Positions 1 through 64,000 of a stretch of DNA of 64,000 nt are shown piece after piece. Numbering within the stretch: position 1 is the first letter of the stretch; the number at the start of each line of letters is the position of its first letter. Source of the stretch: Minisyncoccia bacterium (lineage in GTDB: Bacteria > Patescibacteriota > Minisyncoccia > Phycocordibacterales > CALRBL01); the NCBI GenBank assembly GCA_038230075.1, contig JBBRNV010000002.1:62215-126214 (forward strand), in the 5' to 3' direction. The position numbers and the translations under genes were made by a program. The notes beneath the pieces were generated by a model. It had not been told where the DNA came from, made no database searches, and was given only the letters and a program-made list of their open reading frames with translations.

Positions 1-1
1 A

Positions 2-310
2 ATTTACGTATTTAAAGAAAGCAGTTTTGCGCTCGATTTTGCTAAACAACTACGCGATAATTTGTTGAAAGATGGAGTTCGTTCAAAGATTGGAATCGAC
101 TACGGAGATCTTCTCGTGTTCACCACTCCAGATGGTCATAAAGATATTGCTGGTATGCCTGTGAATCAGGCTTCAAAAATGGCTCAAGATAAAGGCGACT
201 TTGGTCACATATATATGAGTGCGGAAGTTGCTAAGCAGGTGAGTACCGAAGGTTTCTTTAAAACTACCATTGAGGTTTCAGGGGTCACGATTGATCAGTT
301 TGTGTTATAA
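2..310 (+). CDS. 3' end of a hypothetical protein that starts upstream of the window
   Basis: The frame is open from the window start, with no stop in frame from 2 to 310. I see no recognisable motifs. Confidence 0.35.
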   Translation: MYVFKESSFALDFAKQLRDNLLKDGVRSKIGIDYGDLLVFTTPDGHKDIAGMPVNQASKMAQDKGDFGHIYMSAEVAKQVSTEGFFKTTIEVSGVTIDQFVL

Positions 311-321
311 TTCTTCTATAT

Positions 322-978
322 ATGAAATCAAACAAAAAAGGATTCATTGGAATTATTATAGGAATCATTATTGCTTTGGCATTGGCCGGAGGAGCAGTTT
401 ATGTAGGGACTCACCATGCTTCTCAAACCAATTCTAACTTTGCCACCTCTTCAACTGAGACAAAAGTAAATTCAGATTCTCAAGTAACAGCCAATACTAA
501 TGTAAATGTACCAGCTGTTGGAAATGTGAATGTAAACTCTAAAATTACAATAACCGACTCAGATATTAAAAATCTAGGATATGATATCGGTTCTATCGGA
601 GGTAAGTCAGGCCTTACATTGCTCAATGACGGTAAGTTTAGTATTAAAGATGGAAATAATGTTGTCGGCGTTCAGATACACAATTATGCTACTGGAGATA
701 TTAATCATGATGGTACGCAAGATGCAGTTGTTGTGCTCACTCTTCAAGGGGGAAATGCTCCTATAGATGTTCCTTATGCTGTTATCAATATGAATGGAAC
801 ACTCAAAAGTTTTCGAGTATCTCCAAATATGGATGGAGACAATTCATATACCAACATCTCTAAAGTTGTTATCGACGCTCAAGGTAAGGTGTTTCTAACA
901 TACAGACCAAATCGGTTTACAAACGACCAAGTAACGACTTCGTACTCACTTAGTGGAAATGCGTTAGTTCGAAATTAA
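322..978 (+). CDS. Hypothetical membrane-anchored or secreted protein, 218 aa
   Basis: N-terminal hydrophobic helix (IGIIIGIIIALALAGGAVYV) followed by a Ser/Thr/Asn-rich extracytoplasmic region. The start sits in an ATATATG context. Confidence 0.55.
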   Translation: MKSNKKGFIGIIIGIIIALALAGGAVYVGTHHASQTNSNFATSSTETKVNSDSQVTANTNVNVPAVGNVNVNSKITITDSDIKNLGYDIGSIGGKSGLTLLNDGKFSIKDGNNVVGVQIHNYATGDINHDGTQDAVVVLTLQGGNAPIDVPYAVINMNGTLKSFRVSPNMDGDNSYTNISKVVIDAQGKVFLTYRPNRFTNDQVTTSYSLSGNALVRN

Positions 979-1096
979 GTTTGTAATTGCAAATACTCGG
1001 TTTTAATGCTATTCTACCTCTACAAAAGAGAGCGTTTTGACGTGTTTTATTTATCACAAAAAGTTTATTAAACGGCTTAAATACACATAATATTAT

Positions 1097-3244
1097 ATGA
1101 ATCGAGATTATCCATTAGAAAAAGTACGTAACTTCGGAATCATTGCTCACATTGATGCGGGAAAAACAACAACATCAGAACGAATTTTGTACTACACCGG
1201 AATGTCGCACAAAATTGGAGAAGTGCACGACGGTGAAGCAACAACAGACTGGATGGAACAGGAAAAAGAGCGAGGTATTACTATTACTGCCGCCGCTATT
1301 ACTTGTTTCTGGAATCCAACATTTCGAGCAAAAGCTGACGATCTTTCAGGAATGCATCGATTCAACATCATTGACACTCCAGGTCACGTAGACTTCACCG
1401 TAGAAGTAGAAAGATCTCTAAAGGTTCTCGACGGAGGAGTGGTGGTATTCGATGGAGTGGCGGGTGTAGAACCTCAATCTGAAACTGTGTGGCGACAAGC
1501 TGATAAATATCACGTACCTCGAATCTGTTTCATCAACAAACTTGATCGAACAGGAGGATCTTTCGATCGATCATTCAAATCTATTGTTGAACGACTAAAT
1601 AAAAACGCAGTTCGAATGCAACTTCCTATTGGAGAAGAAGCAAACTTTGAAGAAATTATCGACCTTTTGAAAATGAAGGTGTATGCATTTGAAGGTGACA
1701 TGGGAAATAAGATTATCGAAAAAGAAATTCCTGAATCTCATATGGCAGACGCAGTGAAGTATCGAGCAGAGCTTGTAGAAAGAATTGTTGAACATGATGA
1801 CGCTGCGATGACAGATTTTCTTGAAGGAAAAGAAATTGCGATTGACCGATTGAAAGCGATTCTTCGAAAGGCAACTATTGCAAACAAAATCTTCCCTGTA
1901 TTTACTGGTTCAGCACTTAAGAACCGAGGAGTGCAGCTTGTACTTGATGCGGTGGTTGAATATCTTCCATCTCCACTCGACATTCCTCCAGTAAAAGGAA
2001 TCGATCCAAACACAGGTGACGAAATCTTGCGAGCTCCATCAGACTCAGAACCATTTGCTGCGCTTGCTTTCAAACTTCAGACTGACCCATTCGTAGGACA
2101 GCTTACCTTCTTCCGAGTGTACTCAGGAACAATCGAAGCTGGTTCATATATCTATAACTCAACAACAGGAAACAAAGAACGACTCGGACGAATTGTTCGA
2201 CTTCAAGCTAATAAGCGAGAAGAAGTAAAGAAAGTGTATGCCGGAGAAATTGCTGCAGCTGTGGGCTTGAAAGAAGCAAAGACTTCACACACATTCTGTG
2301 ACGAAGCACATCCAATCATTCTCGATCCAATTAAATTCGCAGAACCGGTGGTATCTCTTCGAATCGAACCTGCAACAAAAGCTGACCAAGAAAAAATGGG
2401 AATGGCGCTTAAGAAGCTTTCTGATGAAGATCCAACATTTAGAATTTCAACAAATCCAGAAACTCTTGAAACTATCATTTCAGGTATGGGAGAACTTCAT
2501 CTTGAAATCATGATCGACCGAATGAAACGAGAATTCGGAGTAACAGCAAACGTAGGAAAGCCTCAGGTAGCATATCGAGAAACAATTCTTGGTTCAGCTG
2601 AAGCGGAACACAAATATGTTAAGCAATCAGGAGGAAAAGGACAGTATGGACACGTAAAACTTACTATCAAACCTCTCGAGAAATTAGTTGAAGGAGCAAA
2701 GATTCCTAAGAACGTTAAACGATACGATGACTTCGAATTTATCGACAGTATTAAAGGAGGAGTTATTCCACAAGAATTCATTCCTGCAGTTGAAAAGGGA
2801 GTTCGAGAAGCAATGGAACGAGGAATTGTTGCTGGTTTCAGACTAGTAAATGTATCTTGTGAATTAACATTTGGTTCATATCACGATGTAGACTCATCTG
2901 AAATTGCTTACAAGATCGCAGCATCTCAGGCTTTCCAAGAAGCTGCAAAACGAGCGAAGGCCGTGATTCTAGAACCTATTATGAAAGTTGAAGTAGTTGT
3001 TCCTGAAAAGTTCATGGGAGACATCACAGGAAACCTGAACTCAAAGCGAGCACAAATTGAAGGAATGGAAGAGCGAGGAATGCTTAAGGTGATTCGAGCG
3101 ATGGTTCCACTTTCTGAAATGTTCGGATACACAACTACTCTTCGATCAATGACAGAAGGACGAGGATCAGCAACTATGGAATTTGATCACTACGATGTGG
3201 TTCCTCCACACGTTGCGACAACAATTGCTGAGGCGCGAAAATAG
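1097..3244 (+). CDS. fusA: Translation elongation factor G
   Basis: GTPase G1 motif [17 protein letters not shown] and NKLDR motifs, and full-length (715 aa) EF-G architecture. Confidence 0.97.
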
Positions 3245-3261
3245 TATTCACTAAATATAAA

Positions 3262-3296
3262 ACAAAAGACCTTCGAACAAAGGTCTTTTGTTTTAT
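3262..3296 (+). terminator. Rho-independent terminator after fusA
   Basis: An 8-bp stem (AAAGACCT / AGGTCTTT) with a 7-nt loop, followed by TTTTGTTTTATTT. Confidence 0.6.
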
Positions 3297-3381
3297 TTGG
3301 CTAATTCTGTTAGTGTTCGGTCAGATTGACATAGAAGCGACATCTGTCACTTCGCAATCCTAACCCCAGCCTCGCTAAAAC

Positions 3382-4938
3382 ATGAATAAAATCAATGTTA
3401 AAAGCCTGGCCCAAGGGTCAGGTCCACTTCGTGTGGGAAAAGATTTGTGGGTGGGAGTGAATACACTTCCAACCAGGTTCGAGTGCATTAAGTTCGCTCG
3501 TAAGGTTGTCTCAGTTGCACAACAGCTAGAGCCTTCGCTCGCAGAGTTTCGTATGTGGCAACTTCGTAAAAGGTTTGCACTCGTGTGGATGGTTCTGACC
3601 GATCATTACGAAGTGTCGCTTTGGCAGAATCATTCCGCCGAACCTGTGTGGATGCAGGAGCTACCACTCTGTTTTCAACGCGCTGTCAGAGCAGATGTAA
3701 TTGCCTTCAAGGAATATAGAGATGGCAGAAGGCAGTTCGCGATTTGTCTCAATAATCGTTTCCATGGCTATGGAGGATACGTCGTTCTTGATGAGGGCAT
3801 CATTAATGATATGTGGATTCTTGGCATGGATCGTTTGGGAGGAATCGCTCAGTTGGCATTTCTTCATTGTCCGAACTTCGACAAGAGTAAGTCGACGGCA
3901 CATCTTCGTTTTGAACACACTCGTTTGCTTCACAGCTACGATGTGGTTGTGATCATGGAGTTACTCATTGCAAATAATCATGAAGTGCTCGGTGCACACC
4001 GAAATCTTCTGATTGCCGCAGCGTTTCTTCATGATATTTTCACGCCTGCAGGCGGAGATACGACAAAGGGAATTGACCCCGAAGCTTTCGATGAAGATGC
4101 GATGTTCCCCAAACTCTTCAAAACCGCTCGTTGGAAAGAGTTCAACCTGAAGTACAAGCTTGATGAAGTTGCTCTTGCTGAACTGATTCTTGGAAAAGGT
4201 CCTTTCGGATCTGTCCTCGATCTTGCCGACAAGAGTGCCTACATAGGAAGAGACTTTCAGGTATACCTTAGGTGGTCAATGCAGTTTGGGCCAACGAAGT
4301 ATCCAGAACTTTACACGAAGATGAATGGTTTCGCCCAAGCATATCCTGACGTTGCGTCATTGTGGCAGTATGCGAAGTATGTAGATGGAAAGGTTGTCAT
4401 CACTGACCACCAAGCTCTCTACCACTTTCTGTTGCTTCGAATGATGATGTTCAATAATCTCTACTACAGCCCGCGGGCTCGCTTTCTTGAGTACGTCGTT
4501 GGTCAAATATTGATTAAACACCTCTATGAGACCAAGAAGATTAGTGCAGAAGATTTGCTCAAAGGAAACGATTCATGGCTAGAAGAAGTTCTAGTCAGGG
4601 AGACTGGGTTTTTCCTTCCATTGTTTCAATGGGATTCAACACCTATGCAGGTTGTCGAAACAGAAGAGGAAGTTGCAGCGTTCCGAAAGTTGTATCCTCG
4701 CGAAAGTGGGATGTTGGTTATCGTTGATCGATTCAACCTTATCCCAAAACCAGCAACTGGTCGCTTCTTTGTGGAAAAGGATGGAGTTGTTCTTCCGTTC
4801 AATGAAGCATACCCCGAACTGGCGGCGCATGTTGAAGCCGAAGGTGAAATGAAAGTTCAGATCGCGTGTTACGCTGTTCGACTTGAAGACATGCGTCTTA
4901 AACCGGAAATAGTTGAAGTCATCGAGAGGCTCGCATAG
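3382..4938 (+). CDS. HD-domain phosphohydrolase, SAMHD1/dGTPase-like (dNTP triphosphohydrolase family), divergent
   Basis: Three motifs in SAMHD1-like order and spacing: H..RFEHTRLL, then AAFLHDIFTPAGGD (the HD motif), then DLADKSAYIGRDF. The gene lies in a GC-rich island whose codon usage (GC3-rich, CGT/CGC/AGG) is unlike the rest of the window. Confidence 0.6.
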   Translation: MNKINVKSLAQGSGPLRVGKDLWVGVNTLPTRFECIKFARKVVSVAQQLEPSLAEFRMWQLRKRFALVWMVLTDHYEVSLWQNHSAEPVWMQELPLCFQRAVRADVIAFKEYRDGRRQFAICLNNRFHGYGGYVVLDEGIINDMWILGMDRLGGIAQLAFLHCPNFDKSKSTAHLRFEHTRLLHSYDVVVIMELLIANNHEVLGAHRNLLIAAAFLHDIFTPAGGDTTKGIDPEAFDEDAMFPKLFKTARWKEFNLKYKLDEVALAELILGKGPFGSVLDLADKSAYIGRDFQVYLRWSMQFGPTKYPELYTKMNGFAQAYPDVASLWQYAKYVDGKVVITDHQALYHFLLLRMMMFNNLYYSPRARFLEYVVGQILIKHLYETKKISAEDLLKGNDSWLEEVLVRETGFFLPLFQWDSTPMQVVETEEEVAAFRKLYPRESGMLVIVDRFNLIPKPATGRFFVEKDGVVLPFNEAYPELAAHVEAEGEMKVQIACYAVRLEDMRLKPEIVEVIERLA

Positions 4939-5043
4939 TTCAATTCTAGCGGGCCTTTTCTCATGGGAAAATTTTACTAGTAAATATATAAAAAGAATCG
5001 CCGCGGGCACCGGTGGGTGCGCGCGGCAATGATTCTGCTCGAC

Positions 5044-5271
5044 TCAGACGATTTTTGGTGTGGCCAAGTCTGGCAACAGGTCGGCTTCCCGCGGGATGAT
5101 GGCTTCTTCCGCCATCGGGAATTCGAACACTTGGCGATCGTGACCGGTGTCGCTGGTGGAGCGGTGACAGGTTCCACCGGAACACTCTTTGATGACATAG
5201 TCAGGAGTGCCGTCACTTCGGAGGAACCGACGATACTCGGCTGGAGGTGGTGGAGGAAGGTGCGCGTTCAT
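5044..5271 (-). CDS. Small hypothetical protein (75 aa) inside the GC-rich island, convergent with the HD protein
   Basis: The ORF shows GC3-rich codon usage matching the island. The region has overlapping ORFs in several frames, so the call is uncertain. It contains a Cys/His cluster (CSGGTCHRSTSDTGHD). Confidence 0.25.
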   Translation of the reverse strand: MNAHLPPPPPAEYRRFLRSDGTPDYVIKECSGGTCHRSTSDTGHDRQVFEFPMAEEAIIPREADLLPDLATPKIV

Positions 5272-5425
5272 GGGAGGGGCAGCGTGGGTGAACCGGATGA
5301 ATCCAGGGAACGATGTGAGTTTTGTTCCAATAAAATAATGCCATAGTTTTTACTATTTATCAAACTCTCATAAAACTAATGGCAATCAGATATTTTCACG
5401 TGGTATTATATGAACATCATAGTTC

Positions 5426-5803
5426 ATGAATTCAATTACTGCACAATATATTGCGTGGCATTATAAAGATGGGTACAAAGATTTAAAAAACTTTTGTAAA
5501 ACCATACTTTCCTTCGTTGTCTACTTTTTTTCGGTAAAAACTCTTCTACAAACTTTTTTTCAACCATGGCGGCGAATTATGGAAAGAGGTCAGAAGGGAA
5601 AGATGTTTTCAATACTTCAAGGTTTTGTTGTGACAACACTGATGCGAATCATTGGAGTTATTATTCGAATAATAATGCTTGTTGTTGCTTTGGTTGCTCT
5701 GATTATTTCGTGCGTCATTGCACTTGTTTCTCTTATTGTTTGGCCTTTGTTGCCAATTCTTCTCGTTCTCATTTTTATTGATGGAGTTCTTCATTTTGTA
5801 TAA
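5426..5803 (+). CDS. Hypothetical small integral membrane protein (125 aa)
   Basis: Two to three strongly hydrophobic helices at the C-terminus. The stop at 5803 is followed 5 nt later by the ATG of the AAA+ gene, suggesting translational coupling. Confidence 0.45.
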   Translation: MNSITAQYIAWHYKDGYKDLKNFCKTILSFVVYFFSVKTLLQTFFQPWRRIMERGQKGKMFSILQGFVVTTLMRIIGVIIRIIMLVVALVALIISCVIALVSLIVWPLLPILLVLIFIDGVLHFV

Positions 5804-5807
5804 ATAT

Positions 5808-8189
5808 ATGAGAAATAATTTTTTTGATCAGACATATAATAAGATAGATCGACTTGAATCAACATTTTCTCATGCAAAACGTAGAAAATTGCGAAAGGCA
5901 TTTTTAATCTTGACGCTACTTGCTACGGTCGCTTCTGTTTATCCAGACTATAGAAATCAATCGACTGGTCTCATATTTATTTTTGGAAGCATATATGGCT
6001 TCTTTTCACTTGTTGAAGCTTTTTTCTACTCAGTGTTTAATAAAATTAAAGAGGAAAAAAAGTCGTTTGCAACTCTTTCTTCTATTTCAGGTAATCAATA
6101 TAAGGGAATAATCTTTCACGTTAGTAAGTCTTTTTTCGGCTCTCTTCTTCTTTATAGATTGGGAATCATTAATGATGTTGCATCAGACATGACTGCAATT
6201 GTTACCGAAGAAACGTTGATGGGGAATGAAAGCACTTTGTCTGAACATGTTGATATTACCGCAACAACGAATTTGGGAGCTTTGATGTTTTCTTTATCCA
6301 AAGTTTCACCAACATTTAAAAATATTTTAGAAAAGCACGCAACTACACTTCAGCAACTAACTCATGCAGCTTCTTGGCTTGAACGACTATACATAAAAGA
6401 AATAGAGAGAGAAAAGTGGTGGAGTGAACAAAACCTTTTTAAGACGCAACCTTTTGCGAGTGATTGGGCATATGGCCAAACTGACACGCTCGAGAAGTAT
6501 GGTAGTTTCATTCCTTCTGAATATTCTGGTGCAGAGTCATATCAAGGAGAAATAAATAAGATTGAACTTGTTCTCTCAAAACCAACATCTCCTTATGCTC
6601 TTGTTATTGGTGAAAGCGAAACAGGAACATTAACCTTGATTCAAGGCTTGGCAGGAAGAATTTCTGAAACTCATGATAAGCATGCTGCGCTCCACGGAAA
6701 AAGAATTTTTATGTTGAATACATCGCATCTTTTTCAGATAGTAAAAAATGGTCAAGATTTTGAAGCCACTTTCTCAGGTGTGTTATTCGAAGCAGAACGA
6801 GTTGGTAATGTTGTTTTTGCTATCGACAACTTCAGTCTCTTTATTGAATCAGCCCAATCTCTTGGAGTTGATGGAATCATGCTTCTTGTTTCATGCCTTC
6901 GAGTATCTTCAATGCCACTCATTGTACTCGCCGATACCCACTTATATTTTCAAAAGATTCAGAAACACACAGAGTTGTCGCAATATTTCGAAGTTGTACA
7001 AACATCTATCAAAGATAAAGAATCTCTTCTTTTCTATATTCAAGACCATGTTCTACAAGTTGAAGGAATGTATGAAGTGACATTTCTTTATCAAACCCTT
7101 GAAGTGATTGCAGAATCTGCTGAACGATATTTTGAAGGAGAAGCACTTCGTGAGAAAGCACTCGATTTATTAATTGAAGTTGCAGAAGTAGTAAAAGCAG
7201 AAAAAGGAAGGGTGGTGACAACTGAAAATGTACTATCACTCATTAAACAAAAAACAGGAATCCCAACAGGACAAATTAATGAAGAAGAAAAAGAAAAACT
7301 TCTTAACCTCGAAAGCTTGTTGCATCAAAAGGTGATTGGGCAGAATGAAGCTATTGTTTCAATTGCTAATGCCCTTCGACGTTCTCGAAGTGGTATTGGA
7401 AAACATAATAAACCAATTGGGTCATTTCTGTTTCTTGGTCCAACAGGAGTAGGAAAAACAGAAACAACTAAAGCACTCAGCGATATTTTCTTTGGGGAAA
7501 AGGCTCCCATGGTTCGATTCGATATGTCTGAATACTCGGGCGCCGATGGACTTGCTCGACTGATTGGTCAAAATAATTCTTCAGGATTATTGGCAGATGC
7601 TATTCGAGAAAGACACTACGGAGTACTACTTCTTGATGAATTTGAGAAAGCTTCGAAAGAAGTTCATAATCTTTTTCTACAAATTTTAGACGAAGGATTT
7701 TTCTCTGATTCAACAGGAAAGCATGTGAACTTACGAAATATGATTATTGTTGCAACATCAAATGCGGGAAGTGCTTTCATTATTTCTCAAACAGGAGAAG
7801 ATCTTCAAAAAAACAAACCAGACATCATTAATCAAATTATTTCTCAGGGAATTTTTAGACCAGAACTTTTGAATCGTTTTGACGGAGTTATTTTATTTGA
7901 ATCCCTCAATCAAGAACAGGTTGGAAAAGTAATTCAACTAATGCTTAAAGACCTCTCTCATCGTCTTGAAGAAAAGGGTGTTGAAATTCTTGTGACCGAT
8001 GAATTAGTTCAATATCTTATGTCACATGGAACTGATGCGCGATTTGGAGCACGACCACTTAACCGATTAATTGCAGATGTTATCGAAGAAAAGATTGCAG
8101 AAGGTTTAATTTCTGGAAATATCATGAGTGGTGCAAAAGTCTCATTTGTACAGAACGAACAAGGTGCACTTGATATAAAACAGATGTAG
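5808..8189 (+). CDS. Membrane-anchored ClpA/ClpB-family AAA+ ATPase with a degenerate first nucleotide-binding domain (D1) and an intact second (D2)
   Basis: The C-terminal half aligns to the Clp D2 domain: Walker A GPTGVGKTE, Walker B LLLDEFEKA, sensor-1 ATSNAG, and a GARPLNR sensor-2/ClpB_D2-small region. The region corresponding to D1 has Walker A replaced by GESETGTL (no Lys) and Walker B replaced by FAIDNFS. The N-terminus has two predicted TM helices and no Clp_N repeats. An alternative upstream ATG at 5718 overlaps the preceding ORF. Confidence 0.75.
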   Translation: MRNNFFDQTYNKIDRLESTFSHAKRRKLRKAFLILTLLATVASVYPDYRNQSTGLIFIFGSIYGFFSLVEAFFYSVFNKIKEEKKSFATLSSISGNQYKGIIFHVSKSFFGSLLLYRLGIINDVASDMTAIVTEETLMGNESTLSEHVDITATTNLGALMFSLSKVSPTFKNILEKHATTLQQLTHAASWLERLYIKEIEREKWWSEQNLFKTQPFASDWAYGQTDTLEKYGSFIPSEYSGAESYQGEINKIELVLSKPTSPYALVIGESETGTLTLIQGLAGRISETHDKHAALHGKRIFMLNTSHLFQIVKNGQDFEATFSGVLFEAERVGNVVFAIDNFSLFIESAQSLGVDGIMLLVSCLRVSSMPLIVLADTHLYFQKIQKHTELSQYFEVVQTSIKDKESLLFYIQDHVLQVEGMYEVTFLYQTLEVIAESAERYFEGEALREKALDLLIEVAEVVKAEKGRVVTTENVLSLIKQKTGIPTGQINEEEKEKLLNLESLLHQKVIGQNEAIVSIANALRRSRSGIGKHNKPIGSFLFLGPTGVGKTETTKALSDIFFGEKAPMVRFDMSEYSGADGLARLIGQNNSSGLLADAIRERHYGVLLLDEFEKASKEVHNLFLQILDEGFFSDSTGKHVNLRNMIIVATSNAGSAFIISQTGEDLQKNKPDIINQIISQGIFRPELLNRFDGVILFESLNQEQVGKVIQLMLKDLSHRLEEKGVEILVTDELVQYLMSHGTDARFGARPLNRLIADVIEEKIAEGLISGNIMSGAKVSFVQNEQGALDIKQM

Positions 8190-8197
8190 TCTACAAT

Positions 8198-9493
8198 TTG
8201 GTCATGTCATTTTCTATTGAAATTCTGTACGAAGATTTTAAAAACTCAGCAGGAGTTTGTATCGACAGTCGAAACATAAAAGACAATCAACTATTTTTTG
8301 CATTGAAAGGTGAACGTGTTGATGGAAATTCTTTTGTTGAAGAAGCGCTAAAAAAGAATGTGATTAAAGTAGTTATGAGTAATGAAGATGTGTATAAGAA
8401 TTTGTCACACGACGTAAAGGACAAAGTGTTCCTCGTAAAGGACACTCTTACAATACTTCAAGAACTAGCCATATTTCATCGAAAAACATTTTCAATTCCA
8501 GTTATTGCTATCGGAGGATCTAATGGAAAAACCACTACTAAAGAATTGCTTCGTGAAGTATTGTCGAAAAAATATAAAGTCTATGCGACAGAAGGGAATT
8601 TAAATAATGATGTCGGACTTCCGTTAAGTATTCTCCGAATTACAAAAGACATTGAGATTGCGGTTATTGAACTCGGCGCAAACCACATAGGAGAAATTGC
8701 AAACCTATGTCTCATTGCACAACCTACACATGGTCTCATTACGAATATCGGTAAAGCACACATTGGTGAGTTTGGATCACTCGATGGAGTTCTCAAAGGA
8801 GAGGGTGAGTTGTTCGATTATCTATCAGAACATAACGGCTCATATTTTTTAAATGAAGAAGATATTCGATTAGTTAAGAAAACTCAAAACAAGCCCCAGA
8901 TCATAAAAGCAACATATAACCGAAGTTTGGCTGATGGTATTGAAAACGAGCTTCCTGGTGAACACAACAAACAAAATATGGCTGCAGCTCTTGTTGTTGG
9001 TCGTTTTTTCGGGGTAGATGAGGTACTTATAAAAGAGGCTATTTCTGCATATAAACCAACACTCGGTCGTTCAGAATGGAAATTATGGCTCAGCAACAAG
9101 GTTTTTTACGATGCTTACAATGCCAATCCTTCAAGTATGGCTGTTGCTCTCGAAACGTTTGTTTCGCTTAAAAACCTTGAAAAATGGCCCAAAATGGCTA
9201 TTTTAGGAGATATGAAAGAGCTTGGAACGTATACTACAACTGAACATGCAACTGTTGTTGAGCAAGTAGAAGCATATATAGAACAAGGAAAGCTTCAGAA
9301 AGCTATATTTGTAGGCTTAGATTTTGAAAATGTTGCTAAAAGTATGGAAACTGATTGCGAAACAACCTTATTTTTCAGCACCCTTGAAGATCTTAAATTT
9401 TATTTTGATAAACTAGGTTATCCAAAAGGTGAGACTATTTTTATGAAAGGAAGTCGAGGAATGAAACTAGAGACTATTTTAAATTGGAACTAG
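8198..9493 (+). CDS. murF: UDP-N-acetylmuramoyl-tripeptide--D-alanyl-D-alanine ligase
   Basis: Mur ligase motifs GGSNGKTTTKE and GNLNNDVGLPLSIL, and a C-terminal domain with GSRGMKLE. Confidence 0.9.
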   Translation: MVMSFSIEILYEDFKNSAGVCIDSRNIKDNQLFFALKGERVDGNSFVEEALKKNVIKVVMSNEDVYKNLSHDVKDKVFLVKDTLTILQELAIFHRKTFSIPVIAIGGSNGKTTTKELLREVLSKKYKVYATEGNLNNDVGLPLSILRITKDIEIAVIELGANHIGEIANLCLIAQPTHGLITNIGKAHIGEFGSLDGVLKGEGELFDYLSEHNGSYFLNEEDIRLVKKTQNKPQIIKATYNRSLADGIENELPGEHNKQNMAAALVVGRFFGVDEVLIKEAISAYKPTLGRSEWKLWLSNKVFYDAYNANPSSMAVALETFVSLKNLEKWPKMAILGDMKELGTYTTTEHATVVEQVEAYIEQGKLQKAIFVGLDFENVAKSMETDCETTLFFSTLEDLKFYFDKLGYPKGETIFMKGSRGMKLETILNWN

Positions 9494-9551
9494 TAATATA
9501 AAGCCTTATTCTAAAGGACATTTTTACTAAAGCATCATTTATCGATTAAGT

Positions 9552-9580
9552 TTGACAGCAGTGATTTTGACTGCTAGTAT
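9552..9580 (+). promoter_or_regulatory. Sigma70-like promoter for the tuf/ribosomal operon (TTGACA-N17-TAGTAT)
   Basis: TTGACA at 9552-9557, a 17-nt spacer containing a small hairpin (GCAGT..ACTGC), and TAGTAT at 9575-9580. This lies about 150 nt upstream of tuf. Confidence 0.45.
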
Positions 9581-9729
9581 GCCCAATACGCTTTTGCGTT
9601 GGCAGTTGGTAGAATTTTTATAATTATCATTATTAACGATCTATAGGTTACTTGGATAAGGCCCACTTTCATTGGTTGAGCTTTTAGCCAAAGAGAACTA
9701 GAGATCAAAACTAATTAAACAATATTTTT

Positions 9730-10920
9730 ATGGCAGATTTTGATCGTTCAAAGCCTCACGTAAACGTGGGAACAATTGGTCACGTTGACCACGGTAAGAC
9801 AACTCTTACTGCGGCTATTCTTAATGTACTTTCACGAGCTGGAAAGATGGCAACTATTAAAGCAGTTGATCAAATTGACAAAGCTCCTGAAGAAAAAGCA
9901 CGAGGAATCACTATTTCTCTTTCACACAACGAATATGCTACTGATGCACGTCACTACGCGCACATCGATGCCCCAGGTCACGCTGACTACATCAAGAACA
10001 TGATTACAGGAGCTGCTCAGATGGACGGCGCTATTCTTGTAGTAGCCGCTACTGACGGTCCTATGCCTCAGACACGAGAACACGTTCTTTTGGCAAAGCA
10101 GGTGGGTGTGCCAAAGATCATTGTATTTCTAAACAAGTGCGACATGGTTGATGACAACGATCTTATTGATCTTGTTGAAGCAGAATGTCGAGAACTTCTT
10201 ACAAAGAATGGTTTTGATGGAGACAATGCTCCTGTAATTCGAGGTTCAGCTCTTAAAGCTCTTGAAGCAACAGACAACACAGATGAATGGTCAAAGAAAG
10301 TTCTTGAGCTTGCCGACGCTCTTGATTCATACATCCCAATCCCAATTCGAGAAACTGACAAGCCTTTCCTTATGCCAGTAGAAGACATCTTCTCAATTGA
10401 AGGACGAGGAACAGTAGTAACAGGACGAATCGAACGAGGAATTATCAAAGTAGGTGAAGAAGTTGAAGTTGTTGGTCTTAAAGACACTGCAAAAACAGTT
10501 GTTACAGGAATCGAAATGTTCAACAAATCACTTAACGAAGGTCAGGCTGGAGACAATGCCGGTATTCTTGTACGAGGTCTAAAGAAAGAAGACATCACAC
10601 GAGGACAGGTTCTCTCAAAGCCAGGATCAGTAAAGCCTCACACAGATTTCGAAGCAGAAGTATACATTCTTAAGAAAGAAGAAGGAGGACGACACACTCC
10701 ATTCTTCACAGGATACAAGCCTCAGTTCTACGTGCGAACAACAGACGTTACTGGAGAAGTATCATTGGCTGAAGGTGTAGAAATGGTTATGCCTGGAGAC
10801 ACTGTTACTTTCAAAGTTAAGCTCGTAGCCCCAATTGCTCTTGAAGAAAAGATGCGATTAGCTATTCGAGAAGGAGGAAAGACAGTAGGTGCTGGAGTTG
10901 TTACTAAGATTGTTGCCTAA
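9730..10920 (+). CDS. tuf: Translation elongation factor Tu
   Basis: [18 protein letters not shown] and NKCD motifs in a 396-aa protein. Confidence 0.97.
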
Positions 10921-10944
10921 CTTTAATCATCTAAATCTAACTAC

Positions 10945-11304
10945 ATGGCTACGGAAGCAGTAAAAAAGACAAAGAAAGCGGTAGAAAAAAGTGAAGTTAC
11001 TTCACGACTCCGCATTCGTGTCCGAGCCTACGACTCAAAGATCCTTGATGCATCAGTAAAGCAAATCATGGACACAGCTCTTCGATTTGATGCAAAGGTT
11101 CTTGGCCCGGTTCCACTTCCAACTGAGATTAAGAAATATACAGTTAACCGCGCTGCGTTCGTATACAAAAATGCTCGAGAGCAGTTTGAAATGCGAATTC
11201 ACAAGCGATTGATCGACATTGTTAATCCAAATGCACGTATCATTGAAGCGCTTACTAACATAAGCCTTCCATCAGGTGTGAACATTGATGTGAAGATGAT
11301 GTAA
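10945..11304 (+). CDS. rpsJ: 30S ribosomal protein S10
   Basis: RIRVRAYD ... PLPT motif, plus position immediately after tuf. Confidence 0.95.
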   Translation: MATEAVKKTKKAVEKSEVTSRLRIRVRAYDSKILDASVKQIMDTALRFDAKVLGPVPLPTEIKKYTVNRAAFVYKNAREQFEMRIHKRLIDIVNPNARIIEALTNISLPSGVNIDVKMM

Positions 11305-11317
11305 TAAATATACTGAC

Positions 11318-11959
11318 ATGAAATTTATCCTCGGAACAAAAGTAAAAATGACTCAAATCTTCGACGAAGAAGGTTTAGTTCATCCTGTCACAATCATCAA
11401 GGTTGCACCTGCAGTTGTTACACAAGTTAAAACAAAAGCTAAAGATGGATATGAAGCAATTCAGGTTGGATACGGAGCAAAGAAAGAAAAGAATGCAAAC
11501 ATGCCACTTAAGGGTCACCTTAAAGCAACTGGTCTTTTCCAACATCTAAAAGAAATTCGAACTGAGAAATCAGAAAAGAAAGATTGGGTGATTGGAGAAA
11601 AGATTGAACCAACAGTTTTTGAGCCTGGCGAAAAAGTAACTGTTACTTCTGTTTCAAAAGGAAAAGGATTCCAAGGTGTAGTGAAGCGTCACGGCTTTGC
11701 TGGAGGTCCTCGATCTCACGGTCAGAAACACAGCGAACGAGAAGCTGGTTCTATCGGTACTGCTGGATTCCAGCGAGTATTTAAGAACATGCGAATGCCA
11801 GGACGAATGGGAGGCGACATTATTTCTACAAAAAATCTTGTAGTGATGAAGGTTGATGCTGAGAAAGGTGAAATGCTTATCGAAGGATCACTTCCAGGAC
11901 GAACAGGTGCTCTCATTGAAATCAAAGGACAGCCCGCTAAAGCTAAGAAGACAAAATAA
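11318..11959 (+). CDS. rplC: 50S ribosomal protein L3
   Basis: Sequence similarity to L3 and its position in the operon. Confidence 0.93.
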   Translation: MKFILGTKVKMTQIFDEEGLVHPVTIIKVAPAVVTQVKTKAKDGYEAIQVGYGAKKEKNANMPLKGHLKATGLFQHLKEIRTEKSEKKDWVIGEKIEPTVFEPGEKVTVTSVSKGKGFQGVVKRHGFAGGPRSHGQKHSEREAGSIGTAGFQRVFKNMRMPGRMGGDIISTKNLVVMKVDAEKGEMLIEGSLPGRTGALIEIKGQPAKAKKTK

Positions 11960-11972
11960 TTAATTAACTATC

Positions 11973-12647
11973 ATGGAAACCTCTGTATACAATCAAGAAG
12001 GAAAGGCTGTAGGAAAGCTTAATCTCCCAGAAGAAATCTTCGGACTTTCTTGGAATGCCGATTTGGTTCACCAAGTTGTTGAATCAATGATGAGTGCTGC
12101 TCGATCAAACATTGCGCACGCAAAAGATCGAAGTGAAGTTTCTGGAGGAGGAAAGAAGCCTTGGAAACAGAAGGGAACAGGTCGTGCTCGACACGGATCT
12201 ACTCGATCACCTATCTGGATTGGTGGAGGTAAAGCCCATGGTCCTCGAAAGGAAAAGAATTATGACCGAAAGGTTAATAAGAAGATGAAGACAAAAGCAC
12301 TCTTCACTATTCTTTCAAAGAAATTTAAAGATGGAGAAATTATCTTCCTTGAGAGTCTTTCAATGAAGGCTCCAAAAACAAAAGATGCAAAAGCATTCTT
12401 CGCGAATGTTTCAGCAACAAAAGGATTTGAAGGATTCAAAACAAAGAAAGTTAACAAAGCATTTATCGCTCTTTCAGAAAAAGATGTGAATGTTGAAAAG
12501 AGTTTCCGAAACTTTAATAACATTGAAGTTGGAGAAGTTCGAAACCTTAACCCATTGAATGTGCTTCGATACAAATATCTCGTTGTCGCAAAACCAGATC
12601 TTGCCCTAAGCGCACTTTCTTCTAAAGTTGAAGTTGCAAAAAAATAA
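11973..12647 (+). CDS. rplD: 50S ribosomal protein L4, with a C-terminal Lys-rich extension
   Basis: L4 core (GTGRARHGS..P) and position in the operon. Confidence 0.93.
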   Translation: METSVYNQEGKAVGKLNLPEEIFGLSWNADLVHQVVESMMSAARSNIAHAKDRSEVSGGGKKPWKQKGTGRARHGSTRSPIWIGGGKAHGPRKEKNYDRKVNKKMKTKALFTILSKKFKDGEIIFLESLSMKAPKTKDAKAFFANVSATKGFEGFKTKKVNKAFIALSEKDVNVEKSFRNFNNIEVGEVRNLNPLNVLRYKYLVVAKPDLALSALSSKVEVAKK

Positions 12648-12656
12648 AACATTATC

Positions 12657-12932
12657 ATGAATACACGATCAACAATTCTTCGACCTCGAATCACTGAAAA
12701 AGCAACCATGCTTGCAGAGATGAACGTATACACTTTTGAAGTGACAAAAGAAGCAACAAAAGCTTCAGTTGCTCGAGAGATCATGAGTATGTACAAAGTA
12801 ACTCCGGTCAAAGTAAATATCATTACAAATCCAGGAAAGAAAGTGGTAATGAAAGGAAAGGTTGGCCGAAGTTCTGGAGTTAAAAAAGCAGCTGTGTACC
12901 TAAAGAAAGGTGACACTATCGACATCGCATAA
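12657..12932 (+). CDS. rplW: 50S ribosomal protein L23
   Basis: Size, sequence and position in the operon. Confidence 0.9.
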   Translation: MNTRSTILRPRITEKATMLAEMNVYTFEVTKEATKASVAREIMSMYKVTPVKVNIITNPGKKVVMKGKVGRSSGVKKAAVYLKKGDTIDIA

Positions 12933-12953
12933 TCGCATTATTAAACACACCGT

Positions 12954-13796
12954 ATGAAAACCTTTAAACCAACAAGTAAATCACGACGAGGAATGACTGT
13001 TGTTTCGTATCGAAACTTCATCACTGCTTCTGAGCCTCTTAAGTCTCTTACAAAGGGATATAAGCGATCAGTAGGACGAAACAGTCAAGGACGAATCACC
13101 ACACGTCACAAAGGATCAGGTCACAAACGACTTTTCCGAGACGTAGACTTTTTCTACAACAAGAAAAATGTTCCTGGCCGAGTAGTTACTGTTGAATACG
13201 ATCCTAACCGATCAGGATTCATCGGGCTTGTTGTGTATAAAGATGGAGAAAAGAAATACATTCTTATTCCAAAATCTGTAAAGGTTGGAAGTGAGATCAT
13301 TGTTTCAGACAAAGCACCAATTGTTCCTGGAAACCGAATGATGTTACAAAATATTCCTGTTGGAACATTTGTATACAATGTTGAGCTTAAACCATTGGGT
13401 GGAGCAAAGCTTGCTCGATCAGCCGGAGATTTTGCTGAAGTTATTGCTCATGACGAAGGGTACACACTTCTTAAACTTCCTTCATCTGAAGTTCGAAAAA
13501 TCAAAGATACTGCTTGGGCATCAGTCGGAGAAGTATCAAATGATGAAAATCGACTCCAAAACTATGGAAAAGCTGGAAAAAGCCGATGGAAGGGTATTCG
13601 ACCAACAGTTCGAGGTACCGCCCAGAACGCCGTAGACCACCCATACGGAGGAGGAGAAGGACGACAAGGTCGAGGATTGCGTCGAGCCAAGACTCGTTGG
13701 GGTAAGCCAGTAGGAAAGGGACAAAAATCTCGAACTCCTAAGAAATACTCAAACAAGCATATTATCTCTCGACGAAAGGTCGGAAAGAAAAAATAG
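12954..13796 (+). CDS. rplB: 50S ribosomal protein L2
   Basis: Conserved L2 C-terminal region (GRNSQGRITTRHKGSGHK; PYGGGEGR). Confidence 0.96.
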   Translation: MKTFKPTSKSRRGMTVVSYRNFITASEPLKSLTKGYKRSVGRNSQGRITTRHKGSGHKRLFRDVDFFYNKKNVPGRVVTVEYDPNRSGFIGLVVYKDGEKKYILIPKSVKVGSEIIVSDKAPIVPGNRMMLQNIPVGTFVYNVELKPLGGAKLARSAGDFAEVIAHDEGYTLLKLPSSEVRKIKDTAWASVGEVSNDENRLQNYGKAGKSRWKGIRPTVRGTAQNAVDHPYGGGEGRQGRGLRRAKTRWGKPVGKGQKSRTPKKYSNKHIISRRKVGKKK

Positions 13797-13855
13797 AGCT
13801 TAAATCAACATTAAATTGACACTCGTATAAATTTTGATACTATTGCCTAACCCAT

Positions 13856-14197
13856 ATGACACGATCACTAAGTAAAGGTCCATATATTGACGAAAAACTT
13901 CTCTCAAAAATTGAGGGAAAAAACCCTCGAGAAACAGGGGTTATTAAGACATGGGCACGACGAAGCCAGATCTCTCCTGAAATGTTAGGCTTTACTTTCG
14001 GTGTTCACAACGGAAAAATTCATATCGAAGTATTGGTTACTGAAGAAATGATTGGTCACCGACTTGGCGAGTTTTCTCCTTCAAAGAAATTCACTAAGCA
14101 CGGAGGTAAAATGCAGAAAGAAATGGAGCAGGCTAAGAAAGATGCTGAAATTAATGCTGCAAAAGCTGCTAAAACAACAGCAGAAACTAAGAAATAA
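13856..14197 (+). CDS. rpsS: 30S ribosomal protein S19, with a Lys/Ala-rich C-terminal tail
   Basis: S19 core (GHRLGEF) and position in the operon. Confidence 0.93.
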
Positions 14198-14205
14198 TTA
14201 TTTAT

Positions 14206-14583
14206 ATGAAAGCTTATCTCGCAAATTACAGACAATCACCACGAAAAGTACGACTACTTGCTGATTTGGTGCGAGGTAAAAGTGTTGCTCAAGCAGTTGA
14301 ACAACTTATGTTTACATACAAGCGAGCAGCAGCACCTATGATCAAAGTAATCAAAAGTGCCGCAGCAAACGCAACTCACAATAACCAAGCAAATCCTGAA
14401 GCTCTTTATATTAAAGGGATTCAAGTAAACAAAGGTCTTGTGATGAAGCGAATGATGCCTCGAGCCCGAGGATCAGCGTTTCAAATTTTAAAACGAACAA
14501 GTCATGTGTCTGTCGAACTTGCTGAAAAGGCAGTTGAGGCACCTAAAGTAGCTAAAAAGAAAGCAACAAAAAATACAAAGTAA
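14206..14583 (+). CDS. rplV: 50S ribosomal protein L22
   Basis: Sequence and position in the operon. Confidence 0.92.
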   Translation: MKAYLANYRQSPRKVRLLADLVRGKSVAQAVEQLMFTYKRAAAPMIKVIKSAAANATHNNQANPEALYIKGIQVNKGLVMKRMMPRARGSAFQILKRTSHVSVELAEKAVEAPKVAKKKATKNTK

Positions 14584-14587
14584 TTAT

Positions 14588-15253
14588 ATGTCACACCACG
14601 TACACCCATATGCACACCGACTAGGAATCATTCGAGATTGGAAATCTCGATGGTTTGGTGTTAACAAGCAATACCGAGACTTTCTTAAGTCAGATGTTCT
14701 TGTTCGACAATATCTCGAGAAGCGATTAAAGGGTATGTACATTGCTGCAATTGAAATGGAGCGAGGTCAGAAAACTCTTCGAATTCTCATTAAGACATCT
14801 CGACCAGGAATGATTATTGGACGAAGTGGGGAAGGAGCAGTAAAACTAAGACAAGACGTAATGAAGCAAATGAAGCGTCTAAAACTTGAACAATTTGGAG
14901 AGCTAAAGATTGATATCGAAGAAGTTCGATCACCAGAATCAAATGCACAGATCGTAGCTCAAATGGTTGCTGAAGGATTAGAAAAGCGAATGCCTTTCCG
15001 ACGAGTAATGAAGCAGATGGTTGAAAAGGTTATGGCAAATCGAGACGTAAAGGGAGTAAAAATCTACTTAGGAGGTCGCCTTGGTGGAGCAGACATGGCT
15101 CGTTCAGAAGTTTTGAAGAAGGGACAGATCCCTCTTCAGACATTCCGAGCAGACATTGATTACGCAACAACTCGAGCAACAATTGCTCAAGGAGATTTAG
15201 GAGTAAAGATCTGGATTTACAAGGGAGAAGTGTTTGAAAGTGATAAAAAGTAA
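14588..15253 (+). CDS. rpsC: 30S ribosomal protein S3
   Basis: KH domain plus the S3 C-terminal domain, and position in the operon. Confidence 0.95.
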   Translation: MSHHVHPYAHRLGIIRDWKSRWFGVNKQYRDFLKSDVLVRQYLEKRLKGMYIAAIEMERGQKTLRILIKTSRPGMIIGRSGEGAVKLRQDVMKQMKRLKLEQFGELKIDIEEVRSPESNAQIVAQMVAEGLEKRMPFRRVMKQMVEKVMANRDVKGVKIYLGGRLGGADMARSEVLKKGQIPLQTFRADIDYATTRATIAQGDLGVKIWIYKGEVFESDKK

Positions 15254-15266
15254 TTAATTAACCACC

Positions 15267-15686
15267 ATGTTATTCCCAAAGAAAGTAAAACATCGAAAAT
15301 GGCAAACAGGCCGAAGCAAGCGAAATGAAACTCGTATTGAAACTCGAGGTATTACTTTGGCTTTCGGATCATTTGGTTTAAAAGCTACTTCAAAAGCACG
15401 AGTTACTTCACGACAAATTGAATCAGCTCGAAAGGTGCTCGCACGAGCTGCAAGTAAAGTTGGAAAAGTTTGGATTCGAGTTTTCCCCGATCGACCTTTC
15501 ACTCAGAAAGCTGCAGAAGTAGGGATGGGTAAGGGTAAGGGAGATCCACAGGGATACTGTTTCGAAGTTCTTCCAGGGCGAATGATGTTCGAACTCGACG
15601 GCCTTGCATTAGCAGAAGCTAAAGAAGCTCTTCGAAAAGCGGGAACTAAACTTCCTGTTAAAACTCGAATCGTAGAACGAGAATAA
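15267..15686 (+). CDS. rplP: 50S ribosomal protein L16
   Basis: Sequence and position in the operon. Confidence 0.95.
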   Translation: MLFPKKVKHRKWQTGRSKRNETRIETRGITLAFGSFGLKATSKARVTSRQIESARKVLARAASKVGKVWIRVFPDRPFTQKAAEVGMGKGKGDPQGYCFEVLPGRMMFELDGLALAEAKEALRKAGTKLPVKTRIVERE

Positions 15687-15696
15687 ATATACATAT

Positions 15697-15906
15697 ATGG
15701 CAAAGAATCAATACAAAGGAAAAAATGTTAAGGACCTCGCAAAAGATTTGTCTTCAAAACAAGAAGCAATGAATAAATTTCGATTTACTCTTTCATCTGG
15801 AAAAGCAAAAAACAATAAAGAAGGAAGAAATCTTCGAAAAGAAATTGCTCAGATTTTAACTGAAATGAATGCGGCTCCAAAAGTAGTTAAAGCAAGCGTA
15901 AAATAA
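15697..15906 (+). CDS. rpmC: 50S ribosomal protein L29
   Basis: Size (69 aa) and position. Confidence 0.85.
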
Positions 15907-15911
15907 TTTAT

Positions 15912-16184
15912 ATGAAAACTCCATCAGCAAAAACATCAAAAAGTTCAGAGGCAACAACAGCATTAAAGCGAGAGCTTCAAGGTGTTGTTACTTCAGATAA
16001 GATGAAAGATACTATCGTTGTAAAGGTAGATCGATTTGTTAAACACCCAAAGTATGGTAAATTCCAGAAGCTTTCAAAGAAGTTTAAAGCTCACGACGCA
16101 GGAAACACAAAGAAAATTGGAGACATTGTAACAATTGTCGAATCACGACCAATTTCTAAAGATAAGCACTTTATCGTCAAATAA
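15912..16184 (+). CDS. rpsQ: 30S ribosomal protein S17, with an N-terminal extension
   Basis: S17 OB-fold core and position. Confidence 0.9.
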
Positions 16185-16193
16185 TTAACCATC

Positions 16194-16565
16194 ATGATAC
16201 AGCCACGAAGCATCGTAAATATTGCAGATAACTCAGGAGCCAAAATTGGCCGAATTTTCAAAGTACTTGGAAGTTCAAAAAAGCGATATGCTCAGCTTGG
16301 TGACTTGGTAGTACTCTCAGTTCAAAAAGCAGAACCTCGAAAAGCAGTTAAGAAGAAAGACGTTCTTCAAGGAGTAGTAGTTCGACAGCGACAAGCTTTC
16401 CGACGAAAAGATGGTTCATACGTTCGATTCGACGAAAACGCAGTGGTTATTCTTGAAAAAGGAAAGATGGATCCACTAGCTGGACGAATCTTCGGACCAA
16501 TTCCACGAGAAATTCAGGAAAAGGGTTTTCAGAAAATTGCTTCACTAGCACCTGAAATCGTATAA
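16194..16565 (+). CDS. rplN: 50S ribosomal protein L14
   Basis: MIQ..S.L..ADNSGAK start typical of L14. Confidence 0.96.
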
Positions 16566-16579
16566 ATAAAGAAAAATAT

Positions 16580-16795
16580 ATGCATGTAAAAAAAGGAGAC
16601 AATATAACAGTAATCGCCGGAAAGGATAAAGGCAAAAAAGGAGCCATTATTCGATCTATCCCATCTAAAGATATGGTAATCGTTTCTGGTATCAACATGC
16701 GAAAGCGACATCAGAAAGCTCGAAAGCAAGGAGGAAAGGGTCAGATTCTTGAAATCGCTGCCCCACTTCATGTTTCTAACGTAAAGAAATCATAA
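16580..16795 (+). CDS. rplX: 50S ribosomal protein L24 (short form, 71 aa)
   Basis: KOW motif (VKKGD.V.VI.GKDKGK.G) and position. Confidence 0.9.
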
Positions 16796-16805
16796 CTATA
16801 CCTAT

Positions 16806-17351
16806 ATGAAAATTCCTACATTTAAAGAAAAAGAAGCATCAGCTATTAAAGCACTCGGACCTCAGTTCGGTATTAAGAATGTTATGCAGTCACCTCGAAT
16901 TGTTAAGGTTATCGTCACTTCAGCTACTGGATCTATCAAAGACGCTAAAAAGAAAGAACTTGTTGGAAATCGACTCGCTAAAATCACTGGTCAGAAAGCA
17001 GCTCCTCGAGCAGCAAAGAAATCAATTGCTTCATTTAAGGTGCGACAAGGAGACCCAGTAGGGTATCAGGTGACGCTTCGAGGTGAACGAATGCAAGACT
17101 TCCTTGATAAGGTTGTTAACATTGTTCTCCCTCGAACGCGTGACTTTCGTGGCTTAAATGCTAAGTCAATCGATTCAATGGGTAACTTCAACTTCGGTAT
17201 CAAAGAACACACAGTGTTCCCAGAAACTGCAGATGAAGAGCTCAAAGACGTCTTTGGAATGGGTGTTACTGTTGTGACCACTTCAAAGGATAAAGTTCTG
17301 ACAAAAGCGCTTCTTGAGCACTTTGGCTTCCTTTTCAAAAAAGAAGCTTAA
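16806..17351 (+). CDS. rplE: 50S ribosomal protein L5
   Basis: Sequence and position. Confidence 0.94.
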   Translation: MKIPTFKEKEASAIKALGPQFGIKNVMQSPRIVKVIVTSATGSIKDAKKKELVGNRLAKITGQKAAPRAAKKSIASFKVRQGDPVGYQVTLRGERMQDFLDKVVNIVLPRTRDFRGLNAKSIDSMGNFNFGIKEHTVFPETADEELKDVFGMGVTVVTTSKDKVLTKALLEHFGFLFKKEA

Positions 17352-17389
17352 ATCAAGGGTTTTTGAGCAGTTCGAGAGGGCGATTTTAA

Positions 17390-17418
17390 TTGACACCACA
17401 GTACGTTCTTGTTAGTAT
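17390..17418 (+). promoter_or_regulatory. Internal sigma70-like promoter (TTGACA-N17-TAGTAT) upstream of rpsN
   Basis: TTGACA at 17390-17395, a 17-nt spacer and TAGTAT at 17413-17418, in the roughly 100-nt rplE-rpsN gap. It has the same hexamers as the tuf promoter. Confidence 0.4.
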
Positions 17419-17450
17419 GTTGGGACCGCTTATTTAGCGCTTATTTATTT

Positions 17451-17636
17451 ATGGCAAAAACATCCGTCATTGCACGATCACAAAAGACACCGAAATTCAA
17501 AAGCCGAGTAGTTCGACGATGTTTTCGATGTGGACGAAAGAACGGCTACATGCGAGATTTCGATATGTGCCGAATCTGCTTCCGTGAATTAGCAAACGAA
17601 GGAAAGCTCCCAGGAGTTAAGAAATCATCTTGGTAA
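17451..17636 (+). CDS. rpsN: 30S ribosomal protein S14, zinc-binding type Z (61 aa)
   Basis: CxxC...CxxC motif (RCFRCGR ... MCRICFRE). The start is taken at the internal ATG at 17451, not the longer ORF beginning at 17409. Confidence 0.9.
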
Positions 17637-17646
17637 TTATATCTAT

Positions 17647-18048
17647 ATGCGAGACCACATTGCCGAACTCATCAATAAAATCAAGAATGCAAGCTCACAA
17701 AGCTTAGAGTCTATTACAGTTCCTCACACAAAAATGGTTCTTGCAGTTGCTGAGCTTCTACAAAAAGAAGGATGGGTGGCAAGTATTACAAAGCATGCTG
17801 GCAAAGCTAAGAAGAGTGAAAAAACTCTTGAAATTGCACTTTCATACAATGAAGACAAATCTCCTCGAGTAATTGGCGTAGAGCGAGTTTCAAAATTCTC
17901 ACAGCGACTTTACACAGGATATAAAAATATTCGATCAGTTCGATCAGGATACGGGTTAACAGTAATCACGACTCCAAAGGGAATCATGACAGACATGAAT
18001 GCTAAGAAAGAAAAAGTGGGAGGCGAACCTCTCTTCAAGATTTGGTAA
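17647..18048 (+). CDS. rpsH: 30S ribosomal protein S8
   Basis: Sequence and position. Confidence 0.94.
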   Translation: MRDHIAELINKIKNASSQSLESITVPHTKMVLAVAELLQKEGWVASITKHAGKAKKSEKTLEIALSYNEDKSPRVIGVERVSKFSQRLYTGYKNIRSVRSGYGLTVITTPKGIMTDMNAKKEKVGGEPLFKIW

Positions 18049-18061
18049 TTTATATACATAT

Positions 18062-18595
18062 ATGTCACGAATTGGAAAACAATCTATTGAAATCCCAGCA
18101 AAAACAGAAGTAACTGTTAAAGATGGACTAGTAACTATAAAAGGAGCTCAGGGAACTATCTCTCGATCTTTTAAGAGTTCAATTATTATTGAAGTAAAAG
18201 ATAATCACATTAATCTTGTTCCAAAGAAGTCTGATCTTGAAACAAATGCACTTTGGGGAACATATGCTTCACACATTTTCAATATGGTAGAAGGAGCAAA
18301 CAAACTTTTCACAAAAAAACTCATTGTTGAAGGAATTGGATACAAAGCAGATGTTCAGACAACAAATCTTGTTTTAACAATTGGTTTCTCACACCCTATC
18401 ATTCTTGCAATCCCTGAAGGCTTAAAAGTAACGGTAGAAAAAGGAGTAATCACTATTAGTGGTGTCGACAAAGAAGTTGTTGGTCAATTTGCTGCAGAAA
18501 TTCGATCGTACAAGAAACCTGAACCATATAAGGGAAAGGGAATTCGGTACGAAAAAGAAGTGGTTCGACGAAAACAAGGTAAAAAATCAGTATAA
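18062..18595 (+). CDS. rplF: 50S ribosomal protein L6
   Basis: MSRIGK start typical of L6. The internal start at 18062 is preferred over the ORF start at 17999, which overlaps rpsH. Confidence 0.93.
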
Positions 18596-18603
18596 TTATT
18601 TTT

Positions 18604-18954
18604 ATGGCTATTCTTACAAACAAAACAGAAAAGCGAGCACGACGACAACGACGAATCAGATCGAAGGTTTCTGGCACAACAGAACGACCACGCCTTTCTG
18701 TTTTCAAATCATCAAAGTATATACACGCTCAGATTATTGATGATACTAAAGCAACAACTCTTGTTGGTCTTTCATCAAAAGATGTTAAGGCAAAAACAAA
18801 AACTGATGCATCTCGTCAACTTGGTCTTAAGTTGGCAGAACTTGCGAAGGCAAAGAAAATCGATAAAGTTGTCTTTGATCGAGGAGGATACATTTATACA
18901 GGTCGTGTAAAAGCATTGGCAGACGCCGCACGAGAAGGAGGTCTTATCTTTTAA
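18604..18954 (+). CDS. rplR: 50S ribosomal protein L18
   Basis: Sequence and position. Confidence 0.93.
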
Positions 18955-18960
18955 TACATT

Positions 18961-19629
18961 ATGTCTGAAACTACACCAACAATTCAAACAGCAGCTTCAT
19001 CTCCCGTAACAGGAGGCTCAATGCTCGCACCTAACAGCGCCGTAGAACAGCATGAAACTCGATCAGGGGGATTCAGCGGATCTCGATCAGGAGGAGGATT
19101 CAGTGGGGGTTCTCGATCAAAGAATGATCGAAAGCCGCGACGAGAACCTCGAGCTAAACCAGAATTCGATCAGAAAATCATCAGTATTCGACGAGTAACT
19201 CGAGTTGCTGCCGGAGGACGACGATTCAGTTTCAGTGTTGCTCTTGTTGCTGGAAACCGAAAAGGTAAAGTTGGTGTAGGAACAGGAAAAGCTGGAGACA
19301 CATCTCTTGCTATCGAAAAAGCGCTTAAGAGTGCAAAGAAGAACATGATCACTGTTCCTTTCACTAACAATCAATCAATTCCTCACGAAGTATTCGCTAA
19401 ATACTCAAGCGCTCTTGTTCACATGCAACCAGCAAAAGGAAGAGGAGTAGCCGCTGGAAGTTCTGTTCGAGACGTTATCGAACTTGCAGGTATCAAAGAT
19501 ATCAATGCAAAGCTTCGATCAGGAACAAAAAATAAACTCAATAATGCACAAGCTGCTATTAAAGCGCTTTCAATGCTCGCAACAAAGCCAGCACGACGAG
19601 TCGCCCAAACAGCCGAAGCTGTAAAATAA
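18961..19629 (+). CDS. rpsE: 30S ribosomal protein S5, with a roughly 60-aa Gly/Ser/Arg-rich N-terminal extension
   Basis: S5 dsRBD and C-terminal domain. Low-complexity N-terminus. Confidence 0.93.
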   Translation: MSETTPTIQTAASSPVTGGSMLAPNSAVEQHETRSGGFSGSRSGGGFSGGSRSKNDRKPRREPRAKPEFDQKIISIRRVTRVAAGGRRFSFSVALVAGNRKGKVGVGTGKAGDTSLAIEKALKSAKKNMITVPFTNNQSIPHEVFAKYSSALVHMQPAKGRGVAAGSSVRDVIELAGIKDINAKLRSGTKNKLNNAQAAIKALSMLATKPARRVAQTAEAVK

Positions 19630-19643
19630 ATAATTAAACTGCC

Positions 19644-20090
19644 ATGCAATTTCACACCCTTACACGAGTAAATAAAAATAAGAAATCAGTTAAAGTTGGC
19701 CGTGGAGGCAAACGAGGTAAAACTGCTGGTCGTGGAACAAAAGGTCAGAAAGCTCGAGCCGGACGAAAACTTCGACCAGAACTTCGAGATATCATCAAAA
19801 AGTATCCTAAGCTTCGAGGGCGAGGTGTTAATTCAAACCTTTCAATTCAAACAAAACCTCTTGTTGTTAATCTTCGAGAAATTGAATCATCATTTAAAGG
19901 AACAGAAGTTACTCCAAAGACACTTGTTGAATCAGGAATTATCTCAATTCATAAAGGAATGACACCAAAGGTTAAAATCCTTTCTATGGGTGAACTTACA
20001 AAGAAACTCGTATTCTCAAACTGTGAAGTCTCAGCAGGTGCTAAGACAAAGATCGAAAAGGTTGGTGGTGAGGTTAAAGCAAAAGCGTAA
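19644..20090 (+). CDS. rplO: 50S ribosomal protein L15
   Basis: GRGxxxGxGKTxGRG motif. It follows rpsE directly with a 14-nt gap, and there is no rpmD (L30) gene between them. Confidence 0.93.
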   Translation: MQFHTLTRVNKNKKSVKVGRGGKRGKTAGRGTKGQKARAGRKLRPELRDIIKKYPKLRGRGVNSNLSIQTKPLVVNLREIESSFKGTEVTPKTLVESGIISIHKGMTPKVKILSMGELTKKLVFSNCEVSAGAKTKIEKVGGEVKAKA

Positions 20091-20111
20091 CCCTAAAACA
20101 AAATTACATAC

Positions 20112-21398
20112 ATGAATAATTTTATCGAAAAAGCAAAATTAATTCTCAGCGACAAAAGTATTCTTCGACGAATTCTTTTCACTCTTCTCGGGCTCGTTGC
20201 CTTTCGATTTCTTGCAGCTATTCCAATTCCAGGAGTTGATAAAATTAAACTCGTAAACTTTTTTGAAGCAAACCAATTCCTCAGTTTTCTTAACGTATTC
20301 TCTGGAGGGGGACTCTCAACACTTTCAATTGTAATGCTTGGAGTTGGTCCATACATCACTGCATCTATCATCATGCAGCTTTTGACTATGATGTCTGAAA
20401 ACTTGAAAGCGATGTATCAAGAAGAAGGACAAGCTGGACGAATGAAATTTGGTCAGTACACTCGATTAATTTCAGTACCGCTTGCTATGGTTCAAGCCTT
20501 CGGTTTTATTTTACTTCTTGAGAAGCAGGGAATTGTAGCTAATCTTGGAGTAACAGGTCTCATTACGAACGTTATTGTTATTGTTGCAGGATCAGTACTT
20601 CTTATGTGGATTGGAGAACTTATTTCAGAATTTGGAGTTGGTAACGGTCCATCACTTATTATCTTCGCTGGTATTATTGCTCGACTTCCTATCGTTCTCT
20701 CTCAAACAATTGCAACTTACGATGCTGCTCAACTTCCTGAATATATCGCCATTCTTGTTGCGGCCATTGCTGTTATTTTCTTGGTAGTACAAGTAACCGA
20801 AGCAGAACGACCAGTTTCTGTTACATATTCACGACAAGTTCGAGGAAATAAAGTATACGGAGGTGTTTCAACATATCTTCCACTTCGATTAAACCAGGCT
20901 GGAGTTATTCCAATCGTGTTTGCACTCTCACTTCTACTCTTCCCACAATTAATTGTTAATCTTGTCTCACGACTTGTTCATGGTGGCGCAATTGCTACTT
21001 TTGTTCAGGCATCTGCTACTCATATTGCAGATTTCATGGCTAACCAGTGGTATTACGGAATTTCATACTTCATTCTTGTTTTCCTCTTCACATACTTCTA
21101 CACAGCTATCACTTTCGATCCAAAAGCTATTTCAGAAAACCTTCAGAAAAGTGGAGCGTTCGTTCCAGGAGTTCGACCAGGAAATCCAACTATTGAATAT
21201 TTAAGTAAAATTGTGACTCGAATTACTCTTGTTGGTGCACTCTTCCTTGGAGTAGTAGCCATTCTTCCTCTCATTGTTAAAGCAATCAATAATAATCAAT
21301 CAATTGCTATTGGAGGAACAGCCCTTCTCATTGTGGTTTCAGTAGTGCTCGATCTTGTAAAGAAAGTAGGTGCTCAGATAAGCATGCGGGAATACTAG
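20112..21398 (+). CDS. secY: Preprotein translocase subunit SecY
   Basis: Ten-TM SecY architecture and its position after rplO. Confidence 0.95.
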   Translation: MNNFIEKAKLILSDKSILRRILFTLLGLVAFRFLAAIPIPGVDKIKLVNFFEANQFLSFLNVFSGGGLSTLSIVMLGVGPYITASIIMQLLTMMSENLKAMYQEEGQAGRMKFGQYTRLISVPLAMVQAFGFILLLEKQGIVANLGVTGLITNVIVIVAGSVLLMWIGELISEFGVGNGPSLIIFAGIIARLPIVLSQTIATYDAAQLPEYIAILVAAIAVIFLVVQVTEAERPVSVTYSRQVRGNKVYGGVSTYLPLRLNQAGVIPIVFALSLLLFPQLIVNLVSRLVHGGAIATFVQASATHIADFMANQWYYGISYFILVFLFTYFYTAITFDPKAISENLQKSGAFVPGVRPGNPTIEYLSKIVTRITLVGALFLGVVAILPLIVKAINNNQSIAIGGTALLIVVSVVLDLVKKVGAQISMREY

Positions 21399-21424
21399 TT
21401 TTGTGAGATAATCGAGCGGTATCT

Positions 21425-22198
21425 ATGAGTATCGATCGAACGACTAAAATCTTAATTATTTGCCTTGTAGTAGCCTTTGCTATTCTTGTTGGATTAGTCG
21501 GTGGATACTTTCTATTTGGTCCTGCAGATCCTGCAGTTAAAATTCACAGCACGGGGTCAGAAGCAATGGTTACCGCAACAACAACTGCAACAACAACCGC
21601 GACAACCACGCCAAATCAAAATTCTACTTCAACTGTTAGTTCTTCAACTTCTCCTGTTCTTTCATATGTAAACGGCCTTATTCAAAATGAGGCAAGTTGG
21701 AAAAAAGTAGTAGATGAAGAAGGGGGATACGACTTCTCAATTCCTAAAGAATTTTCAGCAAGCACCTATGCTAATAAAAATATAGTAAGTACTTCACTCG
21801 GAAGACAGTACACTAGTACCGATTCATTTGAAGGAGAAACGCTTCAAGTTTTTGTTGAAGCAACTACTAATACTGTTGAAGCGTGTCAGGCTGTTGTAAC
21901 CAATAATTCCGATGTTCGTTCAGAAATTGGAAATGTGTCACTTCAAAAAACACTTATCTCTCGATTAGGTTCAAATACTTTCTATCAAACAACGTTTACT
22001 TCGAATGCTGTAAGTCGTTTGTCGACAAAAGGAAAAGTATATTCACTTTTCTCAAGTGATGGTCTTTGTTATGTTGGAATTGCATCATACTCAACCACTG
22101 ATCCAAATACTCTTACATCAGATTACGATCAGGCCTTTTTCAAGGTTGCTGAAGAAATGCTTGGAACATTTGAATTCGCTCAAGCTCCTACTAACTAA
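21425..22198 (+). CDS. Hypothetical membrane-anchored protein with a (TTTA)n Thr-rich repeat
   Basis: An N-terminal TM helix followed by TATTTATTTATTTP encoded by an imperfect ACAACAACYGCR repeat, then a Ser/Thr-rich ectodomain. Confidence 0.55.
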   Translation: MSIDRTTKILIICLVVAFAILVGLVGGYFLFGPADPAVKIHSTGSEAMVTATTTATTTATTTPNQNSTSTVSSSTSPVLSYVNGLIQNEASWKKVVDEEGGYDFSIPKEFSASTYANKNIVSTSLGRQYTSTDSFEGETLQVFVEATTNTVEACQAVVTNNSDVRSEIGNVSLQKTLISRLGSNTFYQTTFTSNAVSRLSTKGKVYSLFSSDGLCYVGIASYSTTDPNTLTSDYDQAFFKVAEEMLGTFEFAQAPTN

Positions 22199-22201
22199 TA
22201 T

Positions 22202-22813
22202 ATGCACGCTCAAACAATACTTATCATGGGGAGATCAGGTTCTGGAAAGGGAACACAAGTTCGCTTTATTGAAGAGTATATTAAAGATAAAGATATCGAT
22301 TCATTACCACTCTTCCATTTAGAAACAGGTAAGGCATTTCGAGAATTTATTAAAGGAAGTTCGCTCGCAAGTCGGCTTGCTTTTGATAAGTCTGAAAAAG
22401 GAGAACGACAGCCCGACTTTCTTGCGGTGTGGATGTGGACTCACACTGTTGTTCTAACGCTCGAAGATCAGATGCATTGGATTATCGATGGTACACCACG
22501 ATCACTTCCTGAAGCAAAAATCTTAGAAAGCGCTTTTGTTTTCTTTAAACGTCCAAAACCAATCATTATCTATTTAAATGTTGGTTCTGAGTGGTCATTC
22601 GATCGAATGAAAGCACGAGGAAGAGAAGATGATGTAAACGCAGGTTCAAAAGAAAATCGAGTGAAATGGTTTGATGAAGATGTGGTACCTGCAATTGAAT
22701 ATTTTAAAAACCAACTAGATTGCAGCTTTTTCGAAATAAATGGTGAGCAAGAAATTGAAAAGGTGAGAGAAGATATTATGGCAAAAATTAAGCCAATGTT
22801 AGATCATAAATAA
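22202..22813 (+). CDS. adk: Adenylate kinase, divergent
   Basis: P-loop GRSGSGKGTQ and its position after secY. Confidence 0.75.
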   Translation: MHAQTILIMGRSGSGKGTQVRFIEEYIKDKDIDSLPLFHLETGKAFREFIKGSSLASRLAFDKSEKGERQPDFLAVWMWTHTVVLTLEDQMHWIIDGTPRSLPEAKILESAFVFFKRPKPIIIYLNVGSEWSFDRMKARGREDDVNAGSKENRVKWFDEDVVPAIEYFKNQLDCSFFEINGEQEIEKVREDIMAKIKPMLDHK

Positions 22814-22814
22814 C

Positions 22815-23588
22815 ATGGTCAAATATAAAAGCCCAGAAGAAATACAAGTCTTGCGAGAAGGAGGAAAAATTATTGCCACCATACTCAAAGAACTCGAAGC
22901 CTTAGTTAAGGTTGGTCTTTCAACTGATGAAATAAATAATAAGGCGGCATTGCTTTGTGCATCACACAATGTTTCTCCGGTGTTTCTTGGGTATAAACCT
23001 CAAGGAGCAAAGCGGCCATATCCTGCAGCTATTTGTGTGTCTATTAACGATGAGATTGTGCACGGTATTCCAAATGAGAATCCAAAAATTCTAAAGGAAG
23101 GAGACGTGGTGTCACTTGATATGGGAATTATTTACAAAAAAATGGTTCTCGATTCTGCAATTACTGTTCCTGTTGGAACTATTGATGCTGCTGCAATACA
23201 TTTACTTAACATTACTAAAGACGCTTTATATATTGGAATCGCACAAGCGGTTATCGGAAACCGAATAGGAGACATTGGTGCGGCGATTGAAGAGGTGGCA
23301 CTTTCTGCTGGTTTTTCTGTTGCAGATGACTTGTGTGGTCATGGTGTTGGATATGCAATTCACGAAGATCCTTTTATTCCAAATGTAGGACGAAGAGGAA
23401 CTGGCCTTATTCTTGAAGAAGGGTTAGTGATAGCAATCGAACCTATGTTTTGTGAAAAGGGATCTCGTATAAAAATGGGAGGTGATGGATATACACTGTT
23501 AACAAAAGATGGAGGAAGATCTGCTCATTTTGAACACACTATTGCGATTACAAAAGATGGTCCGCTTATTTTGTCATCACTCGAATAA
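22815..23588 (+). CDS. map: Methionine aminopeptidase, type I
   Basis: Pita-bread fold metal ligands (D..D..H..E..E context: VHGIP, DMG, CGHGVG, EPMF). Confidence 0.9.
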   Translation: MVKYKSPEEIQVLREGGKIIATILKELEALVKVGLSTDEINNKAALLCASHNVSPVFLGYKPQGAKRPYPAAICVSINDEIVHGIPNENPKILKEGDVVSLDMGIIYKKMVLDSAITVPVGTIDAAAIHLLNITKDALYIGIAQAVIGNRIGDIGAAIEEVALSAGFSVADDLCGHGVGYAIHEDPFIPNVGRRGTGLILEEGLVIAIEPMFCEKGSRIKMGGDGYTLLTKDGGRSAHFEHTIAITKDGPLILSSLE

Positions 23589-23630
23589 AATCTCTTTCAG
23601 CGACAAGTGTAATAAGATATAATATAAGAA

Positions 23631-26498
23631 ATGGAACAAAGTTTTTCACAAAACAAAGAACTTTTCTCTTCTCCTGAAGAAGAACTTGCATATTTGCGCG
23701 AGCGAGTTCAAAAACAAGAACAAGTATTGAAACAAAAAGGTGAGAATCCTGATCGAGAAGAGTTGATCATGAAAGAGTTGAAAGAATACACACAATCAAT
23801 TCCTGAAAAAACTTTAGCTAAGGGCTTTCAAATGATAGAGCCACATCAACAAGCCATTGTTCTCGATCTTATTCCTGAAACACATGATGATAAGATGTCA
23901 GAACTTCTTGGGCTTCTTCATGATAAAGGTTTTCTCAACACATTGTCTGTTGTTGAAAAGTTGGGTAATCCTCATATTGAATCCGATTTTCATCGGTTTC
24001 TAGTTGAATATATTAAGAAAGGATTTGAAGTAAAGGGAGCAAGTGAGAAATCTCCAATCTACAAAGCACTTCGACACACTCTATATGAAGTGTCGCTTCC
24101 TCGTCCAAAAAAAGAAGAAAAAGAACGGCAGTTGAAAGAAGTTATTTCAAGTATGGAACAGTTCTACGCAGGAATGCTTTCAGTTTCAACTGAAGCAGAG
24201 AGAAACACTGAAAACTTTTTTTCAATTGAACTGGCTATTTCAAATGACAGTCAAGAATTTGTTTTCTACGCTTCAGTTCCTGATAGTAAAACTAACCTGT
24301 TTGAAAAACAGCTTCTTTCTGTTTTTGCAGGAGCAAAGATTGTTGAAAAGAAAGATGATTACAATGTGTTTAATGCAGAGGGAATTACTGTTGCATCAGT
24401 TGCCAAACAAAAGAATAAACCAATTTTTCCAATCAAAACCTATGAGCAGTTTGACTATGATCCATTAAATATTGTTTTGAACACTCTTTCAAAGATTGAT
24501 AAGTCGGGGGAAGGAGCGTCTATTCAATTGGTCATCAATCCGTCTGGCGACTACTACCTTAAACCTTTTAAAAATGCACTAGAACAGATTCATAAGGGAG
24601 TGAAAGTGAAAGACGCAATCGATACTCCGTTCACTGCTGGTCAATTAATGAAAAAAGAGTTGAAAGAAATTGGTAAAACAATGTTTGATGAAGTGTTTAA
24701 GCGAAAAGATGACAAGAAAAAAGACGAAGAAAAATTTGAGAAAAAAGGGGTAAAGCCAGAAGATCAAAAAGTACTCGAGCAAATTGAGCAGAAAATATCT
24801 TCGCCAGTTACTGCTGTTAACATTCGTATTGTTGCGTCAGCTCCAAGTAGACATCGTGCAGAAGAAATTCTTTCAGATATTGAGTCTTCATTTAATCAGT
24901 TTGAAAACACTACGGGAAATGCTTTATCTTTTGATCGAGTTTCAGAGAAAGACCTTTCAAAAACAGTTCGAAATTTCTCATTTAGAATGTTCGACGATAG
25001 CCAAGCCCTTCCTATGAATTTGCGTGAAATTAGCTCTATTCTGCACTTCCCAGGCCAGTCTATTGTTGAAGGTGGACAATTGAAGCAAAGTAAGGCGAGT
25101 ACAGCTCCAGCGCCCCTTGATGCGCCTCGAGAAGGGGTCTATTTGGGTGTTAATAAGCACCGAAATCAAGAAGTTCCTATTTATATGACTCCTGAAGATC
25201 GACTTCGACACTTCTACGTTATTGGTCAAACAGGAACTGGAAAGACTACTCTTTTGAAAGACATGATTATTCAAGATATTAAGAATGGGGAAGGTGTCTG
25301 CTTTATCGATCCACACGGATCAGACGTGCAAGATATTTTGGCCCATATTCCACCTGAACGATTCGAAGATGTTATTTATTTCGATCCAAGTTATATTCCA
25401 CGGCCGATGGGAATGAATATGCTTGAATACGATCCTGCATATCCTGAGCAAAAAACATTCGTGGTAAATGAACTCTTTTCTATTTTTGATAAGTTGTTTG
25501 ACATGAAGACGACCGGAGGCCCAATGTTTGAACAATATTTTAGAAACTCAACAATGCTCGTGCTTGAAGATCCAGAATCAGGAAACACACTTCTTGATGT
25601 ATCTCGCGTGCTTTCAAATAAAGCATATCGAGAATTAAAAATTTCACGATGTAAGAATCCTATTGTTGTGCAGTTTTGGAAAGAAGTTGCTGAGAAGGCA
25701 GGAGGGGAATCATCACTTGCAAACATTGTTCCTTACATCACAAGTAAGTTTGATGTGTTTTTGGCAAACGATATTATGCGACCGCTTATTGCTCAAGAAA
25801 AATCGTCATTTGATTTCAGAAAGATTATGGATGAAAAGAAAATCTTACTTGTTAATCTTTCAAAAGGAAGATTGGGTGACATTAACGCTAACTTAATTGG
25901 TCTTATTTTGGTTGGAAAGATTTTGATGGCAGCACTTTCACGAGTAGATTCAATGGCTAAAGGTTTTCCTCCTTTCTATTTATATATCGATGAGTTCCAA
26001 AATGTGACCACAAATTCTATTTCAGTTATTTTGTCTGAAGCTCGAAAATATAAACTCTCACTTCATATCGCTCATCAATTTATTGCACAACTTAAAGAAG
26101 ATATTCGAGATGCCGTGTTTGGAAACGTTGGATCAATTGTTTCGTATCGAGTTGGTGCAGACGACGCTGAATATTTACAGAAACAATTTGAACCAGTTTT
26201 TACTTCAAACGATATTATGAATCTCGATAACCTGAACGCCTATTCACGACTTCTTATAAATGGCCGACCTGCTCGTCCTTTCAACATTACTGTGCCATTT
26301 CCTCCTGTGGTTGATAAATCTCACGTGCAGCCGTTGAAAGAACTTTCATATTTAAAATATGGAGGAGATAGAGAAGAGATTGAAGAAATGGTCATGAAGA
26401 AATATCGAAAAGAACCACCTCCAGCTCCTGCGCCATCACCGTTTCCTGCGGCAGAATCTCAACTTAAAAAGGCACTTAATCCATTCCTTGAGGTCTAA
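23631..26498 (+). CDS. FtsK/HerA-superfamily ATPase of the VirD4/TraD/TrwB (type IV coupling protein)-like family, soluble, with a roughly 500-aa N-terminal domain of unknown function
   Basis: Walker A GQTGTGKTT is followed immediately by CFIDPHGSD (the DP.G motif seen in TrwB/TraD and HerA). Walker B is LYIDEFQN, and the arginine-finger region is SEARKYKLSLHIAHQF. No TM segments are predicted. Confidence 0.7.
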   Translation: MEQSFSQNKELFSSPEEELAYLRERVQKQEQVLKQKGENPDREELIMKELKEYTQSIPEKTLAKGFQMIEPHQQAIVLDLIPETHDDKMSELLGLLHDKGFLNTLSVVEKLGNPHIESDFHRFLVEYIKKGFEVKGASEKSPIYKALRHTLYEVSLPRPKKEEKERQLKEVISSMEQFYAGMLSVSTEAERNTENFFSIELAISNDSQEFVFYASVPDSKTNLFEKQLLSVFAGAKIVEKKDDYNVFNAEGITVASVAKQKNKPIFPIKTYEQFDYDPLNIVLNTLSKIDKSGEGASIQLVINPSGDYYLKPFKNALEQIHKGVKVKDAIDTPFTAGQLMKKELKEIGKTMFDEVFKRKDDKKKDEEKFEKKGVKPEDQKVLEQIEQKISSPVTAVNIRIVASAPSRHRAEEILSDIESSFNQFENTTGNALSFDRVSEKDLSKTVRNFSFRMFDDSQALPMNLREISSILHFPGQSIVEGGQLKQSKASTAPAPLDAPREGVYLGVNKHRNQEVPIYMTPEDRLRHFYVIGQTGTGKTTLLKDMIIQDIKNGEGVCFIDPHGSDVQDILAHIPPERFEDVIYFDPSYIPRPMGMNMLEYDPAYPEQKTFVVNELFSIFDKLFDMKTTGGPMFEQYFRNSTMLVLEDPESGNTLLDVSRVLSNKAYRELKISRCKNPIVVQFWKEVAEKAGGESSLANIVPYITSKFDVFLANDIMRPLIAQEKSSFDFRKIMDEKKILLVNLSKGRLGDINANLIGLILVGKILMAALSRVDSMAKGFPPFYLYIDEFQNVTTNSISVILSEARKYKLSLHIAHQFIAQLKEDIRDAVFGNVGSIVSYRVGADDAEYLQKQFEPVFTSNDIMNLDNLNAYSRLLINGRPARPFNITVPFPPVVDKSHVQPLKELSYLKYGGDREEIEEMVMKKYRKEPPPAPAPSPFPAAESQLKKALNPFLEV

Positions 26499-26516
26499 TA
26501 GCTTTTATATTGTGGT

Positions 26517-27137
26517 GTGTATAATGAACGTATGACTCATCACAAATACGAACAAACATTTACTCTTATAAAGCCAGATGGAATTCAGCGGTCATTAATT
26601 GGTGAAATGATTGGCAGATTTGAAAAAGTTGGCCTCAAATTGGTTGCGATGAAAATGTTTGTACCTACAAAAGATCTCATTAAAAAGCATTACACCATTG
26701 ATCCTGATTGGTTTATGATTACCGGTACTAAATCCATTAAAGGAAGAGCAGCTTCGGGGGAAGATGTAACGGGATTAGATCCAATAAAAGTATGTGAAGA
26801 GGTTCTTGAACGACTACAAACCTATTTATCTGCAGGTCCCGTAATTTCTATGGTGTGGCAAGGTGCTCATGCAGTTCGGCTCGTTCGAAAACTTGTGGGA
26901 GGAACAGAGCCACTTACTTCAGATGTGGGAACAATTCGTGGAGACTTTGTGATGGACTCTTATGAAATGACAGAAGTTGATAAACGATCGATTCGAAATT
27001 TAATTCACGCATCAGGATCAGTGAAAGAAGCGCATGATGAAATTAACTTATGGTTTAAACCTGAAGAAATTATCAAGTATCGATTGGCACAGGAAGAAAT
27101 TTTGTATGATGTCAATCTTGACGGAATTTTAGAATAA
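26517..27137 (+). CDS. ndk: Nucleoside diphosphate kinase with a roughly 45-aa insertion
   Basis: TFTLIKPDG start and catalytic-His region (NLIHASGS). At 206 aa it is longer than the canonical ~140 aa, with an insert after KHY. Confidence 0.75.
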   Translation: MYNERMTHHKYEQTFTLIKPDGIQRSLIGEMIGRFEKVGLKLVAMKMFVPTKDLIKKHYTIDPDWFMITGTKSIKGRAASGEDVTGLDPIKVCEEVLERLQTYLSAGPVISMVWQGAHAVRLVRKLVGGTEPLTSDVGTIRGDFVMDSYEMTEVDKRSIRNLIHASGSVKEAHDEINLWFKPEEIIKYRLAQEEILYDVNLDGILE

Positions 27138-27204
27138 ACTTCCTCTTTAAAAAATCCTTGCGTCTCGTGTGAGGTGAGTATAATGAACTACGGATTATCT
27201 TGTA

Positions 27205-27862
27205 TCATCGAGATTAATTTTTTCATTCGGGGTTTCGGAATCAATTTTCACTTTGGTGTTAGTTGTAGAAGTCCCACCTAGTTTAAGCTAGGATGATACC
27301 TGATAATCCATGCAAGAAACGGAAAAGTGTAGGTACGTCGAAAGATGTCCTTATAACTAGCCGTTTTTTGCTTTTTATGGTACTATGGTAAGTCGCTAGT
27401 TCACCCCATATCACCTCACCCTGCAAAGCTTGTCACCTCATGCTCTTGCGATTTATTCTCAACCCCCTCAGACTGATAGCACTATCGCTTCTTAGTTGGG
27501 TCGAAGAACACCAACCTGAAGACCCAGATCACCACGTACTCACTCTTGTTGACGCAAAGATTTCCGAAATGAGAGAGGGGATTGTCAAAAAACGTTTACA
27601 TTGCGACCCTTACTTGATTGGTTGTCGTTGTCCACTTCGAGTGGAAGAGACGGCCGATCTTCAAGGGATACGCATAACGGTGACGTTTACTCAAATGCGA
27701 TGGATTGTTTCTTTTGAGGGAGATATTGCACTCATCACCAAGGCGCAATTATTTATCCAGAGGAGATTTTTCAAAAACACCCGAGTTGTTGTACGACCGA
27801 CCGAAAATTCCACTTAAGCCCACCGCCCGCTTTGCGTTTACGCCGAGCGGGCCGTGCTTTTT
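27205..27862 (+). ncRNA. Candidate structured non-coding region or unclassified RNA, flanked by a promoter-like element and an intrinsic terminator
   Basis: A TTGCGT ... TATAAT promoter-like element lies at about 27171-27200. A long-range helix pairs GGATTATCTTGTATCATC (27212-) with GATGATACCTGATAATCC (-27312). A GC-rich hairpin plus T-tract terminator lies at about 27824-27862. The only ORF in the region (27440..27817) has atypical codon usage. I could not assign it to an RNA family. Confidence 0.25.
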
Positions 27863-27901
27863 TATAACTTCACTCTTTTCCATATTTGGTATAATAGCCA
27901 C

Positions 27902-28015
27902 ATGAGAAAACTTACCTTGATTCTGCTTATTATTATCTTGGTGGCACTAGGTATTGGGTATGCACAAAAATTGTATAGAGGATTAACAACTGAAACAGCT
28001 CCGCTTACACGATAA
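27902..28015 (+). CDS. Possible 37-aa single-TM micro-protein upstream of livH
   Basis: ATG at 27902, a hydrophobic core (LTLILLIIILVALGIGY), and a stop 20 nt before livH. Confidence 0.25.
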   Translation: MRKLTLILLIIILVALGIGYAQKLYRGLTTETAPLTR

Positions 28016-28035
28016 GTTCGTGTTACCATAATCAC

Positions 28036-28917
28036 ATGTTCTCAGCTGCAGACATCTCTATCATTCCACAACTTATTGCAAATAGCCTTATTGCAGCGGC
28101 ACTTTATGCACTCATTGCGCTTGGTTTTAACTTAATATATGGAGCAACAAAGTTTTTCAACTTAGCTCATGGTGCGGTGGTTGTTGTTGGTGGGTATCTT
28201 GTTTTTGCTCTCACTCGATTTGCAGGAATTAATGTCTACATTGCAGTACTTATTGGTGTTCTCGGTTCGGGTGTTCTCGGACTACTTCTTGATCGTTTTA
28301 TTTTTCTTCCTCTTCGAGTTCGAAAAGCGTCGAGTATGGTGACCTTGGTAGCATCACTTGGAATCTCAACGGTGCTTCAGGCAATTATCGCCATGATTTT
28401 CACTAGTCAGTTTCAAACACTTTCACTCAGCTTCAATACAAAAACATTTAATCTTTTTGGAGGAATCATCACTGATGTACAGTTGGTGATGATGCTCTCA
28501 GCTCTTGTCATAATGATTGTACTCGGCATTATTTTACGAAAAACATTATTTGGAAAAACAGTTGAAGCTATTAGTGATAACGAAGAAGTAGCACGAGTGG
28601 TTGGTATTGATACAAATAAAGTAATTGCTCAAGTATTTTTTATAGGTTCAATGATTGCCGGGCTTGCTGGTATTCTTGTTGGATTCGATACGGGGATTGA
28701 ACCTACTATGGGTATGTCTTTGCTGCTTAAAGGCGTCATTGCTTCAATTATTGGAGGGGTGGGGAGTGTATACGGAGCTGTTATTGGTGCGGTAGTGCTT
28801 GGCTTCGTTGAAAACTTTGGTATCTGGAAAATCTCAGGGGAGTGGAAAGACGCTATTGCGTTTGGAGTGTTAATTCTCTTTTTATTATTCAGGTCTCAAG
28901 GTATTCTAAAACGATAA
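28036..28917 (+). CDS. livH: Branched-chain amino acid ABC transporter permease (LivH family)
   Basis: Multi-TM permease whose LivH-like assignment rests on its position as the first of two permeases directly upstream of the two ATPase genes. Confidence 0.85.
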   Translation: MFSAADISIIPQLIANSLIAAALYALIALGFNLIYGATKFFNLAHGAVVVVGGYLVFALTRFAGINVYIAVLIGVLGSGVLGLLLDRFIFLPLRVRKASSMVTLVASLGISTVLQAIIAMIFTSQFQTLSLSFNTKTFNLFGGIITDVQLVMMLSALVIMIVLGIILRKTLFGKTVEAISDNEEVARVVGIDTNKVIAQVFFIGSMIAGLAGILVGFDTGIEPTMGMSLLLKGVIASIIGGVGSVYGAVIGAVVLGFVENFGIWKISGEWKDAIAFGVLILFLLFRSQGILKR

Positions 28918-28918
28918 T

Positions 28919-29797
28919 ATGGAATACTTCATTCACCTCGGCATTCTCTTTGGTATCTATGCAGGCTTAGCACTTAGTCTTAATCTTCTGGTTGGATATA
29001 CTGGATTGTTGTCGGTCACTCATGCGGCATTTTACGGAATTGGAGCATACACCACGGCAATTCTTCTGACCAAATACAGTACGACATTTGCTGGCAACTT
29101 TTTCCTTTCAATTTTTATTGGAATGATTATTTCAGGATTACTCGCTCTGTTTATCGGTTTCGTACTCCGTAGGTTTAAAGACGATTACTACGCTCTGGTT
29201 TCATTCGGGTTTAACATTATTGTCTACAGCATCTTTCTTAACTGGCAAGATGTGACACGTGGTCCTCTTGGAATTCCTGGTATTACTCGACCTAGTTTGT
29301 TTGGTTACGAACTGCAAAGTAACACGGCATTTCTTATTCTGACTTTGGTTATAATGTTGGCTATTTACGGAGTGTGTTACTTTATCGTCAACTCATCATT
29401 CGGAAGAGTACTTAAGGCAATTCGAGAAGATGAAAAAGCACTTCAGGTATTTGGATATAAGACGTCGAGGTACAAACTGGTAACATTTGTGGTTGCTGCA
29501 ATGCTTGCTGCTGTTGCTGGGTCACTCTTTGCTAGTTACATTACGTTTATCGATCCATCGACGTTCAGTTTGAATGAATCAATCTTTATTTTGGCCATGA
29601 TTATTCTAGGAGGTCTCGCTAGTTTGCGAGGTTCACTTGTTGGGGCACTCTTCCTTATTTTACTTCCCGAAGCGCTTCGTTTCGTTGGTTTTCCAACAGA
29701 CATTGCTGCTCAAATGCGTCAAGCGGTATATGGGCTACTTTTGATCGCACTCATGCTTTATCGTCCGCAAGGTTTAATGGGGGAGTATAAGTTATAA
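28919..29797 (+). CDS. livM: Branched-chain amino acid ABC transporter permease (LivM family)
   Basis: Second permease of the operon. Multi-TM. Confidence 0.85.
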   Translation: MEYFIHLGILFGIYAGLALSLNLLVGYTGLLSVTHAAFYGIGAYTTAILLTKYSTTFAGNFFLSIFIGMIISGLLALFIGFVLRRFKDDYYALVSFGFNIIVYSIFLNWQDVTRGPLGIPGITRPSLFGYELQSNTAFLILTLVIMLAIYGVCYFIVNSSFGRVLKAIREDEKALQVFGYKTSRYKLVTFVVAAMLAAVAGSLFASYITFIDPSTFSLNESIFILAMIILGGLASLRGSLVGALFLILLPEALRFVGFPTDIAAQMRQAVYGLLLIALMLYRPQGLMGEYKL

Positions 29798-29804
29798 TTT
29801 TTAT

Positions 29805-30569
29805 ATGCATTCATCAGATTTAAAATCCTCTCTTTCAACCTCATCTCTCTCAAAACATTTTGGAGGTATTAAGGCTGTAAACAACGCCTCTCTTTCATTT
29901 GAAGCTGGTAAAATTACAGGGGTGATTGGTCCGAATGGTTCTGGAAAGTCTACACTCATCAACTTACTATCAGGAATGACTCCTTTTGATCGTGGTCATC
30001 TTATTCTTCTTGGAAAAGAAAAAATTTCTAAACTTGCTCCTGACGAAGCACCTGACATTGGTATTACTCGAACCTTTCAAGAGGTGAGACTATTTGAACA
30101 AATGACCGTGCTCGATAATATTTTGGTTGTTGTGACTGAAAAAGATTGGAGTAGTGCTCTCTTTGAAAATCATTCTGCCTATCATCTTACTCTTGCTGAA
30201 GAAGCTTTAAAGAAAGTTGGCATGCAACACTTCGCTCATAAAAATGCAGCAGAACTTTCATACGGTCAGCGAAAACTAATTGAAATTGCTCGAGTACTTG
30301 CTATGAAGTCTGTTGGAAAGGCGAATATCTTTTTTTTCGATGAGCCATTTGCTGGGCTCTTTCCTGAAATGGTTAAGGTGGTTGTTTCGGTAATGAAAGA
30401 ATTACGAGACGAAGGATATACTCTTGTTTTGGTTGAACATAATATGGATCTCATTCGAGAATTGTCAGATACTGTAATTGTGATGGATTCAGGCGAAGTT
30501 CTTGCTACAGGTCTTCCTCATGAAGTACTTGCTCGAAAAGAGGTGATAGAAGCGTATTTGGGGGAATAG
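29805..30569 (+). CDS. livG: ABC transporter ATP-binding protein (LivG family)
   Basis: Walker A GPNGSGKST, signature LSYGQRK, and Walker B FFFDEP. Confidence 0.88.
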   Translation: MHSSDLKSSLSTSSLSKHFGGIKAVNNASLSFEAGKITGVIGPNGSGKSTLINLLSGMTPFDRGHLILLGKEKISKLAPDEAPDIGITRTFQEVRLFEQMTVLDNILVVVTEKDWSSALFENHSAYHLTLAEEALKKVGMQHFAHKNAAELSYGQRKLIEIARVLAMKSVGKANIFFFDEPFAGLFPEMVKVVVSVMKELRDEGYTLVLVEHNMDLIRELSDTVIVMDSGEVLATGLPHEVLARKEVIEAYLGE

Positions 30570-30602
30570 TTCAAGTATTACTCTTGGGATATAATTGACA
30601 CA

Positions 30603-31331
30603 ATGTCATCTCAACCAACTATTCTCAAAGTAACAGACGCTCATGTTCACTACGGGGGAGTTAAAGCTCTCGATGGTGCATCAATTGAAATTAAACAAGG
30701 AGAGTTGGTGGCGTTGATGGGTCCAAATGGTGCTGGAAAATCGACTATTTTAAAAGCCGCTTTTGGATTAGCTCCACTTTCACATGGTCATATTGAAGTT
30801 CGAGGAGAACGTGTTCATCCTTTGCCTCACACGATGGTTCCTCGAGGGGTGGCGTTTGTTCCTCAGGGAAAGCGGGTGTTTGGAAGATTAACAGTTCGAG
30901 AAAATCTTGAACTTGGAGGTGTTGGTCTTCGAGATCGAGGTCTTTTGAATGAAAGAATCGAAGATGTGCTTACTCTTTTTCCTGCACTTCGGCCGAAACT
31001 TATACAGCGCTCAGGAGAGCTTTCGGGAGGGCAGCAGCAAATGGTTGCACTTGCTCGGGGGCTTATTACTGCACCAGACCTTCTTTTTCTTGATGAACCA
31101 TCACTCGGTCTTGCGCCAAAAGTAGTAAAAGAAGTATTTGAAAAAATTAAAGAAATTAATAAAATCAGAGGAATGGCAATCGTTGTTGTTGAACATAACT
31201 TAAAGTCACTTCTTCCGTTAGTTGATCGTGCATATGTGCTTGATAAAGGAAAGATTATTAAAGAGGGAAATGCAGACGAGATTATTAACAGTAATATTTT
31301 CCAGAAAGTTTTTTTGGGAGCATTGGAATAA
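30603..31331 (+). CDS. livF: ABC transporter ATP-binding protein (LivF family)
   Basis: Walker A GPNGAGKST, signature LSGGQQQ, and Walker B LFLDEPS. Confidence 0.88.
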   Translation: MSSQPTILKVTDAHVHYGGVKALDGASIEIKQGELVALMGPNGAGKSTILKAAFGLAPLSHGHIEVRGERVHPLPHTMVPRGVAFVPQGKRVFGRLTVRENLELGGVGLRDRGLLNERIEDVLTLFPALRPKLIQRSGELSGGQQQMVALARGLITAPDLLFLDEPSLGLAPKVVKEVFEKIKEINKIRGMAIVVVEHNLKSLLPLVDRAYVLDKGKIIKEGNADEIINSNIFQKVFLGALE

Positions 31332-31334
31332 TAT

Positions 31335-32261
31335 ATGAGCGAACACCAATACGGAGAACAATCAGCGCATGAAAGAAGTCAAATACGAGTAGAAGAAATG
31401 CTGCTTCAATTGAGTGCTTTTGATGAACAACTAAAACGTTTCAATGCTGCGTTAGGTTACGTACATGCCTACCTGCTTAGTATTTCAGAAGTTGTACAGA
31501 GTCTTCCTCCAGAATTTTGCGTAGAAGAAAGAGACCATCTTAAAGGTAGTCTGCTTCCACTATATGAAGAGTCAAAACTAAAAGCCGAATTAGATCTGTT
31601 AGATAGTTCTGCTTTGGTTGTTGTTAAGCTGCTGCAACAAATGAAAGAGTTGGGGATTCTTGTTCCTGAATCAGTTGATCTCGAAGTTCCAAGTGAAAAG
31701 CTAGAGATGATGATGGCTACTCTTTCGGGTGTTTACCCGTTCATTAAAAATATGTATACCCATAAAGATTTGTTTATTCTTGAAAAGAATCACACAACAG
31801 ATTTTTTGGAACAAATGGAGGAGGTGCTTCGTGTTACTCATTTATATTTTGCGACAGAAGAAATCGACAAGACATTACATCCTTCATTCCTCTCTTTTCA
31901 AAGGATGGCTAATCTGTTGCCGTTTATCTTGGTTAAAGCTGGTCATCAGCCTGTAGCGGTGTTGTCTGACATTGCTCGTGCAAATGATGAAGAATATAAA
32001 AAGATAATCGAACGACAAAAATTAAGAAATCACCTAGAATTCAATATAGGATTATTGAGAGGAATTGTTGTGTTGCCGCTTGATAACCGCGACAGAGCTT
32101 ACAATGTTTCGACAACACTTGAGAATGTCATGAAAACGATCGCTCTCATTGAACCTCAACTACATGAATATACCGACGAAGGTAGAAAACAGATTGAAGA
32201 TTTGATTAATGAAGTAAAAATTTATCGTGCCAATGAAGCGTCTGGCGTTTCTGAAAAGTAG
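31335..32261 (+). CDS. Hypothetical protein (308 aa)
   Basis: No recognisable motifs. The start is 4 nt after the livF stop. Confidence 0.5.
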   Translation: MSEHQYGEQSAHERSQIRVEEMLLQLSAFDEQLKRFNAALGYVHAYLLSISEVVQSLPPEFCVEERDHLKGSLLPLYEESKLKAELDLLDSSALVVVKLLQQMKELGILVPESVDLEVPSEKLEMMMATLSGVYPFIKNMYTHKDLFILEKNHTTDFLEQMEEVLRVTHLYFATEEIDKTLHPSFLSFQRMANLLPFILVKAGHQPVAVLSDIARANDEEYKKIIERQKLRNHLEFNIGLLRGIVVLPLDNRDRAYNVSTTLENVMKTIALIEPQLHEYTDEGRKQIEDLINEVKIYRANEASGVSEK

Positions 32262-32300
32262 TATCTTGGTAACCACTCGAAATTTCTGTACAATAGAACA

Positions 32301-33668
32301 ATGGCTAAACAACTGAAACTGACATTTTGCGGAGGAGTGAGTACAGTAACGGGTGCCAACTTTCTTTTAGAAAGCGATACAACAAAAATATTAATTGATT
32401 GCGGATTAGAACAGGGTGGAAAGAGTGCCGATATCTTTAATCGAAAAGCATTATTGTATAATCCTGCAGATATTGATTTTCTTCTTATTACCCATGCTCA
32501 CCTTGATCACATTGGAAGAATTCCACTTCTCATAAAAAAGGGTTTTAAAGGAGTTATTTACTCAACACCTGAAACAAAAGAGTTAGCTTTTCCCATGCTT
32601 GAAGATAGTGTTCGACTCTTGTCTCAAGAAGCTGTTAAAGAAGGCCTCACTCCTTTATATGATGAAAAAGATGTGCAAGCCTCATTTGGTTTGTGGAAAA
32701 CAATTCCATATCGAACAAAAACTAATATCACTCCAGAATTCACCTTATTTCTAAAAGACGCAGGTCACGTACTTGGTTCATCAATGTATGAAATTACGTA
32801 CAATGAAAAGAAAATTGTTTTTACAGGAGATTTAGGAAATACTCCAACTCCATTGTTGAAAGATACCGAAGATATTACTGATGCAAATTATATGGTGATG
32901 GAAAGTGTGTATGGAGATCGAAATCATGAATCACGAGATGAACGACGAGATAAATTAGAAAATGTTATTGAAGACACAATTAAAAAGAAGGGAGTTTTAA
33001 TGATTCCTACCTTTTCTCTTGAAAAAACTCAAGTAGTTATTTATGAACTTAGTCGATTGGTGCAAGAGGGAAGAATTCCCGCAGTTCCAGTGTACATTGA
33101 TTCACCACTTGCTATTAAAATCACCGATATTTATCGACGACGAGCAAACGACTTCAACGCAGAAGCACAAGCAGAGTTAAAAAAAGTACACGATTTATTT
33201 AATTTTCCTTTGCTTCATATAACTGAAACCTCAGAAGAATCAAAGGCCATTAAGCATTCCCCAAGTCCAAAAATCATTATTGCTGGTTCTGGAATGTCGA
33301 ATGGAGGGCGAATTACACACCATGAAATTAATTATTTACCTGATGCCAACAACACCCTTCTTCTTATTGGATATCAATCTGCGGGAACTATTGGAAGACA
33401 AATTCATGATGGAGTAAAATCAATTAATATTTTTGGGCAAATTGTTCCAATCCGAGCTCGAGTTGTTTCAATAGACGGATATTCTTCGCATAAAGATTCA
33501 GATCATCTTGTGTTATTTGTTGAAAAAAGTATCGACACGCTACAAAAAGTATTTGTGACGATGGGAGAACCACGATCTGCTTTATTTTTAGTACAAAAGC
33601 TTCGCGACAATTTAGGAATCAATGCATTTCATCCAGATGAAGGAGAAAGTATAATGCTAGATTTTTAA
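32301..33668 (+). CDS. Metallo-beta-lactamase fold beta-CASP ribonuclease (CPSF73/RNase J-like)
   Basis: HxHxDH motif (ITHAHLDHIG), beta-CASP motifs (ESVYGDRNH; PVYIDSPLA), and a C-terminal His (GYSSHKD). Confidence 0.75.
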   Translation: MAKQLKLTFCGGVSTVTGANFLLESDTTKILIDCGLEQGGKSADIFNRKALLYNPADIDFLLITHAHLDHIGRIPLLIKKGFKGVIYSTPETKELAFPMLEDSVRLLSQEAVKEGLTPLYDEKDVQASFGLWKTIPYRTKTNITPEFTLFLKDAGHVLGSSMYEITYNEKKIVFTGDLGNTPTPLLKDTEDITDANYMVMESVYGDRNHESRDERRDKLENVIEDTIKKKGVLMIPTFSLEKTQVVIYELSRLVQEGRIPAVPVYIDSPLAIKITDIYRRRANDFNAEAQAELKKVHDLFNFPLLHITETSEESKAIKHSPSPKIIIAGSGMSNGGRITHHEINYLPDANNTLLLIGYQSAGTIGRQIHDGVKSINIFGQIVPIRARVVSIDGYSSHKDSDHLVLFVEKSIDTLQKVFVTMGEPRSALFLVQKLRDNLGINAFHPDEGESIMLDF

Positions 33669-33682
33669 ATGTACGTTATAAT

Positions 33683-34327
33683 GTGCACATGTCTCACCTC
33701 GATATTCGTCATCATAAACAAAATAGAATAAAACTTTGTGTCTCAGGCGCAGCAGAAATGGGATTCTTGGGTCCACAAGATTATGAAATAGCAAAAGAGT
33801 TAGGAAGAGAAATTGTTCGACAAGGAGCAGTTCTTACCACAGGAGCAACAACTGGTTTTCCTCTTTGGGCAGCGATGGGTTGTAAAGAAGAAGGGGGAGT
33901 ATCTATTGGAATGTCACCAGCTTCGACTGAACGAGAACATATCGAAGTATATCGACTTCCTGTCGACTATATGGATCTCATCATGTATACAGGTTTTGGA
34001 TATGTTGGAAGAGATCTTCTTCTAACTCGATCTTCAGATGCTGTGCTTATTGGTCCAGGAAGAATTGGTACAATTCACGAATTTACCGTTGCTTATGAAG
34101 ATGGGAAGCCAATTGGTATACTTGAAGGAGATTGGGAAACCGACAAAGTCATTAAAATGATTATCGACAAGAGTCACCGTATTAATACAAAGATCGTTTT
34201 CGACAAAGATCCTAAGGCTCTTGTCCAAAAAGTCATTGCCATGGTAAAAGTAGATACCAACGTTCACAATTACGTAAGAACAAATGATGATCGAATCGGA
34301 GGAACGCTTGGAGAAAAAATCTTATAA
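33683..34327 (+). CDS. SLOG/LOG-family Rossmann protein (TIGR00725-like)
   Basis: GGxGT..E-like motif (GPGRIGTIHEF) and sequence VLTTGATTG..AAMGC, typical of LOG/TIGR00725 proteins. Confidence 0.6.
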   Translation: MHMSHLDIRHHKQNRIKLCVSGAAEMGFLGPQDYEIAKELGREIVRQGAVLTTGATTGFPLWAAMGCKEEGGVSIGMSPASTEREHIEVYRLPVDYMDLIMYTGFGYVGRDLLLTRSSDAVLIGPGRIGTIHEFTVAYEDGKPIGILEGDWETDKVIKMIIDKSHRINTKIVFDKDPKALVQKVIAMVKVDTNVHNYVRTNDDRIGGTLGEKIL

Positions 34328-34350
34328 ATTATTAGTTAAGTTAGATCTAT

Positions 34351-35136
34351 ATGGAATCATCAAATAAATCAAAAGCGGCTATTCTTGTTATTCTCGGAGT
34401 AGTGGTGCTTGTGGGGCTTAGTATTTTAGTCTCAGTTCGAAGTAGCAAAAGTACAGAGAAGAATGAATATCAAGATGCAGAAAGCTTACAACAACGACAA
34501 AATAATGCAGCTGATATTGTTACTACATCTTCAACGACAACCGTAAGTAAACCAGCTTCTGTATCTAATGTTTCATTCGGGCCTCTCGAACAAGCACCGG
34601 CGCCTCAACAAGTAACATCAAATGCTTCAGTTGATCAAGGATACTCAGCTGGCGTGCACGTTATGGCAGACATTGAAGGAAATTCAGTACAAGAAGCGTT
34701 GGTTGGATTTGAACGAAACAATTCAGGTACTTCAAATCTTCCACAAACACGTTTGATTGTTGTAAGTAGTTATCAGTCAAAAACTCCAAGTATTATCTAT
34801 AGGCAAGATCTTCCAGAAGGAACTTCCGCAACAAGTACATTCAGTATTATTGATCTGAACGGAGATGCTAAACAAGAAGTTCTTGTTACACAGATATATA
34901 CAGCAGGAAATATTCCTTACAAACAAGCATTTCTTGCTCTTGGAGCAGACGGAAAGATTCATGATTACTTAACATCATCACAGATTAAACCAACAGGATT
35001 CGCTTATGTTGAAAATGGAAGATTGAAAACACAAGAGTCAATTGCAGCAAAACCAAATATGTATAAAATTTCTACCTATTCATTCGATGGTACAAACTTT
35101 GCACTTGTATCTTGGGAAGAGAAGGCGGGAAAGTAA
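34351..35136 (+). CDS. Hypothetical membrane-anchored protein
   Basis: An N-terminal TM helix followed by a Ser/Thr-rich linker and a globular domain. Confidence 0.55.
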   Translation: MESSNKSKAAILVILGVVVLVGLSILVSVRSSKSTEKNEYQDAESLQQRQNNAADIVTTSSTTTVSKPASVSNVSFGPLEQAPAPQQVTSNASVDQGYSAGVHVMADIEGNSVQEALVGFERNNSGTSNLPQTRLIVVSSYQSKTPSIIYRQDLPEGTSATSTFSIIDLNGDAKQEVLVTQIYTAGNIPYKQAFLALGADGKIHDYLTSSQIKPTGFAYVENGRLKTQESIAAKPNMYKISTYSFDGTNFALVSWEEKAGK

Positions 35137-35230
35137 ATAACAAAATAAATACAAAAGACTTTCTTCAGCGTCCTCGTCCTTACGGACTGCGAATGCTTCA
35201 GAAAGTCTTTTGTATTTATTTTGTTATTTA
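35134..35230. terminator. Bidirectional intrinsic terminator formed by a 31-bp perfect inverted repeat
   Basis: Positions 35134-35164 are the exact reverse complement of 35200-35230, with a 35-nt spacer. The arms include the stop codons of both convergent genes (the 34351..35136 gene and rplT). Confidence 0.6.
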
Positions 35231-35574
35231 ACAACCACCTTTTTTACAACCGCTTCGAAAGCAAGGGGAGAAACCTTTGCGATTTCTGTGAGAACTTTTC
35301 GGTCAAGAGTAACATTGGCTTTCTTTAAAGCATCGATGAATCTACTGTATGAAATATTGAAAGGCTTGAGGGCGGCTGAAAGACGAGTGTTCCAAAGAGC
35401 TCGCATATCATTCTTTTTATCTTTTCGGTGAGCGAAGGCGTATGTTCCTGCATGGAAAATAGCTTCGTTAGCCTGTCGTTCCTTTTTTGATCGTCCAAAA
35501 CGATATCCCTTAACTTGCTTTAAGATATTTCGTCGTGACTTTAATGATTGTGTTCCTCTTTTTACTCGTGTCAT
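35224..35574 (-). CDS. rplT: 50S ribosomal protein L20
   Basis: MTRVKRG start and the L20 core. Confidence 0.94.
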   Translation of the reverse strand: MTRVKRGTQSLKSRRNILKQVKGYRFGRSKKERQANEAIFHAGTYAFAHRKDKKNDMRALWNTRLSAALKPFNISYSRFIDALKKANVTLDRKVLTEIAKVSPLAFEAVVKKVVVK

Positions 35575-35598
35575 GGTATTTTTGTTAGCGTAAAATTA

Positions 35599-35793
35599 TT
35601 AGATAGTAGAGTTCGACAAGAATCGAGACTTTGATTTGTTGCTGATATCAAAACTAACACCTCGCTTTTTTCCAAGCTGATTTCGTCGTCGTGATTCTTT
35701 AGAGTTGAAGTGGTTCTGTCCTGCTTTTCGAGCAGTGATTTTACCATTCTTACTAACCTTTAATCGTTTTGAATATGACTTGTTTGTTTTCAT
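35599..35793 (-). CDS. rpmI: 50S ribosomal protein L35
   Basis: A 64-aa basic protein located between infC and rplT. Confidence 0.88.
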   Translation of the reverse strand: MKTNKSYSKRLKVSKNGKITARKAGQNHFNSKESRRRNQLGKKRGVSFDISNKSKSRFLSNSTI

Positions 35794-35803
35794 TGGTGTT
35801 GTT

Positions 35804-36316
35804 TTATGAAGCTCTTTCGATGAGGACGCTTAATCCTTTTGGACTCTTTCTTGGTTCATCAGCGATCTTGTATTCTTCGGTGATGAGCTTAAGAATTCGA
35901 TCAAGACGTTCCTTGAGAAAATTGACATCAAGATACTTGGTTCGGCCGGGGAGAAAGAGGTCGATCTTGATTCGGTGGCGTTCTTTTAGCCATTCTGAAG
36001 CTTTTTTAGCTTTGAGAGCAAGATCGTGTTCTCCTGTACCAACTTTTATCTGTAATGTTTTGACTTCAACAGTCTGAGCTTTGGCTTTTGCCTGCTTCTG
36101 TTTCTTGTTTTGATCGTACTGGAATTTACCATAATCCATGATTTTTGCAACCACGGGGACGGCATTTGGAGAGATTTCGATCAGGTCAGTTCCAAGCTCC
36201 TGAGCCTTTGCTAGGGCCTCCTGGAGGCTTAAAAGACCGAAATTCTCTCCTTCAGGACCGATAACTCGAACCTGAGTTGCCTTAATTTGATGATTTACTC
36301 GTACGAATGTCGACAA
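35804..36316 (-). CDS. infC: Translation initiation factor IF-3
   Basis: IF3 N- and C-terminal domains (VRVIGPEGE..LG; KQKQAK linker), heading the infC-rpmI-rplT operon. Confidence 0.93.
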   Translation of the reverse strand: MSTFVRVNHQIKATQVRVIGPEGENFGLLSLQEALAKAQELGTDLIEISPNAVPVVAKIMDYGKFQYDQNKKQKQAKAKAQTVEVKTLQIKVGTGEHDLALKAKKASEWLKERHRIKIDLFLPGRTKYLDVNFLKERLDRILKLITEEYKIADEPRKSPKGLSVLIERAS

Positions 36317-36387
36317 TGTCTTGATAATTACTCAATAATAGATGAGTACTATAGCATAAATATCCTAAAAGGTATATCTTTTGAGCC

Positions 36388-37077
36388 TTATATTGCCTTT
36401 AGTCCTGAGCCGCTTTCCTTGAGTAAGTCGTCGATTCTGCCGTAATCATCCCACGCTAGAATTTTCCAACCGTGACTTTTGTTTTTATAAACGCTTTTGT
36501 CGAACTGACAAAGAGTGATTGAGCAATTGTGTACTGGATTTAGAAATGAAAGTCTGACCAATTCTTCAGAGGTGATGTTGTCACCAAATTCTATGTATAG
36601 TGCAACCATTCGTATGAAGATGCCATGTGATACACACATGATAGAAGATTCGGTTCGTTCGCTTAAAAATGTTAGTAATTGTTTTGCTCGGTTTTTGAGG
36701 TCTTCAAAATTTTCTTCGTCGGAATAACGAGAGCTATTGGTGTGAAAACTTTTGTCGATCAAATCGATAATCTTTTTTACTTCTGGATCGTTTCCGCTTT
36801 TACCGATAATTACTGAAGGATTTCGTCTTTCTGTTAACAAGTCACAAATTTCAAGAGGTTTTACTAATTGTTGGTTAATAATATCAGCAGTTTCTCGTGT
36901 TCTTTCAAAAGGGCTGACTAAAATACTATCAATAGGTATTTGTTGAAATCGTTCACCAACAAAAGCTGCTTGTTTTCTTCCAAGTTCACTAAGTTTTCCG
37001 ATAGGACCTTGTCGAACATTAAGGGCGTTGTTCTCACTTTCGCCGTGTCGTATAAAATAAACGCGCTTTGACTTCAT
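36388..37077 (-). CDS. Histidine phosphatase family protein (phosphoglycerate mutase-like)
   Basis: RHGESENN catalytic motif near the N-terminus. Confidence 0.75.
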   Translation of the reverse strand: MKSKRVYFIRHGESENNALNVRQGPIGKLSELGRKQAAFVGERFQQIPIDSILVSPFERTRETADIINQQLVKPLEICDLLTERRNPSVIIGKSGNDPEVKKIIDLIDKSFHTNSSRYSDEENFEDLKNRAKQLLTFLSERTESSIMCVSHGIFIRMVALYIEFGDNITSEELVRLSFLNPVHNCSITLCQFDKSVYKNKSHGWKILAWDDYGRIDDLLKESGSGLKAI

Positions 37078-37106
37078 AAGGGGGTTGAGTAAAGTATACT
37101 ACATAT

Positions 37107-38378
37107 ATGAAATTACGACTTAGAGATAAGCATCTAGAAAGCATTATTATAAGCCTTATCAGTGGTTTTGTGGGTGCTTTGATTTGTCTCTTCGTTCTTG
37201 TTTTTGGTCTCTGGTACACAAAATTAGGTCCCAAATTTTTAGGTCAAGGAATCATAAACACTGCTTCAATGCCGTCGGTTATAACTCATTCTGAACACGA
37301 TTCAGAAGTCATTTCTGCGGTTAATAAAGCGATGCCTGCAGTTGTCTCAATCTCGATAAGTCAGAATGTTGCTGTTGATCAATATCAATCAGATGTTCCT
37401 AGTGGTAATGGGATGAACGACTACATGCAAAATTTGTTTGAGCAGTTGTTTGGTCAGAAGTATCAAGCTCCAACACAGCAGCAAGAACAAGGGAGTCAGA
37501 ATCAACAAACTAAAAAGTTAGAAGTTGGTGGTGGTTCAGGATTCTTTGTTACATCAGATGGATTATTGATCACCAATAAACATGTTGTTGATCTCGAAGG
37601 TGCTGAGTACACAGTTATTACTAGTGAAGGAAAGAAATATCCAGCAAAAGTAGTCGCCCGAGATCCTGTTCTTGACCTTGCTGTTCTTAAGGTTGAAGGA
37701 AAGAATTTTCCAACTCTTTCATTTGCAGACTCATCTACACTTCAGGTAGGACAAACAGCGATCGCTATCGGAAATTCTCTCGGACAAAAAAATACTGTCT
37801 CAGTTGGTGTCATCTCAGGATTAGGAAGAAGTATTGTTGCAGCAGATCAACAAGGATATGAAAATCTTGATGAAGTCGTTCAAACAGACGCTGCAATTAA
37901 TCCTGGAAATTCAGGAGGACCACTTCTTGATCTTGATGGAAATGTTGTCGGTATAAATGTTGCTATTGTCGATGGTTCTCAAAGTGTTGGTTTTGCCCTT
38001 CAATCAAATAGTGTAAGAGGGGTTGTTGAATCGGTAGAACAACATGGAACCATTGTTCGACCATACTTAGGAGTTCGATATGTTGAAATAACTGACGAAA
38101 GCAAAGCTCGAAACAAACTCCCTGTAAATTATGGTGCACTTGTTCTACGAGGAGACACGCAAGATGATTTTGCTGTTGTTCCAGGCTCTCCAGCTGACAA
38201 AGCGGGAATTGTAGAAAATGATATAATTCTTGAGGTTGATGGCGTCACGATCGACTCTGAACACCGCCTCACCTCTATCGTAAATTCACATAAAATTGAT
38301 GATATATTGAACCTCACTGTGCTTCATCGAGGAGACCAGATACATGTTCGAGTTAGACTTGAAGCAATTCCTCAATAA
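37107..38378 (+). CDS. htrA: Trypsin-like serine protease HtrA/DegP with a PDZ domain, membrane anchored
   Basis: Catalytic triad context (TNKHVV; D; GNSGGPLL) and a C-terminal PDZ domain. Confidence 0.88.
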   Translation: MKLRLRDKHLESIIISLISGFVGALICLFVLVFGLWYTKLGPKFLGQGIINTASMPSVITHSEHDSEVISAVNKAMPAVVSISISQNVAVDQYQSDVPSGNGMNDYMQNLFEQLFGQKYQAPTQQQEQGSQNQQTKKLEVGGGSGFFVTSDGLLITNKHVVDLEGAEYTVITSEGKKYPAKVVARDPVLDLAVLKVEGKNFPTLSFADSSTLQVGQTAIAIGNSLGQKNTVSVGVISGLGRSIVAADQQGYENLDEVVQTDAAINPGNSGGPLLDLDGNVVGINVAIVDGSQSVGFALQSNSVRGVVESVEQHGTIVRPYLGVRYVEITDESKARNKLPVNYGALVLRGDTQDDFAVVPGSPADKAGIVENDIILEVDGVTIDSEHRLTSIVNSHKIDDILNLTVLHRGDQIHVRVRLEAIPQ

Positions 38379-38382
38379 ATTT

Positions 38383-39018
38383 ATGGCAATTCCACAAAAT
38401 GTTCCGCAGCACACAGGACTAAACTCTCTCACTGTTTTATTTGTGAGACGACTAACTCCTGTTATCTTTGTTCTCTTTTTCTTAGCAGTTGTCGCGGCGT
38501 TACTTAACTATCTTCCTAATATTGAAACATTCTTTAACTTAACTCCTCGTGCTTACCAAATTGTCTACGGAATCATTAGTTTCTTTTTCTTAATAGCAGC
38601 TGCAGCTTCTCTTGTTGCTATCTTCTTCGTTTTTCTTTTTACCATCATTCAGTATTACTTCTACACATTCATTCTTGGAGATTTTAGTTTTAACATCATT
38701 AAAGGAATTTTCTTTAGAGAAGATACCTCTATTTCATACCGTCAGATTCGAAATGTTGATCTTGAGCAGCCACTTCTGTTTATTCTCCTCAAGGTTTCTA
38801 AGATGACTATCTTAATGTTGAGTAATGCTCCAGATGCAATCTCAAATGGGGGAGTTCGATCAGTTGAAATCATTCTCGATGCCAATCTTGCAGAAGAGTT
38901 GCAAGATATTTTAGTTCGTCGTTCAAATGTGAGTGAGGTTATAGAATTGCCAGCAAATACGCCACGAATTGTCGGAAATCCTGTTAGTCCTTTAGATTCA
39001 GCACCGCCTGTTATATAA
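38383..39018 (+). CDS. Membrane protein with a bacterial PH (bPH_2/YdbS-like) domain
   Basis: TM helices followed by FREDTSISYRQIRNVDLEQPLLFILLKVSKMTIL, which is bPH-like. The start at 38383 was chosen to avoid overlap with htrA. Confidence 0.5.
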   Translation: MAIPQNVPQHTGLNSLTVLFVRRLTPVIFVLFFLAVVAALLNYLPNIETFFNLTPRAYQIVYGIISFFFLIAAAASLVAIFFVFLFTIIQYYFYTFILGDFSFNIIKGIFFREDTSISYRQIRNVDLEQPLLFILLKVSKMTILMLSNAPDAISNGGVRSVEIILDANLAEELQDILVRRSNVSEVIELPANTPRIVGNPVSPLDSAPPVI

Positions 39019-39023
39019 TATTT

Positions 39024-39332
39024 ATGACTATGAAAAAGATTGGTTTATTTTTCGTTTCTTTCATTATTATCTTCGCATTTTCTTCTGTTAATCAGAATGT
39101 GGTATATGCAGCAACAAAAGCTCATGTACTTAGTGTAAAGACTGTTACATCTTCAACGCCAACCACTCTTACAAAACCAAAGACTATAGTTCAAAAAAAG
39201 GCTAACACAAAAAGCAAAATAGTCGTCAAGCAAAAATCTAAGGTGGTAAAGAAGAAGATGGTCAAGCCAAAACACTCGAGTAAGTTACTCACTGCTCCAC
39301 TTTTAACTCCTGAAACGGCACCTCATAATTAA
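39024..39332 (+). CDS. Small secreted Lys-rich protein
   Basis: A signal-peptide-like N-terminus and a KKKMVKPKHSSK region. Confidence 0.45.
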   Translation: MTMKKIGLFFVSFIIIFAFSSVNQNVVYAATKAHVLSVKTVTSSTPTTLTKPKTIVQKKANTKSKIVVKQKSKVVKKKMVKPKHSSKLLTAPLLTPETAPHN

Positions 39333-39338
39333 TACCAC

Positions 39339-39698
39339 ATGAACAAATATTTTCTTTTCGCAATTATTGTTTTGAGCTTAATCTTTGTTGGTAAAACATT
39401 TGCTCAAAATACTCGACCTGCCACCTGTAGAAAAGAAGCTCAGGTTAATTATGAGCATAGTCGTACAGAAGCTATAAAAATAAGAGATGAGGCTTTTAAA
39501 AATGCGAAAGGTGCGCGAAACGATGGAATTGAGTCGGCAAAGAAAGTACACAACCGCTCTCAAACTCTAGGAGCGCTTGAAGATGTAAGAAAAGTTTTTC
39601 GAAACGCTGAAAGCCAAGCTTTTGTGAACTATAAAAATACACTAAAAGATATAAAAACAAAATATGCTGATGCACGAAAAGATTGCATCAACAAATAG
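39339..39698 (+). CDS. Small secreted protein
   Basis: Signal-peptide-like N-terminus. Confidence 0.45.
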   Translation: MNKYFLFAIIVLSLIFVGKTFAQNTRPATCRKEAQVNYEHSRTEAIKIRDEAFKNAKGARNDGIESAKKVHNRSQTLGALEDVRKVFRNAESQAFVNYKNTLKDIKTKYADARKDCINK

Positions 39699-39750
39699 TA
39701 AGGTTTAGGTCTTATTTGTCGAGTTCATCATTTCGATTATACTTAATTAT

Positions 39751-39936
39751 ATGACAAAGAATTTTATTGGTGTTTTGTTCTCACTTCTCATTCTATTCGT
39801 TATTTACGCTGGATTTCCAGATTCAATACGATCTATTCTTTTAATTATTGTAGCCGTTGTACAAATGTTCATTTTCGCACTTTTTGAGACAATCAGAGTT
39901 AAACAAGAAAGAGAGAGAGAGAAAGAATTAGATTAA
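39751..39936 (+). CDS. 61-aa two-TM micro-protein
   Basis: Hydrophobic profile only. Confidence 0.3.
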   Translation: MTKNFIGVLFSLLILFVIYAGFPDSIRSILLIIVAVVQMFIFALFETIRVKQEREREKELD

Positions 39937-40076
39937 AAATAGAGGTTGATAGTACTTCCTTAACACCCTCGTCGCTCCGCTCATGTGAATACTTCGTTAC
40001 ACTATTAACCTCTGTTTCTTTTTTTATTCTTATATTTATAACTGAACGAAAAAGATATTATTCCTTTTTCGCTTTG

Positions 40077-40085
40077 TGATATAAT
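40077..40085 (+). promoter_or_regulatory. Extended -10 element (TGaTATAAT) 7 nt upstream of the ATG, consistent with a leaderless transcript
   Basis: TG at 40077-78 and TATAAT at 40080-85. The ATG is at 40093. Confidence 0.4.
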
Positions 40086-40092
40086 TAACGAA

Positions 40093-42102
40093 ATGAACAA
40101 TCCCGACATCACATATTTCGCTCAAACAGACTCACGAAGTAGTCGGATTCCGTTCGGAATTAAATCTAAAGACAGAGCAAAGCATACCTATATCATTGGA
40201 AAGACTGGAATGGGTAAGTCGACAGTGCTTGAAAACATGACCATTCAAGATATTCAGAATGGCAATGGAGTTGCATTTCTTGATCCTCACGGAAAGACTG
40301 CAGACCTTTTTCTCGAATATGTTCCTGAACATCGAAAGAAAGATGTAATCTATTTCGCTCCGTTCGATATGGATCACCCTATCTCGTTCAATGTGCTCGA
40401 AGATGTTGGTCCAGATAAACGTCACTTGGTAACCAGTGGTCTTATGTCTGCTTTCAAAAAAATCTGGGTAGATGCATGGAGTGCTCGAATGGAATACATT
40501 TTAAATAATATTTTACTGGCACTTCTTGAATATCCTGGTTCAACTCTTATTGGGGTAAACCGAATGCTTGCCGATAAAGATTATCGAAAGAAAGTAGTTG
40601 ATAACATTAAAGACCCTTCAGTAAAGGCATTTTGGGTTGACGAATTTGCAAAATACGGAGATCGATATATGCAGGAAGCTGGAGCTTCAATTCAAAATAA
40701 AATCGGGCAATTCGTGTCTAATCCACTTGTTCGAAATATTATTGGTCAGCCGAAATCTACATTCGATCTTCGAAAGATTATGGATGATAAGAAAATTCTC
40801 ATCATCAACCTTTCGAAAGGAAGAATGGGAGAAACCAACGCCAATCTTATTGGAAGTATGTTGATCACAAAAATATATCTCGCTGCAATGTCGCGAGCTG
40901 ATTCAACAGAGTCTGTGCTGTCAAAACTTCCTCCATTTTATTTATATGTAGACGAATTTCAAAACTTCGCCAACGAATCATTTGCAGACATCCTTTCAGA
41001 AGCTCGAAAATATAAACTATGCTTAACAGTAGCCCATCAATACATTGAGCAAATGTCAGACGAAGTACGAGCCGCTGTGTTTGGAAACGTTGGAACCATG
41101 ATTACTTTTCGAGTGGGAGCGTATGATGCTGAAGTTCTTGAAAAAGAATTTGCACCACAGTTTACCGCTGAAGATTTAGTTAATCTTGGACGATTTCAAA
41201 TTTATTTAAAGTTGATGATTGATGAAGTGAGTTCGTCACCATTTTCTGCAACGACACTCCCTCAAATTGAAAAACCCATCATTTCATTTACTAATGAAAT
41301 TATTGAAAATTCTCGAGCAATGTATGCACGGCCTCGTCCTATTGTTGAACAAGAAATTAAAGATTGGCACGAAGATGGTGTGAAAAGAGACGAAACTTCT
41401 GGTGGAGGTAGAGGGCAAACAGGCGAACGAAGAAGTGTGTCAGCTGGATACGGTGGAGGGGCGCCCGGAGCACAATCAATTGCACCACGAAAGTTTGATC
41501 GACAAGCGGTTCCTCAAAACCTTGCTGCAAAACTTCCATCAATGACAACGCTTGCTCAAAACATGAGAAGCGAAGAACGCCAACGAGTAGATAGACAAAG
41601 TTCAGGACAAATGTCGACTCAGGGTTACAGCGCTCAACGTACTTCTGGTGGCTCATCAAGTTCATCTGCTGGTTTGCCTCCTCGAAGAATGCCTACAAAT
41701 GATAGTCCGTCAGTTTCAGAAATGGCCGCAGTACCTCAGTCAGTATCTCTTAATCATCTTAAGAATCCGCCACAAGAAAAATCTGCGAATACTCAAAAAG
41801 TGGCTACACCAGAACATATTTCAGAACTTCGAAATGCACTCAAAGCATTTATGAAGCCAGGCGCTCCAGTTGAAGAGGTTAAACAAGAATCTGTTACTGC
41901 AGAAAAACCAACAGAAGATAAAAAGGAAGAAGTGCTCAAAGAACATAATAAAGAAACAACTCACGCGCATGCTGCTCATAAACATTCCACAGAAAAGAAA
42001 GATGATGAGTCTGTTCATCACAAGAAACACACAAAAGAAGTGCCCAAAGAAGTGCTGATGGAAATTCTAGGAAATGAAGAGCAAGACTCGCTTAATGCAT
42101 AG
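40093..42102 (+). CDS. Second VirD4/TraD/TrwB-like FtsK/HerA-superfamily ATPase, paralogous to 23631..26498, with a roughly 250-aa disordered acidic/basic C-terminal tail
   Basis: Walker A GKTGMGKST, then AFLDPHGKT, Walker B LYVDEFQN, and SEARKYKLCLTVAHQY. The core aligns closely with the first copy over long stretches (SKGR.G..NANLIG ... FGNVG...FRVGA.DAE.L.K.F.P.FT..D..NL). Confidence 0.7.
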   Translation: MNNPDITYFAQTDSRSSRIPFGIKSKDRAKHTYIIGKTGMGKSTVLENMTIQDIQNGNGVAFLDPHGKTADLFLEYVPEHRKKDVIYFAPFDMDHPISFNVLEDVGPDKRHLVTSGLMSAFKKIWVDAWSARMEYILNNILLALLEYPGSTLIGVNRMLADKDYRKKVVDNIKDPSVKAFWVDEFAKYGDRYMQEAGASIQNKIGQFVSNPLVRNIIGQPKSTFDLRKIMDDKKILIINLSKGRMGETNANLIGSMLITKIYLAAMSRADSTESVLSKLPPFYLYVDEFQNFANESFADILSEARKYKLCLTVAHQYIEQMSDEVRAAVFGNVGTMITFRVGAYDAEVLEKEFAPQFTAEDLVNLGRFQIYLKLMIDEVSSSPFSATTLPQIEKPIISFTNEIIENSRAMYARPRPIVEQEIKDWHEDGVKRDETSGGGRGQTGERRSVSAGYGGGAPGAQSIAPRKFDRQAVPQNLAAKLPSMTTLAQNMRSEERQRVDRQSSGQMSTQGYSAQRTSGGSSSSSAGLPPRRMPTNDSPSVSEMAAVPQSVSLNHLKNPPQEKSANTQKVATPEHISELRNALKAFMKPGAPVEEVKQESVTAEKPTEDKKEEVLKEHNKETTHAHAAHKHSTEKKDDESVHHKKHTKEVPKEVLMEILGNEEQDSLNA

Positions 42103-42873
42103 TTTGAGATATCCGATATAAAAGTTTGGATAATCATTTCGGTATCGCTGTATGATTTGCCACGAAGCTTGAAGCCCTTTCGTTCTGTTTTCTGAAGAAG
42201 CACTTTTTTTATGAAATCTGAATGTTACTGAGTAGTCGGGAATATTTGCAAACTTGTATGTTTTCCCAATTCGAAACCAAAGATCGTAATCTTCCCAGAT
42301 AATAATAGTTGGATCATAGATATCACCTTCGCTATTGCATGGAGTGAGAGCAGACTTTCTAATCATAACTGTTGAGTGGGCAAATTGATTGCGAAACATC
42401 ATGTTTCTTCGTATCGATTTATCGCTGGTGGCATAAGTGATAGGAGAGACAAAGACCCCTTTGTCATTAATTGAATTACCAAATGTTCCTACCAATGCAT
42501 ATTCTGCATGTTCCTTTTTCAAAAAGAATGCAACTTGTTTAGTAATTTTTTCTTCATCATTCCAAAAGTCATCACTGTCAACTACGGCTATATATTCACC
42601 TTTCGTGAATGTGTGGGCTTTGTTTCGTGCCGCTGTAATTCCTATATTTTTTTCTCCTTTAATATATCTGATTCTTTTATCTATATAGGTGGCGATTAAT
42701 TGTTCAGTATCATCAGTTGAGGCATCATCGTAAATAATAAATTCAAAATTTGTGTATGTCTGGGAAAGCACTCCTTCAATTGCATCTTTCAAATAGTGAG
42801 CTCGATTGTATGTGCAAAGAATAACAGAAACGAGTGGTGATTGAGCTTGTGTTGTACTTACGTCGGGATTCAT
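42067..42873 (-). CDS. Glycosyltransferase family 2
   Basis: VSVILCTYNRA ... YDDASTDDT (DxD) motifs. Confidence 0.85.
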   Translation of the reverse strand: MNPDVSTTQAQSPLVSVILCTYNRAHYLKDAIEGVLSQTYTNFEFIIYDDASTDDTEQLIATYIDKRIRYIKGEKNIGITAARNKAHTFTKGEYIAVVDSDDFWNDEEKITKQVAFFLKKEHAEYALVGTFGNSINDKGVFVSPITYATSDKSIRRNMMFRNQFAHSTVMIRKSALTPCNSEGDIYDPTIIIWEDYDLWFRIGKTYKFANIPDYSVTFRFHKKSASSENRTKGLQASWQIIQRYRNDYPNFYIGYLKLCIKRVLLFIS

Positions 42874-42880
42874 ACAAGTA

Positions 42881-43867
42881 TTATACTAAATAACCAGGTA
42901 ATGAGATCCATGAAGGGGGAATGAGGTCTTCAGCTCCAAATGCTGTATGTTTATAAAACTCTTTAGGACAAATAACCACCTTTGGGATTGAATGCTTCTC
43001 TGCTGAACGTGAGAGCCATGCTGGCCACCATCCAAAAGTGCTGTTAGGTATAATAAAATGTTTGCACTCTGACATGATGCGAAGTTGATGTGCCGCTCCT
43101 TTTCCTGACCAATCATTATTAAAATAAGTATATGCTACTTTGGGATGTGTGATGTTTTCTTTACACCAATCTATTTCATCTGAGAATACAAACCATTTTA
43201 GATTTGGATTTCGATCTTTTGTTCTTACAATCATTTCCTCGATTGCTTTTGAAAAGTATTGTGGTGAAACAGTACCATGAAGCGCTGCTGCTCTTGGATC
43301 TTTTGCCATATCACCCCGACGAGCATACACACACACCGATTCTGACTCGAGAACATGTTTCTCAAAGTCCTTTGCCTCGGTACTCATTTCGCCGTACTCA
43401 TTTCCGTTTTGAAAGGTGAAATCGTGTGCGATATTACCTGAGATGGCGTCAAAATATTTATAGCTTTGCCAATTTCCATCAAGATACATTCCATCTTTTA
43501 TTTTTTTCGAATAATCATCGTATTGAAATCGTTTTTCTTGCATGAATCGAAAATCATATTTCTCAATTAACTTCTCAACAATTTTTCCTGCAAGACTTTG
43601 TCTTACGCGGTATTTACTATGTGAGACAAATTTTGTCTGATCTATATTGGGAAAGATGTCGAGAGAGAAAGATCGAGGTGCAAAAACTGCGCTTTGTGAT
43701 CTCATCTTAAGAAACATTTCTAACGCTTTACTTTTATCACTATATAAACCCTTCAGATAACTTGTGTCGTATTGAACAGAAATGCCTGTTTTTGCTTGAA
43801 TACTTTCACCAAAAGCATATTGAAACATTTGATTGCCCAAACCTCCTTTAAGTCGAACAGTGATCAT
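42881..43867 (-). CDS. Glycosyltransferase family 11 (alpha-1,2-fucosyltransferase-like)
   Basis: N-terminal GGLGNQMFQYA hallmark motif. Confidence 0.8.
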   Translation of the reverse strand: MITVRLKGGLGNQMFQYAFGESIQAKTGISVQYDTSYLKGLYSDKSKALEMFLKMRSQSAVFAPRSFSLDIFPNIDQTKFVSHSKYRVRQSLAGKIVEKLIEKYDFRFMQEKRFQYDDYSKKIKDGMYLDGNWQSYKYFDAISGNIAHDFTFQNGNEYGEMSTEAKDFEKHVLESESVCVYARRGDMAKDPRAAALHGTVSPQYFSKAIEEMIVRTKDRNPNLKWFVFSDEIDWCKENITHPKVAYTYFNNDWSGKGAAHQLRIMSECKHFIIPNSTFGWWPAWLSRSAEKHSIPKVVICPKEFYKHTAFGAEDLIPPSWISLPGYLV

Positions 43868-43868
43868 A

Positions 43869-44609
43869 TTATTCTTTGATAAACCAAAAACATCCGCATG
43901 CGTATTTTTCCTTTTCCAAAAGCGCCTTATCAGCGTTTATAATTAAACCACCGTCTTTTTCATATTCTGGAATAAATGAGAACTCTTTAAGTGTTAATCC
44001 ACTCATCATGCTCATTACAAGATCGTATGTGTAAATTCGATGAGCATTAAATTCAATCATGGCATCTTTCCCAATTGGAGTTACATAAAGAAATGATCCT
44101 CCTTTTTTAATGACACGCTTAATTTCGTTAATTGCTTTAATGTCACCCTTGGCATCGAATGGGTCTCCGTATCGTCCAAGACCAACATGCTCAATGGTGT
44201 GCATGCATGAAATACTTTCGATGCTGTTGTCAGGGAAGGGGAGGCTATGTAAGTTTCCTTCCTTACTTTGCAAATTACTTAGATAGAGTGCTGCTGGCCG
44301 ATAGTCATAAAAGTTAACAGGAATGAATGCAGAAACGATTCCACAAAAGTAGAGACTTGAACTTATGTCTGTGTGTAGGGTAGGATTTATTTCCTTCACT
44401 TTTCGTGCGGCCCACGCAGTGTGATACACATAATGTCTATCGAATGCAGTTCCAACAGTTTTGTCTCTTATCTGAGGATTAAGGTCAGCAAAGTTAACTG
44501 AGAATCTTTCATCTTTGATTCGATTAAATACATAGTAGTCAGCCAAAACAAAAGGACTAAGAATGAAACGGAGTAGGGTCTTAAGATTTTGTTTTATATC
44601 AGTATTCAT
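43869..44609 (-). CDS. Putative SAM-dependent methyltransferase (DUF268-like)
   Basis: CMHTIEHVGLGRYGD and KKGGSFLYVTP motifs resemble class I methyltransferases found in glycan loci. Confidence 0.4.
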   Translation of the reverse strand: MNTDIKQNLKTLLRFILSPFVLADYYVFNRIKDERFSVNFADLNPQIRDKTVGTAFDRHYVYHTAWAARKVKEINPTLHTDISSSLYFCGIVSAFIPVNFYDYRPAALYLSNLQSKEGNLHSLPFPDNSIESISCMHTIEHVGLGRYGDPFDAKGDIKAINEIKRVIKKGGSFLYVTPIGKDAMIEFNAHRIYTYDLVMSMMSGLTLKEFSFIPEYEKDGGLIINADKALLEKEKYACGCFWFIKE

Positions 44610-45535
44610 AGTTGTTCAATAAGGTGTTGTGCTGCAATTGTATCAGTGAAATTGTCATTAATGTATTCTCTGGGTGTAAATGTTGAATATTTTGAAATAA
44701 AAGTTGAAAGATCTCGCTCAAAGCTTGTATCGGTGAAAAACATTCCTGTTTGTTCGGTAAGATAAGGCGCCCCAATCTTTCCCTCAACATCAATGGTTGT
44801 TTGAGGATCGACATATCGCTGAGCATTATATACAAGGGTTGGAACATTTCGAGCCCAGGCTTCAAGTAGTGCTAATCCCTGACTTTCACTTCTTTGAAGA
44901 TATATTACATAAGGTGTTTGCTCAAGTTGGGTAAAATATTCTTCTTGAGTGAAGTCTCCATATGAAAGAAGTTTGTATGATATTTTTTCTTTATGTAATG
45001 TTGCGATAACACTTTCATACAAAGTCTGGTCAATGTGTTTTTTAACGACAAGTACTTGTCCACCTTTTGTTGAGCTTTTTTGAGGAAGATTAACACCTGC
45101 ACCCCACACAATAATTTTTCCTGTAAGTTCAGGAGTTATTCGCTCATACAGTTGTTGAACCCATACTGAGGGAACGACAACTTTATCAATTAACGAGTTG
45201 ATAATTATTTTATGATGATCAAGTGGAGAGACGATAATGTTTGGTCCGGCGTACAATTCTTCAATAAACCCTTTTTGTTTTGCATGAATAGCCCACGAAA
45301 GTGTATCCACTCCGGAAAGTACTAATACTTTTTTATATACTTCATTTTCGTTTTTCGGATTTACATTAAAAGAGTGATTAATACCAGAAAGACCTCGTGT
45401 GAGACTTGAAAAAACTGACTGTGGCCCACGAGTTTTTCCTAACCAATCTTTCAGTCGATGCTTAATATATGAAGGAGAAAAGACTGAAGAACCAGGCCTT
45501 TCAGTTAAAATAGTAAGAGGAGAATCTGAATTCAT
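44606..45535 (-). CDS. Putative GT-B fold glycosyltransferase (GT4-like C-terminal motif)
   Basis: ESQGLALLEAWARNVPTLV resembles the GT4 E-x7-E motif. Confidence 0.45.
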   Translation of the reverse strand: MNSDSPLTILTERPGSSVFSPSYIKHRLKDWLGKTRGPQSVFSSLTRGLSGINHSFNVNPKNENEVYKKVLVLSGVDTLSWAIHAKQKGFIEELYAGPNIIVSPLDHHKIIINSLIDKVVVPSVWVQQLYERITPELTGKIIVWGAGVNLPQKSSTKGGQVLVVKKHIDQTLYESVIATLHKEKISYKLLSYGDFTQEEYFTQLEQTPYVIYLQRSESQGLALLEAWARNVPTLVYNAQRYVDPQTTIDVEGKIGAPYLTEQTGMFFTDTSFERDLSTFISKYSTFTPREYINDNFTDTIAAQHLIEQL

Positions 45536-45563
45536 ACGAGAATTATATCATGCCATCCTTTCC

Positions 45564-46496
45564 TTATTCGAGCGAGCGAAGTGTCTTGCTTCTTATTTGA
45601 TACAAGACTTTATAGAGTCTTTCGCCTCCAAGAGCTGCTAATAGTCGAGCGTAGTTTGCAATGCCAAATGGATGATGTTTGATAGCCTTTTTAAATGAAA
45701 CAACTGCCTCTTTTTTGTTTCCTAAGTGCAGGTGAAGTCGGGCAATTGCATGATATACCGCACTTAAACTCTTCGGGTACTTTAAGAATGTTTTTTGATA
45801 TTTGGTAATAATTGATTCGAGATCTTGCGCTCTTCGATGTGCTGTTCGTTCAAGAGATGACGTATTGTTATCATGAATATGATAGGTAACCAACGAGTCA
45901 TTAAGAAATTTATATAACACATTGTTTGCAACCATTCGTGCAACAAGGTCATAATCTGCAAATACTAAAAGACCAGTATCGAGTGTTCCAACACGATCGA
46001 GTACAGACTTTTTAATGACGAGCATGCTGAATGTATTGAAATATGAACCAGCAAGAACTTTTTCGACAGGAAGATTATCTTTCTCTAATTTTAAAACACC
46101 TGTAGTCTTCTTCTTTGTTTTGTCGTGATGTTGGTCAACATTTGAAGCGAAGAAACCAATATCAGGATTCTTTTTAACAACATCGTATATTTTTTGCAAT
46201 TTATCTTCTCTCCACTCATCGTCATGATCGAGAAAGGCAACGTATTCTCCTTTAGCAACATTAATGCCAATGTTCGTTGGAATCGTTGGTCCTCCCGAAT
46301 TAGGTGTGCTAATTACCTTGATACGAGTATCTTTCAATTGCGCTTTTTTAATGAGACGATCGGTATTGTCGTTTGATCCATCATCAACAATGATTAATTC
46401 AAAGTCAGTAAATGTTTGATTGAGCACACTTTTAATTGTTCGCTCAATAAAACGTTCACTATTATATGCCGGAATGATGACAGAAAATGTAGGCAT
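45564..46496 (-). CDS. Glycosyltransferase family 2
   Basis: FSVIIPAYNSERFIERTIKSVLNQTFTDFELIIVDDGSND. The start is placed at the internal ATG at 46496 so the gene abuts the rmlC-like stop instead of overlapping it by 140 bp. Confidence 0.8.
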   Translation of the reverse strand: MPTFSVIIPAYNSERFIERTIKSVLNQTFTDFELIIVDDGSNDNTDRLIKKAQLKDTRIKVISTPNSGGPTIPTNIGINVAKGEYVAFLDHDDEWREDKLQKIYDVVKKNPDIGFFASNVDQHHDKTKKKTTGVLKLEKDNLPVEKVLAGSYFNTFSMLVIKKSVLDRVGTLDTGLLVFADYDLVARMVANNVLYKFLNDSLVTYHIHDNNTSSLERTAHRRAQDLESIITKYQKTFLKYPKSLSAVYHAIARLHLHLGNKKEAVVSFKKAIKHHPFGIANYARLLAALGGERLYKVLYQIRSKTLRSLE

Positions 46497-46497
46497 G

Positions 46498-47028
46498 TTA
46501 TTGAAGATGGGGAAGTTCTTTGTCTTTGCTCGATACGATTGGATTTTTAACACCCCAGTCGATTCCAAGTTGTGGATCATCATATCGTATGCCACTTTCA
46601 GCAGTCTTATTGTATTCTCGAGTGCATCCATAAAGTACATAAGCTTCGTTTGAAAAAACAGAAAATCCGTGTGCGAATCCTACAGGGATATAAATGAAGG
46701 TATTGTCTTCTCCTTGAAGATCAATCGTTATCACTTTTTTATAGGTAGGAGATTCTGGACGCGCATCAACAATGACATCGCGAATGCTTCCAGCAATTAA
46801 GTACAAGAACTTTCCTTGAGCACTTTCTCCTTTTTGAAAATGAAGACCTCGCACCACATCTTTTTTAGAATACGAAAGATTATATTGAGGAAATGCATCC
46901 GCTAATTGTAAATGTTGAAATTCAGTAATTTTACAGATTTCCATGAAATAACCACGGTCGTCATAAAACTTATCAGATTTAACCATCTTTACTTCAGGAA
47001 TTTCGAGGTCAATTACTTTAAATGCCAT
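46498..47028 (-). CDS. rmlC: dTDP-4-dehydrorhamnose 3,5-epimerase-like cupin (RmlC family)
   Basis: RGLHFQ and GFAHGF motifs, at 176 aa. Confidence 0.8.
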   Translation of the reverse strand: MAFKVIDLEIPEVKMVKSDKFYDDRGYFMEICKITEFQHLQLADAFPQYNLSYSKKDVVRGLHFQKGESAQGKFLYLIAGSIRDVIVDARPESPTYKKVITIDLQGEDNTFIYIPVGFAHGFSVFSNEAYVLYGCTREYNKTAESGIRYDDPQLGIDWGVKNPIVSSKDKELPHLQ

Positions 47029-47037
47029 ATATGTTAA

Positions 47038-47532
47038 TTAATATGCGGTTACTAAAACGGAATATTTTTTTCCAATTCGTACCGCATGAACGATCTTAAG
47101 AAGGGTTGGGCAATCGATTGTTACTGAGGTTGGCTTTTCTTCCAATATAAATTTCTGTATATGAATCCAAGCTGGTTCAGTTTCATAATCAAATAACTGT
47201 TTATCAATATATTTTGTATTTGAAGAAAACTTATTTTTGATCCATCGAGATAGTTTTCCTGAGGCTCCAGCAATGGCAATTTGTTTTCCTTGGGTATTGT
47301 TAGCAATAGTCATTTCTCTTGAAAGAAGCGCTACAAGGTCGGGGTGAGTGACAGAGCTTTTGTCTGCTCCATCTTTCATTACAATGTTTGTAACGCTAGG
47401 GAGATAGAAGGTGATAAAGGGCCACATTGCCTGTTTGAACATTTCTGTCTGATCTTCTGGAAAAGAAGATGCACCATGAAATGCCTTATCAACTTCGGCT
47501 AATTCTTTTTGATTGAGATGTATGGTGATCAT
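47038..47532 (-). CDS. Hypothetical protein
   Basis: ORF within the glycan operon. No motifs. Confidence 0.45.
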   Translation of the reverse strand: MITIHLNQKELAEVDKAFHGASSFPEDQTEMFKQAMWPFITFYLPSVTNIVMKDGADKSSVTHPDLVALLSREMTIANNTQGKQIAIAGASGKLSRWIKNKFSSNTKYIDKQLFDYETEPAWIHIQKFILEEKPTSVTIDCPTLLKIVHAVRIGKKYSVLVTAY

Positions 47533-47538
47533 ATTTTT

Positions 47539-48237
47539 TTATACTACCTGCATTTTATTCATGGCGTAATCAAATCGAAGCACGCCTGCGTGAGATAGTT
47601 CTTTGAAAGGAAGGTTCGAAGTGTGTACATAGTGATATAACCACGCTTCACTATTCATCTTATCTTTTGCTAGTTTCTCAGGATTCATACTATCAACGTA
47701 TCCAAGGAAGGCTGTTGGCTTCATGGCAAAAATCATATCGTTGTAATTTAAAGGAGCAGACAATATTTTTGACCCATCACTAAAATGATAGGGAGGGTTA
47801 CAGATTAAAATATCTTCGGTTGGATTTGTATTCATTTCGTCAATAAATACAGGGAAACATAACACTTGTCGTGATGTGTAATACACAACCCAATCGTATG
47901 TTTTTAAAAGTTCTCGATGTTTTTCAACGACAGCTTGGCACATAACATATTCACCAGCTCCCTTACTCTTTGAACCAAGTGTATTGTTGTTAATCAGCAT
48001 AAGGTCTTTGATTGCAGGATGTCCGTATAGAGAGGTGAGTGAAGAAGACAATTCATCTTTTGAAGAAACTGTATTATCAATCACAATTAAATGAATATTG
48101 GGATTTTTATCAGCACGCCTGAGCATTCCATGTAAGGCAACTGCGTATAAATCTTGTCGATCTTTTTCATCATATGTTTCGGCACTTCGATACTTGTATG
48201 CTCCTAAACAGATAAATAAAATCTTTGGTTGATCCAT
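47539..48237 (-). CDS. Hypothetical protein
   Basis: ORF within the glycan operon. No motifs. Confidence 0.45.
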   Translation of the reverse strand: MDQPKILFICLGAYKYRSAETYDEKDRQDLYAVALHGMLRRADKNPNIHLIVIDNTVSSKDELSSSLTSLYGHPAIKDLMLINNNTLGSKSKGAGEYVMCQAVVEKHRELLKTYDWVVYYTSRQVLCFPVFIDEMNTNPTEDILICNPPYHFSDGSKILSAPLNYNDMIFAMKPTAFLGYVDSMNPEKLAKDKMNSEAWLYHYVHTSNLPFKELSHAGVLRFDYAMNKMQVV

Positions 48238-48238
48238 C

Positions 48239-49369
48239 TTATTTTTTAAAATTTTTAATTGTTTTGATAACGTATTTTTGCTCAGTAGTTGTTAATCCTG
48301 GAAATACAGGAAGAAGTACAATTTTCTGCCATTCAGATTCTGTGACAGGAACGTCAGCTTTGTACTTTCGATACATTTTAAATTGATGATTTGGACTATA
48401 GTGCACACCAGTTGCAATGTTGTTATCCATCATATAGCCAATAAACTCACTTCGAAGTTTTGGGTCATGAATTCGCACTGCGTAGTTATGTCGAACTGTT
48501 CGAGTGTAAGGTTTTTCAACAGGAAGGGTGAGCCACTTCACTTCTTTTAATTCTTTGTCGTACATTGCTGCAATTGATCGTCGTTTATCGTTTGCTTTTT
48601 CGAGTTTTGAAAGTTGAACTAAACCAAGGCATGCATTAATATCATTCATGTGATACTTGTATCCCAGTTCTTCAACATCGTATTGCCAGTGATAGCCTTT
48701 ATTTACGATGTTTCGTTCGTACGTACTCTTGCTGATTCCAAGCCATCGTCGTCGTCGAAGAATAGCATCCCACTCAGCGTTGTTGAACGTCAACATTCCT
48801 CCATCTCCCATAGCTAAGTTTTTTACTGCATGAAAACTAAATGAAGTGATGTCTGCCACATTTCCAACTCGTTTCTTTTTATACATTGATCCACAAGCGT
48901 GCGCAGCGTCTTCGATAACAAATAAATTATGCTTCTTGGCAATTGCCATGATTTTGTCCATGTCACACGCATGACCTCCGTAGTCGACACAAATAATTCC
49001 CACAGTTTTTGGAGTGATAAGTGCTTCAATCTTTTTTGCATCCATATTTAACGTATCTCTTTCGATATCACAAAAGACAGGAATACCTTGTTCATACAAA
49101 ATCGCATGATTAGTTGAAACGAATGTGAGGGAAGTAGTAATTACTTCTTTCCCTTTAATATTAAAAAGTGAGAGTGCCAAATGAAGACCAGATGTGGCTG
49201 AGTTTACGGCAACGGCATGTGTTGAACCAACAAAAGCAGCAAATTTATCTTCAAATTCTTTTGTTTTAGGCCCAAGTCCGATCCATCCTTTTTCAAAGGG
49301 TTCTTTAAGTGAATCTAATTCTCGGTGGTCATACGATGGTCTGAAAAGAGGGATGTGTTTTTTGATCAT
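48239..49369 (-). CDS. DegT/DnrJ/EryC1/StrS-family PLP-dependent sugar aminotransferase
   Basis: Fold-type I aminotransferase, typical of ArnB/WecE-like enzymes (active-site Lys in SFHAVKNL context). The start is placed at the internal ATG at 49369. Confidence 0.8.
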   Translation of the reverse strand: MIKKHIPLFRPSYDHRELDSLKEPFEKGWIGLGPKTKEFEDKFAAFVGSTHAVAVNSATSGLHLALSLFNIKGKEVITTSLTFVSTNHAILYEQGIPVFCDIERDTLNMDAKKIEALITPKTVGIICVDYGGHACDMDKIMAIAKKHNLFVIEDAAHACGSMYKKKRVGNVADITSFSFHAVKNLAMGDGGMLTFNNAEWDAILRRRRWLGISKSTYERNIVNKGYHWQYDVEELGYKYHMNDINACLGLVQLSKLEKANDKRRSIAAMYDKELKEVKWLTLPVEKPYTRTVRHNYAVRIHDPKLRSEFIGYMMDNNIATGVHYSPNHQFKMYRKYKADVPVTESEWQKIVLLPVFPGLTTTEQKYVIKTIKNFKK

Positions 49370-49370
49370 G

Positions 49371-51101
49371 TTATTCGATAGTAATAGTCTTATATTCTTT
49401 ATTATTCCAGGCCGGATTGCCTTGATCCATGAAATCAATCTTATCATAATTGAACGTTTTGACCCTGTAATTGGTCCAATTGGCGAAATATGGACGTTCT
49501 TGGCATACAATGCCCGCAATGGCGTCTATTCCGGCCCCTGCATCGATAAAAACCTTATCACACTCATTCTTGAGAAGCGAAACGAGGCCAAGTTTTGCGT
49601 GTCCTGCGCCCACCAAGAAGATTTTAGCTTTTGAAGCTTTGATTTGTGGAATTAGTTTCTGAGCAAGAGCGTCGATGTCGTCTGCTGCACCTTTCTGAGG
49701 AACTTCTACATATTCAGCAAATGATGTAATTCCTAAATATGTTCGATACATGTCTCGTTTTTCTAATTCTTTAATCACTTCCATTTTTTCTCTTCCAGCG
49801 ATGATTCCAATTTCTGTAGGGAAGTTTTTGAAAATCCACTTAGTGCTTACTAGTGCATACACCGCTTCGAGAGGTTGAGCATTAAGAGAAGCTAGTAGTT
49901 TTGCTTTGGCTGCATATACTTCACCTCGCCACTTTTTGTGGAAGAAAATCGCTAGTCGGGGAATGATGCCAAATATACTAAGTACTTTTAATTTTATCTC
50001 AATAATTTTTGACCAATATTTATTTTGATATACAAAATGAAAATTTCGTTTAAAAGCTTTTTGCAACAGTCGTTCAATAAATTCTGATAGCACTAATGAT
50101 CGCCAATCTTTTCGTTCTCGATGTTCAATGGCAGTAGTGATGAGGTCGTGATGCCAAAAGAGCGATTGATGATAAGGAGTGTTTATTTTGTCATACCCAA
50201 GAAGAGTTCCGCGATTTCCTGGCTTTGCACTTCCTTTAGGAATTGCACGAAGAAAGAAAAAGTCTCCATCACTTGCTCTTAGAATGCTATAGCCTTTATT
50301 GTTTGATGCTGCCCACTTTACTTTCTCTGTGAGTGAAATAAATGATTGTTGAAGAGATTGTTTGATTAATCCTTTATCGGTAAGACCTACATGATGACTT
50401 TTGTTGTCAGTATTAATACCCTGTACAAAATATTGGCTGGCAATTGGTGCAAACATTCTTCGCTTGAATACTAAAATGTCGTGAGGCCACCACTGATAGC
50501 CAAATCCGTCGAGGGTATTTTTCATTTCTTCTCGTAATGCATCAGCTGCTTCTTTCCAGTAGACTAACCCTCGTTTTTCAATTTCTCGAATGACATAGTC
50601 TTTTGGTTGGGGATTCAAATGTTGGCCATCATGATCTTCGTGTTGGTTTGACCAGGTTACAAATAAAATATCTTTTGCTGCCTTGCTTAGATTGTCGATA
50701 AAATCTTGCTCACCCTCTTTTTCAATATGTTCACCAACTTCTGAACAATTGACCATGTCATACGCCTTTTCAAACGTAAAAGGCTTTGCAAGATCGGCTA
50801 TGTGAACAACATTTTTAATAATTGGAGCTGCATATTGTTTTGACCATTCAAAATAGTCATACCCAACAACTTCAACATGTGGATTGTTTTCCTTTAATGT
50901 TTCGATCAGTCTGCCGTTATTACATCCTAAGTCTGCAAATGAGTTTACAATACTCATATCAAAGATCTTTGTTAAAGCATTGAAATAGGCCCTGTATGCT
51001 GTCATAGGACGAGTATATTCTTCTTCTTTATATGTATCCTCAACTTCTTTTTTCATGAGTATTTGTTGTTCTTGATTATATACAGGTGGGTACTCAAACA
51101 C
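49371..51101 (-). CDS. Two-domain protein: an N-terminal class I SAM-dependent methyltransferase plus a large C-terminal domain of unknown function
   Basis: Methyltransferase motif I LGCNNGRLIE at the N-terminus. The C-terminal roughly 330 aa has no assignable motif. Confidence 0.5.
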   Translation of the reverse strand: MFEYPPVYNQEQQILMKKEVEDTYKEEEYTRPMTAYRAYFNALTKIFDMSIVNSFADLGCNNGRLIETLKENNPHVEVVGYDYFEWSKQYAAPIIKNVVHIADLAKPFTFEKAYDMVNCSEVGEHIEKEGEQDFIDNLSKAAKDILFVTWSNQHEDHDGQHLNPQPKDYVIREIEKRGLVYWKEAADALREEMKNTLDGFGYQWWPHDILVFKRRMFAPIASQYFVQGINTDNKSHHVGLTDKGLIKQSLQQSFISLTEKVKWAASNNKGYSILRASDGDFFFLRAIPKGSAKPGNRGTLLGYDKINTPYHQSLFWHHDLITTAIEHRERKDWRSLVLSEFIERLLQKAFKRNFHFVYQNKYWSKIIEIKLKVLSIFGIIPRLAIFFHKKWRGEVYAAKAKLLASLNAQPLEAVYALVSTKWIFKNFPTEIGIIAGREKMEVIKELEKRDMYRTYLGITSFAEYVEVPQKGAADDIDALAQKLIPQIKASKAKIFLVGAGHAKLGLVSLLKNECDKVFIDAGAGIDAIAGIVCQERPYFANWTNYRVKTFNYDKIDFMDQGNPAWNNKEYKTITIE

Positions 51102-51123
51102 AAATTGAGGCTTGTATTAAAGG

Positions 51124-52839
51124 TTAATCGATAAGAAAGATTTTCTTTGCAATTGGTCGAGTTTTTGGAAAGAGAAAGATTGCGACGCTATTTCCAAAAT
51201 ATGAAATAAGTGTTGCAAACGCAGAGCCAGCTATTCCATAGTGAGGAATGAGAAGAAGATTGAGTACAACATTTAATACCATGGCAAACAATGAGCTCAT
51301 GAGTACAGCAAACTGATTTCTTTCAGAAATGAAAATTTGATTCACTAAGTAGGTAAGCGATGTGCCAATTCCTGCCCAAATATAAATTTGAAGAACAATA
51401 GCTCCTGGAAGGAAGGCTTCTCCATAGAGAATTCGCATAATTGGTTTTGCGAGTAATGAAACAGGAAGGCTGACACCAACGGCCAGAATGACTAAAAATA
51501 AACTGAGTCTTTTAATTCGACTGAAATATAATGCCTCTGAAGTTTTTTTACTGTTTACAATTGCAGGGTAGAGGGAGCTAATAATGATGCCGGGTAAGAA
51601 ATACCATCCTTCTGCCAAACGCACCGCTGCATCGTATACTCCGACAGCAGTAGTGCTCACCATTGATTTTAAGAGCACCTGATCAATTCGTGAATAGATC
51701 ACTGCAAATCCTGAAGAGATCATGAGAGGAAGTGCGTGGCGAAGCATTAACTTCGCTGTTTCTTTGTCGAAACTCCATTGAAAGATTGATCCATAGTGTT
51801 TGTATCGAATGATGATGTACATAATCATGTACAGAATTGGTTCGATAACAAAAATTGCCGCAAGATAAATTACTCCTTTATTTGCATAGACGGTGTAAAT
51901 TTTAATTGCAGAAAGAATAGCAATAACAAAAATAGAAATAACTGCAGGATATTTTGATTTAACATGAGATTGGAATTCATACGCGATAATATTCCATTGA
52001 TTGAAAAGGTATGAAAGTGAAGCTATGGCAATAAGAAGGAAAGAAAGAGAATCACCATGGAGGGCTCGAGCTACCACAATAAGAATGGCGCTTGTTAAGA
52101 ATCCTGCAATAAACTTGAGTGTCAATGCTGTACCTAAAATTTTATTCTTATCTTCAGGTCGTTCAATTAATTCTCGAAAGAGTATCTGGTCAATTCCAAG
52201 TCCTGCGATAAATGAACAAAGCGTTGCAAAACTAACTGCATAGCTCAATTCTCCGTTGTTCAAGGGCCCAAGATGTCTGATGACAAAAATGTTTGCAATG
52301 AATGATATGCCCAAACTAACAACGCGAGCCGAAAACATCCATCCTGTATTTTTGAAATATTTAAGGAAGCCGGCATCGCTTCGTACATGGTGTGCTGCAT
52401 CATCAAGTCGATATACTAACTTTGTTTTCCAATCTTCCTTTCCTGTCATAACTCGTTTCACTTTAATAAACTCTCCTTTAATGTTGTGAGCGAATAATCC
52501 GTCGGTTAAGTATTTATCACCAATAACAACATAGTCTTTTCTAAATTCTTCGGGAATCTCTTCAATCACTTTTTTACTAGGCTTTCGATGGTGTTTTGAA
52601 ATGAAAAGAATTCCTAATAGTTCTGCGAAGTGGTTATTTCGTTTGTCATCTCTTTTATTTGATGAAAGAAAGACATTATTGTGCTTCTTGAGTAATTCAA
52701 CCTTATTGATTGTTTCTTGATCGAGCGAATGTTCTCCGTCGGCAACGAGTGTTCCGTCAATATCGAGAATGATAGTGTGGTTGTGGATATGATCGACTGA
52801 GAGTTGTTTGAAGAATTCCATGAGTTTATTTTGCAACAC
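51124..52839 (-). CDS. Fusion of a HAD-superfamily phosphatase (YqeG-like) to a Wzx/MOP-family polysaccharide flippase
   Basis: N-terminal ILDIDGTLV (HAD motif I) with ...GDKYLTD (motif IV-like). The C-terminal roughly 400 aa has about 12 TM helices typical of Wzx 'polysaccharide biosynthesis protein' transporters. Confidence 0.6.
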   Translation of the reverse strand: MLQNKLMEFFKQLSVDHIHNHTIILDIDGTLVADGEHSLDQETINKVELLKKHNNVFLSSNKRDDKRNNHFAELLGILFISKHHRKPSKKVIEEIPEEFRKDYVVIGDKYLTDGLFAHNIKGEFIKVKRVMTGKEDWKTKLVYRLDDAAHHVRSDAGFLKYFKNTGWMFSARVVSLGISFIANIFVIRHLGPLNNGELSYAVSFATLCSFIAGLGIDQILFRELIERPEDKNKILGTALTLKFIAGFLTSAILIVVARALHGDSLSFLLIAIASLSYLFNQWNIIAYEFQSHVKSKYPAVISIFVIAILSAIKIYTVYANKGVIYLAAIFVIEPILYMIMYIIIRYKHYGSIFQWSFDKETAKLMLRHALPLMISSGFAVIYSRIDQVLLKSMVSTTAVGVYDAAVRLAEGWYFLPGIIISSLYPAIVNSKKTSEALYFSRIKRLSLFLVILAVGVSLPVSLLAKPIMRILYGEAFLPGAIVLQIYIWAGIGTSLTYLVNQIFISERNQFAVLMSSLFAMVLNVVLNLLLIPHYGIAGSAFATLISYFGNSVAIFLFPKTRPIAKKIFLID

Positions 52840-53185
52840 TAAAACTTAAGATCATGATGATGCCGATAATAAGAAATCCATAACCAACAATTTGAAGAGG
52901 AGAGATCTTTTCACCGAATTGAAGAAGGGCAAATGAATTGATAATTAAAAAACTTGCTCCAACCATAATAGGATATGCAACACTGATTGGCATTGAACGA
53001 AGTGCGAGAAAATAAAAGAGGGCATTAAGTGCAAAGCAAAAAAGACCAATGATAAATAAATAGTTTGAAGTAATGATACTCAAGCTGAATCCGTTAAAAA
53101 CGATTCCTTTCTGTGCGCCAGCCTTCAACAGAACATTTGCTGTCCCATTCAAGATAAAAGCAATGATGAGAAAAAGAATATACAT
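52826..53185 (-). CDS. Small 4-TM EamA/SMR-like membrane protein (ArnE/ArnF-like flippase subunit candidate)
   Basis: 119 aa with four hydrophobic helices and an LALRSMPISVAYPI motif typical of small EamA/DMT proteins. Confidence 0.5.
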   Translation of the reverse strand: MYILFLIIAFILNGTANVLLKAGAQKGIVFNGFSLSIITSNYLFIIGLFCFALNALFYFLALRSMPISVAYPIMVGASFLIINSFALLQFGEKISPLQIVGYGFLIIGIIMILSFSVAK

Positions 53186-53186
53186 A

Positions 53187-54830
53187 CTATGACGTTATTT
53201 TATCCCAGTAGACATTCTTCGAGTCGTTTCGTAGTAATAACTTCACTCCTTTATATGTCACCAACTTATAGTTCTTTGAACACCATTCTTCAAGATTTTG
53301 TGAAGCCCATGAACAATAATGGTTATTAAAAGCGAGATATACAATGACATCAGGCTTCTTTTCTATATATGTATAGTTCAAATCGTATTTATTGTGTCCT
53401 GGAATACTATACATTCCTCGAGGATTCGAAAGTGCGCCAGATAAGTCTGGTGCAAGTGTTGCAATATATGCGTCTGTTTTTCCTAAAGGATCGAGAGAGT
53501 ATCGTTCAGTCAAATATGGAATTGTTCCTGCCCAAAATGATGAGATTGTTGCATTTGGAGTTGTTAACTCGTTGATAACAAGTGAAGTGTCAATATTTTC
53601 TTTGTTATTTCGAGTTTGATAAGGCTCTAGTCTCATGAAGTCGTAGTGATAGTCGAAAGGAATAAGAACAAGAAGGGAAGTGACAATGACGCTTGCGAAC
53701 GCTAAAAATAAATCTTCTCGAAGATGAAATGATTTTTTTAATTTTACGATTGAAAGAATAAATGCAATGAAAAAGAGAATGGTGTACGGAACTGTCATTC
53801 GCCAGAATGGAGGCCACGGATCACCACCTGCCCAAATTTGATACGCAGCATATGCTCCAAAACATAGTGTAAACATGGTGATGTATTTGTACTGATCGAT
53901 AAACAAATTCTTGAGCTTGTTGGTGAAGCTTGTTCCAAACTCCCATATATAGACAAAGAAAAACAGGACAACAGGAATAATAAAGAGTGAAATTCGAGTA
54001 ATGAATGGACTAAAGAACCCTATACCGTTTTTGAGGCGATCCTCGAGTGGCATACCAGTTGCTTTTAATATGTACGTATTTGGATATGAGAGATGATAAA
54101 AATAAAGTCTAAATAGTTGATATCCAATGATAGGAAGTGCGGTAATAATAGCTTCAACAACGGTTGCTAAGATTCCATTCTTTTCTTTATATCGTTGAAT
54201 TGCTCGAAATGCGTAAAAGATAGCAATAAAAAGTGCGCCTTCTGGTCGAGTAAGATATACGAGTGATAAAAGAAGTGCTAGGCCAGAATAAATCTTTCCA
54301 TGACGTATTGGTTTGAGAGACAAAGAAATAATAAAGAGAACGAGGGTGGTGAGAAATCCTGTTTCCATTCCAAAAACTGACCAATAAATAACTGGGTACC
54401 ATGCCATAGTCAAAAGAAGTGATATAAAAAGAATGAAATCACTTCGATCTTCAGGTTTTAACAATGACGTTACAATGTTTTTAACGAGATACACATTCAA
54501 AGCTAAACAAACAACTCCAAGGAGTTGAATAAAAAGCATTGAATAATTTGTTCCAAATACTGCAATTGCTCCTGCCATGATAAATACCATAAGTGGATTG
54601 GTGAATCCTTCAATATGTTCTCCCATATTCCACACCAAGCCATTTCCAAGAACTAGATTATGTGCGTATCTCATTGAAATCATTGCGTCGTCAAAAAGTA
54701 CAAAATGTCTTTGATGATCAATTGCTACATACGATGAACGAGCAACGAGTACTAAAGAGAAAATGATATACAGAGCGAAACAAATCTTAAATAATGTTCT
54801 ATATATAGGTGACGTAAATGTTGTAAACAT
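53187..54830 (-). CDS. GT-C superfamily integral-membrane glycosyltransferase (ArnT/PMT/AftA-like) with a roughly 180-aa C-terminal extracytoplasmic domain
   Basis: More than 10 TM helices, an acidic FDDAM motif in the first loop, and a soluble C-terminal domain. Confidence 0.5.
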   Translation of the reverse strand: MFTTFTSPIYRTLFKICFALYIIFSLVLVARSSYVAIDHQRHFVLFDDAMISMRYAHNLVLGNGLVWNMGEHIEGFTNPLMVFIMAGAIAVFGTNYSMLFIQLLGVVCLALNVYLVKNIVTSLLKPEDRSDFILFISLLLTMAWYPVIYWSVFGMETGFLTTLVLFIISLSLKPIRHGKIYSGLALLLSLVYLTRPEGALFIAIFYAFRAIQRYKEKNGILATVVEAIITALPIIGYQLFRLYFYHLSYPNTYILKATGMPLEDRLKNGIGFFSPFITRISLFIIPVVLFFFVYIWEFGTSFTNKLKNLFIDQYKYITMFTLCFGAYAAYQIWAGGDPWPPFWRMTVPYTILFFIAFILSIVKLKKSFHLREDLFLAFASVIVTSLLVLIPFDYHYDFMRLEPYQTRNNKENIDTSLVINELTTPNATISSFWAGTIPYLTERYSLDPLGKTDAYIATLAPDLSGALSNPRGMYSIPGHNKYDLNYTYIEKKPDVIVYLAFNNHYCSWASQNLEEWCSKNYKLVTYKGVKLLLRNDSKNVYWDKITS

Positions 54831-54839
54831 AATGTTTTG

Positions 54840-55874
54840 TTAGAAAAATATTTTAGCTACTTTAAGAATGCCTTGTTTCCATGGAACTCTGTGTGTTACT
54901 CCAGATCTTCCTTCGAAGTTCTTCATGTTTTCTAAATACCACTCATAATTTCGAACCAATGCCTGTTTATTTGAGTATTTGGGCTTATATCCTAAAACTC
55001 TTTCTGCTTTTTCAATTGAAACAAATGAATCTTCAGATGCTGTTTCATATACCCATTTATAAAGTGGTGAAAGTTTCAAAAGTTCAAGAAGGCGAAGTGT
55101 CCATATAATAGGAGTTGCAGGGAGGCCGACAATGTTTCTATGGAATCCTGCTTTATCAAGTACTGCCTGATAGTCTTCTTTCATGGTAGTAAATTCTTTT
55201 GCTCCAATATTAAACGTGTCATTTACTTTGTTTGCGTCGAGAGTTGCACATAAATAAATTGCTTCGCATAAATCTTCAACGTCGAGTAGTTGATATCGAT
55301 TCTTTCCATTTCCAATCATAGGAAAATTCTTTCCATCTTTTGCCCAATCATAAAAGAGTGCAAATACTCCGAGTCGTTCTGGTCCAACAAAAGACTTAGG
55401 ACGAATAATTGGAATACATATTCCTTTTGCTCGATATTCAACACAGAGTGCTTCTGCTTCAATTTTTGCCTTGCCGTATGGTCCAACACCATCAAGTTTG
55501 TCTGTCTCAAGAAGAGGGTGGTGGTCGGGAATTCCGTATACTGCTGTTGATGAGATGTGAACCACTCGCTTAACATCACATGAGAGCGCAGCATCAAGAA
55601 CATTCTTTGTGCCAGCAATATCTGTTGAAAGAATTTCTTCTTCAGAATAAAGAGGAAGGGCAGCAGCGGTGTGAATTACCATATCGACTCCTTTCATTGC
55701 TGTTTCAATATCTGACTTGTTTCGAATGTCTCCAACTATTGATGTAATTTGATCTTTTTCAGGATAGTCAAAAATATCTTTGTCTAAAGAAACAATAGTG
55801 TGGCCCTTCTCAAGGAGAAACCTCACCATGTTGATTCCTAAAAATCCTGATCCGCCGGTAATAAGAAATTTCAT
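54840..55874 (-). CDS. NAD-dependent epimerase/dehydratase (extended SDR)
   Basis: TGGSGFLG Rossmann motif and YGKAK catalytic YxxxK. The start is placed at the internal ATG at 55874. Confidence 0.8.
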   Translation of the reverse strand: MKFLITGGSGFLGINMVRFLLEKGHTIVSLDKDIFDYPEKDQITSIVGDIRNKSDIETAMKGVDMVIHTAAALPLYSEEEILSTDIAGTKNVLDAALSCDVKRVVHISSTAVYGIPDHHPLLETDKLDGVGPYGKAKIEAEALCVEYRAKGICIPIIRPKSFVGPERLGVFALFYDWAKDGKNFPMIGNGKNRYQLLDVEDLCEAIYLCATLDANKVNDTFNIGAKEFTTMKEDYQAVLDKAGFHRNIVGLPATPIIWTLRLLELLKLSPLYKWVYETASEDSFVSIEKAERVLGYKPKYSNKQALVRNYEWYLENMKNFEGRSGVTHRVPWKQGILKVAKIFF

Positions 55875-55881
55875 GACTCTA

Positions 55882-56724
55882 TTATATATGATGATAAAAA
55901 ATGAGATACATGAAGCAAATCCACAAAATTCCACTTAAAAGAAGAATTGGATCAGATACGACGAGCTTTTCAGGATATTCACTTTTATTGCTTGTAAAAA
56001 TAAGAAGGGTGTAACGAATGACACCAAGGAGTACAAAGAAAACTGAGAAGACTGCAAAAGGCGAACTCAAAACTAATACGGTATAGAGACTGTAAGAGAT
56101 AACTGCCAATGTTGAAGCAAGAATTAATAATCCTTTCAAAAATTCAGGAGTGTAGTGTTCAAGTACTGCTCGTTTGTGTTCTTGTTGAAATTCAGAAAGT
56201 CGTTTTCCAACAATGAGAAAGAGTGACATAAAGATGGTGCATAATAAAAGCCATTCAGATATATAGATGGAAGCAGCTATTCCTCCGATAACGATTCGAA
56301 TTAAATAAAAACTAGCGATGAGAAGAATATCAACAACAGCCACGTGTTTAAAATAAAATGTGTAGAGAAAGGTAAGTGCAATATATATGAGCATTACTCC
56401 CCAGATCTGAGGAATAAAGAAGGTGATGAGTAATAGAACAGCAACCGCAAGGCAGCAAAGAAGAGTTAACGCTTGCTTTCGAGAGACCTTTCCAGAAGCC
56501 ACGGGGCGATTCTTTTTTTGACTATGTTTTTGATCTTGTTCGATATCAACAAGATCATTAATGATGTATACACAACTTGCGGTGAGACAGAAGACGACAA
56601 AAGCAATAATGGTTGCATCTACTTTTGCAACATTAAAAATATCTTTGGCAAAGAAAAGAGGAACAAAAATGAAAAGATTTTTGATCCAACTGTACGGACG
56701 AAGCAATGCGACAATGCTAGGCAT
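55882..56724 (-). CDS. UbiA-family prenyl-phosphate glycosyl (phosphoribosyl) transferase, DPPR synthase-like
   Basis: NDLVDIEQDQKHSQKKNRPVASG (NDxxDxxxD...RP..SG) motif in a 7-8 TM protein. Confidence 0.65.
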   Translation of the reverse strand: MPSIVALLRPYSWIKNLFIFVPLFFAKDIFNVAKVDATIIAFVVFCLTASCVYIINDLVDIEQDQKHSQKKNRPVASGKVSRKQALTLLCCLAVAVLLLITFFIPQIWGVMLIYIALTFLYTFYFKHVAVVDILLIASFYLIRIVIGGIAASIYISEWLLLCTIFMSLFLIVGKRLSEFQQEHKRAVLEHYTPEFLKGLLILASTLAVISYSLYTVLVLSSPFAVFSVFFVLLGVIRYTLLIFTSNKSEYPEKLVVSDPILLLSGILWICFMYLIFYHHI

Positions 56725-56838
56725 AGAGATAAAGCTAAAAATAGCATAAAAGGCGCTAAAGTCTATCTAGAATAGAAAGTTGTTTTTGACAGGCTATTTG
56801 GCACGCAGAGCTCTCAAATGATATAGTGAGAGCCACTT

Positions 56839-59283
56839 ATGAATTTACGATCATTTCTTCGGGGTACCATATTATCAGTTCTTTTATTAGTTCCGTTTGT
56901 AGGATTATTTGTTGATGACGCAGCATACTTTCCATTTATTACAGGAAAGAATGAGCTCTTCAGATTGTTGGTAGATATTGGTCTCATATTGTATGCGTGG
57001 TTGATACTCGATTGTTTATTCAACGCTAAGAGCGCAGATGCCTATAAACAATATATTCCAAAAGTAAACTTAGTGAGTGTTGCATTGTTTGCCTTCATGG
57101 CAATCATTTGTGTCGCTGACATTTTTGGAGCGAGCCCATCAAAAAGTTTTTGGAGTAATTTTGAACGAATGGAAGGATACATTACCTTCCTTCATTTGTT
57201 TGCCTACTTCATACTACTTTCAGCACTTATTAATAAAGAAATGATTTGGCGACGATTGATGCAAACAACACTTATTTCAAGTTTGTTTGTTGGTCTTGAT
57301 GCACTGAGTCGTGCAAAAGATACTATAGGACTTCAGGTTCTTGGACACCGGATATCGCAAGGACAAACGCTTCTCGGAGAAATCACAAAGCTTGGAAGTG
57401 GTGCTCTTCAAGATTACTACACTCGATTATCTAATTATCGACTCGATGGGGCACTTGGAAACTCAACGTATGTTGGAGTATTCGCAATGCTTAGCATCTT
57501 TTTGGCAATCTATCTTTCAGTTCGAATTCTCAGACGATCATTTAAAGAAACTCATGAATTTCATGGTGATTCAGAATACGACGAAGAAAAGCATCAGATT
57601 CCATCAATTGTTGCTATCGTATTATATGTAGCAATTTCACTCTTCAACTTCTATATTCTTTTCCACACAGGAACTCGAGGAGCAATGCTTGGATTCGCAG
57701 TTGGTATTGTTTTTGCAGCATTAATGTTTGCTGTATTTGAAAAGCGAGCACGAAAATTAAAAATGGCTGGTCTCACTATTGTTGTGTTAATTGTTGGTTT
57801 CGTTGGGGGGTTAATGATTTTCAAAGATAGCCAAGTTATTCAGTCGTCTCCACTCCTTAAACGATTCGCAGTTGTCTTCACGACTTCTCCATCTGAACTT
57901 CTTCAGACTGAAGGAAAGGCGCGAACAGGTATTTGGGCAATGGCGTGGCAGGGAACAAAAGAGCATCCACTTCTAGGATGGGGACAAGACAACTTCGGAT
58001 ATGTTTTTAGTAAGTACTACGATCCATCACTTTATAATCAGGAGCAGTGGTTTGATCGAGCACATAATGTATTCTTCGATTGGCTAACAGCCGGAGGATT
58101 TCTTGGTCTTCTCAGCTACCTTTCTCTCTATGGAGTTATCGTCTATGCACTCTGGTACAAACGACAGAATGGAAATCTTATATTCTCATTTGAAGAACGA
58201 GTGATTTTCACCGCTCTTTTGATGGCATACTTTATTCACAACTTCTTTGTATTCGACAGTATTACTAGTTACATTATTTTCTTCTCAATACTTGCTCTCA
58301 CTTCTGAACGAATTAGTACCAAGAAATCTGAACACGAAGCCACTGCTGTTCGAGAAGTTGAAAAGGAAAGTACGCTTGCTATGTTGATCCCTGTTGTTGC
58401 AGGAGTCTTCGCTATCTTCTCACTATATTTCGCAGTGTACGCTCCATATACCGCTTCTCACGATTTGATCACTGCTATTTCTCATCAACCAGATGCAAAA
58501 ACAGGCGTGACTCCAAACTATGACGCATTCGTGGCTGTGTTTAACAAGGGTTACATTGGTCAACAGGAAGGAAGAGAACAGCTTTCAAATACCTCACTTC
58601 AGATTTTCTCAATTCAACAGATTCCCGATGCAGATAAGAAAAAGTTCTATGACTTAGTTGCAAGTGAATACAAGAAACAAATCGAACAAACTCCTAATGA
58701 TGCACGTGTTCGACTTTTCTACGGTGCATTCCTTCAAAATGTTGGAAACACTGACGAAGCAGAAATTCATTTGAAAAAGGCTGTTGAATTATCACCATCA
58801 AAACAAACACTTCGTTATCAACTTGGATACCTCTATATTCAGACTGCAAAATACGACAGTGCTCTTGAACAATTTAAGACAGCATATAACTTAGCTACAT
58901 CTTCAGGTGAATCAGCACTTCTTTATTCACTCTCAGCAATTTACGCAAATAAGCTTGATGTCTCAGATAATTTGTTTGCGTCTCTAAAGACTGCAAAAAC
59001 TAATTCTGTCGATGAAATGCTCGCAAATCTTGATCGAATAAGTGATCCTCGAATTTATCAAGCATACATTCAAACAAAGCATTCTGAGAGGGTTGATGGA
59101 TGGGTGAGAAATCGAGAAGAGGCAATTAACGCATATGTAAGTGCGGGAAGAATCGATATTGCAGCAAGTCGAATTAAGGAATTAATCGAACTTATTCCTC
59201 AGTATAAAGATGTGGGTGAGAAGTATTTACAAGCACTTGGAGTTAGTACTTCAACAAGCACTGCAACTACCGTTAATCCATAG
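56839..59283 (+). CDS. O-antigen ligase/Wzy-like polymerase domain fused to C-terminal TPR repeats
   Basis: Multi-TM protein with an O-antigen-ligase-type loop (RAHNVFFDWLTAGGFLG) and a C-terminal TPR-like region. Confidence 0.6.
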   Translation: MNLRSFLRGTILSVLLLVPFVGLFVDDAAYFPFITGKNELFRLLVDIGLILYAWLILDCLFNAKSADAYKQYIPKVNLVSVALFAFMAIICVADIFGASPSKSFWSNFERMEGYITFLHLFAYFILLSALINKEMIWRRLMQTTLISSLFVGLDALSRAKDTIGLQVLGHRISQGQTLLGEITKLGSGALQDYYTRLSNYRLDGALGNSTYVGVFAMLSIFLAIYLSVRILRRSFKETHEFHGDSEYDEEKHQIPSIVAIVLYVAISLFNFYILFHTGTRGAMLGFAVGIVFAALMFAVFEKRARKLKMAGLTIVVLIVGFVGGLMIFKDSQVIQSSPLLKRFAVVFTTSPSELLQTEGKARTGIWAMAWQGTKEHPLLGWGQDNFGYVFSKYYDPSLYNQEQWFDRAHNVFFDWLTAGGFLGLLSYLSLYGVIVYALWYKRQNGNLIFSFEERVIFTALLMAYFIHNFFVFDSITSYIIFFSILALTSERISTKKSEHEATAVREVEKESTLAMLIPVVAGVFAIFSLYFAVYAPYTASHDLITAISHQPDAKTGVTPNYDAFVAVFNKGYIGQQEGREQLSNTSLQIFSIQQIPDADKKKFYDLVASEYKKQIEQTPNDARVRLFYGAFLQNVGNTDEAEIHLKKAVELSPSKQTLRYQLGYLYIQTAKYDSALEQFKTAYNLATSSGESALLYSLSAIYANKLDVSDNLFASLKTAKTNSVDEMLANLDRISDPRIYQAYIQTKHSERVDGWVRNREEAINAYVSAGRIDIAASRIKELIELIPQYKDVGEKYLQALGVSTSTSTATTVNP

Positions 59284-59402
59284 TAGTAGGCAATAAGGCC
59301 TAGAATATAAGCCATCCTTGACTTATATGACTAAAGATGCTATTGTCTCTGTATGTGAGAGTTGTTAATTAATGAGCTAACTCTTAACAAAGTAAATATC
59401 GC

Positions 59403-59432
59403 AAAAAACCGCCTTTGGGCGGTTTTTTGTTT
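59403..59432. terminator. Intrinsic terminator (A-tract, GC hairpin, T-tract)
   Basis: AAAAAACCGCCTTTGGGCGGTTTTTTGTTTT. Confidence 0.6.
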
Positions 59433-59600
59433 TCTTATTTTGACTATATAGAGAAGGTGTAGAGACAAGGGCTTGTTATTTATCGTAAGTTCACTATCAT
59501 ACATATGTATACGTTGTTTCAATTCACGGTCAGCGACTGCACTCACATAGATATTTACTTTGGAGTTAGCACCCGCTGACCATGTGTCGACGCAACAAAG

Positions 59601-59630
59601 TTAAAACGGCTTCGGCCGTTTTTTCTTTTT
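59601..59630 (+). terminator. Intrinsic terminator with a UUCG tetraloop
   Basis: AAAACGGCTTCGGCCGTTTTTTCTTTTT. Confidence 0.6.
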
Positions 59631-59777
59631 ACAGAAAAAGTTTTTCTTGAAATTCTTGATGTTGAAAAGAAAAATATATTTTATATTTTATTTATAATTA
59701 CAAAAAAGTTTTTATATTTTATTTTTTCTCACTCTTTTTAAAAAATAATTAATTTTATTTTCAAAAAAATAAAAAAG

Positions 59778-59786
59778 TTATCCACA
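59778..59786 (+). promoter_or_regulatory. Perfect DnaA box (TTATCCACA) within a 290-bp extremely AT-rich region (59640-59930)
   Basis: Exact consensus 9-mer. The surrounding 59640-59930 is visibly far more AT-rich than any other stretch in the window and contains an exact 14-bp palindrome, TTCATTGTAATGAA. Confidence 0.4.
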
Positions 59787-59932
59787 ACTTTCCATTAATT
59801 TCATTGTAATGAAATTTTATTTGTTAGATAATTGTTTTCAGAGTAAGCGCATATATATTTCAAAAAATATTTATTAATAAATACTTTTGAGGTCGGCGCG
59901 CATTACAATTTAAAAATAATTTTTATACTACA

Positions 59933-60010
59933 ATGGCAATGAAGAAAAAGGCAAAGAAAGTAGCTAAGAAGAAAGCAACAAAGAAGAAAGCAAAGAAAGC
60001 AAAACGATAA
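59933..60010 (+). CDS. 25-aa Lys/Ala-rich micro-protein (MAMKKKAKKVAKKKATKKKAKKAKR)
   Basis: Stand-alone ORF with a TATACT -10 element immediately upstream (leaderless-like) and its own intrinsic terminator. Confidence 0.35.
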   Translation: MAMKKKAKKVAKKKATKKKAKKAKR

Positions 60011-60027
60011 TCGTTTTCCCACTTAAC

Positions 60028-60058
60028 AAAGGCCTCCCGAAAGGGAGGTTTTTGTTTT
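60028..60058 (+). terminator. Intrinsic terminator with a GAAA tetraloop
   Basis: GGCCTCCCGAAAGGGAGGTTTTTGTTTT. Confidence 0.6.
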
Positions 60059-60118
60059 GCCTTAGTTATAGAGCCTGTTGGCTATTGCTACTATTTTTAA
60101 ACGGTGTGATATAGTGTT

Positions 60119-62680
60119 TTGACTATGTCATTAATCGATTCAATCAAAGGAATATTTTCAGGAAGAGACAAGCAAATTGTCGCCAAATACCGAAAAACTG
60201 CAGCAGTTATTGGTGGTTTTGAATCTGCAATGAAAGCACTTTCAAATGAAGGCTTAAAAGAAAAAACTAAAGAGTTTAAATTACGATTAGAAAAAGAAGA
60301 AACATTAGAGGCTATTTTGCCTGAAGCATTTGCTCTTGTTCGAGAAGCCGCGGTTCGAACACTTAATCAGCGTCACTACGATGTGCAACTTATTGGAGGC
60401 ATGATTATGCATTCATCAGGTATTGCTGAAATGAAAACAGGAGAAGGAAAGACCTTAGTGGCTACACTTCCTGCATATTTAAATGCACTCACTGGAAAAG
60501 GAGTTCACATTGTTACTGTTAATGATTATCTTTCAAGACGAGATGCTGTGTGGATGGGACAGATTTTTTCACTCCTTGGTCTTTCAGTTGGAGTGATTAA
60601 TCACGAAACTTCATTTTTGTACGATCCAACTCAAAAAGAAGATCCTGAAAAAGAAGCAGTCGCTTCATTTAAAGTGGTATATGATTTTCTACGACAGTGT
60701 TCTCGACGAGAAGCGTATGAAGCAGATATTACCTACGGAACAAACAATGAATTCGGTTTCGACTACTTACGAGACAACTTAGCCTACGACAATTCACAAC
60801 TTCGACAACGAGAATTTAATTGCGCCATTATCGACGAAATCGACTCCATCTTGATTGATGAGGCACGAACACCTCTTATTATTTCTCAGGCAGGAAATGA
60901 GTCAGAAAATCTCTATGCAACGTTTGCTGGTATTGCCAAGACAATGCAAGTTGAAACAGACTTCACCGTTGATGAAAAGCGAAAAGCAATTGTTTTGACT
61001 GATGAAGGAATTTCAAAAGCTGAAAAAGCACTTAATGTCGACAATATCTATACAACAGGAGGAATTAAGTACGTGCATCATTTAGAGAATGCTGTTCGAG
61101 CAAAGGCACTTTTCCTTTTAAATAAAGATTACGTTATTAAAGATGGAGAAATTATTATTGTTGATGAATTTACAGGGCGACTTCAAGCAGGAAGACGATG
61201 GTCAGAAGGATTACACCAGTCAATTGAAGCTAAAGAAGGGGTAACTGTACAACGTGAATCTCGAACGGCTGCATCTATTACTTATCAAAACTATTTCAAA
61301 CTGTATAAAAAGTTGTCAGGAATGACAGGAACAGCAAAAACCAGTGAAGAAGAGTTTTATAAGGTGTATGGTCTCGATGTTATTGAAGTGCCAACTAATA
61401 AAAAAATTGCTCGACTCGATAAAAACGATCTTATTTTTCAAACTGAAAAAGGAAAGTTTGTTGCAATCGCAAAAAAGATCAAAGAATTGAACGAAAAAGG
61501 TCAGCCAGTTCTTGTTGGAACGGTTTCTATTGAAAAAAATGAACTACTCTCACTCTACCTAAAGAAAGAGGGGATCGCTCACCAGATGCTTAATGCAAAG
61601 CCTGAATTTGCAGAAAAAGAAGGAGAAATTGTAGCTAATGCCGGAAGAAAAGGAGCGGTTACTATTGCAACAAACATGGCAGGACGAGGAGTTGATATTA
61701 AACTTGGAGGTCCACTCGCTGATATTAAGCTTGCAGACGACGTTAAGGCAGCCGGAGGACTCTTTGTGCTTGGAACAGAACGACATGAAGCACGACGAAT
61801 CGATAACCAGCTTCGAGGAAGATCAGGACGACAGGGAGATCCTGGGGAAACACAATTCTTTGTATCACTCGAAGACGAACTAATGCGAGTGTTTGCGACT
61901 GACACTGTTAAAAATTTGATGGGACGATTTGGTATTCCTGAAGAACAGCCTATTGAAAACTTCATGGTGACACGAGGTCTTGAAAGCGCTCAAACTCGAA
62001 TCGAAGGATTTCACTTTGATGCACGACGACACGTGCTCGATTTTGACAATGTGATGAATGAACAGCGACGATCGGTATATGAACGACGACGACGAATTTT
62101 ACTCGCTGAAGAAGCCTTCCTTAAAGAACAAGAAGTAATGCTTTTAGGTCTTGCAACAGATGAAGAACGAATTGCTATTGAAGGAAAGAAAGAAAAAGTT
62201 GGTCCTGCAGGCTTTCTTAATGTTATTCGAAATGTGCTTCTTCAGACAATCGACCTTTTCTGGATAGATCACTTAGAAATGATGGATCATTTACGATCAA
62301 GTGTGAATTTGCGAGGATACGGTCAGCGAGATCCATTAATTGAATATCGACGAGAAGGATTAATGCTCTATAAACAAATGCAGGCATCTATTGATAACGA
62401 AGCAATTAGAGTACTGCACTCAATGATTGTGGAGGAAGCACAGGCACAGCCGTCATTTTCTGTCACACCTATCAGTGGTCAATTAATTGAATCTCACGAA
62501 GGTGATCAGAAGGTAGGTGGTTCTCAGTCGTCTGCACAATTTTCAGCTGTAACTTCAACACTTGGAAAAGAACTCGGAAGAAATGATAAGGTCATGATGT
62601 CAAAAGGAGGGGAGAAGCGAGAAATGAAGGTAAAAAAAGTTGAAGAAATGTTAAAACAGGGTTGGATTATTGAGAAATAA
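60119..62680 (+). CDS. secA: Preprotein translocase ATPase SecA
   Basis: DEAD-like motor motifs (MKTGEGKTLV; DEIDSILIDEARTPLIIS) in an 853-aa protein. An alternative start lies at 60125. Confidence 0.95.
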   Translation: MTMSLIDSIKGIFSGRDKQIVAKYRKTAAVIGGFESAMKALSNEGLKEKTKEFKLRLEKEETLEAILPEAFALVREAAVRTLNQRHYDVQLIGGMIMHSSGIAEMKTGEGKTLVATLPAYLNALTGKGVHIVTVNDYLSRRDAVWMGQIFSLLGLSVGVINHETSFLYDPTQKEDPEKEAVASFKVVYDFLRQCSRREAYEADITYGTNNEFGFDYLRDNLAYDNSQLRQREFNCAIIDEIDSILIDEARTPLIISQAGNESENLYATFAGIAKTMQVETDFTVDEKRKAIVLTDEGISKAEKALNVDNIYTTGGIKYVHHLENAVRAKALFLLNKDYVIKDGEIIIVDEFTGRLQAGRRWSEGLHQSIEAKEGVTVQRESRTAASITYQNYFKLYKKLSGMTGTAKTSEEEFYKVYGLDVIEVPTNKKIARLDKNDLIFQTEKGKFVAIAKKIKELNEKGQPVLVGTVSIEKNELLSLYLKKEGIAHQMLNAKPEFAEKEGEIVANAGRKGAVTIATNMAGRGVDIKLGGPLADIKLADDVKAAGGLFVLGTERHEARRIDNQLRGRSGRQGDPGETQFFVSLEDELMRVFATDTVKNLMGRFGIPEEQPIENFMVTRGLESAQTRIEGFHFDARRHVLDFDNVMNEQRRSVYERRRRILLAEEAFLKEQEVMLLGLATDEERIAIEGKKEKVGPAGFLNVIRNVLLQTIDLFWIDHLEMMDHLRSSVNLRGYGQRDPLIEYRREGLMLYKQMQASIDNEAIRVLHSMIVEEAQAQPSFSVTPISGQLIESHEGDQKVGGSQSSAQFSAVTSTLGKELGRNDKVMMSKGGEKREMKVKKVEEMLKQGWIIEK

Positions 62681-62698
62681 TGTCTTCTGTATTATGAT

Positions 62699-63514
62699 GT
62701 GGGCATGAATATTCTCCACTCAATAATTTTTGGAATCGTCGAAGGAATTACTGAGTTTCTCCCTATCTCTTCAACTGCTCATCTTATTCTCACAGCGAAG
62801 ATTCTTCACATTGCTGACTCCGATTTCCTTAAAAGTTTCGAAATTATCATTCAATTAGGCTCTATTTTGGCTGCGGTATTGTATTTCGGAAAACGACTCC
62901 TTTCAAATATTGAACTCTTAAAGCGAGCTATTATTGGTTTTATTCCAACAGGAATTATTGGTTTGTTTCTTTATAAATATATTAAAAATGCTTTAGGAAG
63001 TGACGTTCATGTTGCGTGGACGCTTCTTATTGGAGGAATTTTAATTATCATTTTTGAAAAATACTATATTCGAGATGAGGTTGTTCAACCGGTAGCAACA
63101 GAAACAACAGATGGTGTTCAAAAAGTTGACGGTGTCGCTAGTCGAGTGTCACTTCTTCAAGCATTCTATATTGGATGCTTCCAGTGTCTCGCTCTTATTC
63201 CTGGGTTATCTCGATCGGCAGCAACTATTATCGGAGGGGAGTTGATTGGTGTGAAGAAACAAGATGCTGTTGATTTTACTTTCATGCTCGCAATTCCAAC
63301 CATGGCGGCAGCAACATTGTACGATCTATATAAGAACTATCATTTATTTAGTAGCGACCAAATTGGCGTTCTGTCTGTAGGATTTCTCACCTCATTTTTT
63401 GTTGCATATATCGCCATTGCATCATTTCTTCGATACATTAAGAAGAATTCATTTACTGCATTTGGATGGTATCGAGTTGTCGTTGGAATCTTCGCACTTT
63501 TGTTCATTGTATAA
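62699..63514 (+). CDS. uppP: Undecaprenyl-diphosphatase
   Basis: GIVEGITEFLPISSTAHL motif and an 8-TM protein. Confidence 0.9.
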   Translation: MGMNILHSIIFGIVEGITEFLPISSTAHLILTAKILHIADSDFLKSFEIIIQLGSILAAVLYFGKRLLSNIELLKRAIIGFIPTGIIGLFLYKYIKNALGSDVHVAWTLLIGGILIIIFEKYYIRDEVVQPVATETTDGVQKVDGVASRVSLLQAFYIGCFQCLALIPGLSRSAATIIGGELIGVKKQDAVDFTFMLAIPTMAAATLYDLYKNYHLFSSDQIGVLSVGFLTSFFVAYIAIASFLRYIKKNSFTAFGWYRVVVGIFALLFIV

Positions 63515-63553
63515 CTCTCATTTTATATGTGTGCGTGATATAATACACACAGT

Positions 63554-63769
63554 ATGGAACCAACAAATCAACAACTTGGGGAAGAGATTAAAGGAATGCA
63601 GGTAAAGATAGATGCAATTTATATTTCAGTTGAAAAAACACGTCGATATTTTTTAATAGTTACCATTCTTACTGTCGTTGTTACTGTTCTTCCTCTCATT
63701 GGATTAGTCTTCGCGATTCCGAAATTTCTTTCATCATATCAGGGGTACTCATCTCTTTTAGGTCAATAA
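63554..63769 (+). CDS. Hypothetical small membrane protein
   Basis: One TM helix. No motifs. Confidence 0.35.
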   Translation: MEPTNQQLGEEIKGMQVKIDAIYISVEKTRRYFLIVTILTVVVTVLPLIGLVFAIPKFLSSYQGYSSLLGQ

Positions 63770-63770
63770 T

Positions 63771-64000
63771 ATGTATTTTGGATCCTTCTCAAAACAAAAT
63801 GAAGAAGATCTTCGTGTAACTCTTGGCACCACTTTAAACGGTCTTTCAAAAGTAGATGCACGTAAGCGTTTTCTGATGTATGGTCCAAACGAGCTTAAAG
63901 AAAAGAAAGTTAATGTAATCGCTATTTTTCTTCGACAATTCTCATCAGTGTTCGTTCTTATTTTGTTTGTTGCAGGATTTTTATCACTTCTTGCCGGAGG
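63771..64000 (+). CDS. P-type cation-transporting ATPase, N-terminal fragment (continues beyond the window)
   Basis: The N-terminal cytoplasmic domain reads GLSKVDARKRFLMYGPNELKEKK, then the first TM helix. Confidence 0.6.
   Translation, partial: MYFGSFSKQNEEDLRVTLGTTLNGLSKVDARKRFLMYGPNELKEKKVNVIAIFLRQFSSVFVLILFVAGFLSLLAG

What the first reader, a model, noticed from the sequence alone, without database searches (positions are those of the whole stretch)
51124..56724. Module resembling polyprenyl-phospho-pentose (DPA/Arn-like) donor synthesis: UbiA DPPR-synthase-like, SDR, GT-C, SMR-like and HAD phosphatase fused to a flippase
The upstream end of the locus has five parts. First, a UbiA-family enzyme with the NDxxDxxxD...RP..SG motif of decaprenyl-phosphate phosphoribosyltransferases. 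Second, an extended-SDR epimerase/dehydratase. Third, a GT-C membrane glycosyltransferase. Fourth, a 119-aa four-TM EamA/SMR-type protein of the kind that flips lipid-linked sugars (ArnE/F; Rv3789-like role). Fifth, a HAD phosphatase fused to a Wzx flippase. This part-list parallels the mycobacterial decaprenyl-phospho-arabinose route (DPPR synthase, then phosphatase, then epimerase, then GtrA-like flippase, then GT-C transferases) and the Arn aminoarabinose route (with the DegT aminotransferase and a GT2 a few genes away). A lipid-linked pentose or aminopentose donor pathway in a CPR organism, and the phosphatase-flippase fusion in particular, appear undescribed.
Basis: inference. Interest (0 to 1): 0.6.

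Follow-up and report, generated by a model that had tools for sequence, protein, structure and literature searches.

The report
Lipid-linked pentofuranose glycosylation operon in CPR
This is a five-gene operon in a candidate-phyla-radiation bacterium that most likely builds a lipid-carried five-carbon sugar from PRPP and attaches it to a surface glycan outside the membrane, a kind of pathway known from mycobacteria and described in general form in 2024, so it is a new example and not a new mechanism.

Summary
All five genes are where the finding says, on the minus strand, separated by only 1-9 nt.

**What each gene is**
- The UbiA protein is a polyprenyl-phosphate phosphoribosyltransferase. 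It passes the NCBIfam decaprenyl-phosphate phosphoribosyltransferase (DPPR-synthase) cut-off, and its only PDB relative is Rv3806c.
- The 547-aa membrane protein is a GT-C enzyme. Its only sequence relative in PDB, and its best fold match, is the arabinofuranosyltransferase AftB.
- The other three are a GalE-like SDR, a 4-TM SMR protein and a capless HAD phosphatase.

**Conservation.** The order UbiA-SDR-GT-C-SMR-HAD recurs in three other Patescibacteria genomes. One of them has a PRPP synthetase gene directly upstream.

**Comparison with known systems.** The set matches the "three-component" pentofuranose glycosylation systems of Kelly et al. 2024 (PMC11127046). It is therefore not undescribed. 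The Arn/aminoarabinose reading is not supported.

**The HAD-Wzx fusion.**
- It is real: an independent assembly carries it base for base.
- It is a singleton: 119 related flippases lack the HAD domain.
- In the relatives with the full operon the HAD is a free-standing protein.
- The same small HAD family is often fused to UbiA, and sometimes to GtrA or GT-C proteins, so the fusion looks like one more membrane tether.

**Still open.** I could not determine which pentose the SDR makes. This SDR family is unusually conserved, at 71-81% identity across many phyla.

Interest is modest.

The parts
55882..56724 (-). Polyprenyl-phosphate 5-phosphoribosyltransferase (UbiA family, DPPR-synthase type), 280 aa, about 9 TM helices.
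   Evidence: NF008978 scores 209.2 bits against a cut-off of 207, while all other UbiA clades score 48 bits or less. The only PDB hits are Rv3806c entries 8j8j and 8j8k, E=4.6e-42, covering residues 3-271. Motifs NDLVDIEQD at 56-64 and GKRLSE at 173 are present. It is 57-59% identical to the syntenic gene in L001, L005 and L006.
54840..55874 (-). Extended SDR, GalE-like (344 aa). Proposed epimerase acting on polyprenyl-P-ribofuranose.
   Evidence: PF01370 E=5.8e-42. TGGSGFLG and YGKAK motifs are present. The start is 7 nt after the UbiA stop. It is 74-81% identical in the syntenic CPR operons. A DPPRS-type UbiA lies within 8 kb in 24 of the 85 loci that carry an SDR hit. It is 50% identical to a haloarchaeal homologue that sits next to a DPPR-synthase gene. 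It is 32% identical to an SDR in the Rhizobium CCGE531 pentofuranose locus.
53187..54830 (-). GT-C fold glycosyltransferase, AftB-like (547 aa). Proposed extracytoplasmic pentofuranosyltransferase.
   Evidence: The only NCBIfam hit is NF041481, the terminal beta-(1->2)-arabinofuranosyltransferase, E=6.8e-10. The only PDB sequence hit is AftB 9dlf, E=8e-7 with the single sequence and 1.8e-14 with the family profile. The AlphaFold model has pLDDT 95.4 and pTM 0.94. Foldseek ranks AftB first (E=1e-8), then ArnT, PglB, AglB and AftA. D48, T77, E156, R195 and T252 align with AftB D62, T91, E172, R221 and T274.
52826..53185 (-). SMR/EamA-type 4-TM protein (119 aa). Proposed flippase for the polyprenyl-P-pentose.
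   Evidence: Weak, below-cut-off matches to EamA, Multi_Drug_Res, ArnF (34 bits) and ArnE (31 bits) and to EmrE in PDB, E=0.016. It is 57-64% identical in the syntenic operons. It is 28% identical, E=7e-12, to a reading frame lying about 1.2 kb downstream of the HAD-UbiA gene in the B. multivorans locus.
52384..52821 (-). HAD-IIIA type (capless) phosphatase domain, N-terminal about 146 aa of the 565-aa fusion protein. Proposed polyprenyl-P-ribose-5-phosphate phosphatase.
   Evidence: TIGR01668 YqeG 52 bits, TIGR01662 HAD-IIIA 38 bits, PF09419 PGP_phosphatase. DIDGT and GDKYLTD motifs are present. It is 42-44% identical to the free-standing 147-158-aa proteins that end the operon in L001, L005 and L006. 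The family has only 338 representatives, and 19 of the best 150 are fused to a DPPRS-type UbiA.
51124..52383 (-). Wzx (MOP/PST) flippase domain, C-terminal about 419 aa of the fusion protein. Most likely the flippase of the locus's Und-PP-linked repeat unit.
   Evidence: PF01943 E=1.2e-23 and PF13440. There are 119 listed homologues of 322-725 aa, nearly all 400-460 aa; none aligns over the HAD region and none has a precomputed HAD domain. The alignment shows a join that removes about 7 C-terminal HAD residues and about 14 N-terminal Wzx residues and leaves TM1 intact. The sequence is identical in the independent Logan contig L092.
56839..59283 (+). Context: divergently transcribed Wzy_C (O-antigen ligase/polymerase-like) protein with C-terminal TPR repeats, 814 aa.
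   Evidence: PF04932 E=6.5e-21 plus TPR families. A homologous Wzy_C-TPR gene lies in the L001 locus as well.
42067..51101 (-). Context: rest of the surface-glycan locus. In order it holds a 576-aa methyltransferase-domain protein, a DegT aminotransferase (48239-49369), two unknowns, an RmlC-like epimerase, a GT2-TPR protein, an unknown, a DUF268 methyltransferase, a GT11 and a GT2.
   Evidence: Pfam scans. Homologues of the 576-aa protein and of DegT are also present in L001 and L006, but not in the free-standing operon of L005.

Best explanation
The genes at 52384-56724, which include the HAD half of the fusion gene, form an operon for extracytoplasmic pentofuranosylation of a surface glycan through a lipid-linked donor.

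Proposed steps:
1. The UbiA enzyme transfers ribose-5-phosphate from PRPP to a polyprenyl phosphate on the cytoplasmic face. The enzyme family is shown by homology. The activity is inferred.
2. The capless HAD domain removes the 5-phosphate. This is inferred from its position in the operon and from recurrent fusion of this HAD family to DPPRS-type UbiA proteins.
3. The GalE-like SDR, with bound NAD, epimerises the lipid-linked ribofuranose at C2 or C3, to arabinofuranose or xylofuranose. This is inferred by analogy with ORF13 of Citrobacter youngae O2. The product sugar is not determined.
4. A dimer of the 4-TM SMR protein flips the donor across the membrane (inferred).
5. The AftB-like GT-C enzyme transfers the pentofuranose to an acceptor outside the membrane. 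The fold and the donor-site residues are shown. The acceptor is unknown.

The acceptor is probably the glycan made by the rest of the locus (GT2, GT11, DegT, RmlC-like, Wzx, Wzy_C-TPR).

The fusion of the HAD domain to Wzx is a recent, lineage-specific in-frame gene join. It tethers the phosphatase to the membrane, as fusion to UbiA, GtrA or GT-C partners does in other genomes. It is not a conserved mechanistic coupling.
For: **UbiA**
- NF008978 scores 209.2 bits, above its cut-off of 207; other UbiA clades score 48 bits or less.
- PDB hits are only Rv3806c, at 4.6e-42.
- The catalytic N/D motif is present.

**GT-C**
- AftB is the only sequence relative and the best fold match for a model with pLDDT 95.
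- Five AftB catalytic or donor-binding residues named in PMC12041299 align with invariant or nearly invariant columns of the family alignment.

**Synteny**
- The order UbiA-SDR-GT-C-SMR-HAD recurs in L001/L009, L005/L011 and L006.
- L006 has a PRPP synthetase gene immediately upstream.

**HAD**
- Among the best 150 representatives of a family of 338, there are:
  - 19 fusions to a DPPRS-type UbiA;
  - 2 fusions to GtrA;
  - 2 fusions to PMT_2 or DUF2079 membrane proteins.

**SDR**
- It lies within 8 kb of a DPPRS-type UbiA in 24 loci, from several bacterial phyla, and next to a DPPR-synthase gene in haloarchaea.
- A 32%-identical homologue lies in the Rhizobium CCGE531 locus that Kelly et al. 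list.
- No DprE1-type FAD oxidase is present in the module.

**Precedent**
- PMC11127046 shows biochemically the same logic: a PRPP-dependent synthase, a HAD phosphatase, a 4-TM transporter, a GT-C and a single SDR epimerase.

**Fusion**
- The join is in frame and leaves the HAD motifs and Wzx TM1 intact.
- It is 100% identical in an independent assembly.
- It is absent from all 119 other Wzx homologues.

**Lipid carrier**
- BacA/UppP in the window shows that undecaprenyl-type carriers are recycled.
Against: - No biochemical data exist for any CPR member.
- The GT-C scores far below the AftB equivalog cut-off (37.6 against 1050 bits), so the donor sugar and the stereochemistry cannot be transferred from AftB.
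- The HAD is a different subfamily from the PF12710-type HAD fused to UbiA in proteobacterial systems. Only the DxDGT motif aligns.
- The SDR stands alone among housekeeping genes in most Chloroflexota and Ignavibacteria loci. It could therefore have a role that does not depend on an adjacent UbiA.
- I could not test whether the SDR is orthologous to C. youngae ORF13.
- The SMR matches to ArnE, ArnF and EmrE are all below the curated thresholds.
- No initiating phosphoglycosyltransferase was found in the part of the locus that I scanned.
Confidence: 0.75

Rival explanations
1. The module makes and uses polyprenyl-P-ribofuranose without epimerisation. The adjacent SDR serves another reaction, for example a nucleotide-sugar step for the main glycan chain.
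For: The same highly conserved SDR occurs alone, next to unrelated housekeeping genes, in most Chloroflexota, Ignavibacteria and Fibrobacteres loci. Its best characterised sequence relatives are nucleotide-sugar enzymes, with RmlB 1r6d at E=5e-23. C. youngae O1 works with ribofuranose and no epimerase.
Against: The SDR starts 7 nt after the UbiA stop. It is the most conserved gene of the operon, at 74-81% identity. A DPPRS-type UbiA lies within 8 kb in 24 loci from several bacterial phyla, and the SDR sits next to a DPPR-synthase gene in haloarchaea. UbiA homologues annotated as DPPR synthase also exist in Anaerolineae, so the lone SDR genes may simply be unlinked from their partners.
Confidence: 0.12
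2. The HAD-Wzx fusion is functionally meaningful. On this view Wzx, not the SMR protein, flips the lipid-linked pentose, and dephosphorylation is coupled to export.
For: The fusion is intact and reproducible. GtrA-HAD fusions, which are another phosphatase-flippase combination, exist in the same HAD family.
Against: It is a single occurrence: 119 other Wzx homologues and the other 149 listed HAD representatives lack it. In the relatives with the full operon (L001, L005, L006) the HAD is free-standing. Wzx lies upstream of the module in L001 and is not found in the 19.6-kb L005 and L006 loci. The SMR gene is retained in the window. By established knowledge of the family, Wzx proteins flip Und-PP-linked oligosaccharides.
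Confidence: 0.07
3. An Arn-like route: an aminopentose is made on a nucleotide, is transferred to undecaprenyl phosphate by a GT2, and is then flipped by the ArnE/F-like protein and transferred by an ArnT-like GT-C.
For: DegT scores 304 bits against the ArnB model. The SMR protein has its best NCBIfam hit on ArnF. ArnT is the third-best fold match of the GT-C.
Against: All of these scores are below their cut-offs: 304 against 631, 34 against 99 and 31 against 92. DegT scores equally well against PseC. None of the locus proteins scanned matched an ArnA-type formyltransferase or decarboxylase. The GT2 at 45564-46640 carries TPR repeats at its C-terminus and lies 5 genes away. DegT and GT2 are absent from the free-standing operon in L005. 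A PRPP-dependent UbiA enzyme has no place in the Arn route.
Confidence: 0.03
4. The UbiA protein is an aromatic or other prenyltransferase (menaquinone, ubiquinone, heme O, archaeal lipid), and the gene cluster is a coincidence.
For: Public sources label close homologues as '4-hydroxybenzoate polyprenyltransferase' or 'UbiA family prenyltransferase'.
Against: Models for those enzymes score 20-48 bits against cut-offs of 100-390, whereas DPPR-synthase models score 172-209 bits. PDB hits are only Rv3806c. The five-gene synteny is conserved, with a PRPP synthetase neighbour in L006.
Confidence: 0.01

Closest known systems
Three-component extracytoplasmic pentofuranose glycosylation systems (Citrobacter youngae O1/O2 ORF12-ORF15; Kelly et al., PNAS 2024, PMC11127046)
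   Same: The logic and nearly the same part list: a UbiA-type PRPP-dependent polyprenyl-P phosphoribose synthase, a HAD-superfamily 5-phosphatase, a 4-TM EmrE/ArnE-like transporter, a GT-C transferase, and a single GalE-like SDR as an auxiliary epimerase in place of DprE1/DprE2. The module is embedded in a surface-glycan locus. Those authors already report phosphatases that are separate or differently fused, and variable transporters.
   Different: The phosphatase here is a capless HAD-IIIA/PGP_phosphatase-like domain. The proteobacterial UbiA fusions I could examine carry the PF12710-type HAD instead. Here it is fused to Wzx, not to UbiA. The GT-C is AftB-like and shows no detectable similarity to anything in the Burkholderia multivorans locus of this system type. 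I could not test GT136 membership directly. The host is a Patescibacteria (CPR) organism, which is not among the listed examples.
Mycobacterial decaprenyl-phospho-arabinose pathway (Rv3806c, Rv3807c, DprE1/DprE2, Rv3789, AftB/Emb/Aft GT-Cs)
   Same: The first enzyme is homologous to Rv3806c (147 bits). The last enzyme is homologous to AftB, and the aligned AftB donor-site residues are conserved. The order of reactions is the same.
   Different: The phosphatase is a HAD and not a PAP2 enzyme. A single extended SDR takes the place of the FAD oxidase DprE1 plus the classical SDR DprE2. The flippase candidate is SMR-type and not GtrA-type. There is one GT-C and not a battery of them. The lipid is presumably undecaprenyl and not decaprenyl. 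The sugar product is unknown.
Pseudomonas aeruginosa group IV pilin D-arabinofuranosylation (PsPA7_6245-6249 and TfpW)
   Same: A DPPRS homologue feeds a GT-C enzyme outside Actinobacteria. The target is a surface structure. (As described in PMC11127046.)
   Different: That system uses DprE1/DprE2 homologues and a GT-C (TfpW) that acts on pilin. No pilin link has been shown here.

Membership tests
Three-component pentofuranose glycosylation system (Kelly et al. 2024) | UbiA-family polyprenyl-phosphate phosphoribosyltransferase with the conserved N/D-rich loop II and the R..E loop IV | tested here: met
   NF008978 scores 209.2 bits against a cut-off of 207. Rv3806c is the only PDB hit. NDLVDIEQD and GKRLSE are present.
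Three-component pentofuranose glycosylation system (Kelly et al. 2024) | A phosphatase that removes the ribose 5-phosphate (a HAD 'PRP' domain in the prototype) | tested here: met
   A HAD domain with DIDGT and GDKYLTD motifs is present. Its family is fused to DPPRS-type UbiA in 19 of the best 150 representatives. It is a different HAD subfamily from the PF12710-type fusions. The activity itself cannot be tested here.
Three-component pentofuranose glycosylation system (Kelly et al. 2024) | A small 4-TM EmrE/ArnE-like transporter encoded in the module | tested here: met
   The protein is 119 aa. Hydropathy gives five overlapping peaks, which I read as 4 TM helices. It has weak EamA, SMR and ArnE/ArnF matches. 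It is 28% identical, E=7e-12, to a reading frame lying about 1.2 kb downstream of the HAD-UbiA gene in B. multivorans.
Three-component pentofuranose glycosylation system (Kelly et al. 2024) | A GT-C fold glycosyltransferase that uses the lipid-linked pentose | tested here: met
   The model has pLDDT 95.4. The 14 best Foldseek hits are all GT-C enzymes. Donor use itself cannot be tested here.
CAZy GT136 (C. youngae ORF12) | Sequence similarity to the founding member ORF12 | tested here: inconclusive
There is no similarity (E>0.2) to any frame of the B. multivorans locus of that system type. The paper says ORF12's closest sequence relative is ArnT, whereas the only sequence relative here is AftB.
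AftB / terminal beta-(1->2)-arabinofuranosyltransferase (NF041481; CAZy GT89 from my own knowledge) | Score above the curated equivalog cut-off | tested here: not met
   37.6 bits against a cut-off of 1050. Only residues 30-290 align. It is a homologue, not an orthologue.
AftB / terminal beta-(1->2)-arabinofuranosyltransferase (NF041481; CAZy GT89 from my own knowledge) | Catalytic DD motif after TM1, and donor-binding residues T91, E172, R221, T274 and R372 | tested here: met
   D47-D48, T77, E156, R195 and T252 align with these residues and are invariant or at least 90% conserved in 60 homologues. R372 falls one column away from the invariant R344. GGD 365-367 aligns with G335-G336-D337.
DprE1/DprE2 two-enzyme 2'-epimerase | An FAD-dependent oxidase (FAD_binding_4) plus a classical ~250-aa SDR reductase next to the synthase | tested here: not met
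   No FAD-binding protein is present in the module or among the other locus proteins scanned. Such pairs are present in L003, L004 and L008.
C. youngae O2 ORF13-type lipid-linked pentofuranose epimerase | A cytoplasmic GalE-like SDR with TGxxGxxG and YxxxK motifs, encoded in the module | tested here: met
   TGGSGFLG and YGKAK are present and hydropathy finds no TM segment. The gene lies between UbiA and GT-C. I did not test orthology to ORF13 or the product sugar, because the sequence MH325884.1 is not in the collections.
Arn (undecaprenyl-P-L-Ara4N) pathway | ArnE/ArnF, ArnT and ArnB equivalogs and an ArnA-type formyltransferase/decarboxylase (ArnC and ArnD were not assessed) | tested here: not met
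   ArnF scores 34 against a cut-off of 99, ArnE 31 against 92, ArnB 304 against 631. ArnT is only the third-best fold hit. None of the locus proteins scanned matched an ArnA-type model.
Wzx / PST flippase (PF01943) | Polysacc_synt domain above the gathering score, in a polytopic protein | tested here: met
   84.3 bits against a cut-off of 28.2, over residues 163-428. It is 33-52% identical to 119 Wzx homologues, mostly Patescibacteria among those that carry a name.

The most novel reading that the evidence does not exclude
The SDR of this module may be a single-enzyme epimerase of lipid-linked ribofuranose. It defines a family that is 71-81% identical across many bacterial phyla and about 50% identical in haloarchaea. 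On this reading it supplies a pentofuranose donor independently of DprE1/DprE2, possibly arabinofuranose given the AftB-like transferase. Pentofuranose decoration of cell surfaces would then be a widespread and so far unnoticed trait of Patescibacteria, Chloroflexota and other largely uncultivated lineages. In Patescibacteria it could matter for attachment to hosts.
Probability: 0.25. Interest if true: 0.55.

Novelty: new member of a known kind. Interest (0 to 1): 0.3.

Why it matters
Almost nothing is known about the cell-surface chemistry of Patescibacteria, even though their episymbiotic way of life depends on surface contact. This locus gives a concrete, testable prediction: a pentofuranose (Ribf, Xylf or Araf) is added outside the membrane from a polyprenyl-phosphate donor.

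It extends the pentofuranose pathway recently defined in Citrobacter, and the mycobacterial DPA logic, to CPR. It does so with different phosphatase and GT-C families.

It also corrects public annotations, which label these UbiA proteins as 4-hydroxybenzoate polyprenyltransferases.

The mechanism itself is not new, and the eye-catching phosphatase-flippase fusion is a one-off.

Tried and rejected
- **C. youngae ORF12, ORF13 and ORF15 sequences.** I tried to obtain them for direct comparison. The supplement of PMC11127046 holds only figure legends.
- **Phage example.** The phage BK026208 listed in the paper was not returned by tblastn. The only phage hit was the unannotated record MT837543.
- **E. 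coli genomes.** blastn of a gammaproteobacterial HAD-UbiA-SDR stretch against the E. coli genomes found nothing.
- **Burkholderia multivorans locus.** It yielded a HAD(PF12710)-UbiA fusion and an SMR homologue, but no SDR or GT-C related to those of the window.
- **Fusion protein.** A PDB sequence search gave nothing. An exact look-up of P0001 was not on record, and cluster look-ups gave no names.
- **Conserved SDR neighbourhood outside CPR.** I looked for one. The neighbours turned out to be unrelated housekeeping genes.
- **Fusion as an artefact.** I considered and rejected a lost stop codon or an assembly error. The join removes residues from both partners in frame, and the sequence is identical in a second assembly.
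- **PRPP synthetase.** I checked the window for one and found none.
- **Literature.** Searches found no paper linking DPPR-synthase homologues to CPR.

Full report
**Observation**

The region 51124-56724 holds five consecutive minus-strand ORFs. An identical 13,644-nt contig from an independent Logan assembly of run SRR19962015 carries the same gene calls.

With the start codons used by relatives, the genes are:

| Gene | Coordinates | Length |
|---|---|---|
| UbiA | 55882-56724 | 280 aa |
| SDR | 54840-55874 | 344 aa |
| Polytopic membrane protein | 53187-54830 | 547 aa |
| 4-TM protein | 52826-53185 | 119 aa |
| HAD-Wzx fusion | 51124-52821 | 565 aa |

The gaps between them are 7, 9, 1 and 4 nt, so this is an operon.

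**The synthase**

- The UbiA protein scores 209.2 bits on NCBIfam NF008978, decaprenyl-phosphate phosphoribosyltransferase, whose cut-off is 207. It scores 172-183 bits on two sister models.
- Models for 4-hydroxybenzoate, menaquinone, heme O, chlorophyll and archaeal-lipid prenyltransferases score 48 bits or less.
- Its only PDB relatives are the two Rv3806c entries, at E=4.6e-42 over residues 3-271.
- The N/D-rich motif (NDLVDIEQD) and the GKRLSE motif are present. Their counterparts were shown to matter in Rv3806c and in C. youngae ORF15.

**The transferase**

- The 547-aa protein has no Pfam hit.
- Its only NCBIfam hit is the terminal beta-(1->2)-arabinofuranosyltransferase model (E=6.8e-10, far below the equivalog cut-off).
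- Its only PDB sequence hit is AftB 9dlf, at E=8e-7, improving to 1.8e-14 with a 60-sequence profile.
- An AlphaFold model built on that alignment is very confident, with pLDDT 95.4 and pTM 0.94.
- Foldseek against the PDB ranks AftB first (1e-8). ArnT, PglB, AglB, AftA and ALG9/12 follow, all of them GT-C enzymes.
- The AftB paper names D62 of a DD motif as the catalytic residue, and T91, E172, R221, T274 and R372 as contacts with the donor analogue.
  - In the alignments D48, T77, E156, R195 and T252 of the window protein occupy the first five positions.
  - These residues are invariant or at least 90% conserved among 60 homologues.
  - R372 falls one column from the invariant R344, and the GGD motif just before it is shared.
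- The protein is therefore a GT-C enzyme whose donor site resembles that of a polyprenyl-P-pentofuranose user. It is not an oligosaccharyltransferase-type enzyme. It is a homologue of AftB, not an orthologue.

**Conservation**

- The order UbiA-SDR-GT-C-SMR-HAD recurs in a Candidatus Parcubacteria MAG (L001/L002/L009), in a MAG labelled Saccharibacteria (L005/L011) and in GCA_964520505.1 (L006).
- Identity to the window proteins in those three operons:

| Protein | Identity |
|---|---|
| UbiA | 57-59% |
| SDR | 74-81% |
| GT-C | 51-65% |
| SMR | 57-64% |
| HAD | 42-44% |

- In L005 the five genes stand alone, flanked by ribosomal protein genes upstream and unrelated genes downstream. The DegT and GT2 genes of the window are therefore not part of the core.
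- In L006 a PRPP synthetase gene lies directly upstream of UbiA. This fits a PRPP-consuming first step.
- Other Patescibacteria loci carry permutations of the same set.
- All named close homologues of the window's Wzx and UbiA come from Patescibacteria or from unclassified MAGs labelled only 'bacterium'. This supports the CPR origin of the window.

**The phosphatase and the fusion**

- The N-terminal ~146 aa form a capless HAD of the IIIA/YqeG/PGP_phosphatase type, with the DIDGT and GDKYLTD motifs.
- An exhaustive HMMER search of 1.84 billion representatives found only 338 relatives.
- Architectures among the best 150:

| Architecture | Count |
|---|---|
| Free-standing (200 aa or less) | 121 |
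| HAD fused to a DPPRS-type UbiA (the architecture of C. youngae ORF15) | 19 |
| GtrA-HAD | 2 |
| HAD fused to PMT_2 or DUF2079 membrane proteins | 2 |
| GT2-HAD | 1 |
| HAD-GT4-like | 1 |
| Lgt-fragment-HAD | 1 |
| Over 200 aa, no partner domain identified | 2 |
| HAD-Wzx (this window) | 1 |

- This ties the HAD family to the pathway. It also shows that tethering the domain to a membrane partner is common.
- The proteobacterial HAD-UbiA fusions that I could inspect use a different HAD subfamily, PF12710. Only the nucleophile motif aligns with the window domain.
- All 119 other Wzx homologues align only over the Wzx part, and none has a precomputed HAD domain. Nearly all are 400-460 aa.
- The alignment shows that the fusion lacks about 7 C-terminal HAD residues and about 14 N-terminal Wzx residues, and that Wzx TM1 is intact.
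- In L001 the Wzx gene lies upstream of the module.
- The fusion is therefore a genuine but lineage-specific rearrangement.
- It is topologically sensible, because both ends are cytoplasmic. That statement rests on established knowledge of Wzx topology.

**The SDR**

- It is a GalE-like extended SDR.
- From my own knowledge of SDR motifs, its SSTAVYG stretch lacks the acid/base pair found in 4,6-dehydratases and decarboxylases. This fits an epimerase or a simple oxidoreductase.
- No DprE1-type FAD oxidase is present. DprE1/DprE2-like pairs do accompany DPPRS homologues in L003, L004 and L008.
- The precedent is ORF13 of C. youngae O2. It is a single SDR that converts the ribofuranose donor into the xylofuranose donor.
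- A scan of one genome per species found at least 579 relatives. The best 80 were 71-81% identical and spread over many groups:
  - Patescibacteria classes
  - Chloroflexota
  - Ignavibacteria
  - Fibrobacteres
  - Phycisphaerae
  - Spirochaetales
  - Bacillota
  - Gammaproteobacteria
- A DPPRS-type UbiA lies within 8 kb in 24 of the 85 loci with an SDR hit, and in 11 of 14 Patescibacteria loci.
- Haloarchaeal plasmids carry a 50%-identical SDR next to a DPPR-synthase gene, two GT-C genes and a PHP-domain protein.
- A 32%-identical SDR sits in the Rhizobium sp. CCGE531 locus listed by Kelly et al..
- In most Chloroflexota and Ignavibacteria loci, however, the SDR has unrelated neighbours.
- Which epimer it makes, and why it is so conserved, remain open.

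**Comparison with what is known**

- Kelly et al. 2024 (PMC11127046) showed genetically and biochemically a pathway built from the following parts:
  - a polyprenyl phosphoribose synthase;
  - a HAD phosphatase;
  - a 4-TM transporter;
  - a GT-C enzyme;
  - an optional SDR epimerase.
[quoted passage not shown] Among these the phosphatase may be separate, the transporter varies, and some systems have several epimerases and GT-Cs.
- The window's module is a member of this kind. It mixes the Citrobacter features (HAD, SMR, single SDR) with a mycobacterial-type AftB-like transferase.
- The Arn reading fails its membership tests.

**Verdict**

It is wrong that such a pathway is undescribed.
- The fusion is a real singleton and probably has little mechanistic weight.
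- Interest is modest. The most interesting loose end is the very conserved SDR family that pairs with DPPRS-type UbiA genes across both prokaryotic domains.

Noticed in passing
It is about 50% identical to haloarchaeal proteins that sit next to DPPR-synthase homologues. It is far more conserved than its operon partners, and in most Chloroflexota and Ignavibacteria genomes it stands alone among housekeeping genes.
   Followed up: partly
L006 6197-7054 (+), GCA_964520505.1: A PRPP synthetase gene lies immediately upstream of the UbiA gene of the syntenic operon. The 64-kb window has no such gene.
   Followed up: partly
proteins P0269, P0373, P0270, P0259, P0283, P0357: The small HAD family is also fused to GtrA-type flippase domains, to PMT_2 and DUF2079 membrane proteins, and to GT2 and GT4-like domains. 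It is a promiscuous fusion partner of lipid-linked-sugar machinery.
   Followed up: partly
L008 9001-11151 (+), 3.9-Mb metagenomic contig: A 716-aa protein combines a partial UbiA domain with an AftB-like GT-C that is 36% identical to the window protein. It lies beside a separate HAD, a full UbiA gene and DprE1-like and DprE2-like genes. It looks like an arabinofuranose version of the same pathway.
   Followed up: no
L091 (Haloterrigena sp. KLK7 plasmid) 6136-12059: An archaeal counterpart: a DPPR-synthase homologue, a PHP-domain protein (a possible substitute phosphatase), the conserved SDR, and two GT-C genes annotated as Dol-P-Man mannosyltransferase and GT39.
   Followed up: no
window 49371-51101 (-): A 576-aa protein has an N-terminal methyltransferase domain and a large unassigned C-terminal part with a weak WecG/TagA-like match. 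It follows the module here and in L001 (55% identity) and is present in L006 (39%). Its function is unknown.
   Followed up: no
window 56839-59283 (+): An 814-aa Wzy_C (O-antigen ligase/polymerase-like) protein with C-terminal TPR repeats is transcribed divergently from the operon. A similar gene lies in the L001 locus. It could be a polymerase, a ligase or a protein O-oligosaccharyltransferase.
   Followed up: no
window 40093-42102 (+): A TrwB/TraG-like type IV coupling ATPase gene (669 aa) overlaps the end of the glycan locus by a few codons.
   Followed up: no
homologues of window 55882-56724 in public sources: Close Patescibacteria homologues of the synthase are labelled '4-hydroxybenzoate polyprenyltransferase' (JGI) or generic 'UbiA family prenyltransferase' (NCBI). 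These are probably mis-annotations or under-annotations of a phosphoribosyltransferase.
   Followed up: no
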